Below the pieces are notes generated by a model that saw nothing but the letters and a program-made list of their open reading frames with translations, searched no databases and had not been told where the DNA came from. DNA of 64,000 nucleotides, taken from assembly GCA_965222605.1 (NCBI GenBank), contig OZ244960.1, forward strand, positions 960,001-1,024,000, given 5' to 3'. The translations under genes were made by a program, and so were the position numbers. This document shows, piece by piece, positions 1 through 64,000 of this stretch. Positions within the stretch are counted from its first letter, which is position 1; each line of letters opens with the position of its first letter. Source of the stretch: Candidatus Latescibacterota bacterium (GTDB lineage: Bacteria; Latescibacterota; UBA2968).

Positions 1-115
1 AAAAACATATCCAAAACGCAACGCTGACAAGAGTTTAAAATTGAAGGTTGTAATCGGTATTCTCAAAGCCTTCCAATCACGTCAGGCAGGCACACTCATA
101 ACGGTATAATTGCAA

Positions 116-1210
116 ATGAAGAATCACACAGATAAATTTATGCTGGGCTTCCTTGGTTTTGGCATTTTTCTCTACCTGTTGTCAATGGGCTATGGAGGGG
201 ATCCATCTTCAGATTTTAGGGAAATTTCGTCAAACATAGTTTCAATTCCAGATACTTCAATCGTCCGCCCTTTGGCGGATACGATGGCTGTATTAGACTA
301 TGAAGAGGATCTATCCTCAGATCTTAGTGGAAATCCATCAGACACAGATCCAGATACTTCGTTTTCAGATACTTCGATAGTCCTCCCTTTGGCGGACACG
401 ATGGCGGTATTACAAAGAAAAATATCTCTCGAAAGCTATACACTAAACGAAGCGACCGCGACGCACTGGAAGCTACCCATGCATCTTGAGGAGATCTCCG
501 GTTTGGCAATGACCAGAGACAACCGACTCCTGGCGCACAATGATGAAAAAGGGGTCATTTTCGAGATCGATTATCAGAAGGGGTCAATCGTAAAATCATT
601 CCAACTATCGGACCTGAGGAATCCAGTTGCCAGTGATTTTGAGGGCATTGCACCAATTGACGACCAGATCTATTTGGTCACAAGTTCAGGGCGACTATAC
701 GAGTGTCGTGAGGGAACTGCTGGCGAGTCCGTTCTCTTTAATGTCTATACGACTGGGGTCGGCAGAGATTGCGAAATAGAGGGCCTGGCGTATGACGAGA
801 GCCAGCGGGCACTCTTACTGATGTGCAAGGACGCTCGCAGTGCAGACATGGAGGGAAAGTTGGCAGTATATCATTGGTCAATTGACGAGAAACAGCTAAT
901 TAAAGATGCACATGCTATAATACCTGTCGTTGAATTCTCTCGGCACATCAAGGGAAAGAAATTTCAGCCTTCCGGAATTGAGCGACACCCTGTGTCGGGA
1001 AATTACTTTGTCGTAGCTGCTCGTCAGGGGGCTATTGCGGAAATTACGCCAGGTGGTCAGGTCGTTGCAGTCAGAGAGTTTCCTGCCCAATGGCATCGTC
1101 AGGTTGAAGGTATTACCTTCGCTGCGGACGGCACACTAATCGTTGCCGATGAAGGCGCGGGGAGGAAAGCGAGACTAACCCTTTACCCGATTTCGAGTAG
1201 TCGGCAATAA
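116..1210 (+). CDS. SdiA-regulated/YjiK-like beta-propeller protein with N-terminal membrane anchor
   Basis: N-terminal hydrophobic segment. Repeated EISGL/DFEGI/EIEGL/QPSGI/QVEGI blade motifs. ATG at 116 (ORF track starts at TTG 110). Confidence 0.7.
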   Translation: MKNHTDKFMLGFLGFGIFLYLLSMGYGGDPSSDFREISSNIVSIPDTSIVRPLADTMAVLDYEEDLSSDLSGNPSDTDPDTSFSDTSIVLPLADTMAVLQRKISLESYTLNEATATHWKLPMHLEEISGLAMTRDNRLLAHNDEKGVIFEIDYQKGSIVKSFQLSDLRNPVASDFEGIAPIDDQIYLVTSSGRLYECREGTAGESVLFNVYTTGVGRDCEIEGLAYDESQRALLLMCKDARSADMEGKLAVYHWSIDEKQLIKDAHAIIPVVEFSRHIKGKKFQPSGIERHPVSGNYFVVAARQGAIAEITPGGQVVAVREFPAQWHRQVEGITFAADGTLIVADEGAGRKARLTLYPISSSRQ

Positions 1211-1229
1211 GAAAAAAATAGAACACACA

Positions 1230-2717
1230 ATGGCACATTCAAAACCCAATCTGCTCTACATCCACTCTGACCAGCACGACCCTTATGTGACGGGCTGTTA
1301 TGGCGACAAAGTCGTTCAAACCCCCCATCTCGACAGCCTCGCGGCAAATGGCGTTGTATTTGAAAACTGCTACTGCCCCTCACCGATATGCGTACCCTCG
1401 CGCATGTCCATGTTATCGGGGCGCTATCCCTTTGAAAACGAAGTGTGGACAAACGGGCACATACTCAACTCGAGCATTCCCACATTTGCCCATGCAATGG
1501 GCGCGGGAGGCTATGACCCCGTACTTGTCGGACGCATGCATTCCAATGGGCCAGATCAGCTACACGGATATGCCCAGCGCCTCGTAGGCGATCACGGACC
1601 CAATCATTCCGGTGGCGGCGGCGTCAACCACGGGATGCTCTCAGGCACAGCAGGTCCTGCCCGCGTCAGCCTGACGAAATCGGGTATTGGGCAAAGTGCG
1701 TATCAGGTACACGACGAAGACGTAACCGCAGCAACCGTTGCATACCTCGACCGCCTGGGCGTCAAAAAACGCGCCGGACAACCCGCAGAACCCTTCTCTC
1801 TAACCGTGGGCTTTATGCTGCCCCACCAGCCATTTGTCGCGCGCCGCGCCGACTACAACCGCTACGACGGCCGCGTACCACCCCCCGCCATCTCTGTCCC
1901 CTTCTCAGACGACCTGCATCCCCACATCAAATACTGGCGCGAACGCTGCGGCATTGCAACCGTCACAGAAGCCGAAATCCACCGCGCGCGCACGGCATAC
2001 TGGGCACTTGTGGATCGCATGGATCACATGATCGGACAAATCCTCACAGCCCTCCGCCAAAACGAATTGCTCGAAAACACCCTCATCATTTACATGTCAG
2101 ACCACGGCGAACAAGCCGGCGAACACGGCCTGTGGTGGAAACAAACCTTCTACGAACACTCCGCCAAAGTACCCGCCATTCTCTCCTGGCCCGGTCACTT
2201 GCCCGAAGGCAAACACTTTGACAACGTCATCTCTTCTCTCGATCTCAACGCCACCATGATCGACGCCCTGCAATGCCCCGAACTCCCCCATTCTCGCGGA
2301 CGGTCGCTCCTGCCCTTGATGCGCAGCGAAAACACATCCTGGGACAACCTCGCCTTCTCCGAATTTTGTCAGGACAGCGCAGGCGGCGGCGGACCCTTTT
2401 CGGCCGAAGGCGTGTACCAGCGCATGATCCGGCAGGACGAATGGAAATTCAATTACTACCACAATCAGCCCTGTCAGCTCTTCAACCTGAAAGAAGACCC
2501 CAACGAATTGCGCGACCGTGCAAACGACCCGTCCTGTCAAAGCCTGATCAAAAATTTCACCGCCCGCATCCTCGACGGCTGGAACCCCGACGCCATCGCA
2601 TCTGAAATCTCCGCCCGAAACAAAGACACCCGCATCCTCGCGACCTGGGCACGCCACACAAAACCCGCAGATACGATCCGCTGGGAATTGCGCCCCGAAA
2701 TGGATTATCTTGAGTAA
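1230..2717 (+). CDS. Sulfatase (choline-sulfatase-like, formylglycine type)
   Basis: N-terminal PNLLYIHSDQH, CxPxR motif (CVPSR) and SDHGE motif. Confidence 0.9.
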   Translation: MAHSKPNLLYIHSDQHDPYVTGCYGDKVVQTPHLDSLAANGVVFENCYCPSPICVPSRMSMLSGRYPFENEVWTNGHILNSSIPTFAHAMGAGGYDPVLVGRMHSNGPDQLHGYAQRLVGDHGPNHSGGGGVNHGMLSGTAGPARVSLTKSGIGQSAYQVHDEDVTAATVAYLDRLGVKKRAGQPAEPFSLTVGFMLPHQPFVARRADYNRYDGRVPPPAISVPFSDDLHPHIKYWRERCGIATVTEAEIHRARTAYWALVDRMDHMIGQILTALRQNELLENTLIIYMSDHGEQAGEHGLWWKQTFYEHSAKVPAILSWPGHLPEGKHFDNVISSLDLNATMIDALQCPELPHSRGRSLLPLMRSENTSWDNLAFSEFCQDSAGGGGPFSAEGVYQRMIRQDEWKFNYYHNQPCQLFNLKEDPNELRDRANDPSCQSLIKNFTARILDGWNPDAIASEISARNKDTRILATWARHTKPADTIRWELRPEMDYLE

Positions 2718-3858
2718 ACAAACCGAACTCACCAGACTCGATTTGGCCTGCTGGGGCGGGTTTATGATGTTTGCCACCAGCGGTGTTGTCACCCCAATAT
2801 GCCTGCCCGAAATATCCAGAACCCTGTCCATCTCCCTCTCTGAAAGCGGCGGTCTGGAAACCGCGCGAACATGTCTTTTGCTCGTCGTCTTAATCCTGTC
2901 CGGCATCCTCGCACGCAAATGGGGCAAAAAACATTTTGTCACCTGGGGGCAATATCTCCTCGCCATCGGCCTTCTCATGATCAGCTATGCCGACAGCTAC
3001 CCCATGCTCATCCTATCCCTCATGGTCACTGGCATTGGCGGTGGATTCACCGAAGCCCTCATCAATCCCCTGATCATGGACATTCATCCCAAAGACTCGG
3101 GCAAATACCTCAACATCACCAACGCCTTTTATCCCATCGGCGTCATGATCTCCGCACTCCTCTTTGGTGAACTTCTGACCCTCGGATATTCCTGGCGGCT
3201 CGTATTCCGCATTGCCGCAGCGGGCGCGCTTTTCATGGGCATCTTATTCCACCTATCGCGTTTTCCCAGACCCATAGCAGATCAGCAATCATCCAAACAC
3301 CTGATTGTACAAATTCTCAAAACGCCCAAATTCTGGCTCTTTGCCATCGCCATATTCTTGGGCGCAGGTGTCGAAGCGGCATTCATATTCTGGAGCCGCA
3401 GTTATGTGGAAATCTACCTGCAAGACATGCCCCGCGCCGGCGCAATCGCAGTCGTCGTCTTTGCGACCACAATGGCACTGGGCCGCTTGCTTTCCGCAAA
3501 ATTGTCTCAGATGATCCGCCTGAAAACCCTGATGCTCGGTTCCGCCATCCTCGGTGTCATCGTCAGTAGCGGCATTCCCTTCTCCGAAAACCTGATCGGA
3601 TTTTATATCCTGCTCCTTTTCGCCGGATTTGCAACCGCCTGCTTTTGGCCCACCATACTCGCCGAAGCCACAGAACACCTGTCCTTTGACACCACCATGC
3701 TCTTTGTCGTACTCGCCTGTTTTGGCATTGCCGGATTTGGCCTCATCCCCTGGATCATGGGCGTCATCGGAGACAGCGCTGGCCTAAAAGCGGGCTTCGC
3801 AGTCATCCCCGGTCTCTTTATCGGTCTGATCGTTGTTCTCGCCATCACAAGGCGTTAA
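2710..3858 (+). CDS. MFS transporter
   Basis: About 12 hydrophobic segments and MFS motif A-like SGILARKWGKK. Overlaps the sulfatase stop, consistent with an operon. Confidence 0.85.
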   Translation: MSKQTELTRLDLACWGGFMMFATSGVVTPICLPEISRTLSISLSESGGLETARTCLLLVVLILSGILARKWGKKHFVTWGQYLLAIGLLMISYADSYPMLILSLMVTGIGGGFTEALINPLIMDIHPKDSGKYLNITNAFYPIGVMISALLFGELLTLGYSWRLVFRIAAAGALFMGILFHLSRFPRPIADQQSSKHLIVQILKTPKFWLFAIAIFLGAGVEAAFIFWSRSYVEIYLQDMPRAGAIAVVVFATTMALGRLLSAKLSQMIRLKTLMLGSAILGVIVSSGIPFSENLIGFYILLLFAGFATACFWPTILAEATEHLSFDTTMLFVVLACFGIAGFGLIPWIMGVIGDSAGLKAGFAVIPGLFIGLIVVLAITRR

Positions 3859-5382
3859 TCATTCTGGCGGCCAAACTGTTTGTTTGGTATATGCCTCTTT
3901 CAAATCGCGCCAATACCGCCTGCCCTTGTGAACCAGATTTGTCGGCGCAAACCGCTTGTTTAAACCTCTTTCGTGACTCGACCGCCCCGTATCAGTTCGA
4001 TATTGCAACGTGAACCGCATCAATTGTGCGAGCAAATCAAAACGCACATCTGCATACGCTGGATCGGCCCAAACATTTGCGATCTCACCCGGATCATTGC
4101 GGTGATCGTACAACTCTCCCTCATCCAGGCTCCCGTAAAACACCAGCCGAAAATCTCGCGTGCGAATCGCCGACACTTTACCCCCGGGGTTGCCCCAATC
4201 CCACTCGCAAAACGCCGCGTCTTTGCCATCTGCCTTGCCATTCACAACGGGAACCAAATCGCGCCCATCGCGCCCATCGGGAATGGGAATATCGCAGAGC
4301 CGACACAGTGTGGGATACCAATCGACCGATTCGACAATCGCATCACATGTCGCGCCTGAGGGTCCACCCGGATAACGCAATACAAAAGGAATGCGGTGAA
4401 TCGAATCGTAAATCCCAAAATTCTTGTGAAACAACCCGTGATCACCTGCAAAATCCCCGTGATCCGCGCAATACAACACCACGGTATTCTCCAACTCCCC
4501 CACCTCATCCAAATAATCCAGCACCCGACCAATCTCGGAATCAATCGCCGTAATCAGCGCGTAATAACTCGCCAAACAACGCTTCAAGCGATCGGGATTT
4601 GGATCGGCCAGTGGATACCCACACCCATCGGCCAAACGCTTTTGCATAAACTCGGGCTTGCCGGCAAAACGACGCTCAAAATAATCAACCGCACTATTGG
4701 GCAACACCATCTCATCGGGATCGTACATATCAAAATGCTCTGCCGCAGGTGCGATCGGTGCGTGTGGTCTTTGAAAACTCATGTGGAGAAAAAACGGTCG
4801 ATCATCGTCCCGCTCCTTCAAAAACGCCAGCGATTCATTGCCCGTATAATGCTCAATTGAATGTCGATATGGCAATTTGGCCGGCGCACTGCCATCCATC
4901 GTATATTCCTGCCCAGGTCTGGCCGAGCCTTCTTCGTAAAAATCCGATAACCCCAGATCTTCCAGATACTTGAAATAGTGCGTCTCGGTTGGATCCAAAT
5001 GCGTCGCATCGCACAAATCCGTATATCGGATGCGCTCAAAACCATCTTCATCCCAGCGCCGAACCATGTGCGCCTTGCCAATCACAGCCGTCTGATACCC
5101 GTGTCTCCGAAACTGACACGCCAGCGTGTTGGAATTCGCTTCGGGAATCTCCGAATGATCATTGCCGAACATCCGATGCGTGTGGCAATACTGCCCGGTC
5201 ATAAAACAAATCCGCGACGGCGAACAAATCGGATTATTGCAAAAAGCTCGTGTAAACACCACCCCCTCATCCGCAATGCGGTCCATATTTGGGGTCTCGA
5301 CATTTGGATGCGCGGCAAATCCCGCGCAATTGGCATTGTGCTGATCCGACATCAGCCACAACACATTGGGTCTTCGCGCCAT
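3859..5382 (-). CDS. Sulfatase
   Basis: RPNVLWLMSDQH, CSPSR, GKAH and ADHGD motifs. RBS AGGAG upstream. Confidence 0.9.
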   Translation of the reverse strand: MARRPNVLWLMSDQHNANCAGFAAHPNVETPNMDRIADEGVVFTRAFCNNPICSPSRICFMTGQYCHTHRMFGNDHSEIPEANSNTLACQFRRHGYQTAVIGKAHMVRRWDEDGFERIRYTDLCDATHLDPTETHYFKYLEDLGLSDFYEEGSARPGQEYTMDGSAPAKLPYRHSIEHYTGNESLAFLKERDDDRPFFLHMSFQRPHAPIAPAAEHFDMYDPDEMVLPNSAVDYFERRFAGKPEFMQKRLADGCGYPLADPNPDRLKRCLASYYALITAIDSEIGRVLDYLDEVGELENTVVLYCADHGDFAGDHGLFHKNFGIYDSIHRIPFVLRYPGGPSGATCDAIVESVDWYPTLCRLCDIPIPDGRDGRDLVPVVNGKADGKDAAFCEWDWGNPGGKVSAIRTRDFRLVFYGSLDEGELYDHRNDPGEIANVWADPAYADVRFDLLAQLMRFTLQYRTDTGRSSHERGLNKRFAPTNLVHKGRRYWRDLKEAYTKQTVWPPE

Positions 5383-5485
5383 AAATTTCTCCTTTCAAAG
5401 TGTATGTGTTTGCAGACTGTGAGATAAAGCATTAAATTGTCTCTGTTTGATGAAAATGAATCGATCTTTTGCAGAGGAAAACACC

Positions 5486-6835
5486 ATGTTTTTTGACAAC
5501 ATCGCGCTCGGCGTACCCAAAATTTTGCTCCCAAACCCCGAAATCGACTGTAGCAAATGGGCAGTCATAGCCTGTGACCAGTATGTACACGACATATCGT
5601 ATTGGGAAGAAGTCAAAAGCCTCGTGGGAGACACGCCCTCAACCCTGGACCTCATCTATCCCGAAGTCTATCTCTACGACGATGAACACGAAGAACGCAT
5701 TGCCCGCGTTCACAACAACATGAAACGCTTTGTCACCGATGGCATCTTCCGAGACGAAATCGAAGGCTTTTTGCTCGTCAATCGCATCCTCCCCTCGGGA
5801 AAATCGCGCAAAGGACTCGTCGTCACCCTCGATCTCGAGCATTACGACAGCCGCAGCCAGTCCAAAACCCTCATCCGCACAACCGAAGGGACCTATCCCA
5901 AAAATCTCGAAGCGCGTTTCGAAGTTCGGGGCAATGCCTCCCTCGAATCGCCGCATATTTTAGTACTCATCGACGATCCCAAAAAAGAAATTATCGAACC
6001 TCTCTTTGAAGAAGACTATCCAAACATCGTCGATTTTGACCTCATGATGAATGGAGGACAACTTAAATATTATTTAATCGAGAATAAAAAAGACATTGCG
6101 TGCATTGCCCAAAAACTCGCCAAACGCATTGAACCCGATTACATCCATCAAAAGTACGGTGTCAAAAACGAAATACTCCTCTACGCCATGGGCGATGGCA
6201 ACCACTCATTTGCCGCCGCACAAAAAGCATGGAAAAAAATTAAATCAACACTCAATGACAGACAACGCACAACGCGACACCCAGCCAGACATGCCATGGT
6301 CGAATTGATCAACCTGCACGACGACGCGATAGATATAGAGCCAATCCACAGGCTGATCACCCGCGTTGATCCACACACCGCATGCAACACCCTCGTCGCA
6401 TTGCTCAATACATCAGGCACCCACGCGCATCTGGAAAAAGTCTCATCACCCGACGTACAACATCAGCGCACCAAAGCCCTATCATCGGCATCCACCCATT
6501 GCCTTCCCTATCGCGCCGCGGGAAACCTCGGCATACTCGTAATTGAAAACCCATCTCAAAGAACCATACCCGAAACAATGGAAGCCGCGCTCGACCTGTT
6601 CACGCGAGAAGACACCGAAGCCGAAGTCGGATTCATCCACGGCGAAGACGTGATTGACGACCTGGGTAACAAACCCGACGCACTCGGTTTTTACATGCCT
6701 CCCATTTCAAAAAACAGCGTATTCGAGTCCATTGTTCGCTACGGCGCGTATCCTCGCAAATCCATATCTATTGGACACGCCGACGAAAAGCGTTACTATA
6801 TGGAATGCCGAAGCCTTATCCGCACTAAACGATAA
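5486..6835 (+). CDS. DUF1015 family protein
   Basis: KWAVIACDQY, MGDGNHS and KRYYMECR motifs recalled for DUF1015. ATG 5486 follows GAGGA. Confidence 0.8.
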   Translation: MFFDNIALGVPKILLPNPEIDCSKWAVIACDQYVHDISYWEEVKSLVGDTPSTLDLIYPEVYLYDDEHEERIARVHNNMKRFVTDGIFRDEIEGFLLVNRILPSGKSRKGLVVTLDLEHYDSRSQSKTLIRTTEGTYPKNLEARFEVRGNASLESPHILVLIDDPKKEIIEPLFEEDYPNIVDFDLMMNGGQLKYYLIENKKDIACIAQKLAKRIEPDYIHQKYGVKNEILLYAMGDGNHSFAAAQKAWKKIKSTLNDRQRTTRHPARHAMVELINLHDDAIDIEPIHRLITRVDPHTACNTLVALLNTSGTHAHLEKVSSPDVQHQRTKALSSASTHCLPYRAAGNLGILVIENPSQRTIPETMEAALDLFTREDTEAEVGFIHGEDVIDDLGNKPDALGFYMPPISKNSVFESIVRYGAYPRKSISIGHADEKRYYMECRSLIRTKR

Positions 6836-6875
6836 TATATGAGACTTTCAATTGCAATTCGGATGTGGAGAGTGT

Positions 6876-8117
6876 ATGACTGAGATATACGACATGGTCA
6901 TTGTTGGCGCGGGTCCAGCGGGCGCGACAGCAGCGTTATATGCCCATCGCGCGGGACTCAATGTCTGTTTGATAGATAAGGCGCGATTTCCGCGGGATAA
7001 AATCTGCGGCGACGCGCTATCGGGCAAAGTCGTATCGATTTTGCACGAACTCGATTTGTTCGATCAGGTCGCGCGATTGCCGGGTGCGACCATTCGAGAA
7101 GTCGTATTTGGCAGTCCGAATCACGTGGATGCGCGTGTGGATTTGCGACGGTATGACCACCGGGATGGAGCCACGGGCAAAATACTGCCAATGGAAGGAT
7201 TTGTGATCCGGCGCGAAGTACTGGATAATTTTCTCTTCCAAGAAGCGAAAAAAGTTGCGAACACCTGTTATGAGGGATTTGCCGTTAAAGACCTGATGCG
7301 AGAAAACGAGCAAATTGTAGGTGTGCGCGGCGTGGTAGATGGCCGAGAACGAGAAATACAGGCCCGCGTCGTGCTCGGTTGCGATGGTTTCAATTCAATG
7401 GTCGCGCGCAAAGCGGGATTGTACACCCATGAATCTGTGCATTGGGTCGTAGCGATTCGGTGTTATTACGAAAATGTGGCGGAATTGGGGAATCAAATCG
7501 AGTTGCATTTTGTAGATGAAGTCTTGCCGGGTTATTTCTGGATTTTTCCACTGGAAAATGGGACGGCAAATGTGGGCATTGGCATGCGTCACGACGTATT
7601 GAAAAAGCGGCGTGTGGATTTGAAAGTAGCGTTAAATGAAGTAATCAACCGCTCGCCTTACGCCTATCGGTTCAAAGATGCGCGTCCAACAGAAGAACCG
7701 GTGGGATGGAATCTGCCCGTGGGAAGCACCCGCCGGAAAAGTTATGGGAATGGCGTATTGCTTTTGGGCGATGCCGCGGGATTGATCGACCCCTTCACGG
7801 GCGAGGGAATTGGCAATGCGTTATATTCCGCGCGTTTTGCCGTGGATATGGTGCAGGAAGCCATTGCGGCAGATGATTATTCAGCGGCTTTTTTTAAGCG
7901 ATACGAAGACCGATTATGGGATGCAATAGGCGATGAATTGGCGACGAGCACGCGAATGCAAAAATTGGGGCATTGGCGTCCCCTCCTCAATTTTACAATT
8001 CAAAAAGCCGCACACAACGACAAAGTCCGCGATCTAATCTGCGGCATGATGGCCAATGCCGTCCCCAAAAAACAACTTACCAATCCCCTGTTTTATTTAA
8101 AGCTATTGTTCAGTTGA
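6876..8117 (+). CDS. Geranylgeranyl reductase family FAD oxidoreductase
   Basis: GAGPAG, FPRDKICGD, GYFWIFP and GDAAGLIDPFTGEGI motifs. Confidence 0.9.
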   Translation: MTEIYDMVIVGAGPAGATAALYAHRAGLNVCLIDKARFPRDKICGDALSGKVVSILHELDLFDQVARLPGATIREVVFGSPNHVDARVDLRRYDHRDGATGKILPMEGFVIRREVLDNFLFQEAKKVANTCYEGFAVKDLMRENEQIVGVRGVVDGREREIQARVVLGCDGFNSMVARKAGLYTHESVHWVVAIRCYYENVAELGNQIELHFVDEVLPGYFWIFPLENGTANVGIGMRHDVLKKRRVDLKVALNEVINRSPYAYRFKDARPTEEPVGWNLPVGSTRRKSYGNGVLLLGDAAGLIDPFTGEGIGNALYSARFAVDMVQEAIAADDYSAAFFKRYEDRLWDAIGDELATSTRMQKLGHWRPLLNFTIQKAAHNDKVRDLICGMMANAVPKKQLTNPLFYLKLLFS

Positions 8118-8182
8118 ACCATTTGTATTCTCATTGGTCTTTCAAATAAGTCTATTTATTAACTTAAACCAAAAGGTTTGGT

Positions 8183-8215
8183 TGTCATTGCGGCATGGTT
8201 TTAGCCGCAATCCAG
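8183..8215. repeat. REP-like palindrome (GTCATTGCGGC...GCCGCAATCCAG)
   Basis: Inverted repeat ATTGCGGC/GCCGCAAT in intergenic DNA at the left edge of the island. Confidence 0.4.
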
Positions 8216-8296
8216 TCTCCAGCAAGCCCGGCTGGGAAATAAGAACAACAAATGTTAGCTAATTTTTTTGAAATCCCACTCATACCCTAAAAGATC

Positions 8297-9808
8297 ATGA
8301 AACGAATTTTAATATGCTGGATAGGCAACACAGACTTGCAAGCCTCTGAAGGACAAGATGTAGGTGTGGGGCCTATCGCCCAGGCACTGGACACACGCGA
8401 ATTTGATGAAGTCTTTTTTATCACAGATTATAAAGAAGCTCGCGTAAAGCCTTACACCAACTGGATACGAGAAAGAACCCCAACGCCACACCAACTATTT
8501 TATCGACAACTTTCAAGCCCCACCCACTTTGGAGAAATTTACGAGATTGCCGCAAGCATCTGCCAAGAAGCTCTGGACCAATATGGCAATCAAACAGAAC
8601 TGACTTTTCACCTCAGCCCCGGCACGCCAGCAATGGCCGCGGTATGGATCATTCTGGCGAAAACGCGCTTTCCCGCTGAATTGATCGAGTCCTCAAGGGC
8701 GCATGGCGTTCAAACCGCCTCTGTTCCCTTCGATATTTCTGCAGAATTTTTACCTACCCTCCTGCAAAAACCCGATGCAGAACTCCGCTCATTGAGCGAA
8801 GAAAAACCCACTGAATCAGCAAATTTTGAAAACATAATATACAGGAGCCAGGCCATAGCGCGCGTGGTCGAAAAAGCGCGGCGTGCTGCCGTGCGAGATA
8901 TTCCCGTCTTATTTGAAGGTGAGTCCGGCACGGGAAAAGAACTCTTTGCACGCGCCATTCACCAACGCAGCCTGCGAAAGGGGGAATTTATTCCCGTAAA
9001 TTGCGGCGCGATTCATCCCAACCTTGTAGAATCTGAACTGTTTGGGCACAAAAAAGGTGCATTCTCAAATGCCCATGCTGATCGCAAAGGCCACTTTGAA
9101 GAGGCAAATGGCGGTACCATCTTTTTGGATGAAATTGGCGAATTGTCCAAAGATATACAGGTGAAATTATTGCGCGTCTTACAGGAAGGAGAGGTCGTGC
9201 GACTCGGTGAATCCAAACCCAGAAAAGTAGATGTACGCATTGTTGCGGCAACAAATCGAAATCTCATCGAGGAAGTTAGTGAAGGACGGTTCCGCGAAGA
9301 CCTGTTCTATCGGCTTGCAGTGGCCTATCTCAAATTGCCCCCATTGCGCGAACGAGAGGGAGATATGGGTTTGTTGATTAACCATTCGCTCGAACTGATC
9401 AACCGGGAAAATGAAATGCAACCCGGCTACAAACATAAAAAAATTTCCATCGGCGCAAGAAATCTTATTCTGAATCACCATTGGCCTGGCAATATACGCG
9501 AGTTGCAAAACACGCTCAGACGCGCGATGGTGTGGACAGACGAAGAAACCCTTACGCGACAAGACATTGAAGAAGCCCTCTTACCCGCGTTTGGGAAACG
9601 AGACGAAGATATCCTGAATCGCCCCTTTGACGCAGATTTTAGCCTGCCCGATCTGATTGATGAAGTTGCAAAACACTATATTTCTCGCGCACTGAAAGAA
9701 TCCAAAACAAAAACAGAAGCCGCAGAACTCGTGGGCTTACCCAGTTACCAGACCCTCACCAACTGGGCAAAAAAGCACGGTGTAGAAATTGATCTAAACA
9801 GAAAATAG
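8297..9808 (+). CDS. Sigma54-dependent enhancer-binding protein with N-terminal CARF-like (RtcR-related) domain and C-terminal HTH
   Basis: Walker A GESGTGKE, SELFGHKKGAFSNA, TIFLDEIGEL, FREDLFYRL and WPGNIREL motifs. N-terminal ILICWIGNTD...FHLSPGTPAM resembles CARF motifs. C-terminal KTEAAELVGL HTH. Confidence 0.85.
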   Translation: MKRILICWIGNTDLQASEGQDVGVGPIAQALDTREFDEVFFITDYKEARVKPYTNWIRERTPTPHQLFYRQLSSPTHFGEIYEIAASICQEALDQYGNQTELTFHLSPGTPAMAAVWIILAKTRFPAELIESSRAHGVQTASVPFDISAEFLPTLLQKPDAELRSLSEEKPTESANFENIIYRSQAIARVVEKARRAAVRDIPVLFEGESGTGKELFARAIHQRSLRKGEFIPVNCGAIHPNLVESELFGHKKGAFSNAHADRKGHFEEANGGTIFLDEIGELSKDIQVKLLRVLQEGEVVRLGESKPRKVDVRIVAATNRNLIEEVSEGRFREDLFYRLAVAYLKLPPLREREGDMGLLINHSLELINRENEMQPGYKHKKISIGARNLILNHHWPGNIRELQNTLRRAMVWTDEETLTRQDIEEALLPAFGKRDEDILNRPFDADFSLPDLIDEVAKHYISRALKESKTKTEAAELVGLPSYQTLTNWAKKHGVEIDLNRK

Positions 9809-9845
9809 AAAAAATTTAAAAAAAATATCAAATTTTAGAGTACAT

Positions 9846-9861
9846 TGGCACGAAATATGCT
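9846..9861 (+). promoter_or_regulatory. Sigma54 -24/-12 promoter (copy 1)
   Basis: TGGCACGAAATATGCT has GG-N10-GC spacing and lies about 40 bp after the regulator stop. Confidence 0.8.
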
Positions 9862-10049
9862 TAAACAATGAGCGTGACAACAACGTGGACTCCCGCCACC
9901 TGAAGAAATTTCTTGACAAAGCTGCTGTATTAGTAAAAAAATTAGTATCCTGACCCATTCCAAATCGGAGCGCGTTGGATATTCCAAAAGTTTGTCAACC
10001 TCAAGTGTTTCAGACAAACCTGAACGTTTTTTTCAAATTGTGAGAAATT

Positions 10050-12155
10050 ATGGCCAATTTAGATATTAAAAACCTGGTGAAGGAACTGTTTCCTAGCAGC
10101 GTGAAGGACCCGGGGTATCAAAGGTATTTGGAAGGCTTCATTGAAGAAGGATTAAAAACTGAAAATTCTTATAAATTTCAACATCTTACATCTATTGTCA
10201 TTGAAAATTTCAAGTGCATCGGCGATGCCGTAACTATTCCCATTCGTCCCATCACATTGTTATTTGGAAAAAATAGTTCGGGTAAATCAACAGTGTTACA
10301 GGCACTACGTTATGGCTACGAAATGTGGCAAGGTAAATTAGCCAGCCATATATCAATGAGCGGTGGCTTTAATATTGACTTTAGTGATTTTCCTTCCCTG
10401 GTACATGGCCATGATCTGGACAAAAAAATTCGAATTCGTTTCGAATATACCTTTGATTTCGATACCCAATATCCTACTTATGAATTTAGCGAAGTGGTAA
10501 CAGGTTGGAAAGATGGACAAGGCAATATCGTGTCATGGTTATGGGGAATGAGCAAGAATAATGAGGAACTGATTCGTTGTTCCTTTGATAGCTTAGAAGC
10601 CCACACACCTGATACGATATTTGGCTCAAATGGTGAGGAATTGATCTGTTTGAAAGAAAAAAAAGGGTTCCCAAAGCTTTCTCCAGAAATATATGTGAAT
10701 ACTAATAATATTCATAAGGATTCTATAGATTTCCAGTTAAATATAATTAGGTATAAATTGCTGCATCAGCAAGAACTTACAGAATCCTCTAGCGATATTC
10801 AACATTTGGGCCCATTCCGTGAAGTGCCCCAAACGCTTGATAACTCATGGGAAAAAGGAATTGGAGCCTGGAATACTCTCGCGCGTGATCCGGAATTGCT
10901 AAAAGAAACAAATCGCTATATGAGAGATATTTTGAAACTTGGATACACCATCAGTGATATCACACTTGATAGTCAAGAAAAGTCAAATATCACGCTTGAT
11001 ATGAATAGTGAAATCATGGAAAAGTTAAAAAAAATTTGCAATTCTGAAGACATAAAAGTTGATGAATTAAAAAAACAGGTTTATGATCCTCTTGTGCTAT
11101 TATCTCGCCAACCTGTGATTAAACTTCATGACGAAAACGAGAATATAGAAGTTGGTCTCTCAGATATTGGTGTTGGTATCGCCCAAATTATTCCCGTTGT
11201 GGTGGGGACATTAGACGATAGCCACGGAATTTTTTTAGTTGAACAGCCAGAGCTTCACATTCATCCTGCTGTTCAAGTGGCTTTGGGCGATGTATTCATT
11301 GACAGTATAAAAACTAAGCAACTGTTTTTAGATGATTCTCAATTCATACAAGAATGGGCTCATTCTTTTCTAGCCGGAGACGAGACCTATAAGAAATTTC
11401 GCTCCAAGTTTATCTCCAAGCTAGAAAACAGTCCGGACTTCCTTGAAAAGAAAAAAAATATCAATAACCCTGCTTCTTTTTATAACATTTCCTCTAAGAT
11501 TGGCGGCCTCATAATAGACAGCATAAAAATTGGGCAAGAGTGTTTTGATTTTTCTCTATCTTTGCAAGAGGCTTCAGATAAATTTCTCTCCAAAATGGAA
11601 AATAGCTTTGATTTTTCTCTATCTTTGCAAGAGGATTCAGATAAACTTCTCTCCAAGATAGAAAACAGCAAGGAAGACCTACTTGATATTAAAGGACGGA
11701 CATTTAGAAAGGAAGATCTACTTGAAAGCGTCAAAAATATCAATGATCCTGCCAATGATCCTGCTTTTTATTCTAAGATTATTGACCTCATAAAAGACAG
11801 TCATCAGGATATTCTAATAATTGCCGAAGGGTTAAACAAAAAAGTGAGAGAATTAGGCAAAAAGCATAGAAAAGATCTCTTAAGCATGGGTAAAAATAGT
11901 AATCGCACTCTACTCATTGAAACGCATTCAGAGCACCTGTTACTGAGGATTATGAGGCGGATGCGTGAGACGTTTGAAGACAGGATTGTAGAAAATCACT
12001 TCCCCGTAACCCCCGATGATATCGCAGTGCTATTCGTCGAAAGGCATGATTCGCAAACAATCATACGGGAAATGCCTGTTAATGAACGTGGAGAATTGGT
12101 AAAAGCCTGGCCGGGCGGTTTCTTTGAGGAAGATATAGAAGAGGTATTTGCTTAA
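10050..12155 (+). CDS. ABC-type ATPase (AAA_15/AAA_21, C-terminal DUF3696-like), module 1
   Basis: IENFKC, Walker A GKNSSGKS, DIGVGIAQIIP, VEQPELHIHP, IETHSEH and terminal WPGGFFE motifs. Confidence 0.85.
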   Translation: MANLDIKNLVKELFPSSVKDPGYQRYLEGFIEEGLKTENSYKFQHLTSIVIENFKCIGDAVTIPIRPITLLFGKNSSGKSTVLQALRYGYEMWQGKLASHISMSGGFNIDFSDFPSLVHGHDLDKKIRIRFEYTFDFDTQYPTYEFSEVVTGWKDGQGNIVSWLWGMSKNNEELIRCSFDSLEAHTPDTIFGSNGEELICLKEKKGFPKLSPEIYVNTNNIHKDSIDFQLNIIRYKLLHQQELTESSSDIQHLGPFREVPQTLDNSWEKGIGAWNTLARDPELLKETNRYMRDILKLGYTISDITLDSQEKSNITLDMNSEIMEKLKKICNSEDIKVDELKKQVYDPLVLLSRQPVIKLHDENENIEVGLSDIGVGIAQIIPVVVGTLDDSHGIFLVEQPELHIHPAVQVALGDVFIDSIKTKQLFLDDSQFIQEWAHSFLAGDETYKKFRSKFISKLENSPDFLEKKKNINNPASFYNISSKIGGLIIDSIKIGQECFDFSLSLQEASDKFLSKMENSFDFSLSLQEDSDKLLSKIENSKEDLLDIKGRTFRKEDLLESVKNINDPANDPAFYSKIIDLIKDSHQDILIIAEGLNKKVRELGKKHRKDLLSMGKNSNRTLLIETHSEHLLLRIMRRMRETFEDRIVENHFPVTPDDIAVLFVERHDSQTIIREMPVNERGELVKAWPGGFFEEDIEEVFA

Positions 12156-12270
12156 TGGCTTTATTTTCTGAGTATGCTGTAACACCTGATGTATTTAATG
12201 AGAGTTGTTATGATTCGCCAGCATTATGTGACGTATATTTTAGACAATTGCTGGAAGTTTTTTTTACTGA

Positions 12271-13196
12271 GAAGCTGTTTTAAAACTATTGTGAGTGAAG
12301 AAAAGGGTTGAAAAAGCGTATTCATCTGTCCAAATTTAGGTTAGCAAATCACCCTAAAAAGAAAGGACAAAGATGAATACGCAAAGGCAATATCCGACAA
12401 ATGTCACCCAAGCGCAATGGCAACTGCTGATCCCCTTGCTGCCCAAACGCAAATGGCGAAAAGGAGGTCCCGGACGCCCTCCTGCCAATTTGCGCCAAGT
12501 GTTCAATGGCATCCTGTATCTGACGAAGACCGGCAGCCAATGGCGCATGCTACCCCATACCTTCGGCTGCTGGCAGACCGTGTATGGCTATTTCAATAAA
12601 TGGCGCAAGCAAGGCATCTTTGAGCAGGTGCAACAGGCACTCACGCGGCGAGAAAGAAAACGGCAGGGACGTAAGCCTACCGCATCAGCAGGCTGCATTG
12701 ACAGCCAAAGTGTCAAGACAGCAACACAAGGAAAATCAAAAGGTTATGATGCTGGCAAAAAGGTCAATGGACGCAAACGCCATCTTCTCGTTGATACCCT
12801 CGGACTCGTCATCAGCACCTATGTCTCGCCTGCTGATCTCCAAGACCGTGATGGCTTAAAGAAGGTGCTCAATCAGTATTTTGACACGGGAGAGACACGC
12901 TTACGCAAGCTATGGGTTGATGGCGGCTATCGAGGTGAAGACCTCAAGAAATGGGTCGCTGCTAAGAAGCAGACGCATAAGATTGATCTTGAGGTTGTCA
13001 CCCCAAAAGGCAAAGGCTTTCAACTCGTCAAACGCCGGTGGGTCGTCGAGCGCACCTTTGCTTGGTTATTTAATTTTCGCCGACTATCAAAGGATTATGA
13101 AGACTTGACCGACAGTAGTGAAGCCTTTATTTACATCGTTATGATTTACCTCTTAATCAACAGACTCGCTTAAGCGAGGGGTTTTAAAACAGCTTC
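12271..13196 (+). mobile_element. IS5-family insertion sequence, 926 bp
   Basis: Perfect 16-bp TIRs GAAGCTGTTTTAAAAC (12271-12286) and GTTTTAAAACAGCTTC (13181-13196). TGA target duplication at 12268-12270 and 13197-13199. Confidence 0.95.
12373..13173 (+). CDS. IS5-family DDE transposase
   Basis: YPTNVTQAQW, IDSQSVK, GYDAGKKVNGRKRH, WVDGGY and RWVVERTFAW motifs. Confidence 0.95.
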   Translation: MNTQRQYPTNVTQAQWQLLIPLLPKRKWRKGGPGRPPANLRQVFNGILYLTKTGSQWRMLPHTFGCWQTVYGYFNKWRKQGIFEQVQQALTRRERKRQGRKPTASAGCIDSQSVKTATQGKSKGYDAGKKVNGRKRHLLVDTLGLVISTYVSPADLQDRDGLKKVLNQYFDTGETRLRKLWVDGGYRGEDLKKWVAAKKQTHKIDLEVVTPKGKGFQLVKRRWVVERTFAWLFNFRRLSKDYEDLTDSSEAFIYIVMIYLLINRLA

Positions 13197-14063
13197 TGAG
13201 GGTCTCGTTCGAAATCTTCGCAATGGCGAATGGCAAGCGTTCTTTTCAACCCATGCAAGACCCTGGCACTCCCGTATAAAGCATATTTTGAAAAATTTGG
13301 CTGACGCAGGTCGTTTAGTACCAAGTGATCCAGCATTAAGTCATACACCTCAGACTGATCATGAATGGTGCAACGAGGCACTGGCTTCGCATGACACCTC
13401 ACCTTTGAATGGCATTATAGTAAGTGATGCCATTCGAAGTACCTATCGCAGAAATCAGTTGGTTGAAAGTGTAAATAGACTATCTCAATCTACCTGCGCG
13501 TGGTGGGAACCCACAAATAGCTCGCTTCGGTTAAAGCGCACTATCTGTCAGTATAAAAAAGCTCTTAAGCTGATTCTTAGGCATGCAAAATCCATTATGT
13601 TTATAGACCCCTATATTTATCCAGCACAAAGCAACTATGCTGATTTTGTACAATTGATTAAAGCAGCGAGTAATAGACCGCCACAATCACCACGACCAAT
13701 TGTTGAGATACATAGCAAAATTCGTAACATCTCTGGAAAAAATAGGGAAGATACTCGTCAGATTATGGAAAATACTTTTCGAAACGGGTTTGGCCCAGTT
13801 CTTTCGCAGTCAAACTTAAAAGCAGAAGTTTTTATATGGGACGATTTTCACGATCGTTATCTGATTAGCAATTTAGGCGGAATACTGGTGCCCCATGGAT
13901 TCGACACATCAACCAGTTCTAACCTGACAACATGGTCACGGCTTGGACGGTTAGATCGAGATGATGTACAGCGCGAATTTGCTCGCGAGAGTAATAAACA
14001 CAAACTGCAGTTTAATTTTACGATACCGTGAAATTGGGATTTATCGTGAAACCGGTTTACTAC

Positions 14064-14095
14064 ACGGTGAGTGTCGAGAGATACTCACCGTTTTT
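14064..14095 (+). terminator. Intrinsic terminator after module 1
   Basis: ACGGTGAGTGTC-GAGA-GATACTCACCGT stem with a GNRA loop, followed by a T-run. Confidence 0.7.
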
Positions 14096-14350
14096 GTTTG
14101 TGTATGAGAGCCAAAATATGGAGGCTTCAGAAATAACGGTCCCACGGCTGTCAGATCAATCCGGAGAGAACGGCCATTCAAAAGAATAAAAAAATTTACT
14201 CTAATACAAGAAATTTTACTCACAATGCCATCCTATCCTGATTAGCAAAGTTGCCAGACACGACTTTTATCGCATTCACGGCACGGAAATTGGCACGAAA
14301 TAAACAAAAAATGAAAAATTTTTATCAAAAGATCAAATTTTAGATCGAAT

Positions 14351-14366
14351 TGGCACGAAATATGCT
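14351..14366 (+). promoter_or_regulatory. Sigma54 -24/-12 promoter (copy 2)
   Basis: TGGCACGAAATATGCT. The 21 bp at 14349-14369 are identical to 9844-9864. Confidence 0.8.
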
Positions 14367-14493
14367 TAAGTAATTGGCACGACTACAGTGGAGATGTTCG
14401 GAAGTGGATCAAGACCGATGCCCACAGGTAGAAACGTCAAATTATCAGCAGAAATTTGTGTGTTCTGATGGACACAACGCAGGGAGTATTGTA

Positions 14494-14805
14494 ATGAGTA
14501 TTTTTCCGAGAGGGCGACCCAGCCGACAGGCACCGCCCAATAGACCTGGGATATACCGGTTTATATGCAAGCTGACTGGAAGAGTTGATTATATCGGCGA
14601 AGCTGTAAATATAGCACGCAGGATAATTGAGCATCTTCAATCAACCAAACCCGTATCGCGTGATACCCACTATGTCGAATGGCAGGCGGCAGATGGCAGA
14701 AGCACATCAAGAACCCGCCGAGAATATGAGCGAACTAAAATTAACAAACACAAACCACGACTGAACAAGAGAGGCGGGGGTGGAGGCCGAAGGGCCAGAC
14801 GATGA
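14494..14805 (+). CDS. Small GIY-YIG nuclease family protein
   Basis: PGIYRF...DYIGEA..IARRIIEH...E...PRLN motifs. ATG 14494 follows AGGGAG. Confidence 0.75.
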   Translation: MSIFPRGRPSRQAPPNRPGIYRFICKLTGRVDYIGEAVNIARRIIEHLQSTKPVSRDTHYVEWQAADGRSTSRTRREYERTKINKHKPRLNKRGGGGGRRARR

Positions 14806-14872
14806 TTTGCAGCACTACTGGTGCCCCGGCGCTTTAAAATATAAAAGGAGCACCGAGAGGAGGTGATGTTCT

Positions 14873-14959
14873 ATGGGTACGCTGATAAAATTGTGTTTGC
14901 CATACCTCATTCCGTTAGCTATAGATGTGATCGGAAACTGGTCGCGCATCAAGCGGTAG
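14873..14959 (+). CDS. Putative 28-aa hydrophobic/amphipathic peptide (type I toxin-like)
   Basis: Perfect SD AGGAGGT (14858-14864) 8 nt before the ATG. Translation MGTLIKLCLPYLIPLAIDVIGNWSRIKR. Flanked by hairpins. Confidence 0.5.
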   Translation: MGTLIKLCLPYLIPLAIDVIGNWSRIKR

Positions 14960-14978
14960 AAGGGGCGATGGCAGTGTC

Positions 14979-15004
14979 AGAGACGGGGAATCTTCCCCGT
15001 CTCT
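14979..15004. terminator. Strong hairpin, probable terminator
   Basis: AGAGACGGGGAA-TC-TTCCCCGTCTCT perfect 12-bp inverted repeat. Confidence 0.6.
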
Positions 15005-15136
15005 TGAAAAAATTCCTTGACAACTCGGCGTGTTGTTTGAAGAATTGAGTGGTATGTTGACCTGTTCTACAGAAACCAATTCATTATCAAACTCAAGGGT
15101 CCGTATTTGAACTCTTTTATCAAATGGTAAGAAATC

Positions 15137-16516
15137 ATGGATATTCCCAATACTGAAATCATTAAGATATTATCTCAACAAGGTCGTGGCCGTATTACAT
15201 CTATCACCATTGAAAACTTCAAGTGCATTGGCGATGCCGTGACCATTCCCATTCGCCCTATCACCTTGTTATTTGGCAAAAACAGCGCGGGCAAATCAAC
15301 AGTGTTGCATGCACTGCGCTATTGGTTCGAAATTTGGAATGAGACTTGGTATAAATTGACCGAGCAAAACACTCCCGAGCGGAGTGCTATAGAAATGAGT
15401 GGAGGCTATACTATTGACCTTACAAATTTCCCTTCCCTGGTACATCGCCATAATTTGGATCGGAAAATTCGCATTCGCATCACCTATGCTCCCAATGTCA
15501 CAGATAAGCAAAATCAAAGTTATCATCTTCTATGGAATGAAGTAGTAACGAGTTGGAAAGAAGAAGACACCCATGTCGAGTCAGTTTTATTGGGATGTGT
15601 CATAAATGGCGAAGAAATGTGTTTCATCATTTCAGGGGAACCGTCCAACGATGCGGTGGTTAATCCGAATGGCAGGGTATTGATTCCTAAAAAGCTGGAT
15701 GCATCCGGTCAGTCTTCTGGCATGGCTTTAGCCATCGGTACAGCTTTCGGCGCAGCTTTTCCGATACTCGGCATAATAGCAGGTTTTGAAGGGTTGAGTA
15801 GTCGGCAAAAACCTCAAACGCCGGATGCTATTCAACATTTGGGGCCATTCCGAGAATTGCCTCCTCCCCATTATGACAAACTCCAAACGTCCGATGAATT
15901 GCAAAATAAATTGCGGCGATGGGAAAAGGGATTAGGAGCTTGGGATACCCTCGCACGAGACCCCAAAGTGATCAAAAAAACAAACCACTATATGCAAGAT
16001 GTTTTGAAACTTGGATACAGCATTAATCATTGGAAACGCAATTCCACTAATCTTGAGCAGTGGCCTTGCCTTCATGATGAAAACAATGATATAGATGTTC
16101 ATCCTTCAGATGTTGGTGTTGGTATTGCCCAGATCATTCCAGTTGTAGTGGGTGCGTTAGACGACGACCAGAACTCTATAATTTTTGCGGTTGAACAACC
16201 AGAACTCCATGTTCACCCTGCCGTTCAAGTGGCTTTGGGCGATGTGTTTATTGACGGCATAAAAAATGGCAATCGCACTATGCTCATCGAAACACATTCT
16301 GAGCACTTGCTGTTGCGATTGCTGCGACGTGTGCGTGAGACAACAGAAGGAGAACAAACAGATTACAAATTGACACCCGACGATCTATCTGTGGTCTATG
16401 TCCGACCAACGCCAGCAAGAGTTAAGTTCACCGCAATCAGTGTAACGGATGACGGCGACTTCAATGTACCTTGGCCGGAAGGCTTCTTCGACGAGCGAGT
16501 GAAGGAGCTTTTCTAA
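15137..16516 (+). CDS. ABC-type ATPase (AAA_15/AAA_21, DUF3696-like), module 2, paralog of 10050-12155
   Basis: Near-identical IENFKCIGDAVTIPIRPITLLFGKNS.GKS. Also VEQPELHVHP, IETHSEH and WPEGFFDE. Confidence 0.85.
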   Translation: MDIPNTEIIKILSQQGRGRITSITIENFKCIGDAVTIPIRPITLLFGKNSAGKSTVLHALRYWFEIWNETWYKLTEQNTPERSAIEMSGGYTIDLTNFPSLVHRHNLDRKIRIRITYAPNVTDKQNQSYHLLWNEVVTSWKEEDTHVESVLLGCVINGEEMCFIISGEPSNDAVVNPNGRVLIPKKLDASGQSSGMALAIGTAFGAAFPILGIIAGFEGLSSRQKPQTPDAIQHLGPFRELPPPHYDKLQTSDELQNKLRRWEKGLGAWDTLARDPKVIKKTNHYMQDVLKLGYSINHWKRNSTNLEQWPCLHDENNDIDVHPSDVGVGIAQIIPVVVGALDDDQNSIIFAVEQPELHVHPAVQVALGDVFIDGIKNGNRTMLIETHSEHLLLRLLRRVRETTEGEQTDYKLTPDDLSVVYVRPTPARVKFTAISVTDDGDFNVPWPEGFFDERVKELF

Positions 16517-16518
16517 GG

Positions 16519-17514
16519 ATGATCTGTGAATATGCATTGGAACCAGAACTTGTCGCAACTTGGCACGACCGTGAACGCTTCCGTTATTTTAGCGAACGAT
16601 TCGGCTTTGACTATGATGGCCGCGCAACAGGCCGTGTGATGGCTCAATATCCCAGTAATTGGAAAAAACGGGTTTGGGACGCATTTGCTACAGACTCTGG
16701 ACAACCACCTGCTGAATCCTTTGCTAAGCGAAGACGGGTCGAAATTTTGCTGGAACAGTTGGGGAGAATTCATGTCCGCCGCTCCGGCAGCGTGTGGAAC
16801 GATCAATACACTTGGCTGGAAAATGCTGAAGAAGAGAATAAGCGTCGTCCATTTCATGCGATCTTGGCATACGACAACCCCCACAACAACTCTCGGGTCA
16901 TGCTTGAGGACGATGTGCTGAAGATACCTCCACCTCCAAATTGGCTCGCGCCTCTTGAAACTCCGGTACTTAGAACTGCGACTTCGATGGCAACCCGCCT
17001 CGAGCCAATGCTGCGCTGTGCAACGCGCATCCTTTTCATTGACCCACATTTTAGTGCGTCGGAACTGAGATTCCGAAATCCTTTGGAAGAGTTCCTAAAA
17101 ATCATTTGTGACGGTAGCCGTAAGGTCACACTCGAATACCACACCATGCACAACGATCAAAAACCGGCTTGGAACCTTTTTTTAAGAAATTGCCAAACAA
17201 AGCTCCCGCGTCTCATTCCCCGTGGTTTCACACTCACAGTCCGCCGTTGGGAAGAACGAGATGTTGGAGAGGAACTTCATGACCGCTATATCCTCACCAA
17301 CATCGGTGGCGTAGCGATTCCTAGAGGTCTCGACGAAAAAGAAGGTCTCGACGAAAGAGACCGAGGTACTATTGATATCTTACGTTTAAGCTTCGAAACT
17401 TGGCAGCAACGGTTAGAAGAGTACGGTTACTACAATTCTGAACCTATTTTTGATCCAGAGAGATCCGCTTTCGATATGGAAGGAGAGGTATGTATTGCGG
17501 GCACGAAGGTATAG
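16519..17514 (+). CDS. Partner of ATPase 2, PLD-like/MIT_C-type HDR protein (intact)
   Basis: ATG 2 nt after the ATPase stop. N-terminus MICEYALEPELV is homologous to the module 1 partner. Contains ILFIDPHF and LHDRYILTNIGG. Confidence 0.75.
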   Translation: MICEYALEPELVATWHDRERFRYFSERFGFDYDGRATGRVMAQYPSNWKKRVWDAFATDSGQPPAESFAKRRRVEILLEQLGRIHVRRSGSVWNDQYTWLENAEEENKRRPFHAILAYDNPHNNSRVMLEDDVLKIPPPPNWLAPLETPVLRTATSMATRLEPMLRCATRILFIDPHFSASELRFRNPLEEFLKIICDGSRKVTLEYHTMHNDQKPAWNLFLRNCQTKLPRLIPRGFTLTVRRWEERDVGEELHDRYILTNIGGVAIPRGLDEKEGLDERDRGTIDILRLSFETWQQRLEEYGYYNSEPIFDPERSAFDMEGEVCIAGTKV

Positions 17515-17626
17515 AGATATAAGATACAAGAAGCCAATTGAGACTTGCGTGAACAAAGGGCTGGAAGTGTTCGGGGCAAGTCTCTTTTTTAAAAAATTGA
17601 GGATGGAGAATGGGCGGGCTGACAAC

Positions 17627-17656
17627 TGCGGGCGGGCACAGGGGCACCGCCCCTAC
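17627..17656 (-). repeat. GTAG-type REP element
   Basis: 30 bp identical to 40556-40585. Minus strand reads GTAGGGGCGGTGCCCCTGTGCCCGCCCGCA. Confidence 0.7.
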
Positions 17657-17716
17657 TCCTTCCACGCCTTTTATCTGCGTTCATCTGCGTTCATACTCGC
17701 TACGCTACGTTGTAGG

Positions 17717-19237
17717 CTACGCCTGTGCTGTGGTTCCAAACGCCTTTTGCAAATACCCCAGATCGAGTTCGGGATAAACCGGGAACCGCGCGAGGAGATT
17801 GGCGATTCTCTGTTGGGCGTATTCGAGCACACCGTCCTGGACTCTGTATTGGATCTTGCTAAATTGGCCCGCGCTTCTGCCCTTCGTGAACTTCAGTGGC
17901 CGTGCCTGGGTGAGCACATTGCCCATGACCGCGCCGATCTCCTGCATCTCTTCTGCCCCCATACCAAGAGTCGTAAGCGCCGGTGTCCCCACCCTGAGAC
18001 CACTGGTGTACCATGGCCCATTGGGATCAAAGGGAATGGTATTTTTATTCAGCGTAATCCCGGCATCGCGAAGCAGGGTCTCGGCCTGACGACCCGTGAG
18101 ATTAAAAGGCGTAACATCAATCTGAAGCAAGTGATTGTCAGTCCCCCCTGTAAGAACCGTAAGCCCCGCGTCTATACACGCCTGTGCGAGCACCTGGGCA
18201 TTATCGACAATTCTGGCGGCATACGCTTGAAACTCGGACGTACTCGCCTCCTGAAAAGCGATAGCTTTGGCTGCCATCACATGGGGCAAAGGACCGCCGA
18301 GCACCATCGGACAACCCTTATCGACCTGTTCGGCAAATTCTTCCGCACACAAAACCATGCCGCCTCTGGGACCGCGCATGGTTTTGTGTGTGGTCGTCGT
18401 AACGACATGGGCATGGGCAACCGGATCAAAGTCACCCGTAAAAACCTTGCCGGCAACCAATCCAGCAAAATGCGCCATATCGACCATAAAAACAGCCCCC
18501 ACTTCATCGGCGATATCCCGGAAAATGCGGAAATTAATTTTCCGAGGATAAGCACTATAACCCGCTAAAAGAATCAAAGGTTTGACAGCTCTGGCCTGGT
18601 CGCGGATTTCATCGTAGTCAATCAGGCCAGATTTTTTATTCACCGTGTACGCATGCGCCTCAAACATGCGCCCAGACACATTGATGCGATAGCCATGCGT
18701 GAGATGTCCCCCGGATGAGAGATCCAGCCCCAGGAGCTTTTGATTGCCCAATTGTGTGCGAAGCGCGTCCCATGCTTTGGCCGAAAGATCAAAGGGCGAT
18801 TTTTGTCCCATTTTTTTGAGCGCGACATCTTGAACGCGCCCCGAGAGAATCGCCCAAAAAGCGACCATATTGGCATCTGCACCCGAGTGGGGTTGCACAT
18901 AAGCGTGATCTGCACCAAAGAGATCGCACGCCAGTTTTGAGGCCAGGCTTTCAATCGCATCTACATTATCACAACCCGCGTAAAAGCGGTGACCGGGAAT
19001 ACCCTCGGCGTATTTGTCGGTAAGCAGATTGCCCATAGCCAGTTGCGTGGGCAAAGAACAATAATTCTCGCTCGCAATCATCTTGAGATTCGAACGCTGG
19101 TCAGCCAATTCGCGCACAATATTTTTCGCCACATCGGGCGATACGGAAGCCACCTGTTCCAGCGAGGCCAAATAGGCGACAAATCCGGGATTTGGGGTGG
19201 GATTTTGAGACAGATAGTTGGCAAGAGGACTGGACAT
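17717..19237 (-). CDS. glyA: Serine hydroxymethyltransferase
   Basis: MIASEN, KYAEG, VQPHSGA, GGHLTHG and [14 protein letters not shown] (PLP lysine). Confidence 0.97.
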
Positions 19238-19267
19238 GGCTATTCTCCTCGTGTTTCGCCCGAATAC

Positions 19268-19385
19268 AAAAATAGCCCGGGCTGTGTGTGGATTTTCATA
19301 AGCCCAGGCGATCGGCTATCGGATAAAGAGCACTGCGCTTCCCCGTGGTCGATTCCACGTTCATTCGCCAGTCACGCAGACCCTT
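19268..19385 (-). promoter_or_regulatory. ZMP/ZTP (pfl) riboswitch with terminator expression platform
   Basis: Minus strand reads CTGCGTGACTGGCGAA..GTGG..CCACGGGGAAGCGCAG...GCCGATCGCCTGGGC, matching the pfl consensus. The alternative hairpin GCCTGGGCT/AGCCCGGGC plus TTTTT lies upstream of glyA. Confidence 0.9.
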
Positions 19386-19445
19386 GTCGAAAATCAATAT
19401 ACAGAATTGCAGACCAAAGTCAACGGTTTGTTGCAACAACGCCTA

Positions 19446-20903
19446 CTAAAATAACTCACGCAACCGCCGCCATTCACGGGGCGTAAAAAAACGCCAGCCC
19501 CACAAAATGAGGGGATAGCCCGCAATAAAGATGATACGTGCAATAACACCCTCTATTGACGTATCGTGAAGATAAGGAGATAACACCACAAAAACGATGC
19601 CCCCTGCAACGCATATTTTCCCCAAACGCCCGTATTCGTAGGGAACCGGATAAAACCGACGCACGATGAGATAAAGCAAAATAGCCATCAAAACATGTGC
19701 GATGAGCGTGCTATAAGCAGCGGCAATAAATCCAATTTTGGGCAAAAGGAGAATATTGATAACGATATTCACACATGCACCAGTGCCCACAATAAACGGC
19801 AAAGATCCCGCGCGACCTTTGGCATATACGCCCGCAGTGAGAATGATATAAAGACCGTAAAAGAAAAATGCCAGCCCCACCAGGGGGGCAACCTGTATGC
19901 CCTCGAGATAGATCTGTGCATTATCGCCGGCAATCAAAACGATAATTTCGCGTGCAAAAGTGGCTAAAATCAGACAGCCAAAAATGCCGAACAATGTGAA
20001 ATACGTGGTGACGCGCGCACACATCTGCCGCGTTTCGTCCTCTGTATTTTCATCCTCTGTTTCATCGAGCACGGCAGGTGCCCAGGCCGTGCGAAACGCT
20101 TTGACCACAAAAAAGAGGGGCATGCCGAGTTTGTAGGTAATGCCGTAAATACCCAGATCGTCGAGATCTAAAAAAAAGCGGATCAGGAAGCGATCAGACA
20201 AATTGATGATGAGAACCAAAAGGGTCGATGGCAAAAAAGGGAAACCAAAACGCAGAAGTTCGCGAAACGCGTGCATATCAAAAGTTGGACGAATCAAGCG
20301 CAGACCAACGGGAAACATGACAATAAGAGCAAAGAGAGAACTGATGAGATTGGCTTCAAAAACCGCGATAGGACCGCGTCCGAGACTTGCGATAAAATAA
20401 GCGGTGAGGCCGAGTTGTAGCGTGTGTTGAATCACCCGCACAATCGCATAGTGGAAAGATCGCTGTCGGGCGCGACAAAGCGTGAAAAGGGGTTCTGATA
20501 GCGCGTCCAAAAGGACAACAGCGGCAATAAGTTCGAAGACCGCGCTGTAATCCGCGCCGTTCAAAAGATGATGCGCGAGACTCTCGGCATTGATCCAGAC
20601 CAAACTCGACAGAATAACACCTGTGGCGAACAGTGCCCAAAATGCAGAGCTAAATGCGGCGCGATGTTTGCCGAGATCGGTCTTGCCAGATAAGAGTCTG
20701 ATCAGCGCGGGATTGAGACCAAGAGAATAAAAAACCGCGCTAAATCCGATAAATGCAAATGCCAGAGACAAAATGCCATTGTCAGCAGGCGTGAGATGTC
20801 TGGCATAGACGGGCACGAGCAAAATGGACACAGCGCGACCGAGCAAATCGCCCATGCCATAGACTGCCGTGTGTTGTGCGAGGGATTTAATTCGAGAGAA
20901 CAT
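19446..20903 (-). CDS. Polysaccharide/oligosaccharide flippase (Wzx-like)
   Basis: Multiple TM segments. Typical VYGMGDLLGRAVSILLVPVYAR and SDRFLI motifs. Start placed at ATG 20903 to avoid overlap with priA. Confidence 0.85.
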   Translation of the reverse strand: MFSRIKSLAQHTAVYGMGDLLGRAVSILLVPVYARHLTPADNGILSLAFAFIGFSAVFYSLGLNPALIRLLSGKTDLGKHRAAFSSAFWALFATGVILSSLVWINAESLAHHLLNGADYSAVFELIAAVVLLDALSEPLFTLCRARQRSFHYAIVRVIQHTLQLGLTAYFIASLGRGPIAVFEANLISSLFALIVMFPVGLRLIRPTFDMHAFRELLRFGFPFLPSTLLVLIINLSDRFLIRFFLDLDDLGIYGITYKLGMPLFFVVKAFRTAWAPAVLDETEDENTEDETRQMCARVTTYFTLFGIFGCLILATFAREIIVLIAGDNAQIYLEGIQVAPLVGLAFFFYGLYIILTAGVYAKGRAGSLPFIVGTGACVNIVINILLLPKIGFIAAAYSTLIAHVLMAILLYLIVRRFYPVPYEYGRLGKICVAGGIVFVVLSPYLHDTSIEGVIARIIFIAGYPLILWGWRFFTPREWRRLRELF

Positions 20904-20913
20904 AGTTGACCGC

Positions 20914-23361
20914 TCAAAGCATCGACATCGGATCGACATTGATCGCCAGGGTGACACCGCGAGATCGGCGTTTGTTGGGGGCAAATTGCGAGGCGGCTTC
21001 ACGGGCGGCGGCATTGAGATGGCTGTGCGAATCGGACTTGAGCAAAACCTGCCAGCGATATGTTCCCTGGATGCGTGCAAGAGGGGCCTGTACGGGACCC
21101 AGAATTTCGACATCGGGAGGTGTTTGTTCGCGCAAAGTCTGCGCGCTTATACCAGCCGCGCGTGCGACTTCGTGTTCATCTTTGCCCTTAAAAACCAAGA
21201 GCACCACGCGCCCAAAAGGCGGATATCCCAGGCTTTGACGCGCATTGAGTTCGCGCTGTGCAAAAGTTTCAAAATCGTGACCCTGCGCGCATTGCACGGC
21301 TTCGCCATCGGGCATGTAAGTTTGAATAACGACTTCCCCCGGAATCGCGCCTCGCCCGGCGCGTCCACTAACCTGAGTCAGCAATTGGAATGTGCGTTCG
21401 CTGGCGCGAAAATCCGGCAGGTGAATGCTCGTATCCGCAGAAATGACACCTACGAGTGTCACGCCGGGAAAATCGAGTCCTTTGGCGATCATCTGCGTGC
21501 CGAGCAAAATATCGGCCTCGCCTCGAGAAAAACGATCGAGTATGCGGTCATGCGCGCCCTTGCGGCTCGTGGTATCTACGTCCATTCGCAAAACGCGCAC
21601 ACCGGGAAATTGCGCTACAAGAGTCTCTTCAACGCGCTGCGTTCCCACGCCGAGGAAATGAAAATTGCTGCTGTGACACGACGGGCACGCCGAGGGCGAT
21701 GGCTCAATATAACCGCAGTAATGACAGAGCATCAGGCGCCGGGTCGCGTGATAGGTCAGAGTAACATGGCAGTGATCGCACTGAATACTTTCCCCGCAAT
21801 CGGCGCATTGGACCGCAGGCGCGTACCCGCGCCGGTTTTGAAGCAAAATGGTGCATTGCCCCTTTTCAATGCGTTCGCGCATCTTCTCCCGAAGTGGGCG
21901 AGAAAACAAACTACCGCCTTCGTGCCGCATATCCACAAGTGTGACAGTGGGCAGTGGGCGGTTGTCGATGCGCTCTGGCAATATGAGAGAACTGAATTTT
22001 TGTATCTGTGCATTGTGATGCGATTCGAGAGAAGGGGTTGCCGATCCCAACATAATGGGCAAATTTTGCAGATGGGCGCGCATCACAGCGACATCGCGGG
22101 CATTGTATCGAGGGGCGGGGTCGTCTTGTTTATACGAACCATCGTGTTCTTCGTCGATAATGATAAGACCCAGATTTTCGACAGGTGCAAAAATAGCTGA
22201 GCGCGCACCAATAACAACTGGGCGTTTTCCCCTGCGAACTTCGCGCCAGGCATCATAGCGTTCTCCAGCGGACAAGGCACTGTGCAAAACCGCGACGCGA
22301 TCGCCAAAATGGACGCGAAAGCGGCGGACGGTTTGTGGCGTCAGGGTGATCTCCGGCACGAGAACGATCGCGCCTTTTCCCGATGCGAGCGCGTGTGCAA
22401 CCGCCCGAATATAAACCAGCGTTTTACCGCTACCCGTCACCCCGCGCAAAAGATGAACCCGAAAAGCGTTTTCATCAACGCTTTGTCTAATCGCCTGAAT
22501 AGCCCGCCCTTGATGGGGCGTAAGCGTTACATCTTCAGGCGGGGGCAGATCGGTATCGGCGTATGGGTCGCGCACCACTTCGCGGTCAATAAAACAGATC
22601 AAATTGCGCTTGACCATTTCTCTCAGTACGCCCGATGAAATCCCTTCTGCAAACAGTTGTGCGGCCAACAAGGGATGATTTGCCGAACGCAGACGGCGAA
22701 TACACTGCGCCTGGCGTGGGGCGCGTTTTTCCAGTGTAGGCAATTCCAGATCAAACCAGCGCGGGTCATTGGGCACAAGAGCCACCGCACGCTGGGTTTT
22801 GGGTTTTACTTTTGGTGCTGACATCTTTTGAAACGCGACCAGAACACCCCGCCTCAAAAGGCCGTATATCGCAGGCTGTACGCCCTGTTTCCCCAGTCGT
22901 TTTTGAAGTTGGCGCATCGATGCCGAACCGAGTTCGCCCAAAGCGGTGACGACCTCGCGCTGGCGCGGAGAAAGCATGCGACTGATCGCGGCGGCATCAA
23001 AGTTTTTTTCAAGGGCAAAATGCTGCCCACTATCCAGGTGAATGCCCGATGGAAGAGCCGCAGAAAGCACTTCCGAGAGACTGCACAGATAATACCATGC
23101 CATCCAGTTGCACAATTCGAGCATCGGCGGTATCACAAGCGGATAAGAATCGAGGATTTGGGCAATGGCCTTGACGCGATTGGAGGGCAGATCGCACGTT
23201 TCGCAAAAGCCGACGACAATACCCGTAACCCAGCGTTCTCCAAAAGGAACGAGAACGCGGTAGCCCGTTTGCAGATCGTCCTGGAGATCGTCGGGAATGC
23301 GGTAGGTAAATGTATCGAGGGACGTGCCCAGAGGAACGATGTGTGCAAAGGGATGCGCCAT
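20914..23361 (-). CDS. priA: Primosomal protein N'
   Basis: GVTGSGKT, DEEH, NRRGY, four CxxC Zn motifs and GTQMIAKGLDFP. Confidence 0.97.
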   Translation of the reverse strand: MAHPFAHIVPLGTSLDTFTYRIPDDLQDDLQTGYRVLVPFGERWVTGIVVGFCETCDLPSNRVKAIAQILDSYPLVIPPMLELCNWMAWYYLCSLSEVLSAALPSGIHLDSGQHFALEKNFDAAAISRMLSPRQREVVTALGELGSASMRQLQKRLGKQGVQPAIYGLLRRGVLVAFQKMSAPKVKPKTQRAVALVPNDPRWFDLELPTLEKRAPRQAQCIRRLRSANHPLLAAQLFAEGISSGVLREMVKRNLICFIDREVVRDPYADTDLPPPEDVTLTPHQGRAIQAIRQSVDENAFRVHLLRGVTGSGKTLVYIRAVAHALASGKGAIVLVPEITLTPQTVRRFRVHFGDRVAVLHSALSAGERYDAWREVRRGKRPVVIGARSAIFAPVENLGLIIIDEEHDGSYKQDDPAPRYNARDVAVMRAHLQNLPIMLGSATPSLESHHNAQIQKFSSLILPERIDNRPLPTVTLVDMRHEGGSLFSRPLREKMRERIEKGQCTILLQNRRGYAPAVQCADCGESIQCDHCHVTLTYHATRRLMLCHYCGYIEPSPSACPSCHSSNFHFLGVGTQRVEETLVAQFPGVRVLRMDVDTTSRKGAHDRILDRFSRGEADILLGTQMIAKGLDFPGVTLVGVISADTSIHLPDFRASERTFQLLTQVSGRAGRGAIPGEVVIQTYMPDGEAVQCAQGHDFETFAQRELNARQSLGYPPFGRVVLLVFKGKDEHEVARAAGISAQTLREQTPPDVEILGPVQAPLARIQGTYRWQVLLKSDSHSHLNAAAREAASQFAPNKRRSRGVTLAINVDPMSML

Positions 23362-23370
23362 AGAAACAAA

Positions 23371-24339
23371 CTATCGGCCTGTCTGCGGACCAGAAGGCGT
23401 TTTGTCGAGTTCTTCGACTTTAATGAGGGTACTGGAAATAGTCAGGCGAAGGCCGCGTTCGGGTAGGCTGGCAAATTCGAGAGGCTGGTTCTGCAGTGAA
23501 AGCGAAATCGAGCCGGCGCGCTGTATCTCCACTTGAAAGTGGTCATAGGCCAGCCAGCGTTGCTCCCTGCCGGGTGTAAGCACACCAGCAAAAACCCCGC
23601 GACCATCGGCAGTAATGGATAAATGCGCTGTTTCCCTCGCAACGCCAGAAAGAGTCATGATTTCTCCTTCAGCAATGACGCCGGGAATGGGCAAATTATA
23701 TGTGGAGAGCACAGCGGGTGCTGGTTGGGAAATTGACATCTTCGCCGCAATACCCGTGTCTCCCGAAGTGCGAGCAGCCAGGGAGGATGGCATAACGGAC
23801 TCTGTGCTGTCTCGTAGTTGCATCTCTTGCACGGATTTCGCGCTATCCTGCATTCCAGGCAACATCTCCTTTTCGGAAATGCTTATTTGTTCGGGTGGGA
23901 TAACCGATTCCGTGCTATCTGGTATTGGAAGAGGTGATGTGGTTGTATCAAGCGGCGCTGTGAGCGGTGTTTCTTCACGCGAGTTAAAAATAATGATCCC
24001 CACTACAATCACCGCAAATGCGAGCAATGAGATAAATATTTTATTGCGGTCTATCCCGCGTTCTGGAGGGGACTGTACTGTAACCCGCTCGCGCGGCAGC
24101 GCAACGCTTCTTTCAAAGCGGAAAAGGATATCCCGAACGTCGAGGTTGAGTTCTTGTGCATAAGTTTTGAGAAACAAACGCGCGTAAGCTACGGGCAATA
24201 AATCGAATTGGCCCGCTTCGAGCACTTTGATAAACTCGGGATTGATCCGCGTGTGTTCGTAAATGTCACCAATACTCAAACCCAGATTCTCGCGCTGCGT
24301 TTTGAGTAACTCACCAATGTCTTGTTTTTTATCTGCCAT
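23371..24339 (-). CDS. rodZ: RodZ-like protein (HTH, TM, periplasmic domain)
   Basis: N-terminal XRE-like HTH (IGELLKTQRE...YARLFLKTYA), single TM and C-terminal beta domain. Confidence 0.7.
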   Translation of the reverse strand: MADKKQDIGELLKTQRENLGLSIGDIYEHTRINPEFIKVLEAGQFDLLPVAYARLFLKTYAQELNLDVRDILFRFERSVALPRERVTVQSPPERGIDRNKIFISLLAFAVIVVGIIIFNSREETPLTAPLDTTTSPLPIPDSTESVIPPEQISISEKEMLPGMQDSAKSVQEMQLRDSTESVMPSSLAARTSGDTGIAAKMSISQPAPAVLSTYNLPIPGVIAEGEIMTLSGVARETAHLSITADGRGVFAGVLTPGREQRWLAYDHFQVEIQRAGSISLSLQNQPLEFASLPERGLRLTISSTLIKVEELDKTPSGPQTGR

Positions 24340-24356
24340 GGATGTTTGTATTCCCG

Positions 24357-24965
24357 TTATTTGTTAGATCTATTTTCAGGTATAATCGCCCAGAGCGATT
24401 GCCCGACCAGACGGTGATAAAGGCTCCAAAAACTCGCAAGCGGCAAGCCCACCACATTATAGAAGCAGCCGGATATAGATTGAATAAATGCAGATGCACG
24501 CCCCTGCGCGCTATAAGCACCGGCTTTATCCAGAGAATCCCCAGTGGCGACATAGCGCGAGATGTCCTCCGATGAGAGCACGCGCATGGTAACGTGAGTA
24601 GTTGCAACTTCTGTGAGGGTCTGTCCTGTTTCCGTATCTGTCAGGACCAATCCGGTATAGACCTGATGGGTTTTTCCCGAAAGTTGCGCCAGCATGTCTT
24701 TGGCGTGTTTGGCGTCATTCGGTTTCTCGAAAATCGCGTTTTCCAATGCCACAACTGTATCGGCTCCCAAAACGAGCGCGTGGTCAAAACGGTGGGCAAC
24801 CGCCTGTGTTTTGCGCTGTGCGATTTCTCGCACATGTTCGGCGGGTGGCAAGATAGTATCCAGAGCCTCATTGGCATTGCTCGGCGCAATCTCAAACGGA
24901 ATATCCAGCAAACGCAACAAACTCGCACGCCTGGGCGAGGCAGAAGCGAGAATCAATTTCTTCAT
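24357..24965 (-). CDS. maf: Maf nucleotide pyrophosphatase
   Basis: [22 protein letters not shown] and NVVGLP motifs. Confidence 0.95.
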
Positions 24966-25405
24966 ATCTCTGAGTCAATCATCAATGTGACAGGACCTGT
25001 GTTGTGAATTTCAACCTGCATATACGCGCCAAAAACACCTGTTTCAGTCTGAATACCAAGGGTGCGGAGGTGCTGAACAAATTGCTCGTACATGGATTTG
25101 GCAATATCTGGTGGCGCAGCCCGATTAAAACTCGGACGGCGGCCTTTGCGGGTGTCGGCGTGCAGCGTAAATTGCGAAACCACCAGAGCCTGTCCACCCG
25201 TGTCGAGCAGGGATCTGTTCATCTTGCCCTGGTCATCTTCAAAAATTCTCAAATTTGCACATTTCTCAGCAACATACTCCATATCCGGAAGGCCATCGGT
25301 ATCGCTAATACCCAGCAGAATCAAAAGACCGCGATCAACTTGCCCAACGATTTGTTCTTCAACGCGAACCGTTGCCCTGCATACCCGCTGAATCAATGCC
25401 CGCAC
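24962..25405 (-). CDS. dtd: D-aminoacyl-tRNA deacylase
   Basis: RALIQRV, SQFTL, GRRPSF and GPVT motifs. GTG start after GGAGGG. Confidence 0.95.
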
Positions 25406-25517
25406 GCTACCCTCCATTGCTTAAAATGCATGTATCATTTATAACCTATTTACGGCATGTGTGCAAGGTGAAAGATGTGTGAAGTGTGATATAGCACCTG
25501 TGGGAACTGGCCTGCTT

Positions 25518-27857
25518 CTATATTCCAAATCCCCCGCGACGATGCTCAAGTTTTATTTGCGGGATGTCTTTAATATTGATCTTAAAAAAGAAACCCTTAT
25601 TAAAACCTGCGGGATACCACGAAAATCGAGCTTCCCAACAGTGGAGATCGCGGTAAAGCGATAGGCTTTGCGCCGAGATTTTGGCATTGGGAAGAATATC
25701 GATATTGATCGAATAGTCAATTCTTATAAATTGGCGAGGATTGACGCCAACATCTGCTTTGACCCAGGATGTTTTGCTCATTGTATTGCCGAATCGCCGC
25801 ATCGCAATATAGTGAGAAAGATTGAATCGCCACGGCTGGCTAACACCGTCGAAATCGCTGTACAGATCGCGTTCAAAACCAAAATCTGCGCCATATCCAC
25901 CACCATATCCACCACCATATCCAATGTCATATTCATCAGAAAAAGCGGACTGGATAGTCGTATTGCGTCGGTCAACTTGACCGCCAGAAAAACGAAAATT
26001 GGAGGTAATAGTCAGGTTCTGCATGCGTGGATGCAAAAGCGCCCGCTGACCTGTACTGTCATAGAGCGTATGGGTCATCGCAATGCGAACATCCACGCGG
26101 CGGTCGGGTTTGAGAGACGCACTGGTGCGAAGCGAACGCCATTTTTGTCTCGGCGCGTCAAAATCGTATCCCGTTGACAGATTGAGAGTCGCCAGAGTAA
26201 AGCGTCGTACATCGTCGTCGCGCTGGGTTTTGAGCTCAAAAGTATTGCCGATATTAAAATTTATGCTGCGTCTGGCATCGTCCCATTTGCGATTGCCCCC
26301 AAAACCCAAAGTCCCCTGAAAGATGCTTCCCAATTGATTGTAATTGAAATTGATCCGGGGCTGAAAGCGATGCCGAATGCCGCGCAACCGACCGATTTGC
26401 GGTTGAAAGATGCCGTATAATGTCGTACCCGAAGTCAGTGTCGTATTGTAAGACGTGCGCCGGGTTGTCGAATCGGTATCGCTATATATAAACTCTTCGC
26501 CAAAATTAAAGCTCGGCGTGAGGTTGAGCCACCCCATGGGGCGGTGTTGGCTGTTGACCGTGACGCGATTTTGAAGAGAAACGCGCTCTGTATTGGGGAC
26601 TGGATCGGGGTTGCGCGCAAAATTGTTGGACAGGGTACTCGAAAAACCGTAGTAAAAGGCGCGATACCACGGTCCCGTAACAGATGTGGGTTCATTGCCT
26701 CCAAATATGCGGCGTCTGGGTTGTCGAAAGCTAAGGCGGGGAAAGCCCTGAAAGCTATTGTTTTTTGTTCTCAGGTCGCGGTAATACGTCAGACTGCCGT
26801 CAATGCTGCGCCCGGATTCTGTCCAGCGTTTGTCAAAAGAAAAACTGGATCTCAACTGCCGATTGAGATAGCGATAAAGATTATTACTATTGCGTCGGTC
26901 AAAATTGGTACTGGTGGAAAACTGTCCGCTACCCCTGATATTGGTCGTGGCGTTGAGGCGTTGCTGGTGTTGCAAATTGAAGCGCCAATTGTGGGCGGTG
27001 TGATCACCTGAGGTATCGTGGTCGTATCCGATATCCATTGAGCCACTAAAGCGGTTGCGCCTGGCATAGGCAAAGCGCGATTCGAGCAAGAATCCACCGC
27101 GCTCGCGCAAGGTACTCTTAACCGTGGCATCCCAATATTCACTGGGCGCGAAATAATATCCCAAATTGTGTACAAAAATACCATCGCGGCTGTTGCTACC
27201 CACACCAGGTGTAAGCAAGCCCGATTGCCGCCCGCGCTTGACTGGAAAAACAAAAAAGGGAACCCAGAAAACGGGAATCGGACCAATGCGAAAAGTGACA
27301 GACCGCCCAATTGCTTTGTCATTTTGCAAAATACGCACGTTTTTGCACAAAAAATCGTAGTGTACATGGTCGCGATCACAAGTGCTCAAAGAGAGATCCA
27401 GAGCATTCAGCGCTTCTTGACCGTCGAGCGCGATGTGGGCACCGCGATAGTGTTTGCGCTGATGTGACGCGCGGCCATCTCGCACACTGCCGCGTTCTGT
27501 ATCGAGATCGTAAACCATGTACTCACCCGAAATTTTCTCGCTACCGCGGGTAAATTGAGGCGGTCCAACGGTTTTTGCTCCGGTGGAATCGGACAATGCG
27601 CGTGCTGTGACATGTCGAGAGTTTTGGTCGTACGTAATATGACCGGCTTTGAGCTGCAGGTCGCGATAGCGCAAGGTGGCATTGCCGATCAATTCCACGC
27701 GCCTGGTCTGCACGTGATAAACGACCTCGTCGGCGTCAAATACTATGGAATCGCCAGCGGCTTTTTGCGGCAAAACGGGTTGGCACCATCCCGGCGTAAT
27801 CGCAAATAGCAAGAACAAAACGAGCCACACGGCTTGTGTTTTATTACAGGTATTCAT
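25518..27857 (-). CDS. lptD: LPS-assembly protein LptD-like outer-membrane protein
   Basis: Signal peptide, OstA-like N-domain, PVFWVPFFVFPV..RQSGLLTP and C-terminal RDLHCWE. Start is uncertain (27857 or 27923). Confidence 0.8.
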   Translation of the reverse strand: MNTCNKTQAVWLVLFLLFAITPGWCQPVLPQKAAGDSIVFDADEVVYHVQTRRVELIGNATLRYRDLQLKAGHITYDQNSRHVTARALSDSTGAKTVGPPQFTRGSEKISGEYMVYDLDTERGSVRDGRASHQRKHYRGAHIALDGQEALNALDLSLSTCDRDHVHYDFLCKNVRILQNDKAIGRSVTFRIGPIPVFWVPFFVFPVKRGRQSGLLTPGVGSNSRDGIFVHNLGYYFAPSEYWDATVKSTLRERGGFLLESRFAYARRNRFSGSMDIGYDHDTSGDHTAHNWRFNLQHQQRLNATTNIRGSGQFSTSTNFDRRNSNNLYRYLNRQLRSSFSFDKRWTESGRSIDGSLTYYRDLRTKNNSFQGFPRLSFRQPRRRIFGGNEPTSVTGPWYRAFYYGFSSTLSNNFARNPDPVPNTERVSLQNRVTVNSQHRPMGWLNLTPSFNFGEEFIYSDTDSTTRRTSYNTTLTSGTTLYGIFQPQIGRLRGIRHRFQPRINFNYNQLGSIFQGTLGFGGNRKWDDARRSINFNIGNTFELKTQRDDDVRRFTLATLNLSTGYDFDAPRQKWRSLRTSASLKPDRRVDVRIAMTHTLYDSTGQRALLHPRMQNLTITSNFRFSGGQVDRRNTTIQSAFSDEYDIGYGGGYGGGYGADFGFERDLYSDFDGVSQPWRFNLSHYIAMRRFGNTMSKTSWVKADVGVNPRQFIRIDYSINIDILPNAKISAQSLSLYRDLHCWEARFSWYPAGFNKGFFFKINIKDIPQIKLEHRRGGFGI

Positions 27858-28057
27858 AATTTTTAGAAATGTATTGCGGTTTTTGTGGAATACAAACGTA
27901 AATTCGGGATTTAGAAAAGTCAACAGAGGTTCACAGCCAAATCCGCTGGATCAATGCTCTGTGCCATGTCCTGTACAAACAGGGAAACGCCCCAGTTGTT
28001 CCGTTTTTATTGATATATTGCGGCGGAACATGTATCTTTACCTTTTGCGGCGAATAT

Positions 28058-28144
28058 GCGGACGTGGTGGAATTGGCAGACACGCCAGATTTAGGATCTG
28101 GTGGGGTAAAACCCGTGGGGGTTCGAGTCCCCCCGTCCGCACCA
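28058..28144 (+). tRNA. tRNA-Leu (TAG)
   Basis: GCGGACG/CGTCCGC acceptor stem, CCAGA-TTTAGGA-TCTGG anticodon arm, long variable arm, GTTCGAG T-loop and encoded CCA. Confidence 0.97.
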
Positions 28145-28151
28145 TAAAAAT

Positions 28152-31100
28152 ATGACTTCCTTCCGTGTTAAATTTTCCCCTCTCGCGCTCGGCACTGCCA
28201 TTTTGCTGAGCCTTCTTCTCTTGCTATTCCCCTGGTCGCTATCCACCCAGACCAGCAGCTTTTCCATTTCTCTGGATTTGGATAGCTCTGAAGGCGACCA
28301 GGCAGTATCCTCTCTCGATGTCTTTCCCAATCGCGTTGTTCCCATTCAAATCTTCGGCACGGATATCCAGGGGGCAAGCGATATTTCCCTGCGCTTTGAA
28401 TTCGATCCCACTCACATTGTTTACGAAGGATTTGATGCCGACGACATTTTGCCCAATGCACAGGTCCTTGCCGAGCAGAATACAAGCTCCGTCCAGATCA
28501 ACATCGCGTCAGATGGCGCAGCAACAGTGAACGCGGGGCTAATCGGCACAGTTCATTTTCGCACGACTGATGCGTTTTTAGAAACAGATATACGACTGGT
28601 GCGTGCGGAACTTATCCGGGATGAACAACCCGATACAGTGTCCTTATCCCTCAGCGTTGCCTTACTTTCTGCAGCATCTTCTCCGGACTTTGACAGGAGT
28701 GGGACGGTTGGTATTCCCGACTTTTTGCTCTTTGTCGATGCGTTTGGATCAAAGGAAGGCCAGGAACAGTATGACTCAAAATACGATCTGGATGGGAGTG
28801 GCGAGATTGGGATTCCCGATTTTCTGACCTTTGTCGATAGTTTCGGCAAAGAGGTAAACCGCATACCGGTCTTCACTTCAACGCCTCCCGTAACGCGCGC
28901 TATAGCTGAGAATACCCTATCCGGACAGCCCATAGGCGATCCCATCGTTGCAACCGATGCCGATGGTAATACCCTCACCTATCGTCTCAGTGGTGCCGAC
29001 GCAGATAGCTTTGCCATTGACGCGAGCACTGGACAACTTCAGACCAAAGGAAAGTATAACTTTGAACAAAAGAGCAGCTACTCCGTCATCGTGATCGTCA
29101 GCGATGGTGAGGGTGGCAGGTCCAGTCTTGTTGTGACCATCGCCATCACCGACATTGACGAACTGACTGGCACTGTGCCCTCGAATGTGGTGGTAGAAGA
29201 GGATGATAGCAAATTGATCGTGCGCTGGGATGCCGTGTTAGATGAGGAAGGCAAGCCACCTGTCATAGGTTATGAGGTCGGTTATCGGGAGCGCCCAGAC
29301 CCTTTCGATGCGCCACAAGAGAATAGCAATGAATGGAAAGGTATTCAACGTGTCAGCAGTCAGTTGGATAGCCTGATCATCACGGGACTGCTCAACGGCC
29401 AGGCGTATTTGGTGAGCGTCCGCACGCTCGTCGATGGGGGCATGAGTGCGTGGTCCTCGCCCGTTTTAGGCATCCCAGTGATACCGGCAGCGGGGCCAGT
29501 ATTTCCGGGTGGTGGTGGCGGTGGTGGTGGCGGAGGAGGGGGTGGAGGGACGTCACCTCCGCCACGACCACAACCACCCCCACGACCACAGCCGCCGCCG
29601 TCCCCTCCTCCTCCGCCGCCGGGTCCTAATCAGGCTCCAACCTTCAACGACGGACCGAGCACCTCGCGCAGTGTGGCCGAAAACACAGCACCCAATCAAA
29701 ATATCCAGCATCCGGTCAGCGCCACCGATGCCGACCGTCACAGCCTGACCTATCGCCTCAGTGGAACTGATGCCAATTCCTTCACCATCATCGCAAGCAA
29801 CGGACAGCTTCGCACTCGATCAGGCGTCACCTACAACTACGAGGACAAGAATCGCTATGAGGTAACCGTAGAAGCAGACGATAATCGCGGTGGCACAGCC
29901 ACCATTGACGTAACCATCTATGTGGCCGACGTGAATGAACCACCCAGGGCACCGGCGAGACCACAAGTAGCGCCGGCTTCATCGACCAACCTGACCGTAA
30001 CCTGGACAGAGCCGACAAACACCGGTCCCGACATTGACGACTACGACATCCAATACCGGACAGGCAGTGGCAACTTCCTGCCCAGGCCACACAACAACAC
30101 TGGCACAACCACAACCATCACAGACCTTGAGGTGAACACGCGCTACGAAGTGCAGGTGAAGGCGCACAACGATGAAGGCGAAAGCCTGTGGTCATCTTCG
30201 GGCTTCGGGACCACCAGTGCCAACCAGCCGCCGGTATTCGACGAAACCGCGCCAACAACGCGCAATGTGGTCGAAAACACCACAGGGACACGCAACATCG
30301 GCAGCCCGATAAGAGCAACCGATCCCGAGGGACGCACAGTGAGCTACAGCCTTGTAGGCGGAGATACGGGTCAATTCACCATCGTCTCAAGCAACGGTCA
30401 GCTTCGCACACAAACCGGCGCTGATTACAACTATGAAGTGAAAAATCGCTATTCGGTCAGGGTAGAAGCAGCGGACGATCAGGGCGGACGGGCGACCATC
30501 ACAGTGACGATTGACATAATCGATGACGACAGCGAACGACCAGAAAGACCCGACCAGCCGACCGTGACAGCCTCAACACTGAATAGCCTATCCATTCGAT
30601 GGACGGCTCCGTCCAATCCCGGTCCCAACATCAACGACTACGATGTGCAATACAGCGAGAACGGCGGTGCGTTTACCGACTGGCCGCACACCGGTCCCGG
30701 CACGAGCACGACCATCACCAGCTTGACGGCCAACACGCCCTACCAGGTGCAGGTGCTGGCGCGCAGTCCCGAAGGCGAGAGCCTGTGGTCCCAATCAGTT
30801 GACGCGAGGACCACTGCCAATCAGGCCCCCACCTTCAACGAAGGTTCGCGCACCACGCGCCGTATAGCCGAGAATACGACAGGCACCCAGGACATCGGCA
30901 ACCCAATAATCGCCACCGACCGCGACGGAGGGACACTGAGCTACCGCCTCGAAGGCACGGACCAGGCCTCCTTCACCATCGACGACAACCAGCTTCAGAC
31001 CCTATCGGGTGAGACCTATGACTACGAGGAGAAGAACAGCTATGAAGTGACAGTGCGCGTAGAAGACGGTCAGGGCGGCAGCAATACTATTGTGGTCACG

Positions 31101-34100
31101 ATTAACCTGAACGACGAACAAGAACCACCCGAGACCCCAGACCCTCCCAGCGTCTCAGCAGCCTCTTCCACCAGCCTGACAGTAACCTGGGACGAGCCGA
31201 CCAACACCGGTCCCGACATCAGCGACTACGATGTGCAATACCGCGAAGGCGACAGCGGAAACTTCACAGCCTGGACACACAACAGCGCAGACCGCACCGC
31301 AACCATCACTGGTCGGACTCCGGACACGAGCTATGAGGTGCAGGTGAAGGCACGCAACGCCGAAGGCACGAGCGATTGGTCCGACTCGGGCACGGGAAGC
31401 ACCAGTGCCAATGGGCTACCAGTATTCACCGATGGATCGAGTGCCACGCGCAGCCTATCAGAAAACACGACAGGCGTCCAGAACATCGGCGATCCAGTCA
31501 GTGCCACCGACCCCGAGAACACCACGCTGACCTATAGCCTCGAAGGCACGGACGCAGATGCCTTCACCTTTGACACACGCAGCGGTCAGTTCCGCACCAA
31601 ATCGGGGGAAACCTACGATTACGAGACACAGTCCCGCTATTTTGTGAGAGTGAAAGCATCCGATGGGCATAGCGGTGATCGCACCATCTCTGTATTCATC
31701 GATCTGACCGACATCAACGAAGCCCCCACATTTACCAGCGACGCGGCCTTCGATGCTGCGGAAAATAACCAGTTCGCTGGCCGGGTAGATGTAGAAGATG
31801 TCGATAGTGCTGACCGCATCACCGACTACACCATCACCGGCGGTGCTGACCGTGACCTGCTCGAGATCAATAGCGGAGGTGTATTGACCTTCAAGGATGC
31901 CCCCAACTTTGAAAATCCCACGGACAGTGGCAGAAACAACTCATACATCGTGGTGGTCACAGTAACCGGTGGCACGGGAGGCCGCGCAATGACCGCAGCG
32001 CAGACGATCACCGTCACCGTCACCGACGAGAACGAACCGCCGCACTTCACCAGCGACGATGCCTTCATGGTCAAAGAAAATAACAAGCTTGTCGGCAGGA
32101 TGGCTGCCGATGATATCGACAGAGACGATAGCATCACTGGCTACGAAGTCACTGGTGGGGCTGACCAGAACGAGTTTGAGATCAAAAATACAAGGGAGTT
32201 GCACTTCAAAGACGATCCCGATTTCGAGGATCCCACGGACTCTGGTAGCAACAACGAATACATCGTGGAGGTCACAGCGACTGGCGGCGCGGACACGCGA
32301 GCACGCACAGTAACGCAGGAGATAACCGTCACTGTAGAGAACGACGACGAACCGCCCGGCAAGCCCGATCCCCCCACGGTGAGCGACGAAACGGAAAATA
32401 GCCTGACCGTGACCTGGACAGCACCGACCAATACCGGTCCCGATATCACGAACTACCTTGTGCAATACCGCAGCGGCGGTTCATTCACTACCTGGTCCGA
32501 CAGCAGCTTGACCATACCCCGCACGATCACCGGACTGCGCTCGGGCAGGACCTATCAGATTCAAGTGCAAGCCAAGAATGACGAAGGAAATGGTTTGTGG
32601 TCCAATTCGGGTAGCGGAACCACGCTTACTGCGCCGACGGTATCGAGTGTTGTGTTCACCTCTACCCCGGCCTCGGGCCAGAACAACACCTATAAGCTGA
32701 ACGACATAATTGACGTAACCGTGACCTTCAACGAAGCGGTAACAGTCACTAACACGCCGCAGATTGACCTGACAATTGGCTCCACTGTGCGTCAAGCCGA
32801 CTATCAAAGCGGCTCGACCACGACCCAACTCCTCTTCCAATACACCGTGCAGAACACCGACGATGATACCAATGGCGCAAGCATCAACGCCAATGGCCTC
32901 AAACTCAACGGCGGGCGCATCCGCAGAAACGGTACTGCCATAAACGCGGACCTGGTACACTCAGCGCGCACCAATCAATCCAGCCACAAGGTCGATGGCG
33001 TTGCCCCGGCACTTACCGAAGCAGAAGTAAAGGACGACGAGTTGACACTGAGCTACGAAGAGGTGATTGACAGCAGTTCGAGACCGGCGACCGGCGACTT
33101 TGCGGTTACCGTAGATGGCACGGCGAGGAGCGTCTCTACGGTTGCGATGCGCAGTAGCGAGGTGGAACTCACCCTCGCCTCGGCCGTAACATCGGGCCAG
33201 ACGGTAAGACTGTCCTACACACCTGGAACCAACCCGATTCGTGACCGGGCGCGAAACCCGGCCATCGCGCTCACAAACCTGACGGTGGCAAACCGAACTC
33301 AGGACCCGACCATCAATGTCTGCAACCGCACCACGCAGGTGCGCGACGCGATCGTAAATGCATCTCCCGTAAGCACTTGCGGTGCTGTCACGGCGGATCA
33401 TCTATCTGCTATCACCCTCCTCTCCCTGTATGACGAAAACATCTCGACGCTGAAAGCCGACGACTTTTCCGGGCTGACGAACCTGAAGGGACTCTCTCTG
33501 AGAGACAACAATCTCAGCAGCCTACCGGCGAATATCTTCTCCGACCTGTCGGCACTGGAAGGACTCTCTCTGTCCAGTAACAAACTCAGTAGCCTAAATG
33601 CGAATATCTTTTCCAATCTATCGGCACTGGAAGAACTCTCTCTTAGGGAGAATGAACTCAGCAGTCTGGATGAGAATATCTTCTCCGGCTTGACAGCACT
33701 GGAAGCACTTTCTCTATCCAGTAACAAACTCAGCAGCCTGGATGCAAATATCTTCTCAAGCTTGACAGCACTGGAATTACTCCACCTGTACAGCAACGAA
33801 CTCAGCAGTCTGGATGAGAATATCTTTTCCGACCTAACGGCACTGAAAGAACTCTCTCTATCCCGTAACAAACTCAACAGCCTGGATGCAAATATCTTCT
33901 CCGACCTGTCGGCACTGGAATTACTCTACCTGTACAGCAACGAACTCAGCAGTCTGGATACGAATATCTTTTCCGACCTATCTGCACTGAAAGAACTCCA
34001 CCTGTACAGCAACGAACTCAGCAGTCTGGATACGAATATCTTCTCCAATCTGTCGGCACTGGAAGAACTCCACCTGGATAGAAACGAACTCAGCAGCCTG

Positions 34101-37100
34101 CCGGCGAATATCTTTTCCAATCTGTCGGCACTGGAAGAACTCTACCTGGAGGAAAACGACCTCAGCAGCCTGAATGCAAACACGTTTTCGGGTCTGACAG
34201 CACTGAAAACACTCTGGCTTTACGGAAACGATCTGCAATCAACCTCCTTACCGACGGGTGTATTTTTCAGCTTGACAGCACTTGAAATCCTCCGCCTGGA
34301 CGAAAACCAGCTCAGCAGCCTGCCGACAAATCTCTTTTCCGGGCTGTCATCGCTTCAAGAACTCTATCTCAACGACCAACAATCCGGTCACAAACTCAGC
34401 AGCCTGGATGCGAACATATTTTCTGGCCTCACCGCGCTGATAGCACTCCACCTGGACGACAACAACCTCAGTAGCTTGCCCAATGGCGTATTCTCCGGAC
34501 TGACTGAGCTGACAACGCTCAAACTATCGGGCAACACGGTTGATCCCCTGCCCATTACCATCGCCCTGGAATCAATTACCAGCGGTATATTCAGAGCTAA
34601 AGCACACACTGGTGCGCCCTTTGCAATGACCCTGCCACTCCAGGTGATCAATGGCACCATTGACGGCGGCGCAAGCAGCATAGAAATCTCCCAGGGCAGT
34701 GAGGAAAGCAATATCCTCACCGTATCTCGCATGGCCGGCACCACCGCTGCCGTCACAGTTGACATCGGAACATTGCCAGACTTGCCTCCTAACGACAGCG
34801 GCTACGCACTCGTCAAATCCACTGACTTGCCACTGGAAGTGATAGAAGGGCAACCAGGCGTGACAGTATATCCGACGGCGTTGACCATACCAGAGGGCAA
34901 CAGCGACCTGTACACGGTGATTCTGACCTCGCAACCGACCGCCAACGTGACCGTCACAGTGACCGTGCCGACAAATTCGGATCTTTCCGTGAATTCAACA
35001 AGCCTGACGTTCACAGCGGATACCTGGAACATGTCGCAAGCAGTGACCGTCACCACAAACGCCGACACAGATAACACGGATGACACGGTCACGCTGAGCC
35101 ACTCGGTAAGCGGTGGGAACTATCAGAGCGTGACCGCGGAAAACGTGACTGTAACCATTCCAGAGACGGATGTCAGCACCAACAATCGGCCGGTATTCAC
35201 CAGTGCCAATATATTTGATGTAAAGGAAAACGAAACCGAGGTCGGCACGGTGGTCGCCACAGATGCCGATGAGAGAGATTACATCACGGGCTATGAGATT
35301 ACCGGCGGTGCCGCTCAGGCGCAATTCTCAATCACGAGTGGGGGGGTATTGACCTTTGTGTCCGCCCCCGACTATGAACGGCCACCCACCACCGCGAGCA
35401 ATAACAGATATGTCATCGTAGTCACTGCGACCAGCGGCACGGGCACCCGGGAACGGACAAGGACTCAGACGATAACCGTCGTCGTAGATGACGACGACGA
35501 ACCGCCGGGACAGCCGCCAGCACCGATACTAACTGTTGTCAGCAGTTTATTACGGGCTATCCTAGTAACGCCAGATCGAAGCCCGCCGACAAATACGGGT
35601 CCTGACATTACCGTCTGGGAAATTCAGTATCGCGTCAAGAACACCGGCGACTTCAAAAGCTTCACCCTGGACTCGGACCCGGACTGGACGGTGGTGATCT
35701 CGGGATTGAATAAAGACACGACATACGAAGTGCAGGTGCGGGCGAAGAACGACGAGGGGGAGAGCGAGTGGTCTCCCTCAGCCGAGGCGACGATTTCCAA
35801 TACCTCGCCGATAGCCAGCAGCATCGACGATGTGACGATACCAGTGGGAGGTGCTGTCGAGGTCGTGTCCGTTGATGACGCGTTCGACGATCCCGACGAT
35901 TACCTCCTGCGATATACGGCATCGTCGAGCAACAGTACTGTCGCGACCGTGCAGGTGATCGGTGCCGAGGTCCGGATCGATCCACTATCCGTCGGCACTG
36001 CGACCATTACCGTAACGGTGACCGATCCCTGGAGCGCGACCGCCTCGACAACCTTCGATGCGAATATCCAGACGCCGACCTTATCTGCTCCCACCCTGAG
36101 CATCAGCGGCAACCTCTTCACTTTTGGATTCACCGATAACTTCGCGGCCAACGAAACCCGGGCGTATCAGATCAGAATCCGGCGAAAGACGCCTATCGAA
36201 CCGTGGGCTACAGGGTGCTATACCGAAACAAACGATGAAGATTCTCCCAAAGCTATTACAGTAACGCTACAGAGCCTGGTATCCGATTTCTTCGAGCCTG
36301 GTACCACTTATGAGGCGGATTATGGATACCTCGGCACGGATTGTGGAAGCAGCGTAATGGGCGTTCGCTCCGCGACTGCCGAAGCGACGACCATCGGAAC
36401 GCCTTCCTTCAATATCGACCTCGTCTTTGTCGGCAGCATATCCTCGAAGTACCAGTCGGCATTTGAAACCGCTGCACAGCGTTGGGAGAGGATCATCGCG
36501 GACGATATCCCCAACCATCGTTTGTCCAGTAGCCGTCGCAGCCTGTTGAACAGGCTTTATCCGGGAACCACCGCTCCCGAAGTTGTCGATGATCTGGTGG
36601 TCTATGTGGAAATCGTTGAAATTGACGGAGATGGAGGCACACTCGGACAGGCAGGACGGAAGGTGTGGCGCGTTCCGTCCTCCCTGCCAATCGCATCCGG
36701 AATAGAGCTTGACAAAGACGACGTCGGCACAATGTCGAATGCAAAACTGGCAGACCTCATTCTGCACGAGATGGGCCACACTCTGGGATTCGGCCTTGGA
36801 TCGTGGGAAGATCTCAACCTGCTGCAGAACCCGTCCCTCGACGCGAATGACGACCCCATTGTTCCAGCGCCCGATACGCATTTCTCGGGTGCAAACGCGA
36901 TTGCGGCTTTCAATGATGCCGGCGGATCGAGCTACACGGGCGAGAAAGTACCAGTGGAGAACACGTACGGAGGATCGGGCAGCCAGGATTCTCACTGGCG
37001 GGAATCCGTGCTCGGCAACGAACTCATGACGCCCAGGCTCGCCGGGGCTGTTTCCTTCCCGTTGAGCGCGATCACAATCCAGTCGCTCGCCGATATAGGC

Positions 37101-37274
37101 TACCGCGTCAATGTCACACGAGCCGACGCGTACACCCTGCCTTCGACTTCCTCTATTCGCGGGACAAGGGCATCAGAGGGTCGCCCGATCAACTGCACCA
37201 TCATAACGCACCCCGACGCCGGACCAGATGAGCCAGAACCTATCATCCTGAATTTACAGCCGGCGGGTAACTAA
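28152..37274 (+). CDS. 3040-aa secreted/surface protein: cohesin-like, dockerin/EF-hand, cadherin, FN3, LRR, Ig-like and M8 (leishmanolysin-like) metallopeptidase domains
   Basis: Signal peptide, DFDRSGTVGIPDF/YDLDGSGEIGIPDF pair, ATDAD...YNFE cadherin motifs and YEVQVKA.N.EG FN3 motifs. About 16 24-aa LRRs. LHEMGH...SHWRE...ELMTP peptidase motifs. Confidence 0.9.
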   Translation: MTSFRVKFSPLALGTAILLSLLLLLFPWSLSTQTSSFSISLDLDSSEGDQAVSSLDVFPNRVVPIQIFGTDIQGASDISLRFEFDPTHIVYEGFDADDILPNAQVLAEQNTSSVQINIASDGAATVNAGLIGTVHFRTTDAFLETDIRLVRAELIRDEQPDTVSLSLSVALLSAASSPDFDRSGTVGIPDFLLFVDAFGSKEGQEQYDSKYDLDGSGEIGIPDFLTFVDSFGKEVNRIPVFTSTPPVTRAIAENTLSGQPIGDPIVATDADGNTLTYRLSGADADSFAIDASTGQLQTKGKYNFEQKSSYSVIVIVSDGEGGRSSLVVTIAITDIDELTGTVPSNVVVEEDDSKLIVRWDAVLDEEGKPPVIGYEVGYRERPDPFDAPQENSNEWKGIQRVSSQLDSLIITGLLNGQAYLVSVRTLVDGGMSAWSSPVLGIPVIPAAGPVFPGGGGGGGGGGGGGGTSPPPRPQPPPRPQPPPSPPPPPPGPNQAPTFNDGPSTSRSVAENTAPNQNIQHPVSATDADRHSLTYRLSGTDANSFTIIASNGQLRTRSGVTYNYEDKNRYEVTVEADDNRGGTATIDVTIYVADVNEPPRAPARPQVAPASSTNLTVTWTEPTNTGPDIDDYDIQYRTGSGNFLPRPHNNTGTTTTITDLEVNTRYEVQVKAHNDEGESLWSSSGFGTTSANQPPVFDETAPTTRNVVENTTGTRNIGSPIRATDPEGRTVSYSLVGGDTGQFTIVSSNGQLRTQTGADYNYEVKNRYSVRVEAADDQGGRATITVTIDIIDDDSERPERPDQPTVTASTLNSLSIRWTAPSNPGPNINDYDVQYSENGGAFTDWPHTGPGTSTTITSLTANTPYQVQVLARSPEGESLWSQSVDARTTANQAPTFNEGSRTTRRIAENTTGTQDIGNPIIATDRDGGTLSYRLEGTDQASFTIDDNQLQTLSGETYDYEEKNSYEVTVRVEDGQGGSNTIVVTINLNDEQEPPETPDPPSVSAASSTSLTVTWDEPTNTGPDISDYDVQYREGDSGNFTAWTHNSADRTATITGRTPDTSYEVQVKARNAEGTSDWSDSGTGSTSANGLPVFTDGSSATRSLSENTTGVQNIGDPVSATDPENTTLTYSLEGTDADAFTFDTRSGQFRTKSGETYDYETQSRYFVRVKASDGHSGDRTISVFIDLTDINEAPTFTSDAAFDAAENNQFAGRVDVEDVDSADRITDYTITGGADRDLLEINSGGVLTFKDAPNFENPTDSGRNNSYIVVVTVTGGTGGRAMTAAQTITVTVTDENEPPHFTSDDAFMVKENNKLVGRMAADDIDRDDSITGYEVTGGADQNEFEIKNTRELHFKDDPDFEDPTDSGSNNEYIVEVTATGGADTRARTVTQEITVTVENDDEPPGKPDPPTVSDETENSLTVTWTAPTNTGPDITNYLVQYRSGGSFTTWSDSSLTIPRTITGLRSGRTYQIQVQAKNDEGNGLWSNSGSGTTLTAPTVSSVVFTSTPASGQNNTYKLNDIIDVTVTFNEAVTVTNTPQIDLTIGSTVRQADYQSGSTTTQLLFQYTVQNTDDDTNGASINANGLKLNGGRIRRNGTAINADLVHSARTNQSSHKVDGVAPALTEAEVKDDELTLSYEEVIDSSSRPATGDFAVTVDGTARSVSTVAMRSSEVELTLASAVTSGQTVRLSYTPGTNPIRDRARNPAIALTNLTVANRTQDPTINVCNRTTQVRDAIVNASPVSTCGAVTADHLSAITLLSLYDENISTLKADDFSGLTNLKGLSLRDNNLSSLPANIFSDLSALEGLSLSSNKLSSLNANIFSNLSALEELSLRENELSSLDENIFSGLTALEALSLSSNKLSSLDANIFSSLTALELLHLYSNELSSLDENIFSDLTALKELSLSRNKLNSLDANIFSDLSALELLYLYSNELSSLDTNIFSDLSALKELHLYSNELSSLDTNIFSNLSALEELHLDRNELSSLPANIFSNLSALEELYLEENDLSSLNANTFSGLTALKTLWLYGNDLQSTSLPTGVFFSLTALEILRLDENQLSSLPTNLFSGLSSLQELYLNDQQSGHKLSSLDANIFSGLTALIALHLDDNNLSSLPNGVFSGLTELTTLKLSGNTVDPLPITIALESITSGIFRAKAHTGAPFAMTLPLQVINGTIDGGASSIEISQGSEESNILTVSRMAGTTAAVTVDIGTLPDLPPNDSGYALVKSTDLPLEVIEGQPGVTVYPTALTIPEGNSDLYTVILTSQPTANVTVTVTVPTNSDLSVNSTSLTFTADTWNMSQAVTVTTNADTDNTDDTVTLSHSVSGGNYQSVTAENVTVTIPETDVSTNNRPVFTSANIFDVKENETEVGTVVATDADERDYITGYEITGGAAQAQFSITSGGVLTFVSAPDYERPPTTASNNRYVIVVTATSGTGTRERTRTQTITVVVDDDDEPPGQPPAPILTVVSSLLRAILVTPDRSPPTNTGPDITVWEIQYRVKNTGDFKSFTLDSDPDWTVVISGLNKDTTYEVQVRAKNDEGESEWSPSAEATISNTSPIASSIDDVTIPVGGAVEVVSVDDAFDDPDDYLLRYTASSSNSTVATVQVIGAEVRIDPLSVGTATITVTVTDPWSATASTTFDANIQTPTLSAPTLSISGNLFTFGFTDNFAANETRAYQIRIRRKTPIEPWATGCYTETNDEDSPKAITVTLQSLVSDFFEPGTTYEADYGYLGTDCGSSVMGVRSATAEATTIGTPSFNIDLVFVGSISSKYQSAFETAAQRWERIIADDIPNHRLSSSRRSLLNRLYPGTTAPEVVDDLVVYVEIVEIDGDGGTLGQAGRKVWRVPSSLPIASGIELDKDDVGTMSNAKLADLILHEMGHTLGFGLGSWEDLNLLQNPSLDANDDPIVPAPDTHFSGANAIAAFNDAGGSSYTGEKVPVENTYGGSGSQDSHWRESVLGNELMTPRLAGAVSFPLSAITIQSLADIGYRVNVTRADAYTLPSTSSIRGTRASEGRPINCTIITHPDAGPDEPEPIILNLQPAGN
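33402..34535 (+). repeat. Tandem 72-bp LRR-encoding repeats (about 16 units)
   Basis: Consensus LSALEELxLxxNELSSLDANIFSx with high nucleotide similarity between units. Confidence 0.9.
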
Positions 37275-37295
37275 TGTTACGCACGGACGCATTTC

Positions 37296-38093
37296 ATGGA
37301 TTATGCCAATATGAAACACCGCGTTAAAATATTCCCGCTCGCGCTCGGCACCACTATCTTGCTGAGCCTGATACTCTTATTTGCCCCGTGGTCTCTTTTT
37401 TCACAGAATAGTAGCCCCCCTTCCCAGGACTTTGACCGAAATGGGGTTGTGGGTATTCCCGATTTTTTGTTATTTGTTAGCGCGTTTGGAACTCGAGAGG
37501 GCCAGGACAAGTATGAGTCAACATACGACCTGGACGGCAATGGCGAAATTGGGATCCCCGATTTTCTGATCTTTGTCGATAACTTCGGCAAAGTGGTAAA
37601 ACACCTGCCGCCCACTTGCATGCCAACTTCCAATAGTCTGCACCCCAAAGTGACCCTATCGGACAGGGCTGGACAATACCAGCTAACGCTTGTGGAAGTG
37701 GTCAACGGCACCGACGCCCGCTCCGCGCAGGGTATGCTCACCCTGCGCCAGCAACCATCGGAACTCGACTCGCTGGGCAATGCAGCGACGCCATTGTACG
37801 GATTTACAGATGTAAATCTCCGCGCAGTCGGTGCTTATGAAGTCGGCGATCCCGATAGTGAAGACCCACAGGCACCGGGCGTTCTCGTACTCGAAAGCAG
37901 CCAAACTGGCGCACGCCGCATATTGTTGCGCCTCGGCGCAGACGCCAATCGGCGAGATGATGCGCTCTTCGACGGAGCTTACACAGTGCTGGAAGTACAT
38001 GAAATAGCCGCTGACGGTTTTGCAGGCAACTGGCGCAGTGGCCTGCGATTATCGCGTATCGAAGGCTACTTTTGCGCGAGAAAAGAATTCTAA
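37296..38093 (+). CDS. Secreted dockerin/EF-hand protein, N-terminus paralogous to the giant protein
   Basis: RVKIFPLALGTTILLSL signal and DFDRNGVVGIPDF...YDLDGNGEIGIPDF. Start may be ATG 37311. Confidence 0.75.
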   Translation: MDYANMKHRVKIFPLALGTTILLSLILLFAPWSLFSQNSSPPSQDFDRNGVVGIPDFLLFVSAFGTREGQDKYESTYDLDGNGEIGIPDFLIFVDNFGKVVKHLPPTCMPTSNSLHPKVTLSDRAGQYQLTLVEVVNGTDARSAQGMLTLRQQPSELDSLGNAATPLYGFTDVNLRAVGAYEVGDPDSEDPQAPGVLVLESSQTGARRILLRLGADANRRDDALFDGAYTVLEVHEIAADGFAGNWRSGLRLSRIEGYFCARKEF

Positions 38094-38117
38094 AAACAAC
38101 GTGAAAGCGAGGAATCT

Positions 38118-39404
38118 GTGGCAGCATTTTTGAATGACGATCAAGTCCGAGCAATTCGAGCAGAGTTTGGGTCGCCCGTTTACGTTTACGACCAGCGCAC
38201 GCTGGAAGCACAGGCCCAGGCAGTGTTGAACTTCCCCAATGCCTTTGGACTGACCGCGCGCTATGCGATGAAGGCATTGCCCAACAGCACCGTAATTCGC
38301 ATCTTAACGCAAAAGGGATTGCACATCGACGCGAGCAGCGGATATGAAGCCGAGCGCGCCATGCGGGCCGGTGTGCCTGGCCCTCACATCATGCTTACGG
38401 CACAGCAGCTACCAAAAAATTTGAAGCACCTGATCGAACAGGGCGTGATCTTTAATGCGTGTTCCCTGAATCAATTGCGAACATTTGGCGACTTGTTCCC
38501 CGGGCGATCCCTTTCCGTGCGTATCAATCCCGGCATGGGATCTGGGCACAGCAAGCGCACCAATGTGGGCGGACCTGCGGCGAGCTTCGGGATCTGGCAT
38601 GAATATATCTCCGACGTACACAAAATTTGCAAACAGCGCGATTTGACAGTGACAACCATGCACACGCATATTGGATCGGGCAGCGATCCCGAAGTGTGGG
38701 AGCGCGTCGCATTGATGTCATTGAAAATTTGCGTTGGATTTGAAAACGCGACCACATTGAGTTTGGGGGGTGGGTACAAGATTGGGCGCCTGCCGGGTGA
38801 GGTATCGACAGATTTACAGGTAATCGGACAACACATGGCCGAAGCCTTTGAAATGACCGCGGGAAAAACCGGACGCGCGTTGCGTTTGGAAGTAGAACCG
38901 GGGACATATCTGGTCGCAAATGCCGGTGCAATTGTGGCAACGGCAATTGATGTGGTGGATACCGGGAAAGACGGATACAAATTTATCAAAATCGATACCG
39001 GAATGACCGAAGTGATCAGACCGAGCATGTATGGGGCGCAGCACCCCATTTCCGTGGTGCCCGCCGAGGTAGAGAAACGCGGGGTTGACGAATATATTGT
39101 CGTGGGGCATTGTTGTGAAAGCGGCGACGTATTAACCCCTGCGCCCGACGATCCCGAAGGTTTGCAGCCCCGGCTATTGACAAAAACAAAAGTGGGAGAC
39201 GCCGTGGTCATTGGCGGAGCGGGCGCGTATTGTGCGGGCATGTCGTCTAAAAATTACAATTCCTTTCCCGAAGCAGCCGAAGTATTATTGGACAGAGACG
39301 GCGCATTGCACTTAATTCGGAAACGACAAACATTGGACCAGGTCCTGGAAAATGAAATTGTACCAGATTTTTTGAGTACGGGCGGGTTTGAAACCCGCCC
39401 CTGA
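38118..39404 (+). CDS. lysA: Diaminopimelate decarboxylase
   Basis: YAMKA (PLP lysine), HTHIGSG, EPGTY, CESGD and GAYC..MSSKNYN motifs. Confidence 0.9.
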   Translation: MAAFLNDDQVRAIRAEFGSPVYVYDQRTLEAQAQAVLNFPNAFGLTARYAMKALPNSTVIRILTQKGLHIDASSGYEAERAMRAGVPGPHIMLTAQQLPKNLKHLIEQGVIFNACSLNQLRTFGDLFPGRSLSVRINPGMGSGHSKRTNVGGPAASFGIWHEYISDVHKICKQRDLTVTTMHTHIGSGSDPEVWERVALMSLKICVGFENATTLSLGGGYKIGRLPGEVSTDLQVIGQHMAEAFEMTAGKTGRALRLEVEPGTYLVANAGAIVATAIDVVDTGKDGYKFIKIDTGMTEVIRPSMYGAQHPISVVPAEVEKRGVDEYIVVGHCCESGDVLTPAPDDPEGLQPRLLTKTKVGDAVVIGGAGAYCAGMSSKNYNSFPEAAEVLLDRDGALHLIRKRQTLDQVLENEIVPDFLSTGGFETRP

Positions 39405-39414
39405 AAGCTAATCT

Positions 39415-40554
39415 ATGACTTACGATGCAATTATATTGGGTGCCGGGATCAATGGATGCGGCATTGCGCGAGAACTCGCCGAGCGCGGGCAACGGGTGCT
39501 GGTGCTGGACAAGGGAGCAATTGGTGACGGCACATCGTCCAAATCATCTCGGTTGATCCACGGTGGATTGCGCTATTTGGAAACGCGGCAATTTGGACTG
39601 GTGCGAGAGGCTTTAGCTGATCGGTTGGAGCTTTTGGGGCGCTATCCCGAACTGGTCTCAATGCGACCGTTTTATCTGCCAATTTATCGCACGAGTCCAC
39701 GTCCCGTATGGAGGTTGTGGACAGGCATCAAGCTCTACGACGCACTGGCTGGGCGACACAATATCTATCGGTCTCGCAAGATATCGCGAAAACAATTTGC
39801 ACGCGAATTTCCCGCATTAAAGCAAGATGGGATTCGGGCGGTACTGCGCTACTACGACGGCAAGACAAATGATCTGGCACTCACAAAACGCGTGGCAGAA
39901 GACGCGCAAGAACTGGGATGCGTATTTCGCGAAGGGATTGACGCGCAACACCTGACCTGGGATAAAACCGGATTTGCCGTATCGGTCGGGGAAACAAAAT
40001 ACCGCAGTCGCATCCTGATCAATGCAACGGGACCGTGGATTGATGAAGTCACAGCGCGCTATCAGTTGCCATCGCGGTTTCATATCCGCAAAGTGAGCGG
40101 CATTCACATTTTTGCAGATGGACTACTCACCCCCCACCCCATGTTTTTGCAAACCGAAGGCAAGCGCGTCTTTTTTCTTTTACCCGAGCCAGAACGCGAT
40201 CAGACAATGATTGGCACAACCGAGCGCGAAGAGCTTGGACGGGTAGATGACGTGGTGGTTCAAGAGAAAGATATCGATTATTTGATCCGGGAAGTGAATG
40301 CGTATCTGGTTCCAGGCTACCAACTTCAGCGCGCGGATATAACAAATGCCACAGTGGGCATCCGTCCCCTTGTATCCCAAAAAGGCGGTGCAACCGATCT
40401 CTCGCGGGAATACGAACTGGATTTGCACACGCGCGGGCAAACCCAATTGCTCAATATATTTGGCGGAAAGCTAACGACGTACTTATCTCTATCGCGTCGA
40501 GTCGCCAAAACACTTGGCATCAAGGAAATAGCTTCTATCGCGTTGCGGGCTTGA
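39415..40554 (+). CDS. FAD-dependent glycerol-3-phosphate dehydrogenase/oxidase-like protein (short form)
   Basis: GAGING, GTSSKSSRLIHGGLRYL, NATGPW and GGKLTTY motifs. Confidence 0.8.
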   Translation: MTYDAIILGAGINGCGIARELAERGQRVLVLDKGAIGDGTSSKSSRLIHGGLRYLETRQFGLVREALADRLELLGRYPELVSMRPFYLPIYRTSPRPVWRLWTGIKLYDALAGRHNIYRSRKISRKQFAREFPALKQDGIRAVLRYYDGKTNDLALTKRVAEDAQELGCVFREGIDAQHLTWDKTGFAVSVGETKYRSRILINATGPWIDEVTARYQLPSRFHIRKVSGIHIFADGLLTPHPMFLQTEGKRVFFLLPEPERDQTMIGTTEREELGRVDDVVVQEKDIDYLIREVNAYLVPGYQLQRADITNATVGIRPLVSQKGGATDLSREYELDLHTRGQTQLLNIFGGKLTTYLSLSRRVAKTLGIKEIASIALRA

Positions 40555-40555
40555 T

Positions 40556-40585
40556 TGCGGGCGGGCACAGGGGCACCGCCCCTAC
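40556..40585 (-). repeat. GTAG-type REP element
   Basis: Identical to 17627-17656. Confidence 0.7.
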
Positions 40586-40612
40586 GTCTCACCGCTTAAT
40601 CGGAGAAAATAG

Positions 40613-42028
40613 ATGCTGAAAAAATTGGACAACTTCAAAACAGCCGTTCTGCCCGAACGCAAATTTGGATTTTGGCAAATGGCGGGGCCGGGTGCCATCC
40701 TGGTCGGGCTATCCATCGGCGCGGGCGAGATCATTGTGTGGCCTCTTGTAGTCGCTGAATACGGCGCGAGCATGATCTGGGCTGCGGTACTCGGTGTGTT
40801 TTTGCAAATGTGGATCAACTTTGAGGTCGGGCGATGGACAATTGCCACGGGTGAAACGGTATATACGGGATTTGCGCGTGTGTGGCGCGGTTTTGCACCG
40901 CTATTTATTTTGATCACATTATTCTCCTGGATCGCCCCGGGATGGGGCCGCGCCTCGGGATTGGCTCTCAAGGCACTGCTGGTTGGTCCTCATGGATGGG
41001 GATCGGATACATTTTGGACCGTGATTACATTTATCGGAGTCGCACTGATATTGTTTGGCCCCAAGCTCATTTACAATTCAATGGAAAAAGCCGTTGAACT
41101 GATGGTAGCAATTGTCACCATAGGATTAATTATGGTGGCTTTTGCCGTAGGCACGGCGGAAACGTGGGTTGATCTGGGAAAAGGGGTTGTGAACATAGGC
41201 TACAAGGACCCAAATATGTCGGTGAAGGCGTTATTCATCGCCATCGTATTTGCAGGCGCTGGGGGAACGGCAAATTTGTTTTACACCTTTTATTTGCGCG
41301 ACAAACACATCGGCATGGGTGCCCATGTGCCCATCATGCAAAATCCATTGCGGAGCCGCTCAGAAGCCATTCCATCAACCGGATTTGTATTTGAAGAAAC
41401 AGAAGAAAACACAGCGCGGTTCAAGGCGTGGTGGGATTATATAAAAAAGGATCAGATGTTGTTCTTCTGGGGATTAAATTCTATTACGATGATGTTGTTC
41501 ATCTTTGGATCGCTCGCAGTCCTGCACCCCCAGGGCATCGTTCCCGCGCGTGGCACGCTAATTTGGGACGAGGCCGCTATTTTGGGCGAAATTTGGGGTG
41601 ACATAGGCCGCGTGATTTTTCTCCTGGTGGGGCTGGCAACGCTATTTGGCACACAACTCGCCCTCGTAGATGGGGTCGCGCGGTCAATCGCAGACATCGT
41701 ATATACCAATTTTAAGGGCGCGCAAAAACGAGACCTGAGCTGGTGGTATCTCCTCGTCGCGGGAATATGGATTGTGGCCGGATGTGTGATCACTTTTGTG
41801 ATGGAACAATACGGTGTGAGTGAATTGGGCTTTCTGTTTAATGCGGCCTACATGGGCGGATTTGCCATGGCGATTTACGTGCCACTAATGCTGTATATCA
41901 ATTATCGCTATTTGCCAAAAACTGCCCAACCGGGCAAAGGTTGCACCGCGATGATGGTGATTGCATCGCTGGTCTATATAATATTTGCCATAGCCTGTAT
42001 TTTGTGGGAAGTAGGCATTTTGGCTTAA
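40613..42028 (+). CDS. Nramp-superfamily (APC fold) membrane transporter
   Basis: GPGAILVGLSIGAGE, EVGRWTIATGET motifs and about 11 TM segments. Confidence 0.75.
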   Translation: MLKKLDNFKTAVLPERKFGFWQMAGPGAILVGLSIGAGEIIVWPLVVAEYGASMIWAAVLGVFLQMWINFEVGRWTIATGETVYTGFARVWRGFAPLFILITLFSWIAPGWGRASGLALKALLVGPHGWGSDTFWTVITFIGVALILFGPKLIYNSMEKAVELMVAIVTIGLIMVAFAVGTAETWVDLGKGVVNIGYKDPNMSVKALFIAIVFAGAGGTANLFYTFYLRDKHIGMGAHVPIMQNPLRSRSEAIPSTGFVFEETEENTARFKAWWDYIKKDQMLFFWGLNSITMMLFIFGSLAVLHPQGIVPARGTLIWDEAAILGEIWGDIGRVIFLLVGLATLFGTQLALVDGVARSIADIVYTNFKGAQKRDLSWWYLLVAGIWIVAGCVITFVMEQYGVSELGFLFNAAYMGGFAMAIYVPLMLYINYRYLPKTAQPGKGCTAMMVIASLVYIIFAIACILWEVGILA

Positions 42029-42043
42029 AAAAGGAAGAGACCA

Positions 42044-43084
42044 ATGGACAGACGCAAACGCTTCTTCTCGCCTTATGACTCTGTTTTTGCATGGATGCGG
42101 GCGACAAAGTCCAAGCTGGCTTTTGATGGACAGACTGTGGATGATTGGCGTCTGTGGCGTCGAAAATTCCGCGCGCGATTAACAAAAAATCTGGGACCGA
42201 TGCCCGAGCGCGTACCACTTCGGGCAGAAGTGATACGCAGGGACGATATGGGGGATTACGTGCGCGAAAAGATTGCCTTTGATACAGAGCAATTTGCCAG
42301 TGTACCCGCATTTGTACTGGTGCCAAAGGGACTGAAGCCCGGCGAAAAACGTCCCGGGATTCTGGCGGCACACGGTCATGGGATAGGCAAAAATCCACTC
42401 GTGGGTTTGGACGAAGATGAAAAGCCACACGAGGATTATCAGAAGCAGTTGGGTGTCCAACTCGTGCGGCGGGGCTATGTGGTCATCGCGCCGGATTGGC
42501 GCGGATTTGGCGAGCGGATGAGTCCCGAGGATTGGGTCCGTCAAACCCGCGACAAGTGCAACGTAAATTACATGGCAGAAGGGTATCGCGGGTATCACTT
42601 TTTGGCATTGCAAATCTGGGATGGGTTTCGCACACTGGATTACTTACAGGCGCGCCGAGAAGTGGATGAGAAGCGGATTGGCTGTTTGGGCGTGTCATTT
42701 GGCGGCACAATGACGACCTATTTGACGGCTCTGGATCAGCGGATTAAATGCGCGTGTATCAGCGGGTATCTCAGCACATTGCGAGAAGGTGCGATGCCCG
42801 GAAGAGCAAATTTCTGCGGTGCACAATATATGCCTGGATTAATGGCGATCGGCGATATTCCCGATGTTGCGGGTTTGATCGCGCCTCGACCTCTGGTTGT
42901 GGAGATGGGCGAACGAGATCCGGGCTTTCAAATCGCAGATGCTGAACGGGCATTTCGTCATCTATCAAAAATCTATCGCGCGGCAGATGCACGTGATCGG
43001 TTGGTGAAGGACCGATTTGACGGGGTCCACGAATTTAGTGGCCGCAAGTGTTTGGATCTATTTGATAAATATTTGATGGGATAA
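42044..43084 (+). CDS. Alpha/beta hydrolase (acetyl-esterase/dienelactone-hydrolase-like)
   Basis: HGHG, nucleophile elbow GVSFGG, LIAPRPL and DGVHEF motifs. Confidence 0.85.
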   Translation: MDRRKRFFSPYDSVFAWMRATKSKLAFDGQTVDDWRLWRRKFRARLTKNLGPMPERVPLRAEVIRRDDMGDYVREKIAFDTEQFASVPAFVLVPKGLKPGEKRPGILAAHGHGIGKNPLVGLDEDEKPHEDYQKQLGVQLVRRGYVVIAPDWRGFGERMSPEDWVRQTRDKCNVNYMAEGYRGYHFLALQIWDGFRTLDYLQARREVDEKRIGCLGVSFGGTMTTYLTALDQRIKCACISGYLSTLREGAMPGRANFCGAQYMPGLMAIGDIPDVAGLIAPRPLVVEMGERDPGFQIADAERAFRHLSKIYRAADARDRLVKDRFDGVHEFSGRKCLDLFDKYLMG

Positions 43085-43132
43085 GACGGCGTATCGCTGC
43101 TTTCTTCCCAATTGATTCACCTGGAGATCTTT

Positions 43133-44278
43133 ATGCCCAGAGAGCCAGAAGCATCGTGGGAAAATGGGATTCGCAGCGTGCGCCGCGATGAAATGGGGCG
43201 TTTGTGTCAGCTACTCGACAACGTATTTTTCGACGGGCTGTCAAATATGCAACCACACGCCTTCAATGACGATAATATGCACAATTTGCGCGTGGTCGTG
43301 GAAAACGGCGAAGTAGTATCGCACATCGGCACAATTCGGCGGAACATATCCATTATGGGATGCACACTCCGCGTAGCGTCTCTGGGAGGGGTGGCGACTT
43401 ACGAAGCCCATCGGGGCAAGGGCCATGCTACGGCACTCCTGCGAGATACCATGCGCCACTGCCGTAAAGATAGCGTAGATTATATCATGGTATCGGGCTA
43501 TCGCAACATGTACCACCGATATGGATGTCGATATGTGGGGCGAGACTGGATATTTCACATCGCACGTGAGCAAGCGGGCGATTTTGACGATACAGCCTGG
43601 ACGATAACACCAGCATCAAAAACGGATGTCGAAACGATTGGATCCATTTATCGGCGCGAACCCGTGCGCTGGTTGCGCCCGCCTTCGGACATCGCCTTTG
43701 GCATAGAGGGATGGGTGCAGAACCGCCCGGCAAAAACCTATCTGATCCATCGGGGTGATCAACCCGTTGCTTTTGGAGTCATGCAGCAAGCGAGCGAGCG
43801 AGATGCAGGGCAAGTATATTTGCTCGATTACGCAGGTGAGCGGTCTGCAATCGTCGGCGCATTGGGCAAGTTTATCGAAAAGTTGAATCGGCTATCATTG
43901 CACGTCAAGGGATTCGACACCGTATTGCGCGGCCTGCTTGAGGCGCGCGGTTTAACAGGTGAGCCTGCCAATCTACCCGGCACGACGATGATCATTCATT
44001 TCGAACAGTTGCTCGAAAAAATGCGTCCTTATTTTGTCGAGCGCGTCGGAGAACACGCCGCCCATGGGCTGGTATTTCGGGAAGACGGTGACGAATATCA
44101 CATCTATTACGGAGGCGACCGCGTAGTGGCTGAAAGCCGCGGTGCAGCGGCACAACTGATTTTTGGAACCCAGGAAGAAACTGAGAACGCGATGTTGGAT
44201 ACCGGCGGACGCGCCGGTGAAGTCTTGCGCGCCTGCCTGCCGATTCCGGGGGTTTGGTACGGAGTGAATCATCTTTGA
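43133..44278 (+). CDS. Eis-like GNAT acetyltransferase
   Basis: LGGVATYEAHRGKGHATALL acetyl-CoA motif and multi-domain length. Confidence 0.8.
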   Translation: MPREPEASWENGIRSVRRDEMGRLCQLLDNVFFDGLSNMQPHAFNDDNMHNLRVVVENGEVVSHIGTIRRNISIMGCTLRVASLGGVATYEAHRGKGHATALLRDTMRHCRKDSVDYIMVSGYRNMYHRYGCRYVGRDWIFHIAREQAGDFDDTAWTITPASKTDVETIGSIYRREPVRWLRPPSDIAFGIEGWVQNRPAKTYLIHRGDQPVAFGVMQQASERDAGQVYLLDYAGERSAIVGALGKFIEKLNRLSLHVKGFDTVLRGLLEARGLTGEPANLPGTTMIIHFEQLLEKMRPYFVERVGEHAAHGLVFREDGDEYHIYYGGDRVVAESRGAAAQLIFGTQEETENAMLDTGGRAGEVLRACLPIPGVWYGVNHL

Positions 44279-44490
44279 GTAGCCCAATAGCTAATCCGCA
44301 TCTCAAACTCTATTTTATCTTGCTATCTTATATTGTGTGCCTTATAATTACGGGGTTTGCAATCTTTTGAATTAGGAATTAGTATTGTGCTTGGCCTTTT
44401 GCTGATAGAGACATGAACGGTGTTATCCCGCTTCATGTTCGCTCCAGTCGTCGTTTCTAATTTTTAATTTTCATTTGTAAGGATATTTTT

Positions 44491-44916
44491 ATGACAGCTC
44501 CAGATGGTGATTCCACAGACATACTTTATGAGCAAGTCCTCGATTATGCGCGTCGTGAAATTGAAGACGCACTGGCTATGATGGACGAATTGCGCCAATC
44601 GATTCGTCAGATAGAAGCCCGGGTCGAAGCCGCCAAATCGATTTATAACGCCGTTACCGCGAGATTGAACCTGGAAGATGAACTCGCCGAAGAAATACAA
44701 CTGGGAACCCTATCCAATCTACCGCCTGTTGAACCACTCAAAGTAGAGTCAGAACCGCCGCCACCATCCGAGCCTCCCGAACCGGCAGAACCCGTGGCGC
44801 ACGATGAGGCCAAAGTGGGGCCAGAATCTCCATCTGAACAAGCAGATGATGATCCAGTGCTCTCTGAAGCCGAGCGTGCGCTGATCAGTGAGCATCTGCG
44901 ATCAAAGCGCAAATGA
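44491..44916 (+). CDS. Hypothetical acidic protein (coiled coil plus Pro/Glu-rich tail)
   Basis: RBS AAGGA, heptad N-terminal half and EPPPPSEPPEP tail. Confidence 0.6.
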   Translation: MTAPDGDSTDILYEQVLDYARREIEDALAMMDELRQSIRQIEARVEAAKSIYNAVTARLNLEDELAEEIQLGTLSNLPPVEPLKVESEPPPPSEPPEPAEPVAHDEAKVGPESPSEQADDDPVLSEAERALISEHLRSKRK

Positions 44917-45038
44917 TAAGTACCCATATACCTATCATTTCAACAGAACAGGGCTTCGCATCTTGCAGAACTCCCTGTTCTTTGTATTTTAGGGGATGGC
45001 TTTTAGAAAATGCAAACACGCCAATCGAAGGAATTTTT

Positions 45039-46481
45039 ATGAGCATGTGTGACACGGAGAAATCCGTTGACGAGATGGACGCCCGAGAACGGGCACGCTA
45101 TATTGACGACCTGACGCCCAGGGGTGGTTTATATACCGAAGTACAGCGCGAAGTACATCCGCAGTCGAACAGTTCGTGGCGCGTATCGCCCGACCCGTGG
45201 TGGCTGCCGCCCCCGGTCCTATCACACCTTGAGGCATTGGGGCAACATCTCTATCAGTTTTACAAAGCACTGAATCTATTGTATTCGCAAAGTATAAGAG
45301 GTATTCAACCCACATGGGTCGCGCGGTATCTGGATCAGGGCAAATCGGAAGAAGTGATCAAATTTGGGCAAATGAGCAGATTCAAAAGCCATGTGCCCCT
45401 CGTGATTCGGCCCGATGTGATACCCACGCGGGCGGGAATGATTGCGACAGAATTGGATTCCGTACCCGGTGGAATTGGATTTACGGCAAGCCTGGCCGAG
45501 CGATATGCCAAACTCGGCGATCAAATTGTGGGCGGCGCAAATGGGATGGTCACTGGATTTGCACAGATGATCCGCGGCGTTGCCGGCACAGACGCGCCTG
45601 TTTTGGGCGTGGTGGTCTCGGAAGAAGCATCGGCTTATCGCCCCGAAATGGCGTACTTGGGCGACCGGCTGAATGCCGCTGGTCTGGAAACTTATGTCAT
45701 TGGACCAGAAGAACTGTCTTTTGTCGAAGATGGACTATTTGTCGATGGCGCACATGGTCGCCGACGCATAGACGTGATATACAGATTTTTTGAATTATTC
45801 GATTTGCGGAACCTGCCCCAAATCGATTTAATTTTATACGCGGTACGCAAAGGACTCGTCAAGCTCACGCCCCCCTTAAAGGCGTATCACGAAGAAAAGA
45901 TGATGATGGCACTATTTCACCATCCCTTGCTATCGGATTTCTGGCATCAACACCTGGGCAAAAAATCCGTGGCCTTTTTGCAGCAAACCTTTCCCAAAAC
46001 GTGGATCTTAGACCCCGCGCCTTTGCCTCCCCATGGCGTTATTGCGGGATTGGAAATCGCCGGTCAATCCTTTTCCGATTGGCATGCGCTGGGGCACCTG
46101 GGGCAAAAACACCGGCAACTGGTCATCAAGCCCTCGGGATATTCTGAAATGGCCTGGGGCAGTCGCGGCGTGGCCATTGGGCACGACATGGCCGAACAAG
46201 ATTGGCAAGGCGTGATTGACGAATCACTACGCGCTTTTGAGCAAACGCCCCACATCATGCAGGAATTTCACAACGGCGCGACTTTTTCTGTGTCGTATTA
46301 CGATTACGAAACCGATCAAATCGAAACATTCAGAGGTCGGGTGCGATTGCAGCCCTATTATTTTGTCATTAAAGACAAAGCAGTACTTTCGGGCTTACAG
46401 GCGACGGTCTGTCCCGCAGACAAAAAAATATTACACGGAATGGTCGATGCAGTGGTGGTACCTGGCGCGGTTAAAAAGTGA
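45039..46481 (+). CDS. ATP-grasp (glutathionylspermidine synthase/circularly permuted type) ligase-like protein
   Basis: IRPD..., TELDSVPGG, IYRFFE, VIKPSG..AWGSRGV and IMQEF motifs. ATG 45039 follows GAAGGA. Confidence 0.65.
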   Translation: MSMCDTEKSVDEMDARERARYIDDLTPRGGLYTEVQREVHPQSNSSWRVSPDPWWLPPPVLSHLEALGQHLYQFYKALNLLYSQSIRGIQPTWVARYLDQGKSEEVIKFGQMSRFKSHVPLVIRPDVIPTRAGMIATELDSVPGGIGFTASLAERYAKLGDQIVGGANGMVTGFAQMIRGVAGTDAPVLGVVVSEEASAYRPEMAYLGDRLNAAGLETYVIGPEELSFVEDGLFVDGAHGRRRIDVIYRFFELFDLRNLPQIDLILYAVRKGLVKLTPPLKAYHEEKMMMALFHHPLLSDFWHQHLGKKSVAFLQQTFPKTWILDPAPLPPHGVIAGLEIAGQSFSDWHALGHLGQKHRQLVIKPSGYSEMAWGSRGVAIGHDMAEQDWQGVIDESLRAFEQTPHIMQEFHNGATFSVSYYDYETDQIETFRGRVRLQPYYFVIKDKAVLSGLQATVCPADKKILHGMVDAVVVPGAVKK

Positions 46482-46496
46482 GCGAGGATAAAAAAC

Positions 46497-47327
46497 ATGA
46501 CACTTGATGAAAAACTCTCACAGCTAAATGCTTTGCTCAAAGAAATGAGCAGTGTGGTTGTGGCATTTTCGGGCGGGGTTGATAGCGCGTTTTTGGCCAC
46601 AGCAGCTCATCGGGTTCTGGGGGACCACGCGCTGGCAGTAACTGCGGTCTCCGCGAGTTATGCTTCTGGCGAACTCGAAAAAGCGCAAGCACTGGCCGAG
46701 CAAATTGGCATTCAACTCGATGTCGTCTATACAAAAGAAATGGAAAATCCCGATTACGTAAAAAACGATCCCGATCGGTGTTTTCACTGCAAAAGCGCGT
46801 TGGCCGACAAGCTGGACGAGGTAATCAAACACTATTCAGGACAGTTCGAGTATTTACTTTACGGCGCAATAGCCGACGATGTTGGCGACTATCGCCCGGG
46901 TATGGCTGCCGCCGAATCTCGAGGTATTCGCGCACCGATGGTCGAATTGGGATTCACCAAAGACGACGTCAGAACATTATCAAAGCGATGGCACCTGCCC
47001 ACCTGGGATATGCCTGCATCGGCGTGTTTGTCTTCTCGAATACCCTATGGCACAGCCGTCACAGAGGAAGCATTGCATAAAATTGATCGCGCCGAACAAT
47101 TTTTGAAAGCGCGTGGATTTGCGCAAGTGCGCGTTCGGCATCACGAAGACATTGCCCGAATTGAAGTTCCACCTGAAGATCTGACGCGGTTTTTTCAGGA
47201 TGGTGAAAACGAGGCAGTGGCTCAGGCACTCAAAAATATCGGGTATCGCTATGTCACCCTGGACCTTCAGGGATATCGCACGGGCAGCTTAAATGAAGCG
47301 TTATTAAAAATAGAGACGAAGGACTAA
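46497..47327 (+). CDS. larE: ATP-dependent sulfur transferase LarE
   Basis: PP-loop SGGVDS, RCFHCK, DYRPG, ACLSSRIPYG and GYRTGSLN motifs. Confidence 0.9.
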   Translation: MTLDEKLSQLNALLKEMSSVVVAFSGGVDSAFLATAAHRVLGDHALAVTAVSASYASGELEKAQALAEQIGIQLDVVYTKEMENPDYVKNDPDRCFHCKSALADKLDEVIKHYSGQFEYLLYGAIADDVGDYRPGMAAAESRGIRAPMVELGFTKDDVRTLSKRWHLPTWDMPASACLSSRIPYGTAVTEEALHKIDRAEQFLKARGFAQVRVRHHEDIARIEVPPEDLTRFFQDGENEAVAQALKNIGYRYVTLDLQGYRTGSLNEALLKIETKD

Positions 47328-47337
47328 ACTGATAAAT

Positions 47338-47874
47338 ATGGCCTTACTCGAAATAAAAAAATTCGGTTGTCCAACGCTCAGAAAAAAAGCAACGCCCGTT
47401 CAAGATGTAACCGATGAAGTGCGGCAACTTGTTGAGGACATGTTCGAAACAATGTATGAGGCAGAAGGCGTTGGCCTTGCAGCGCAGCAGGTGGGCTTTA
47501 CAGAGCGACTTCTGGTACTGGATGTGCGCCCGCGCGATCCCATGTCGGAACCTCTGGCATTTATCAACCCGGAAATTTTATGGGCAGAGGGTGAATGTGT
47601 TGGCGAAGAAGGTTGTTTGAGCCTGACGGAAATTGTTGGAGATGTCAAACGCCCGGCACAGGTGCGGGTGCGCGCGCTCAATGAGAATGAAAGTGTATTT
47701 GAGATGACGCTGGATGGCATTGCCGCCAAAGCACTTCAGCACGAAATTGATCACCTGGATGGCGTGCTCATCCTCGAACATTTCAATGCGATCAAGCGCA
47801 ATTTGTTGCGCGGTCAATTGCGCAAACTACAGCGCGAAGGCAAAAAACAGGCACCGGGATTGGCATACGTATAG
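47338..47874 (+). CDS. def: Peptide deformylase
   Basis: GVGLAAQQVG, EGCLS and QHEIDHLDG motifs. Confidence 0.97.
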   Translation: MALLEIKKFGCPTLRKKATPVQDVTDEVRQLVEDMFETMYEAEGVGLAAQQVGFTERLLVLDVRPRDPMSEPLAFINPEILWAEGECVGEEGCLSLTEIVGDVKRPAQVRVRALNENESVFEMTLDGIAAKALQHEIDHLDGVLILEHFNAIKRNLLRGQLRKLQREGKKQAPGLAYV

Positions 47875-47894
47875 CCCTGACCACTGACTTTCCT

Positions 47895-48728
47895 ATGGCA
47901 TCTTATATTGATTTGCACCTGCATTCGACGCAATCGGATGGCTCTTTCTCTCCAACACAGGTTGTTCAGCGAGCGGCCAAATTGGGATTATCGGCCATCA
48001 GCCTGACGGATCACGATTCGGTTGCTGGCGTGCAAGAGGCTCAGAATATCGGTCGGGATATCGGTGTAGAAGTAATTCCCGGCACCGAGTTGAGTGCGCA
48101 TGAAGCCGACATAGACCTCCACATTTTGGGCTATTTTATCGACCCTGCAAATTCGGATTTGCTGGCGTATCTGCAGAAATTTCAAGATGCGCGGCGCAAT
48201 CGCGCTAAAAAAATAGTGGCCCGACTCAATCGCCTGGGGGTGCGGATCACGATGGCACATGTGTTACACAAAGCAGGCGATGCTGCTATCGGACGTCCCC
48301 ATGTAGCGGACGTGCTGGTCGAAGAGGGATTTGTCTTTTCTCACGATCATGCATTCCAAAAATATCTGGGATATGGCAAACCAGCGTACCAGCCCAAATT
48401 TGTATTGACGCCGCGCGAAGCGGTAGAAATAATTCACGCGGCGGGAGGGTTGGCCAGTCTGGCACATCCCGTTTTGTACCGCCGCGACGCTCTGATTCCC
48501 GACCTGATCAAACAGGGATTAGACGGTATAGAAGTGATGCATGTCAAACACAACCGCGCGGATGTGCGTCGCTATTCGGATATGGCAAAACACTATGGCT
48601 TGCTCACAACGGGCGGATCAGATTGCCACGGCGATGGTCGCGGTCAAGCCGTGATGGGAACAGTTCAGGTCCCTTCAACATTTTTGGATGCGATGAAAAA
48701 AAGTGTAGGTGCCCATCCATTGTTGTAG
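47895..48728 (+). CDS. PHP domain phosphoesterase (TrpH/YciV-like)
   Basis: DLHLHSTQSDG, TDHD, GRPH, LAHP and GGSDCHG motifs. Confidence 0.9.
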   Translation: MASYIDLHLHSTQSDGSFSPTQVVQRAAKLGLSAISLTDHDSVAGVQEAQNIGRDIGVEVIPGTELSAHEADIDLHILGYFIDPANSDLLAYLQKFQDARRNRAKKIVARLNRLGVRITMAHVLHKAGDAAIGRPHVADVLVEEGFVFSHDHAFQKYLGYGKPAYQPKFVLTPREAVEIIHAAGGLASLAHPVLYRRDALIPDLIKQGLDGIEVMHVKHNRADVRRYSDMAKHYGLLTTGGSDCHGDGRGQAVMGTVQVPSTFLDAMKKSVGAHPLL

Positions 48729-48755
48729 AAGTTCACTCCCTCAATATTTTTCGAT

Positions 48756-49730
48756 ATGAATGACATCCCATTCCTGGACAGAGACCGGGCAGATCAGTAT
48801 TTTTTAAATACCCTCGAAGTACTTAAAGCCGAAAACCGCAATCCGTCGGTAGTTATGGAGGTATTTCCCAATGCCGATGGCCTCTTGTGCGGCATCCGCG
48901 AGGTCCTGGAAATTTTGCGTCAGACATTGCCCAAAGATGCAGAGATTTGGTCGCTGGATGAAGGATCACCAATGGCGCGCAAAGAAGTGGTATTGCGCCT
49001 TCACGCAGATTATTGCGCTATCGGAATTTTTGAAACGGCATTGCTGGGCACGCTCGCGCATGGCAGCGGTTGGGCCACTGCGGCGCGCGCCTGTGTGGAG
49101 GCCGCGGGTGAAATTCCCGTGATCAGTTTTGGCGCGCGGCATGTCCATCCCGCCATATCAGACCGCATGGAATACGCCGCATTGATCGGAGGATGTGCCG
49201 GCTGTGCAACACCGGCAGGTGCCGCCCTATCCGATCAAAAAGCATCGGGTACAATGCCACACGCTTTGATGTTGATTTACGGCGATACAGTAGCCGCTGC
49301 CCGAGCTTTTGATACCCACATGCCCGATTCCGTGCGACGTATTGTACTGGTGGATACATTTCGAGACGAAGCCGAAGAAAGCGTACGCGTCGCACATGCA
49401 ATGGCCGGGCGGTTGTGGGGAGTCCGCCTGGATACACCCTCGGAATTGGGTGGGGTCACACCCGATCTGGTCTGGCGCGTACGCAGAGCATTGGATAGCG
49501 CGGGCTTTGACTATGTCGGTATTTTTGTAAGCGGTGGATTAACGCCCGAGCGGATTTCAGAATTTGTGCGGTTGAAGTGTCCAATTGCCGGTTTTGGTGT
49601 GGGCAGCGCGATCAGCGGCGCATCGCCAATTGATTTTACGGCAGATATTAAGCAAATCGATGGCAATCCTATCGCCAAACGCGGTCGCAAAGTGGGTATC
49701 CAGGACAACCCGAGACTTAAAAAAAATTAA
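48756..49730 (+). CDS. Nicotinate phosphoribosyltransferase (short, archaeal-like type)
   Basis: SFGARH, GTMPHAL, LVDTF, GVRLDTPS, SGG and FGVGS motifs. Confidence 0.85.
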   Translation: MNDIPFLDRDRADQYFLNTLEVLKAENRNPSVVMEVFPNADGLLCGIREVLEILRQTLPKDAEIWSLDEGSPMARKEVVLRLHADYCAIGIFETALLGTLAHGSGWATAARACVEAAGEIPVISFGARHVHPAISDRMEYAALIGGCAGCATPAGAALSDQKASGTMPHALMLIYGDTVAAARAFDTHMPDSVRRIVLVDTFRDEAEESVRVAHAMAGRLWGVRLDTPSELGGVTPDLVWRVRRALDSAGFDYVGIFVSGGLTPERISEFVRLKCPIAGFGVGSAISGASPIDFTADIKQIDGNPIAKRGRKVGIQDNPRLKKN

Positions 49731-49755
49731 AAAATCGTCTCTTGTGGAGTGAAAA

Positions 49756-50001
49756 TTGAATATCAAAGTACTTTTTTTTGCATCTTGTCGCGATTTGATT
49801 GGCACCGGTGAGCGAAAAATGACACTGTCAGATGGCACGACAGTAACTGATTTGATATCAAAGCTCGCATCGGAACAGGCGCGATTTACAGACATGGCAC
49901 CGAGTTTGATGGTATCAGTCAATCAGGCGTATGTGGAACGGGATGCGGAACTTCAAGATGGCGATGAGGTGGCATTTATCCCGCCTGTGAGTGGTGGGTA
50001 G
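49756..50001 (+). CDS. moaD: Molybdopterin synthase sulfur carrier
   Basis: IKVLFFAS and C-terminal DGDEVAFIPPVSGG. Confidence 0.92.
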   Translation: MNIKVLFFASCRDLIGTGERKMTLSDGTTVTDLISKLASEQARFTDMAPSLMVSVNQAYVERDAELQDGDEVAFIPPVSGG

Positions 50002-50033
50002 GGGCCTACCCATTTGTCTTTAGAGGAATTATT

Positions 50034-50477
50034 ATGGCTGACGATGTGTATAAAATCCAGGACAAAGAGATAAAACCAGATGCGTTATACAATGCGGTAC
50101 TGGCAGATTCGGACGGCGCTGTGACCACATTTGCGGGCGTGGTGCGAGACAATACAAAAGGGCGCGGAACCTCTTACCTGGTCTATGATGCGTATATAGA
50201 CATGGCCAAAAAAAAAATGCGTGAAATTGGAGATGAGGTAAAAGAGAAGTGGGAGGTAGATTGCGTGGGAATATTGCACCGCATAGGCCGGTTGGAAATT
50301 GGGGAAATCAGCGTGCTAATCGCGATTTCTTCTCCACATCGCAAAGCGTCTTTGGAAGCGTGTCACTACGCGATTGATCGGTTAAAACAGACCGTACCAA
50401 TCTGGAAAAAAGAAGTGTGGACAGACGGGGGTGAAGCCTGGATCGAGGGCGACCCATCTGCCCTGGCCTCGCGCTGA
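50034..50477 (+). CDS. moaE: Molybdopterin synthase catalytic subunit
   Basis: GAVTTFAGVVRD, HRIG, SPHR and LKQTVPIWKKE motifs. Confidence 0.95.
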   Translation: MADDVYKIQDKEIKPDALYNAVLADSDGAVTTFAGVVRDNTKGRGTSYLVYDAYIDMAKKKMREIGDEVKEKWEVDCVGILHRIGRLEIGEISVLIAISSPHRKASLEACHYAIDRLKQTVPIWKKEVWTDGGEAWIEGDPSALASR

Positions 50478-50494
50478 GGAAAGGAGTTTGTTCC

Positions 50495-51856
50495 GTGGAC
50501 CAAATCACAGTGAAGAATTTCCGATGTTTCAGGGAAAAACAAACCGTCCGCCTGGCACCACTGACCTTGCTCGTGGGCGAGAACAGCACGGGTAAGACTT
50601 CTTTTTTAGCCTTGATTCGGGCACTGTGGGATGTCGCTTATTGGCAGCGCGTCCCGGATTTCAAGGAAGAACCTTATGACCTCGGCAGTTTCGACGAAAT
50701 CGCCCACTACCGAGGCGCAAGAGGTGGGAGATCAAATACCTTTGAGGCCGGGTTTGAGAATAGCCCTCATCGCTTTGAGGTGACTTTCGCGCGAAGTGGA
50801 ACCGTGCCGATTCCTGTGAGAAGACACATTGCCGACAAGGATGTCTGGATCGAGGACCGCCCTGAAAAAGACCGGGCTTGGCAGCTCAGATTCGGGACGC
50901 CAAAGGGTGCATGGCAGTGCCAGTTTTCCACTTACCCCAGTCCTCGTTTGGATGCAGATCAGGACAAACTGCCCCCTTTTTTCTTTATTATGAGCATTCT
51001 ACAGCATGAGGTTAAAGGCCAAGAAAGCAGCTTGTTAACCGCATTAAAAGGGCCCGAGTCGCCTACCGATAAGGATTGGGAACAGATAGAAAAACTTGTT
51101 AGTACCCATGAAATAAGAGCCTTTAGCTATCACGAAAAGCGACCCTATTCCAGCGCACCTGTCCGCTCCAAACCGCGCCGGACCTATGACCCTGCGCGTC
51201 CAACACGAGATCCCGAAGGCGATTACATCCCTATGTATCTCGCCAATGCGTATTTCCAAGATAAAAGACAATGGCACGCCCTTAAAGACGCACTCGAAAA
51301 GTTTGGGAAAGCGTCCGGTCTTTTCGATGAGATCTCGGTCAAGCCGCTGGGGAAGAAAGACAGTGAACCTTTTCAGGTACAGATCAGGAAATTTGGAAAA
51401 CGAGCCAAGGGGCCACAGCGCAACCTGATTGATGTCGGCTACGGCGTCAGCCAGGTGTTACCTGTTATAACCGAATTGCTGCGCAGAGACGAGCGAAGGG
51501 ATGAAGAGACGAAATCATTACGGCCCATATTTTTGTTACAGCAACCAGAGGTGCATCTCCACCCCAGTGCCCAGGCTGCTTTGGGAAGTTTGTTTTGCCA
51601 GATCGCTGGATCAGACCGCCAGTTGGTGGTTGAAACGCACAGCGACCACTTGCTCAACAGAGTGCGTATGGATGTCCGCGACAGTACGACAAACTTAAGA
51701 CCCGAGGATGTTTCCATTCTATTCTTTGAGCGCGGCGACCTTGATGTTCGCATTCACTCGCTGAGAATTGATGGAGAGGGAAATATCGTTGGCGCGCCCA
51801 GGGTTTACCGAAAATTCTTTATGGAAGAGACAGCGAGGTCTCTTTGGAAAAGATAG
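50495..51856 (+). CDS. ABC-type ATPase (AAA_15/AAA_21, DUF3696-like), module 3
   Basis: VKNFRCF, GENSTGKT, DVGYGVSQVLP, QQPEVHLHP and VETHSDH motifs. Confidence 0.85.
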   Translation: MDQITVKNFRCFREKQTVRLAPLTLLVGENSTGKTSFLALIRALWDVAYWQRVPDFKEEPYDLGSFDEIAHYRGARGGRSNTFEAGFENSPHRFEVTFARSGTVPIPVRRHIADKDVWIEDRPEKDRAWQLRFGTPKGAWQCQFSTYPSPRLDADQDKLPPFFFIMSILQHEVKGQESSLLTALKGPESPTDKDWEQIEKLVSTHEIRAFSYHEKRPYSSAPVRSKPRRTYDPARPTRDPEGDYIPMYLANAYFQDKRQWHALKDALEKFGKASGLFDEISVKPLGKKDSEPFQVQIRKFGKRAKGPQRNLIDVGYGVSQVLPVITELLRRDERRDEETKSLRPIFLLQQPEVHLHPSAQAALGSLFCQIAGSDRQLVVETHSDHLLNRVRMDVRDSTTNLRPEDVSILFFERGDLDVRIHSLRIDGEGNIVGAPRVYRKFFMEETARSLWKR

Positions 51857-51877
51857 GGGCTTTTAGGGGACTGAGGA

Positions 51878-52351
51878 ATGTGTGCAATTGTTGATGCAAA
51901 TGTCGCCGCTGAAGTGTTCGGGCCTCATCCAGGGCAAGCAGGAGAGAAGTTCTTTGATTGGATTAATACGGGAAGTGGACGCCTTGTGGTCGGTGGCAAG
52001 TTGCTTGAAGAACTCGAGGCGAGTTCGCAAGGTTTCAGAGAATGGGCACAGGAGGCGACCCTTGCAGGACGGATAACGCGCTGCAAAAATGATGCGGTGA
52101 ACGCCAAAACGAAAAAACTCCAAAGCGCGAACTCGTGCCGATCTAATGATGCACATATCATAGCTTTGGCCCAGGTTAGCGGCGCGCGTTTATTGTATTC
52201 CAACGATGCCGATTTACAGCGGGATTTCAAGGACAAAAACTTGATCGATAGCCCTCGCGGGAAAGTCTATTCAACGCTTTCCCGCGAAAACTTCCAAGAT
52301 AGTCACAGACGGCTGCTCGGCAATCGCAGTCTATGTAGGAGTGGGCAGTAG
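51878..52351 (+). CDS. PIN-domain protein, partner of ATPase 3
   Basis: AIVDANV, LLEEL, SNDAHIIALA and LYSNDADL give the PIN acidic tetrad pattern. Confidence 0.7.
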   Translation: MCAIVDANVAAEVFGPHPGQAGEKFFDWINTGSGRLVVGGKLLEELEASSQGFREWAQEATLAGRITRCKNDAVNAKTKKLQSANSCRSNDAHIIALAQVSGARLLYSNDADLQRDFKDKNLIDSPRGKVYSTLSRENFQDSHRRLLGNRSLCRSGQ

Positions 52352-52463
52352 ATCTGCCTGTTGTCCCAAGGAGGGGTTTCCCGCAGTAGCTTTAGGATAA
52401 GAAGGGTAAAAAGTTTAAAAAGAGAAACGCGAACCGCTGGACATTCTAAGGCCTGCGGTTTTT

Positions 52464-53906
52464 TTATGCTTTTTGCAATGCGGCGTGGAAAGTCCAGAGA
52501 CGCCATTGGGCATTGTCGAAATTCGAAAGTTTGATCCGTATTTCAGAAGGCCCGGACGGAAGATTACAGGGAATACGATCAATGGCGAATCCATTATCAT
52601 GCTGCCCCGCGTGGATCTCTGCGCCATTGACCCACACGCGAATCCAGTCGTCATACCCCACAGAGAGGGTGTACGCGCCAGCTTCGGGTGGGGTAATTTG
52701 TCCCACCGCATAAGCGGAGACATTGACGGGTTGGGTACCGGTATTGCCGCGTTTTCGTCCTCGAAAGTGGCGCGCAAAATCGCACCAGCCGCGTTCTGAA
52801 TCCGCTTGAATGGGCAGTGAAAATGTAGCGGGTGCATTCTCACCCATGTAGATGTCAAAATCGGCGGTATATGCGTTGGGCCAATCGGCGATGGGTCTCT
52901 CGGGCCATTCGGACCGATTGAAATCTTCGCGTGTGTTGCAGCGAAAAGGCCCGGCGATTTGCCATTGGGCTGGCGTGAGAATAGGCGGAGATTCGGCAGG
53001 ATTGACATAGGCGTAGATAACGCTTTCCAGATCATTCCCGCGTGAGCCAAAACGAATAATTGCCGAGTGATCAAACCATATTGGATCGGGACCAAAAAAG
53101 CGGTACATCACCCCTTCGTAACCAGAGCCTCCCGCTGTGTGTTCAGTACTTCGATGAATGTGCGGCGCGCCGACCCAATCGGTTTGTGCCTTCCATATCC
53201 CAAAGCTCATATTGAAAATATCCTCGCCGCCAATGCCGCGCAGGGCGTGTGGATCGCTTTCCCCATCGAGCAACCACAGGTCTCCGCCGGTATGATACCA
53301 ACCATCAGCGCGATCCTTTACAACTACGCCTTTGACCATGCCCGCGATAAATCCACTACCCGAATAGTCAGCCATTAGCATACTACCCAGCGATTGGGCG
53401 GGGTATTCGCCGCGGTGCATAACGTGGAGGCGCAATGGGGTTAATTCGGTATTGTCATACGACGCCCAATCGGCCATAAACCAGAGCGGAATAGCGCGAC
53501 CACTATTATTCGTGATTTCGAGACGCAGCGATTTAAAAGGGATGGGCAAATAACAATTGAGCGCGTTTTTGGGAAGGATTTTGATAGCCGCGCTATCAAT
53601 GGGATAAATATCGTGTTCAAAGAGAATGGCAAAAAAACGAGCGATGGGGAGATCGACAATAGGATCGTCCCCCCCATCGCAATAGAGGCAGAGTTGCAAA
53701 TCGTGGATGGGATCGCGCGCATCGCCTTCGCGCTTATACCCATAAGTGAGCCACCAGTGATGGATACACCCTGGACCCTCTTCATCAAAGAGAACTGTCG
53801 TTTCGCCGGGAGCCACATTGGGACGACGGGTAACGCGCTGACTTTTCCCGCGACTGGGCAATTCGAGCTCTGCGTGAAAAAGGCGATTCATCACCGGAAT
53901 ATTCAA
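52464..53906 (-). CDS. DUF2961 (GH172-like) glycoside hydrolase family protein
   Basis: GPGCIHHWW, NCYLPIPF, GIGGEDIFN and YRFFGPDPIWF motifs. Confidence 0.75.
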   Translation of the reverse strand: MNIPVMNRLFHAELELPSRGKSQRVTRRPNVAPGETTVLFDEEGPGCIHHWWLTYGYKREGDARDPIHDLQLCLYCDGGDDPIVDLPIARFFAILFEHDIYPIDSAAIKILPKNALNCYLPIPFKSLRLEITNNSGRAIPLWFMADWASYDNTELTPLRLHVMHRGEYPAQSLGSMLMADYSGSGFIAGMVKGVVVKDRADGWYHTGGDLWLLDGESDPHALRGIGGEDIFNMSFGIWKAQTDWVGAPHIHRSTEHTAGGSGYEGVMYRFFGPDPIWFDHSAIIRFGSRGNDLESVIYAYVNPAESPPILTPAQWQIAGPFRCNTREDFNRSEWPERPIADWPNAYTADFDIYMGENAPATFSLPIQADSERGWCDFARHFRGRKRGNTGTQPVNVSAYAVGQITPPEAGAYTLSVGYDDWIRVWVNGAEIHAGQHDNGFAIDRIPCNLPSGPSEIRIKLSNFDNAQWRLWTFHAALQKA

Positions 53907-54036
53907 TCCGATTTGTGTTCCGAAGAAATAACGACAGAACCAATGACGAACAGAATCACTATAAATGTCAAAAACAGAATCATTCCAACGGGCATTGTGC
54001 GCCTCCTTTTGGCTTAATGTATTATAGAGAATCCCA

Positions 54037-55761
54037 TTACGCAGTGAACAAAGCGACGACAGTCCAGCAAATAGCAGCCAGACCAGCGGCGATAGAAGCT
54101 TGAGGGATTTGCGTTTTGACGTGGTCCATCAGATCGCAACCCGTACACATGGAACTCAGAACAGTGGTATCTGAAATAGGCGAACACTGGTCACCGTAAA
54201 CGCTACCATCTATAACAGCGGCAAAACACAGAGTCATAAAAAGTTCGGGGTGTGAAAGACCATTTGCCGTGGCAACCGCCCAGGCCAATGGCATAGCCAG
54301 TGGGAAAGCAACCGCATACGTGCCCCAACTCGTACCTGTGGAAAAAGCAATCGCCATCGTGAGAAGTTGGAGCAAAACCGGCAAGATGAAGTATGGAATG
54401 CTATCCCCAAGTTGCTCAACCAAAAAGATGCCGCCACCCGTTTCCTTGCTGATCCCACCAATAGTAATGGCGAGCAAGAGAATAACCGAGCCGAGCACCA
54501 CGCCTTTGAGACCATCGTGAAAGCCCGCGACAATATCTTTGAGCGACATACCCTTGGCAAGAGCCATGCCCACGGCTAAGAGAAGCGCGATGCCAAAAGC
54601 CCATTGCACATTGGGAGATCCGCTGGTGATAAAAGTCCCAATAGCAATAGCGATGAGCGCGCCCAAAGGCAGGAAAAATTCGAGAACATGCGGCGTATAG
54701 CCTTCGGGCACATTGCTTCCCTGCAATTCTTTGGCACTCAAAGGATCGGCATCGTCGGCGTCGAGTTGTCCCGTCTCCCGAGAGCGATTCATAGCATCCT
54801 TGAGTTGCTTGCCCAAAAAGAGGGGTTTTTCAATACTGAGCAGGAACGTGCCCAGCACGGCAAAAATGGCGTAAAAGCAGAACGGGACACTTTTGAAAAA
54901 GAAGAGAAGGCGGTCGGCTTCGGTAGCTAAAAAGCTGACACCAGCGACAAAAATAAAGGCCTGAACATAGCCGGGCCAGGCGTTGAAAGCGAGTTGTGAA
55001 GCAATCGGTGAAGCGGTCGAATCGACGATGTACGCCAATTCTTCGTGGCTGATCTTTTCTTTATCGGCAATGGGTTTGACAGTCGTGCCGACCAGCACCG
55101 TACTGACAGTGCCGCCTTGAAAGAAAATGACACCGAGCATCCAGGCGACAAGCTTGGCGCTTTTGGGACCGCGAACAAAACGCACAGTCATAAATTCGGC
55201 AAAAGCTTGCGCTGCCCCCGTGCGCGACCATATCCCCATAAGCCCACCCAAAAGCCACAAATAGAGCAATAAGATACTCGCAGCATTTGAAGTCGCCAAT
55301 GATGGAATTAAGACCTCGCCTGTAAAGTCATATCGCGTTAAAATAAGCGCACCCGAAATAATACCACCTAAAAGAGCTGTGACGGGTTCTTTGGTAATCC
55401 AGCACAAGAGCACGGCCACTATCGCCGGCAATAGTGACCAATAGCCCCAGTGGTGTTTTGCAAGAAGCTGTTTGTATTTTGTTTCTCCGTTTTCCACGAA
55501 TGAGACAAATTCTTCTTTGATGGGAGGCGTCTCATTTGAGCCGTGTATTCTTGAGGGGTTGAGTTGGGCTTGTTCAAGCGGCACCGCATCGAAATAGGCG
55601 GGTTTGCCTCTATAGGTGTAATACATATTCCCGCTGTCGTCTGTAAGAACGTGCAGGGTGATTTGTTCAACGGTCCATGTGGGAGGCACACTTGCTCCCA
55701 CGATCCACGAGACGATTATGGCGATGGCAAAAATGACAAAGTTGCGAATACCTGTGGGCAT
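54037..55761 (-). CDS. NhaC-family Na+/H+ antiporter / amino-acid transporter
   Basis: [26 protein letters not shown] and [11 protein letters not shown] motifs. ATG 55761 follows GGAGGGAG. Confidence 0.85.
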
Positions 55762-56015
55762 ATACTCCCTCCAGAATAAGGGGTGAAAGACGCGGGGAAA
55801 AGACGCAACAAAATAACCCGACAAAATGCACTTGTCAATTGCTTTTGCGCAGGATGAGCACGGGAAAATGGGATAAAACAAGTTGACTTTGTACATAAGT
55901 TTGTTACATTATCTTCAACTTTACCCCCTGGCCATGATCAGCCCTGTTTATGGCCGAAAGGGTTGTGTGCATGGCGGGGTTTTTTAACGACGCCGGTGGA
56001 TAAGAGGAGGGTTTT

Positions 56016-56207
56016 ATGGAGCAAGCATTTCCACAGTGTTTGAAGTGCAACACGGGTATTTTGATACCGCTGTCGGATTATGGGCGCGATGGGGCATCCA
56101 TCATGTACAAAGCATGGGTATGCAACAATCCCAACTGCGGATTTAATTTGCGGATTGACAACGGTGAAATTAGCACGGGCCGGAATATTACCGAGTCCTA
56201 CAAGTAG
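56016..56207 (+). CDS. Small Zn-ribbon protein
   Basis: Strong RBS AGGAGG. CLKC...CNNPNC motif. Confidence 0.75.
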   Translation: MEQAFPQCLKCNTGILIPLSDYGRDGASIMYKAWVCNNPNCGFNLRIDNGEISTGRNITESYK

Positions 56208-56367
56208 AGCTGCCATTTCGGTGGGGAATACCTCGCCGAAATGGTTGTTTTCCCCTTACCGGTTTGCCGTTTTCACCTTCTCCCAAAAAGGGCGGCACCG
56301 GTTTCTTTATTTTTCCCCTTTGTCTGTTGATACACTCCCCTCATTTTCCCAACAGCTGACATAACTT

Positions 56368-57417
56368 ATGAGCATTTCTGGTCGGCCCATTTTAGGTATT
56401 GAAACATCCTGCGACGAAACTGCCGCTGCCGTGGTAGCTGATGGGCATATCTATTCTAACGCGATTTTTTCCCAAACAGAACACAGCCTCTACGGCGGCG
56501 TGGTACCCGAGTTGGCATCTCGCAACCACATACGGACACTCCTGCCCGTCGTCAATCAGGCACTTTCAGAAGCCGATTTAGAACTGGGCGATTTAGGTGG
56601 TATTGCTGTGACGCAGGGACCCGGTCTGGTGGGCTGCCTTCTCGTGGGCATTTCCGTGGGCAAAGGGCTTGCACTGGGTTCGGGGTTGCCCCTTGTGGGC
56701 GTGCATCACATCGAAGGACATTTATTTTCGGGCAGTATGGCGCATCCCGACCTGGTGCCGCCTTTTATGGCGCTGGTGGCTTCAGGAGGGCATACGGAAT
56801 TGATTTATGTATGTGCGTGGGGCAATTACGAGCGCTGGGGACGCACGCGCGACGATGCAGCAGGTGAAGCATTTGATAAAGTGGCTAAAATACTTGGGCT
56901 ATTGCGCGAGGGCGAGGTCACCATGGGCGGACCGCGTATTTCGATGCTTGCCGAAGAGGGAAATCCCGATGCCTTTGATTTTCCGCGTGCGTTAATAAAC
57001 GATCCGGGATTTGATTTTAGTTTTAGTGGGTTAAAAACGTCTGTACTCTATCGAATTCGCGATCTCGCCGTAGAGGATCTCGAAGCTATCCGAGCAAATA
57101 TTGCGGCGAGTTTTCAGGCGGCTGTGGTCGATGTGCTGGTGGATAAGACAATCAGAGCGGCGCGGGAAGTAGGCGCAGAGCGAATATTGCTTTCGGGTGG
57201 TGTGGCCGCCAATCGTGCGCTGCGGGCACAACTCGATAATGGTGCTTCCAAACTCGGGATGGGTGTATTTTATCCGCCTACGCCTCTGTGTACAGACAAT
57301 GCGGCGATGATTGCTGACGCAGGTGCTTTTCGCCTGTCCCGAGGTGAAGTTGCCGGGGGCAATTTGAATGCAGCCCCGCGGTTGCCGCTGCCCGGGTTGC
57401 GCGAGCGGCAGGTATAA
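56368..57417 (+). CDS. tsaD: tRNA N6-adenosine threonylcarbamoyltransferase
   Basis: GIETSCDET, GGVVPELASR, HHIEGH, SGGHT and TDNAAMI motifs. Confidence 0.97.
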   Translation: MSISGRPILGIETSCDETAAAVVADGHIYSNAIFSQTEHSLYGGVVPELASRNHIRTLLPVVNQALSEADLELGDLGGIAVTQGPGLVGCLLVGISVGKGLALGSGLPLVGVHHIEGHLFSGSMAHPDLVPPFMALVASGGHTELIYVCAWGNYERWGRTRDDAAGEAFDKVAKILGLLREGEVTMGGPRISMLAEEGNPDAFDFPRALINDPGFDFSFSGLKTSVLYRIRDLAVEDLEAIRANIAASFQAAVVDVLVDKTIRAAREVGAERILLSGGVAANRALRAQLDNGASKLGMGVFYPPTPLCTDNAAMIADAGAFRLSRGEVAGGNLNAAPRLPLPGLRERQV

Positions 57418-57419
57418 AA

Positions 57420-59564
57420 ATGCCGCGCGATATTGGGTTTTCTGCCTCTGATGGATGGCTGCTATTACTCGTTGGTTGCGCCGGAATTTATCTCGCTTTT
57501 CTAATGTATCGCTCGCGTCTTACGGGCATACATCGATTGTTGTTGGGGCTACGCATCGCAGCACTCATTTTGCTAATTGGCCTTTTGATGGAGCCGATTC
57601 TCGCGCTGACATTGCATACGCAGCGTTTGCCCTTAGTCGCCGTGCTCATCGACGACAGCGAAAGCATGAAAATTGCAGATGGCGATACCGCGCGTTGCGA
57701 AGTTGCAAAAGCCGTGCTGGCCGATCCCACACTCAAAAATTTGCGCGATCGCGCACGGGTGACGCAGTTTCGGTTTTCCGATATTTTGACGCCCCTGCGC
57801 GGGGGAGAAGAACCTACATGGACGGGGCGAGCGACCGATCTGGCAGGTGCATTAGATGGGGTGCGCGAGCGTACAATGGGTGAAGGGCTTGCCGCTGTAG
57901 TACTCATTTCAGACGGCGGACAAAATTTGGGTGGGCGCCCCGAGCGAGCTGCAGTCGATCTGGGCGCGCCAGTGCTCGCGGTGGGAACAGGTAACCCGGT
58001 TGTACCGAAAGATGTGTCCATTGTATCGGCGGTTATCGATCCTCTGGGCTATGTGGGTAGGTCGCTTGTGATGCAAGTGCGCGTGCTTTCTTCCGGATTT
58101 GAACGGGTGAGCGAGCAAGTGCGCGTGCTCTTGGATGATCGGGAAGTGAGTGCCCAAACCATTGCGCTGGCAGATGGTGAGCAGGCCCTTGAATTTGAGA
58201 TTAGACCCGAGCGATCCGGGCGACATGTATTTTCAGTACAGATTGCGGCACAGGCAGGCGAGCGCACAGTGGGCAACAACCGCGTAGTGGTCTCGACAGA
58301 TGTGCTCGAAAGCCGCGTGCGAATTTTAATACTTGCGGGCAGCCCAAGTGCCGATCTGGGCTATTTGCGGCGCGTGCTGCAAGAAGATGCCAATTTGGAA
58401 GTTGAATTGCTGGTACGCACATTGACGGCCGGGTGGCAAAGAGATGTGAATCGCGCGCTACGCTCATTGGACGAGCGCGATATTGTTGCGTTGATCAACG
58501 TGCCCTACGAAGCACTTGCAGGTATGACAGAGCAGGCACTTGTCGCCTTTGTGCAAAAGGGCGGGGGGCTGTTGGGCCTGGGGGGCGATGCCGCTTTTGA
58601 TGACGGGTATGCACGCTCGGCATTGACCGATGTTTTGCCCGTACAGTTTTTGGGATCGTCAGACACATTTCAAGAACGCGCTTTTGCCCTTTCGTTTCCC
58701 GATTCTCGCCACCCCATTTTGCGCGTATCAGACGATCCATTAGGCGACCGCGATGCCTGGGAGGCATTGCCGCCGCTTCTGTCTTATAATCGCGTGGGGG
58801 CTGCTATTTCCAACGCAACTGTGTTGGTGCATCACCCCACAGAGCGCGTTGCTGGCAAACCAATGCCAGTGCTGGCAATTCGTCGCGTGGGCGCGGGAAA
58901 AACCGCGATTGTAGTCTATCAAACATTTTGGCGTCACGGGCTGATGATGTGGGGCGATGGCAAGACCGATGTCGTGGCACGCGCATTTTGGAAAAACATG
59001 GTGCGCTGGCTGGTCACGCGCGACGAGGTCTCCCGTCTAAAAATCATGACCGAAAAGCCCGCGTATCGAAGCGGTGAGGCGGTCGCGGTGCATGCAAGCG
59101 TTTTTGACCACCTGTTGCAGCCGCGTTCAGGCGCACGGGTTCTCGCCCGAGTCGGCGACAGTTTGGGTGTACGAGAAGTTGTCCTGCGCGATTTGGGCGG
59201 TGGACGGTATGCTGGTAATTTGGGACGTTTCCCACAAGGCGATTACGAGCTTCAGGTGCAGGCACGGGCCAATGATGGTGATCTGGGCACGGGAACGGGT
59301 CGTTTTACTGTGGGAAGATATAGCCTGGAATACGAAACCGTGCGCATGCGCGCCGAACTGCTCAGCGATATTGCCACGCGCAGTGGTGGACAATATGTAA
59401 GACCAGGTGATCTGAAGGCCGCGCTCGATTCGCTTGTTCTGGCTCCTGAGCCTGTTGTCACCCACTACCGAGTCAGGTTGTGGGGGCATGAGTGGCCGAT
59501 ATTTGTGCTGGTGGGGTTGCTGGTACTTGAATGGACTATTCGACGAAGATTGGGGATGGTATAA
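57420..59564 (+). CDS. Membrane protein with vWA-like and glutamine-amidotransferase-like domains
   Basis: DDSESM and ISDG MIDAS-like motifs, GGGLLGLGG and C-terminal EWTIRRRLG. Confidence 0.7.
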   Translation: MPRDIGFSASDGWLLLLVGCAGIYLAFLMYRSRLTGIHRLLLGLRIAALILLIGLLMEPILALTLHTQRLPLVAVLIDDSESMKIADGDTARCEVAKAVLADPTLKNLRDRARVTQFRFSDILTPLRGGEEPTWTGRATDLAGALDGVRERTMGEGLAAVVLISDGGQNLGGRPERAAVDLGAPVLAVGTGNPVVPKDVSIVSAVIDPLGYVGRSLVMQVRVLSSGFERVSEQVRVLLDDREVSAQTIALADGEQALEFEIRPERSGRHVFSVQIAAQAGERTVGNNRVVVSTDVLESRVRILILAGSPSADLGYLRRVLQEDANLEVELLVRTLTAGWQRDVNRALRSLDERDIVALINVPYEALAGMTEQALVAFVQKGGGLLGLGGDAAFDDGYARSALTDVLPVQFLGSSDTFQERAFALSFPDSRHPILRVSDDPLGDRDAWEALPPLLSYNRVGAAISNATVLVHHPTERVAGKPMPVLAIRRVGAGKTAIVVYQTFWRHGLMMWGDGKTDVVARAFWKNMVRWLVTRDEVSRLKIMTEKPAYRSGEAVAVHASVFDHLLQPRSGARVLARVGDSLGVREVVLRDLGGGRYAGNLGRFPQGDYELQVQARANDGDLGTGTGRFTVGRYSLEYETVRMRAELLSDIATRSGGQYVRPGDLKAALDSLVLAPEPVVTHYRVRLWGHEWPIFVLVGLLVLEWTIRRRLGMV

Positions 59565-60418
59565 TGGATAGAATACAGAATTTAAAAAATCAAATATACT
59601 CATTAGTCTGTACGCTGTTTTGTTGCACGGCATTGCTGACTCTGGATGTCTCTGCACAGGTGGTGATCAACGAGGTGATGGCACGGCCCGCCGATGAGTC
59701 AGAGTGGGTTGAATTGTACAACCGTTCGCCAGACGCGGTTCATCTATCCGGATGGACGCTATCCGATTTGCGAACAACAGGGCAATTTGAAGCGGGTGCG
59801 GTCATTGATGGTGGAGGATATGTGATCGTCACAGAAAACGCAGATGCTATTGGCCTGCAATTTCCCGGCCTCAATGTTCCCATATTATTGCTTACCCGCT
59901 GGCCCCGGCTAAATAATGGAGGCGATGGTCTCATTTTGCGCGATGCGACCGCAACACTTGTCGATAGCATCTTTTACCCAGCACAACACACTGCTATAAG
60001 TCTGGAGCGCATTGATCCCACTATGGCGGGAGATCAGAATAACTGGCTCGGTAGCCAGGATCCGCGGGGTGCGACTCCTGGGGCTGCAAATAGCGTTCTG
60101 TTTAACGACATAGCGGAAGTATCCGTGGTCGTCGCCCCCAATCCCTTTGTCGATCAAGTCACCATTACATATCGGGTGCCCTCCCCCAGACTCCACGCAA
60201 ATCTGTGGGTGTTTGATCGCACGGGCAGGCGTGTGGCATCCTTGCTCGAAGGTGTTGAAGGTGGTAGTCATCGCGTTGTAAATTGGGATGGGAGCAAAGA
60301 TAATGGACAAATTTTGAAGCCCGGTATTTATGTTATCTACCTGGAAGCCGGTACACCAGAAGGCAAATTGTTCCGCGCTCGAAAGCCTGTTGTGCTGGCA
60401 AAAAGAATAAGCCAATAA
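59564..60418 (+). CDS. Secreted lamin-tail-domain protein with C-terminal FlgD-Ig-like domain
   Basis: VVINEVMA...EWVELYN, LNNGGD, TPGAANS, PNPF and WDG...GIY motifs. Confidence 0.8.
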   Translation: MDRIQNLKNQIYSLVCTLFCCTALLTLDVSAQVVINEVMARPADESEWVELYNRSPDAVHLSGWTLSDLRTTGQFEAGAVIDGGGYVIVTENADAIGLQFPGLNVPILLLTRWPRLNNGGDGLILRDATATLVDSIFYPAQHTAISLERIDPTMAGDQNNWLGSQDPRGATPGAANSVLFNDIAEVSVVVAPNPFVDQVTITYRVPSPRLHANLWVFDRTGRRVASLLEGVEGGSHRVVNWDGSKDNGQILKPGIYVIYLEAGTPEGKLFRARKPVVLAKRISQ

Positions 60419-60473
60419 AACCGATGTCCCCACATCGGATATATTCTCCCCTTTGATGCTGTGAGGAACAAAT

Positions 60474-62993
60474 ATGGAACAGTCATCGAAGGCATTACCT
60501 GAGACACAAAAAGATCAACTGGCATTACCCTTTCAAATTTTGGGCGTGTGCTTGATCGCACTCGCGCTATTGATGGCTTTGAGCTTGCTATCGCACTCAC
60601 CAGAGGATCCGCCCAATTCGACGCGTCCTAACGAGTTGGCACAAAATCTGGTCGGGTGGCTCGGCGCACACGTATCCTACCACTTGCTATTTGGCGTGGG
60701 CTATGGTGCTTACGCACTGATCGTTTTAGTATTTGTGTGGGGATGGAACCGCCTCAGGATGTCAAGCGTCAGATCACTCGTAACGCACAGTATCATCCTA
60801 TTTTCACTGATAGTGATTTATTGCAGCGCGACAGGCGTGCTTTTTTGGGAGCGGCCCACAATGGCCTGGAAATTGGGAGGTGGGCTGGGCTTTATGCTAT
60901 CGTCTTTCCTGCTGGTGCCCTATTTGGGTACTGTTGGTTCTTATATTTCTTTGGCGACGCTATTTGTAGTGGTGTTGATGGTTACCACCGACATTCCATT
61001 TAACCGAAGCCCCAAGAGGTCTTTTTTCAAAAAGCGCGCGGAGAAGTCTGAAAATAACAGGGCATCGACCGAAGTAGCACGAGTTGAGGGCATCGACCAA
61101 GCCGAAGACATCAATCAAGTCGATAATATCGATCAAAAAAATAATAGACCTGAAAAAGAGATTGTTGCCAATTCCATTTTAGGTGATTGGAAAAAAGACG
61201 AATTGGCCGAGGTACCTGAACCTGAGATCGCCGATGACATTGATGAAGAAGACATTGATGAATTGTTGGAGAAGACAAAAAAAGAGACTATTGCTGACCC
61301 CATTCCAGATATAGCTCAAGTTGATTGGAAAGAAGACGAATTGACCGAGGTGCCCAAATCTGAGATCGCCGAAGACGCTGTTGACAAGTCAGAAAAAGAT
61401 GTAGCACGGGTTGAGCCGGAAGAAAACGAATTGTCTGAGGTGGAATTTGAAATAGTAGATGAAACGCCAGAGCCTGAGCCAGAACCTGTTCCGTCAAAAC
61501 CCAAAAAGAAAATCAAGCGCAAGCGATCTTCGACATATTTGCTGCCCAATTTGAAGTTGCTGGAAGACCCCCCTCCGGGTGATGGGATGATAGACCGAAA
61601 AACCCTGTTTAAAGGGGCGCAGGTGTTGGAGCAAAGCTTGAGCAATTTTGGCGTTCAGGGCAAAGTAGTACAGGTCAACCCTGGGCCTGTTATTACGACA
61701 TACGAGGTTGCACCTCCCCCAGGCGTGAAAGTCAGCAAAATTGTTGGACTTGCAGATGATCTCGCCCTCGTTATGAAAGCGCAAAGCATTCGCATTCAGG
61801 CGCCTATTCCCGGCAAAGCTGCGGTTGGCATTGAAGTGCCCAATCCAGAACCTTATACGGTCTTCTTAAAAGAAATTTTGGAATCGCGCGCATTTGACCA
61901 GTCCGATTCAAAATTGATGCTCGGGTTCGGCAAAACAGCTTCGGGTGACCCCTATTGTGCCGATCTGGCAAAAATGCCGCATTTGTTAATTGCCGGCGCG
62001 ACCGGGGCTGGCAAGTCGGGATGTATCAATGCGTTGATTTCCAGTATTTTGTTCCGCTGCACGCCAGAAGAAGTGCGTTTTATTATGGTGGATCCCAAAA
62101 TGCTGGAATTGTCAATTTACAACGATATTCCACATCTCCTGGCTCCTGTTGTCGTCGATCCCAAAATGGCGTCGGGTGCGCTCAAATGGGCAGTATCAGA
62201 GATGGAGAACCGATATCGCACGATGGCGCAGTTTACAGCGCGCAATATTATTGATTTTAATGTCAAGATGGCGCGGCTTCGACAGGAAGCACCCACCGAG
62301 AAAGACCGCGACGAGATTCCCGATGCCTTGCCCTATATTGTCGTGGTAATTGATGAATTGGCCGATTTGATGATGACTGCACCGAGCGATATTGAAAACT
62401 CACTGGCGCGATTGGCACAAATGGCCCGAGCTGTGGGCATCCATCTCATTATCGCAACCCAGCGCCCTTCAGTGAATGTGATTACGGGTACGATCAAAGC
62501 CAATTTCCCAACGCGTATTGCATTTCGCGTGGCATCCAAGGTCGATTCGCGCACGATTATTGACGCCAATGGCGGTGAAAAACTCCTGGGTCGAGGTGAT
62601 ATGCTATTCTTGCTCCCTGGACAACCAGAACCCATTCGCCTTCACGGTGCTTGGATCGATACCGAAGAAACCGAACAATTAGTGGCCTGGGTGCGCGATC
62701 AGGGCGTCGAACTCGATAGCGTTGAATTTGAGGGCGAAAATAACGATCTTTCTGTTGCAGATAACGAGCGCGATGCTCGGTTTGATGAGGCATTGCGATT
62801 GGTGATTATCCATCAACAGGGTTCCGCATCGCTTCTGCAGCGCCGGATGAAGGTGGGATACTCGCGGGCTGCCCGCCTTGTTGATGAACTCGAAGCCGCA
62901 GGCATTGTTGGCCCGCCCAATGGATCGAGCAAGGGGCGCGAAGTCCTCGTTGACGAAGATTATTTAGAGGAACTCGAGGAGTTGGATGTATGA
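60474..62993 (+). CDS. ftsK: DNA translocase FtsK
   Basis: N-terminal TMs, PHLLIAGATGAGKS, IDELADLMM, ATQRPS and gamma domain LQRRMKVGYSRA. Confidence 0.97.
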   Translation: MEQSSKALPETQKDQLALPFQILGVCLIALALLMALSLLSHSPEDPPNSTRPNELAQNLVGWLGAHVSYHLLFGVGYGAYALIVLVFVWGWNRLRMSSVRSLVTHSIILFSLIVIYCSATGVLFWERPTMAWKLGGGLGFMLSSFLLVPYLGTVGSYISLATLFVVVLMVTTDIPFNRSPKRSFFKKRAEKSENNRASTEVARVEGIDQAEDINQVDNIDQKNNRPEKEIVANSILGDWKKDELAEVPEPEIADDIDEEDIDELLEKTKKETIADPIPDIAQVDWKEDELTEVPKSEIAEDAVDKSEKDVARVEPEENELSEVEFEIVDETPEPEPEPVPSKPKKKIKRKRSSTYLLPNLKLLEDPPPGDGMIDRKTLFKGAQVLEQSLSNFGVQGKVVQVNPGPVITTYEVAPPPGVKVSKIVGLADDLALVMKAQSIRIQAPIPGKAAVGIEVPNPEPYTVFLKEILESRAFDQSDSKLMLGFGKTASGDPYCADLAKMPHLLIAGATGAGKSGCINALISSILFRCTPEEVRFIMVDPKMLELSIYNDIPHLLAPVVVDPKMASGALKWAVSEMENRYRTMAQFTARNIIDFNVKMARLRQEAPTEKDRDEIPDALPYIVVVIDELADLMMTAPSDIENSLARLAQMARAVGIHLIIATQRPSVNVITGTIKANFPTRIAFRVASKVDSRTIIDANGGEKLLGRGDMLFLLPGQPEPIRLHGAWIDTEETEQLVAWVRDQGVELDSVEFEGENNDLSVADNERDARFDEALRLVIIHQQGSASLLQRRMKVGYSRAARLVDELEAAGIVGPPNGSSKGREVLVDEDYLEELEELDV

Positions 62994-63682
62994 TGTGCAA
63001 AGTGCAAAATGCAGCACTCCACAAGCGCAGCCTGTATAAGTTTCTCGCTATTCTCGGTATCTTATTTTTCACGGAAACTGTGCAGGCCGATACACGCGGT
63101 TCAGAGGTGGTTGCGAAATTGCAAAAAAAATTTGCGGATCTCGAGACGCTTTCCGCTCACTTTGTCAAGCAACACTACTGGCGCGTAATGGACCAGCATC
63201 AAGAAGTCAAAGGCAAGTTGCTGGTTCAACGCCCCGACCAGTTTCGAATGGATTCGGATGTACAGGTGGTGGTGAGCGATGGCAAAACCGTATGGCATTA
63301 CGCGCCTGCTAATGCCCAGGTCCTGGTGAGCGATTACACCGCGATGGAAAATGATCGCAACTATGAGAAATTGTTATTTGATCTGATTTTTTGGGGCGGG
63401 TACGACAAAAATTATGTGCCCGTTTATGTGGGCGAAAAAAAGATACATCGCAAGACTTGTTACGCCGTTGATCTATTGGCAAAAAAGGAAGATACGTATA
63501 TCCATAAAATTCGCCTGTGGATAGACAAACGCCTATATCTGGTGCGGCAGGTAGAATATCGAAACATCCACGAGGATGTGACAACATTTGTGTTGTCGGA
63601 CTTGAAAGTAAATAAAAAAGCCAAGCCCGATCAATTTACATTTCACGTACCCAGCGGAGTGGAATTGATCGATTTGCGCTAA
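62990..63682 (+). CDS. lolA: Outer-membrane lipoprotein carrier LolA-like
   Basis: Signal peptide, RPDQFRM, VVSDGKTVW and FTFHVPSGV. Conserved position after ftsK. Confidence 0.8.
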   Translation: MMCKVQNAALHKRSLYKFLAILGILFFTETVQADTRGSEVVAKLQKKFADLETLSAHFVKQHYWRVMDQHQEVKGKLLVQRPDQFRMDSDVQVVVSDGKTVWHYAPANAQVLVSDYTAMENDRNYEKLLFDLIFWGGYDKNYVPVYVGEKKIHRKTCYAVDLLAKKEDTYIHKIRLWIDKRLYLVRQVEYRNIHEDVTTFVLSDLKVNKKAKPDQFTFHVPSGVELIDLR

Positions 63683-63685
63683 TCA

Positions 63686-63780
63686 TAAGCGATCAGCGAT
63701 CAGCTTTTAGCCCCTTCTCATCTGCCCCACTGCAACATCGCTGATTGGCCTGTTTTGCTGACTGCTGAAAGCTAACTGAA
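63686..63780. repeat. Short AGC/GCT-type intergenic inverted heptamer repeats
   Basis: AGCGATCAGCGATCAGCTTT ... GCTGACTGCTGAAAGCT arms are mutually complementary. Confidence 0.45.
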
Positions 63781-63791
63781 AGGAACAAATA

Positions 63792-64000
63792 ATGGCTGTG
63801 GAAATTCAGGTGCGTGAAATTCAAGACGCGCTATCCGGTTATAGCGCGCGCGTGGATAAACTCGGGAGGTATCTTTGACCTCGATCAAAGACGGGCAAAA
63901 ATTGCCGAATTTGAAAAACTCATGGAATCACCAGATTTCTGGAATAACCGCGACAATGCACAACAAATTATCGACGCCTGTAACGCGGAAAAATACTGGG
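63792..64000 (+). CDS. prfB: Peptide chain release factor 2, 5' part, with +1 programmed frameshift (runs off window)
   Basis: MAVEIQ...GRYL ends at GGGAGG-TAT-CTT-TGA-C (63864-63879). The +1 frame continues DLDQRRAKIAEFEKLMESPDFWN. Confidence 0.92.

Follow-up and report, generated by a model that had tools for sequence, protein, structure and literature searches.

Within a 64,000-nucleotide window of a Candidatus Latescibacterota genome (contig OZ244960.1), a gene for an ABC-type ATPase followed directly by a gene for a second protein occurs twice in tandem, which raises the question of what this duplicated pair does and whether it acts alone, as supposed in an original prediction of a stand-alone system of sensor ATPase and nuclease effector. 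The reading that we favor, with a probability of about 0.6, is that the locus is a transcriptionally inducible, Menshen-like defence module lacking NsnA, in which an RtcR-like CARF/sigma-54 switch is set over cassettes of NsnB-like and NsnC-like genes.

Two tandem gene pairs and an insertion sequence

The predicted duplication of a two-gene module is real, each ATPase gene being followed by that of a PIN-like/PLD-like partner (Table 1), in an island with a GC content of 0.36-0.48 compared with 0.50-0.57 in the flanks. The gene junctions are as tight as had been described, with the start of partner 1 embedded in the end of ATPase 1 and that of partner 2 lying 2 nt past the ATPase stop. The split of partner 1, the PIN-like domain of the partners and the RtcR-like regulator with its promoters had gone unmentioned in that description.

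Table 1. Features of the locus, in window coordinates
Feature	Position	Strand	Basis or remark
RtcR-like CARF - sigma-54 AAA+ - HTH enhancer-binding protein, 503 aa	8297..9808	+	PADLOC, Pfam
Sigma-54 -24/-12 promoter-like site P1, TGGCACGAAATATGC	9846..9860	+	motif; 190 nt 5' of ATPase 1
ATPase 1, NsnB-like ABC ATPase with DUF3696 tail, 701 aa	10050..12155	+	Pfam, PADLOC
Partner 1, N-terminal piece, 39 codons, the last one finished across the IS	12155..12270	+	start in TAATG
IS5-family insertion sequence, 926 bp	12271..13196	+	16-bp perfect inverted repeats; TGA duplication
Transposase of the IS5-family element	12373-13173	+	DDE_Tnp_1 9e-31, DUF4096 7e-28
Partner 1, C-terminal piece, 276 codons + stop; FIDPY, HDRY	13201..14031	+	in frame after IS removal
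Sigma-54 -24/-12 promoter-like site P2, identical to P1	14351..14365	+	motif; in direct repeat
GIY-YIG small ORF, 103 aa from ATG	14494..14805	+	Pfam GIY-YIG 1.1e-5
ATPase 2, NsnB-like ABC ATPase, 459 aa	15137..16516	+	PADLOC, motifs, AF2
Partner 2, 331 aa, PIN-like N-domain + PLD/MIT_C-like C-domain	16519..17514	+	AF2, fold matches

Both ATPases match Pfam AAA_15/AAA_21 (ATPase 1 AAA_15 with E 4.6e-19) and are of the DUF3696 type foreseen, with a DUF3696 score above the cut-off of 22 bits in ATPase 1 (25.7 bits) and below it in ATPase 2 (21.4 bits). The best PADLOC match of both is component A of the candidate system PDC-M55 (PDC-M55A, 8e-43 for ATPase 1 and 7e-44 for ATPase 2), although no PDC-M55-named PADLOC model matched partner 1 or partner 2 and a literature search found no paper describing PDC-M55. 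The proposed kinship with the Menshen ATPase held as well, NsnB being matched at 2.7e-36 and 9.3e-42, in ATPase 2 over profile positions 2-339 of 345. ATPase 2 retains an intact H-loop and intact Walker A and Walker B motifs; its residues G47, K53, S54, Q354-P-E356 and H387 are invariant, as are the catalytic motifs across 31 sequences. The AF2 model of ATPase 2 (pLDDT 75.8, pTM 0.82) matches GajA (E 1.3e-10), an OLD nuclease (6.5e-10), PtuA and Rad50 in Foldseek. The claim that the ATPase cores are near-identical was overstated, since the two proteins share 46% identity over 405 aligned residues and near-identity is confined to blocks around motifs, among them the P-loop stretch (blocks of 86-143 nt with 79-84% DNA identity). 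Between its Walker B motif and its H-loop, ATPase 1 carries an insert of ~190 aa that contains a 63-nt tandem duplication, and compared with its orthologue in the related locus L020 the protein is a mosaic. The ATPase combines a hypervariable middle with conserved ends, in keeping with the part of the prediction that spoke of a conserved core and a fast-evolving sensor.

Partner 1, expected to be a protein of about 315-330 aa like the 331-aa partner 2, is not continuous; it is cut after codon 39 by an IS5-family element with a TGA target duplication at 12268-12270 and 13197-13199. The transposase scores 242.9 bits against NF033580 (cut-off 110), and the element is active; it is present in 10 full-length copies across the genome, of which 4 are 100% identical, and a C-TNA-G target fits the flanks of 7 copies. 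With the element removed in silico, partner 1 becomes a 315-aa protein with zero internal stops that is 82-86% identical to the intact orthologues of loci L011, L013, L020 and L002 and aligns without a gap at the junction. Judged by its sequence, module 2 is intact and module 1, with its partner split, is currently dead. The GIY-YIG ORF between P2 and ATPase 2 (26.1 bits, Pfam cut-off 22.6) is kept in the arrays of L002, L005, L006 and L011 at 69-85% identity.

The partner family and its genomic company

The partners share the motifs originally noted, EYA.xP, IxFIDP[YH] and HDRY.x.NxGG...PxGxD (EYAVTP/EYALEP, IMFIDPY/ILFIDPH and HDRYLISNLGG..PHGFD/HDRYILTNIGG..PRGLD), and are otherwise as divergent as had been stated, with 23% identity over 127 aa (BLASTP E 3e-8). 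Partner 2 has no match in Pfam, NCBIfam or PADLOC, the last searched to E 0.1, and the partner gave no sequence-level match to solved chains; we found 417 homologues, none of them annotated. Among 30 family members, PADLOC BrxL is matched weakly by 8 (best 5e-6) and PADLOC NsnC by 7 (best 0.008), and Pfam MIT_C gave nothing significant, with 2 members at E 0.25. The AF2 model of partner 2 (pLDDT 87.9) divides into a PIN-like domain at about residues 1-140, with many PIN/VapC structure matches (Z 5.5-7.3), and a PLD/MIT_C-like domain at about 145-326. The PLD/MIT_C-like fold proposed earlier from motifs is borne out by this model, for which Foldseek finds MITD1 (E 1.5e-5), and VIA with residues 145-326 gives SauUSI (Z 10.2), MITD1 (10.1), Nuc (8.6), NucT (8.6) and BfiI (8.1). 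Single-HKD PLD nucleases, with Zucchini among those compared, and MITD1 together span Z 7.7-10.2, and Tdp1 is also among the matches (Z 6.0-6.6).

Five residues, D175, E206, H208, H254 and R256, show no variation among 30 partner sequences of ~21-70% identity, and in the model and alignment D175 is placed after a strand and H254-x-R256 before one. Conservation within the family is highest in the N-terminal stretch I-x-E-Y-A-L-E-P-E and in N-A-E-x-E of the PIN-like domain. In contrast to the canonical H-x-K-x4-D (in full H-x-K-x4-D-x6-G-S-x-N) of the single-HKD PLD nucleases, the partner motif is H-x-R-x4-[D/N]-x-G-G, and because HDR is not the canonical HKD we treat the nuclease activity assumed in the original prediction as hypothetical.

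The end of the ATPase gene lies within ~4 nt of the conserved start of the partner in 79 of 80 related loci, a pairing far beyond chance and as consistent as had been anticipated. In these loci the pair is preceded by an RtcR-like gene, by a Type I R-M operon or occasionally by both. Operons of the order hsdR-hsdM-hsdS-ATPase-partner occur, the HsdS, HsdM and HsdR clusters being found at 27, 25 and 17 of the 80 loci, respectively, as counted from ORFs called by a simple longest-ORF heuristic and a Pfam scan of neighbor-cluster representatives only. Also found upstream are OLD-TOPRIM, NACHT, KAP NTPase, UvrD-PDDEXK and ThiF-JAB genes. Such defence contexts, also expected at the outset, suggest a defence role for the pair through guilt by association. 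The pair is patchily distributed, occurring in 29 of the 151 genomes sampled from the phylum and, within the genus, in 9 of 19 genomes besides this one, and arrays hold one to three copies, some of them pseudogenes.

An RtcR-like regulator and two sigma-54 promoters

The description of the system as stand-alone does not fit this locus, where an RtcR-like CARF/sigma-54 activator gene lies directly upstream of module 1 and each module stands behind its own copy of an identical -24/-12 site. The regulator matches PADLOC RtcR_PspF2--CARF_AAA_HTH over residues 2-497 (1.1e-196) and Pfam Sigma54_activat (1.4e-67), and its 331 bits against the NCBIfam RtcR equivalog lie below the cut-off of 650. No second bEBP with a CARF domain was found in the genome, the remaining 17 bEBP matches beginning at residue 131 or later. 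The genome contains rpoN; no RtcB was found in this 98.7%-complete single contig, and the RtcR-like regulator is therefore without an rtcBA target.

The promoter 15-mer occurs in the 6.34-Mb genome only as P1 and P2, even when one mismatch is allowed. P2 falls within an 81-nt stretch (14307-14387) that repeats the P1 region (9802-9882) in direct orientation, and the repeat analysis shows the promoter segment to have been copied along with the module. Its core, TTGGCACGAAA..TGC, is invariant in nine promoter regions from seven loci. Across the upstream zones of 60 arrays, strong sigma-54 sites are present in 22 of the 26 with an RtcR-like neighbor compared with 2 of the 34 without one, where chance would give ~1 for all zones combined. 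Given that 34 arrays have no such neighbor and that only 2 of these have a strong site, the regulator is an add-on outside the core of the pair. Context labels intermingle on the partner tree, whose well supported branches require the RtcR label to have changed at least 13 times.

Known systems, alternatives and proposed working

As set out in the available part of Li et al. (NAR 2025; PMC12065111), Menshen is resembled here in two of its three parts. Like NsnB, the ATPase is of the ABC type and has a DUF3696 tail; the partner joins a PIN-like N-domain to an MIT_C-like PLD C-domain, like the NsnC class of "inPIN + PB-PLD1" architecture; and the gene order, ATPase then effector, is likewise tight. 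D175 and H254-x-R256 of the partner fit the PB-PLD1 signature of that account (D/E after beta-2 and an H-D-R motif), which also places MIT_C-like domains in many BrxL C-termini. Unlike in Menshen, the NsnA gene (ParB-DUF262 plus ParBDB) is missing: as predicted, DUF262/NsnA was not found at the locus, the nearest DUF262 match in the genome being ~250 kb off. The pair stands instead behind an RtcR-like activator with sigma-54 promoters here and in Type I R-M operons elsewhere.

RtcR-headed defence superoperons including Type I R-M have been proposed for CoCoNuTs, with RNA bearing cyclic phosphate ends as the suggested signal of these Type IV restriction superoperons (Bell et al., eLife 2024; PMC11090510). 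In the available part of that account, as here, an RtcR-like CARF-AAA+-HTH gene lies 5' of co-directional defence genes, and Type I R-M often stands between it and the other genes, as in relatives of this locus. The terminal effector here, however, is an ATPase-PLD pair and not a McrBC/HEPN CoCoNuT, and the conserved -24/-12 promoters go beyond what is described there. The two-gene logic of ATPase plus effector recalls Gabija GajA, Septu/retron PtuA-PtuB and PARIS AriA-AriB, and the ATPase fold that of GajA and PtuA, but those systems have Toprim or HNH effectors, whereas here the effector joins PIN-like and PLD-like domains and a DUF3696 tail is present on the ATPase.

A self-contained, constitutive two-gene system of sensor ATPase and nuclease, to which the regulator and sigma-54-like sites would be irrelevant, is quite unlikely at this locus. 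Many arrays are without an RtcR-like neighbor and 32 of those 34 also without a strong sigma-54 site, so the pair evidently works without the regulator in many genomes, and the scatter of the RtcR label over the partner tree agrees with this. Here, however, the sole two promoter 15-mers precede the two modules, the promoter segment was duplicated with the module, the only CARF-bEBP has no rtcBA to control, and RtcR-adjacent zones across the loci mostly have the promoter. We consider very unlikely an RNA- or DNA-damage regulon replacing RtcBA, in which the RtcR-like sensor would induce the ATPase and a Tdp1-like end-processing phosphodiesterase. The kind of regulator, the failure to find RtcB in the genome, the end-processing enzymes within the PLD superfamily and the Tdp1 fold match would all suit it, but the pair is the 3'-terminal part of Type I R-M operons at many loci and stands beside other defence genes, and it is patchy within the genus, with pseudogenes and an IS knock-out. 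Deep divergence between the tandem paralogues and the hypervariability of the ATPase insert are signs of an arms race, and the architecture equals the NsnB-NsnC of a validated anti-phage system (PMC12065111, available part).

It is also unlikely that the PLD/MIT_C-like domain is non-catalytic and the partner a membrane- or nucleic acid-binding adaptor, with the toxic or protective activity residing elsewhere, for example in the ATPase, the acidic PIN-like domain or the GIY-YIG protein. MITD1, the closest structural relative, is a membrane binder by description and is without shown enzymatic activity, and to our knowledge catalysis by MIT_C-type domains figures in the literature only as a hypothesis. 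Moreover, the HKD lysine is an arginine and the +7 aspartate an asparagine in both window proteins, and the conserved N-terminal acidic residues might make up a PIN-type site. Against this, invariance of the five residues in 30 sequences is typical of an active site, and the strongest fold matches include the true PLD nucleases SauUSI, Nuc, NucT and BfiI. The available text of Li et al. (PMC12065111) classes the same PB-PLD1 signature, in the NsnC effector position, as a probable nuclease effector.

For the inducible, NsnA-less module that we favor, a putative inducing signal would bind the CARF domain of the RtcR-like activator, which would then open P1 and P2. This step is suggested by the promoter motifs, which stand at just these two places in the genome and co-occur with the regulator, and by the rpoN gene. 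Each cassette yields its ATPase and partner together, because the coding frames overlap or nearly abut. The ATPase may oligomerise like GajA, PtuA and NsnB and bind its partner, the DUF3696 tail holding the PIN-like domain as in published NsnB-NsnC models, while its hypervariable middle would recognise an invader cue. ATP-dependent release or activation would allow the PLD/MIT_C-like domain to cut nucleic acid, and phage would be restricted or infection aborted. The genome mining of Li et al. began from DUF262, according to the available text (PMC12065111), and NsnA-less pairs would therefore have escaped it; on our best reading, the pair is a Menshen-like ATPase-PLD module without an existing name.

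Layout of the locus and turnover of its cassettes

The original prediction held that the window carries a duplicated module in which a DUF3696-type ABC ATPase is followed by a PLD-like partner protein. Both pairs are present, and each partner begins directly at the end of its ATPase as claimed. A second intact copy, however, is not found, because partner 1 has been broken by an insertion sequence (IS).

Coordinates of the features at the locus
Feature	Position (nt)	Length	Strand	Remark
RtcR-like CARF/sigma-54 AAA+/HTH activator (regulator)	8297-9808		+	
ATPase 1	10050-12155	701 aa	+	
Partner 1	starts at 12155, ends at 14031		+	start inside TAATG; split by IS
IS5-family element	12271-13196	926 bp		inside partner 1
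Small GIY-YIG ORF	14494-14805		+	
ATPase 2	15137-16516	459 aa	+	
Partner 2	16519-17514	331 aa	+	begins 2 nt past ATPase 2 stop
Convergent gene	17717-19237			3' of the modules

The element, which cuts partner 1 after codon 39, has all of the features of IS5-family membership, with a DDE transposase (NF033580, 242.9 bits against a cut-off of 110), 16-bp perfect inverted repeats at its ends, a 3-bp target duplication (TGA) and multiple copies. Ten full-length copies are present in the genome (the window and own-genome loci L092-L099), four of them 100% identical, and the flanks of seven fit a C-TNA-G target. When the two pieces of partner 1 are joined in script, they give a 315-aa frame without stops that is 82-86% identical to the intact orthologues of four related genomes, with a gap-free junction; hence, the insertion is recent. 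A contig from another run (X3) spans the element, joining 12267 to 13197 at a depth of 46, and gives a weak hint, since its shorter side is only 33 letters, that an IS-free allele may exist in another population. Two other joins were set aside as weak and as possible assembly artefacts, one of 9870-14419 (X3, shorter side 27 letters) in the repeated promoter segment and one of 10226-15239 (run X1, shorter side 28 letters, with 6 extra letters) in the repeated P-loop segment. The metagenomic RNA contigs of a third run (X15) cover the multi-copy IS alone and no part of the modules.

The island has a GC content of 0.36-0.48 compared with 0.50-0.57 in its flanks. It occupies a syntenic chromosomal site bounded on one side by the regulator and on the other by the convergent gene, whose translation, read by eye, looks like serine hydroxymethyltransferase, and then by an 815-aa gene. 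Cassette number differs among close relatives at this one site, with three in each of L011, L013 and L020 and two in L002, L006 and the window, which is missing the middle cassette type of the three-cassette relatives. Within the genus, the partner is found in 9 of 19 other genomes, in one to three tandem copies, some with internal stops. Taken together, the IS knock-out, the weakly supported unoccupied site and the arrays of one to three modules in relatives show that this one chromosomal site turns over rapidly.

The ORF with a GIY-YIG nuclease domain stands alone between the internal promoter-like site (P2) and ATPase 2. Its orthologues, which are 69-85% identical, lie inside or end the arrays of L002, L005, L006 and L011, and it may serve as an additional effector or be a selfish endonuclease.

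The RtcR-like activator and its candidate sigma-54 promoters

The regulator has a CARF - sigma-54 AAA+ - HTH architecture (Pfam Sigma54_activat, 1.4e-67, and AAA_lid_14) and is matched over its full length by the PADLOC model RtcR_PspF2 (1.1e-196), a label that we use as a model name only. This architecture is shared with RtcR, the activator of rtcBA. The NCBIfam RtcR equivalog (NF038308), however, gives 331 bits against a cut-off of 650 and covers residues 66-478 only, and RtcB (PF01139), whose operon RtcR controls, was not found in the genome, which is 98.7% complete. Given that the equivalog score is far below its cut-off and that the PADLOC model matches full length, we place the regulator in a distinct CARF-bEBP subfamily. 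It is the only CARF-bearing bEBP in the genome, and rpoN is present.

Promoters of sigma-54 follow a GG-N10-GC consensus (TGGCAC-N5-TTGC-like), and the two -24/-12-like sites at the modules, P1 and P2, each match 9 of the 10 specified bases of the consensus. The window holds two copies of TGGCACGAAATATGC, one at 9846 and the other at 14351, both inside an 81-nt duplicated segment, and the 15-mer is found nowhere else in the 6.34-Mb genome with up to one mismatch. The promoter core does not vary among nine promoter regions taken from seven loci. Sequence, placement and conservation in relatives thus all fit the assignment of P1 and P2 as putative sigma-54-dependent promoters. Since the regulator is the sole CARF-bEBP, the P1/P2 15-mer is confined to the modules and RtcB was not found, the modules are the only evident targets of the regulator. 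The description of the system as stand-alone consequently fails here, with an RtcR-like activator and sigma-54 sites at the modules.

The association extends to related loci. Counting only upstream zones of at least 300 nt, the window included, we called a GG-N10-GC sequence strong if it scored 9.5 or more of the 10.5 consensus points and lay no more than 650 nt in front of the head of the array. Such a site is present in 22 of the 26 zones with an RtcR-like neighbor (including those before hsdR) versus 2 of the 34 without; the background density (63 sites in 2.35 Mb) predicts about one for all zones together.

Upstream of the internal P2 lies a remnant that looks like the regulator gene's 3' coding end (CTGATTAGCAAAGTTGCCAGACAC; 14240-14385, compare 9655-9885). 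The sequence ATTGGCACGA occurs three times in this stretch, starting at about 14289, 14349 and 14374, and L011 retains these upstream blocks at its own internal promoters. The blocks may be activator binding sites that were co-duplicated with the promoter.

For CoCoNuTs, RtcR-headed superoperons of defence genes, with Type I restriction-modification (R-M) among them, have been proposed (PMC11090510). The layout described there is analogous to ours, in which the ATPase-partner pair takes the terminal position.

Folds of the partner and the ATPases and their likeness to Menshen

No match to partner 2 was found in Pfam, NCBIfam or PADLOC. A word-indexed search returned 417 homologues, all unannotated, and a partner profile matched 2,994 proteins at E up to 0.001, each representing a cluster at 50% identity; the ESM Atlas clusters for the partner read only "hypothetical protein," and the profile gave a chance match alone (E 2.7) against all PDB chains. 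With an AlphaFold2 model of partner 2 built from a 30-row alignment (pLDDT 87.9, pTM 0.85), Foldseek placed the MIT_C domain of MITD1 first (E 1.5e-5) and PLD enzymes next (Streptomyces PLD, 5.7e-5; Nuc, 1.7e-3). VIA, a structure search independent of Foldseek, divides the model in two, with a PLD fold in residues 145-326 (SauUSI, Z 10.2; MITD1, 10.1; Nuc and NucT, 8.6; BfiI, 8.1) and matches to many PIN domains in residues 1-140, where the scores are middling (Z 5.5-7.3) and the rows are consistently of the PIN family. The guess of a PLD-like fold was thus right, but the nuclease catalysis that went with it is only putative.

The motifs listed in the original prediction are present in both partners, which are otherwise as divergent as it stated (23% identity over 127 aa, E 3e-8). 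Invariant in the family are Asp-175 (of FIDP), Glu-206, His-208, His-254, Arg-256 and Gly-263-Gly-264, and the PLD-type motif reads H254-[N/D]-R256-x4-[D/N], with arginine for lysine in 30 of 30 sequences and with asparagine at the final [D/N] position in both window partners. The partner therefore shares the PLD fold with the HKD enzymes but not their canonical catalytic motif, which is H-x-K-x4-D (bioRxiv 10.1101/2025.07.10.664194). An 18-nt tandem duplication (17325-17360; GLDEKE/GLDERD) lies in partner 2 just past the HDRY..GG motif, in a loop whose length varies across the family.

Both window ATPases match PADLOC NsnB (2.7e-36 and 9.3e-42) and also PDC-M55A. With Pfam DUF3696, ATPase 1 reaches 25.7 bits, whereas ATPase 2, at 21.4 bits, falls just below the cut-off of 22. 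A structure search with the model of ATPase 2 (pLDDT 75.8) confirmed the ABC-ATPase fold, with matches to the GajA, OLD, PtuA and Rad50 heads, and the Walker A, Walker B and H-loop motifs do not vary across 31 sequences. The claim of near-identical cores was overstated, as the two ATPases are 46% identical over 405 aligned residues and only the motif blocks are near-identical. ATPase 1 and its L020 orthologue have 93% identity over the last 87 residues, a nearly identical P-loop and middle parts that cannot be aligned. Between Walker B and the H-loop, ATPase 1 has an insert of ∼190 aa (11313-11890, residues about 422-614) that is absent from ATPase 2 and the L020 orthologue and that holds a 63-nt tandem duplication with 92% identity (11544-11669) as well as another pair of repeats (11442-11473 and 11721-11752).

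These proteins resemble two of the three components of the Menshen anti-phage system. According to PMC12065111 (Li et al. 2025), NsnB consists of an ABC ATPase and a DUF3696 tail, and NsnC combines an inactive-PIN N-domain, predicted to be clamped by two DUF3696 tails, with an effector domain that varies; the effector class PB-PLD1 is similar to MIT_C and has D/E after β-2 and an HDR motif before β-5. The window ATPases have the ABC ATPase and DUF3696 helical tail of NsnB, and the partner has the downstream position, PIN-like N-domain and C-terminal effector domain of NsnC. In our model, Asp-175 follows the strand 170-174 and H254-D-R256 precedes the strand 257-260, which fits the PB-PLD1 signature with an inferred strand numbering. 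At the sequence level the match to NsnC is weak, with single family members weakly matching PADLOC NsnC (7 of 30, best 0.008) and BrxL (8 of 30). Pfam MIT_C (PF16565) matched two of 30 members at E 0.25, and one Atlas cluster carries MIT_C on 13% of its members. The predicted 1:1 complex of ATPase 2 and partner 2, run with alignment inputs, scored 0.01 against a mark of 0.32, which weighs neither for nor against their putative binding; the published NsnB4-NsnC2 assembly is larger.

In contrast to Menshen, where NsnA (ParB-DUF262 plus ParBDB) lies directly upstream of NsnB, the locus has no NsnA, in agreement with the original prediction. The gap from the regulator to ATPase 1 (9808-10050) contains no ORF, ATPase 2 is preceded only by the GIY-YIG ORF, and none of the five DUF262 matches in the genome is closer than about 250 kb. 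DUF262 was also not found among the upstream-neighbor families of related loci in a Pfam scan of cluster representatives. The genome mining of PMC12065111 began from DUF262, and therefore NsnA-less pairs could not be collected by it.

Linkage in other genomes and a reading of the array

With each species represented by a single genome, a scan gave 80 loci, distributed over Latescibacterota, Binatia, Desulfobacterota, Acidobacteriota, Gemmatimonadota, Myxococcota and others, and the partner is present in 29 of 151 sampled genomes of the phylum. An ATPase homologue ends at the partner start in 79 of the 80, which bears out the expected adjacency. The exception is L075, the sole locus where the partner homologue, a 432-aa ORF (7515-8813), has no ATPase upstream. 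In L049 the homologue lies within a 502-aa ORF (212-1720), a possible fusion with the ATPase C terminus or a frameshift.

Neighboring genes were clustered and the cluster representatives scanned with Pfam. Two contexts recur, one with an RtcR-like gene upstream or divergent and one with the order hsdR-hsdM-hsdS-ATPase-partner. The RtcR-like cluster is directly upstream or divergent in 29 loci and the window (any tblastn match, 35 of 80), and the HsdS, HsdM and HsdR clusters occur in 27, 25 and 17 of the 80 loci, respectively; in nine or more of the Type I R-M loci, hsdR is closely preceded by the 3' end of an RtcR-like gene. Further upstream neighbors are OLD-TOPRIM, another AAA_15 ATPase, NACHT, KAP NTPase, UvrD-PDDEXK, ThiF-JAB and Fic, together with two housekeeping genes (xanthine dehydrogenase and GyrB), and the predicted defence context holds for Type I R-M, OLD-TOPRIM, NACHT and KAP NTPase. 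In L026, L030 and L032 (about 1520-6040), a 1,506-aa NACHT-domain protein stands between hsdS and the pair, with a conserved set of genes downstream (clusters c19, c11, c32, c20, c21 and c33). The first-, second- and third-cassette partners of the Latescibacterota arrays form separate, very long branches, and context labels are intermixed on the partner tree (FastTree, with long branches, and with many "other" loci cut at contig ends).

The observation behind the original prediction is thus partly confirmed and its interpretation partly supported. We read the locus, with a probability of roughly 60%, as an NsnA-less, Menshen-like array of ATPase-PLD cassettes that is induced by a putative signal via an RtcR-like CARF/sigma-54 switch and in which one cassette was recently killed by an IS. 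In the article texts covered by the literature search, no paper was found that names an NsnA-less ATPase-PLD pair with an RtcR-like switch.

A fuller account of this array, which we consider rather doubtful as a whole, would make the RtcR-like CARF activator an alarm for infection or RNA damage. First-line defences or phage enzymes would generate cyclic-phosphate RNA ends that switch the activator on, and the activator would in turn drive the paralogous ATPase-PLD cassettes via dedicated sigma-54 promoters. Each cassette would have a hypervariable ATPase insert matched to a phage cue of its own, and the H-D-R domain of MIT_C type would be a true nuclease. If so, the array would be an inducible, modular second line of immunity with a transcriptional sensor in place of NsnA, and the MIT_C fold common to human MITD1 and BREX BrxL would gain its first enzymatic role.

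If the preferred reading of an induced, NsnA-less array is true, a very widespread and unnamed gene pair would constitute a new Menshen-type branch without the DNA sensor NsnA, placed in many lineages under transcriptional control by a CARF-domain, sigma-54-dependent activator. RNA-damage or oligonucleotide sensing would then be tied to the induction of defence genes, a link that has so far been proposed only bioinformatically, for CoCoNuTs. The system is compact, comprising a single regulator, a promoter core of 15 nt and an effector of two genes, and the pair could show whether MIT_C-type PLD-like domains, such as those of human MITD1 and BrxL, are enzymes.
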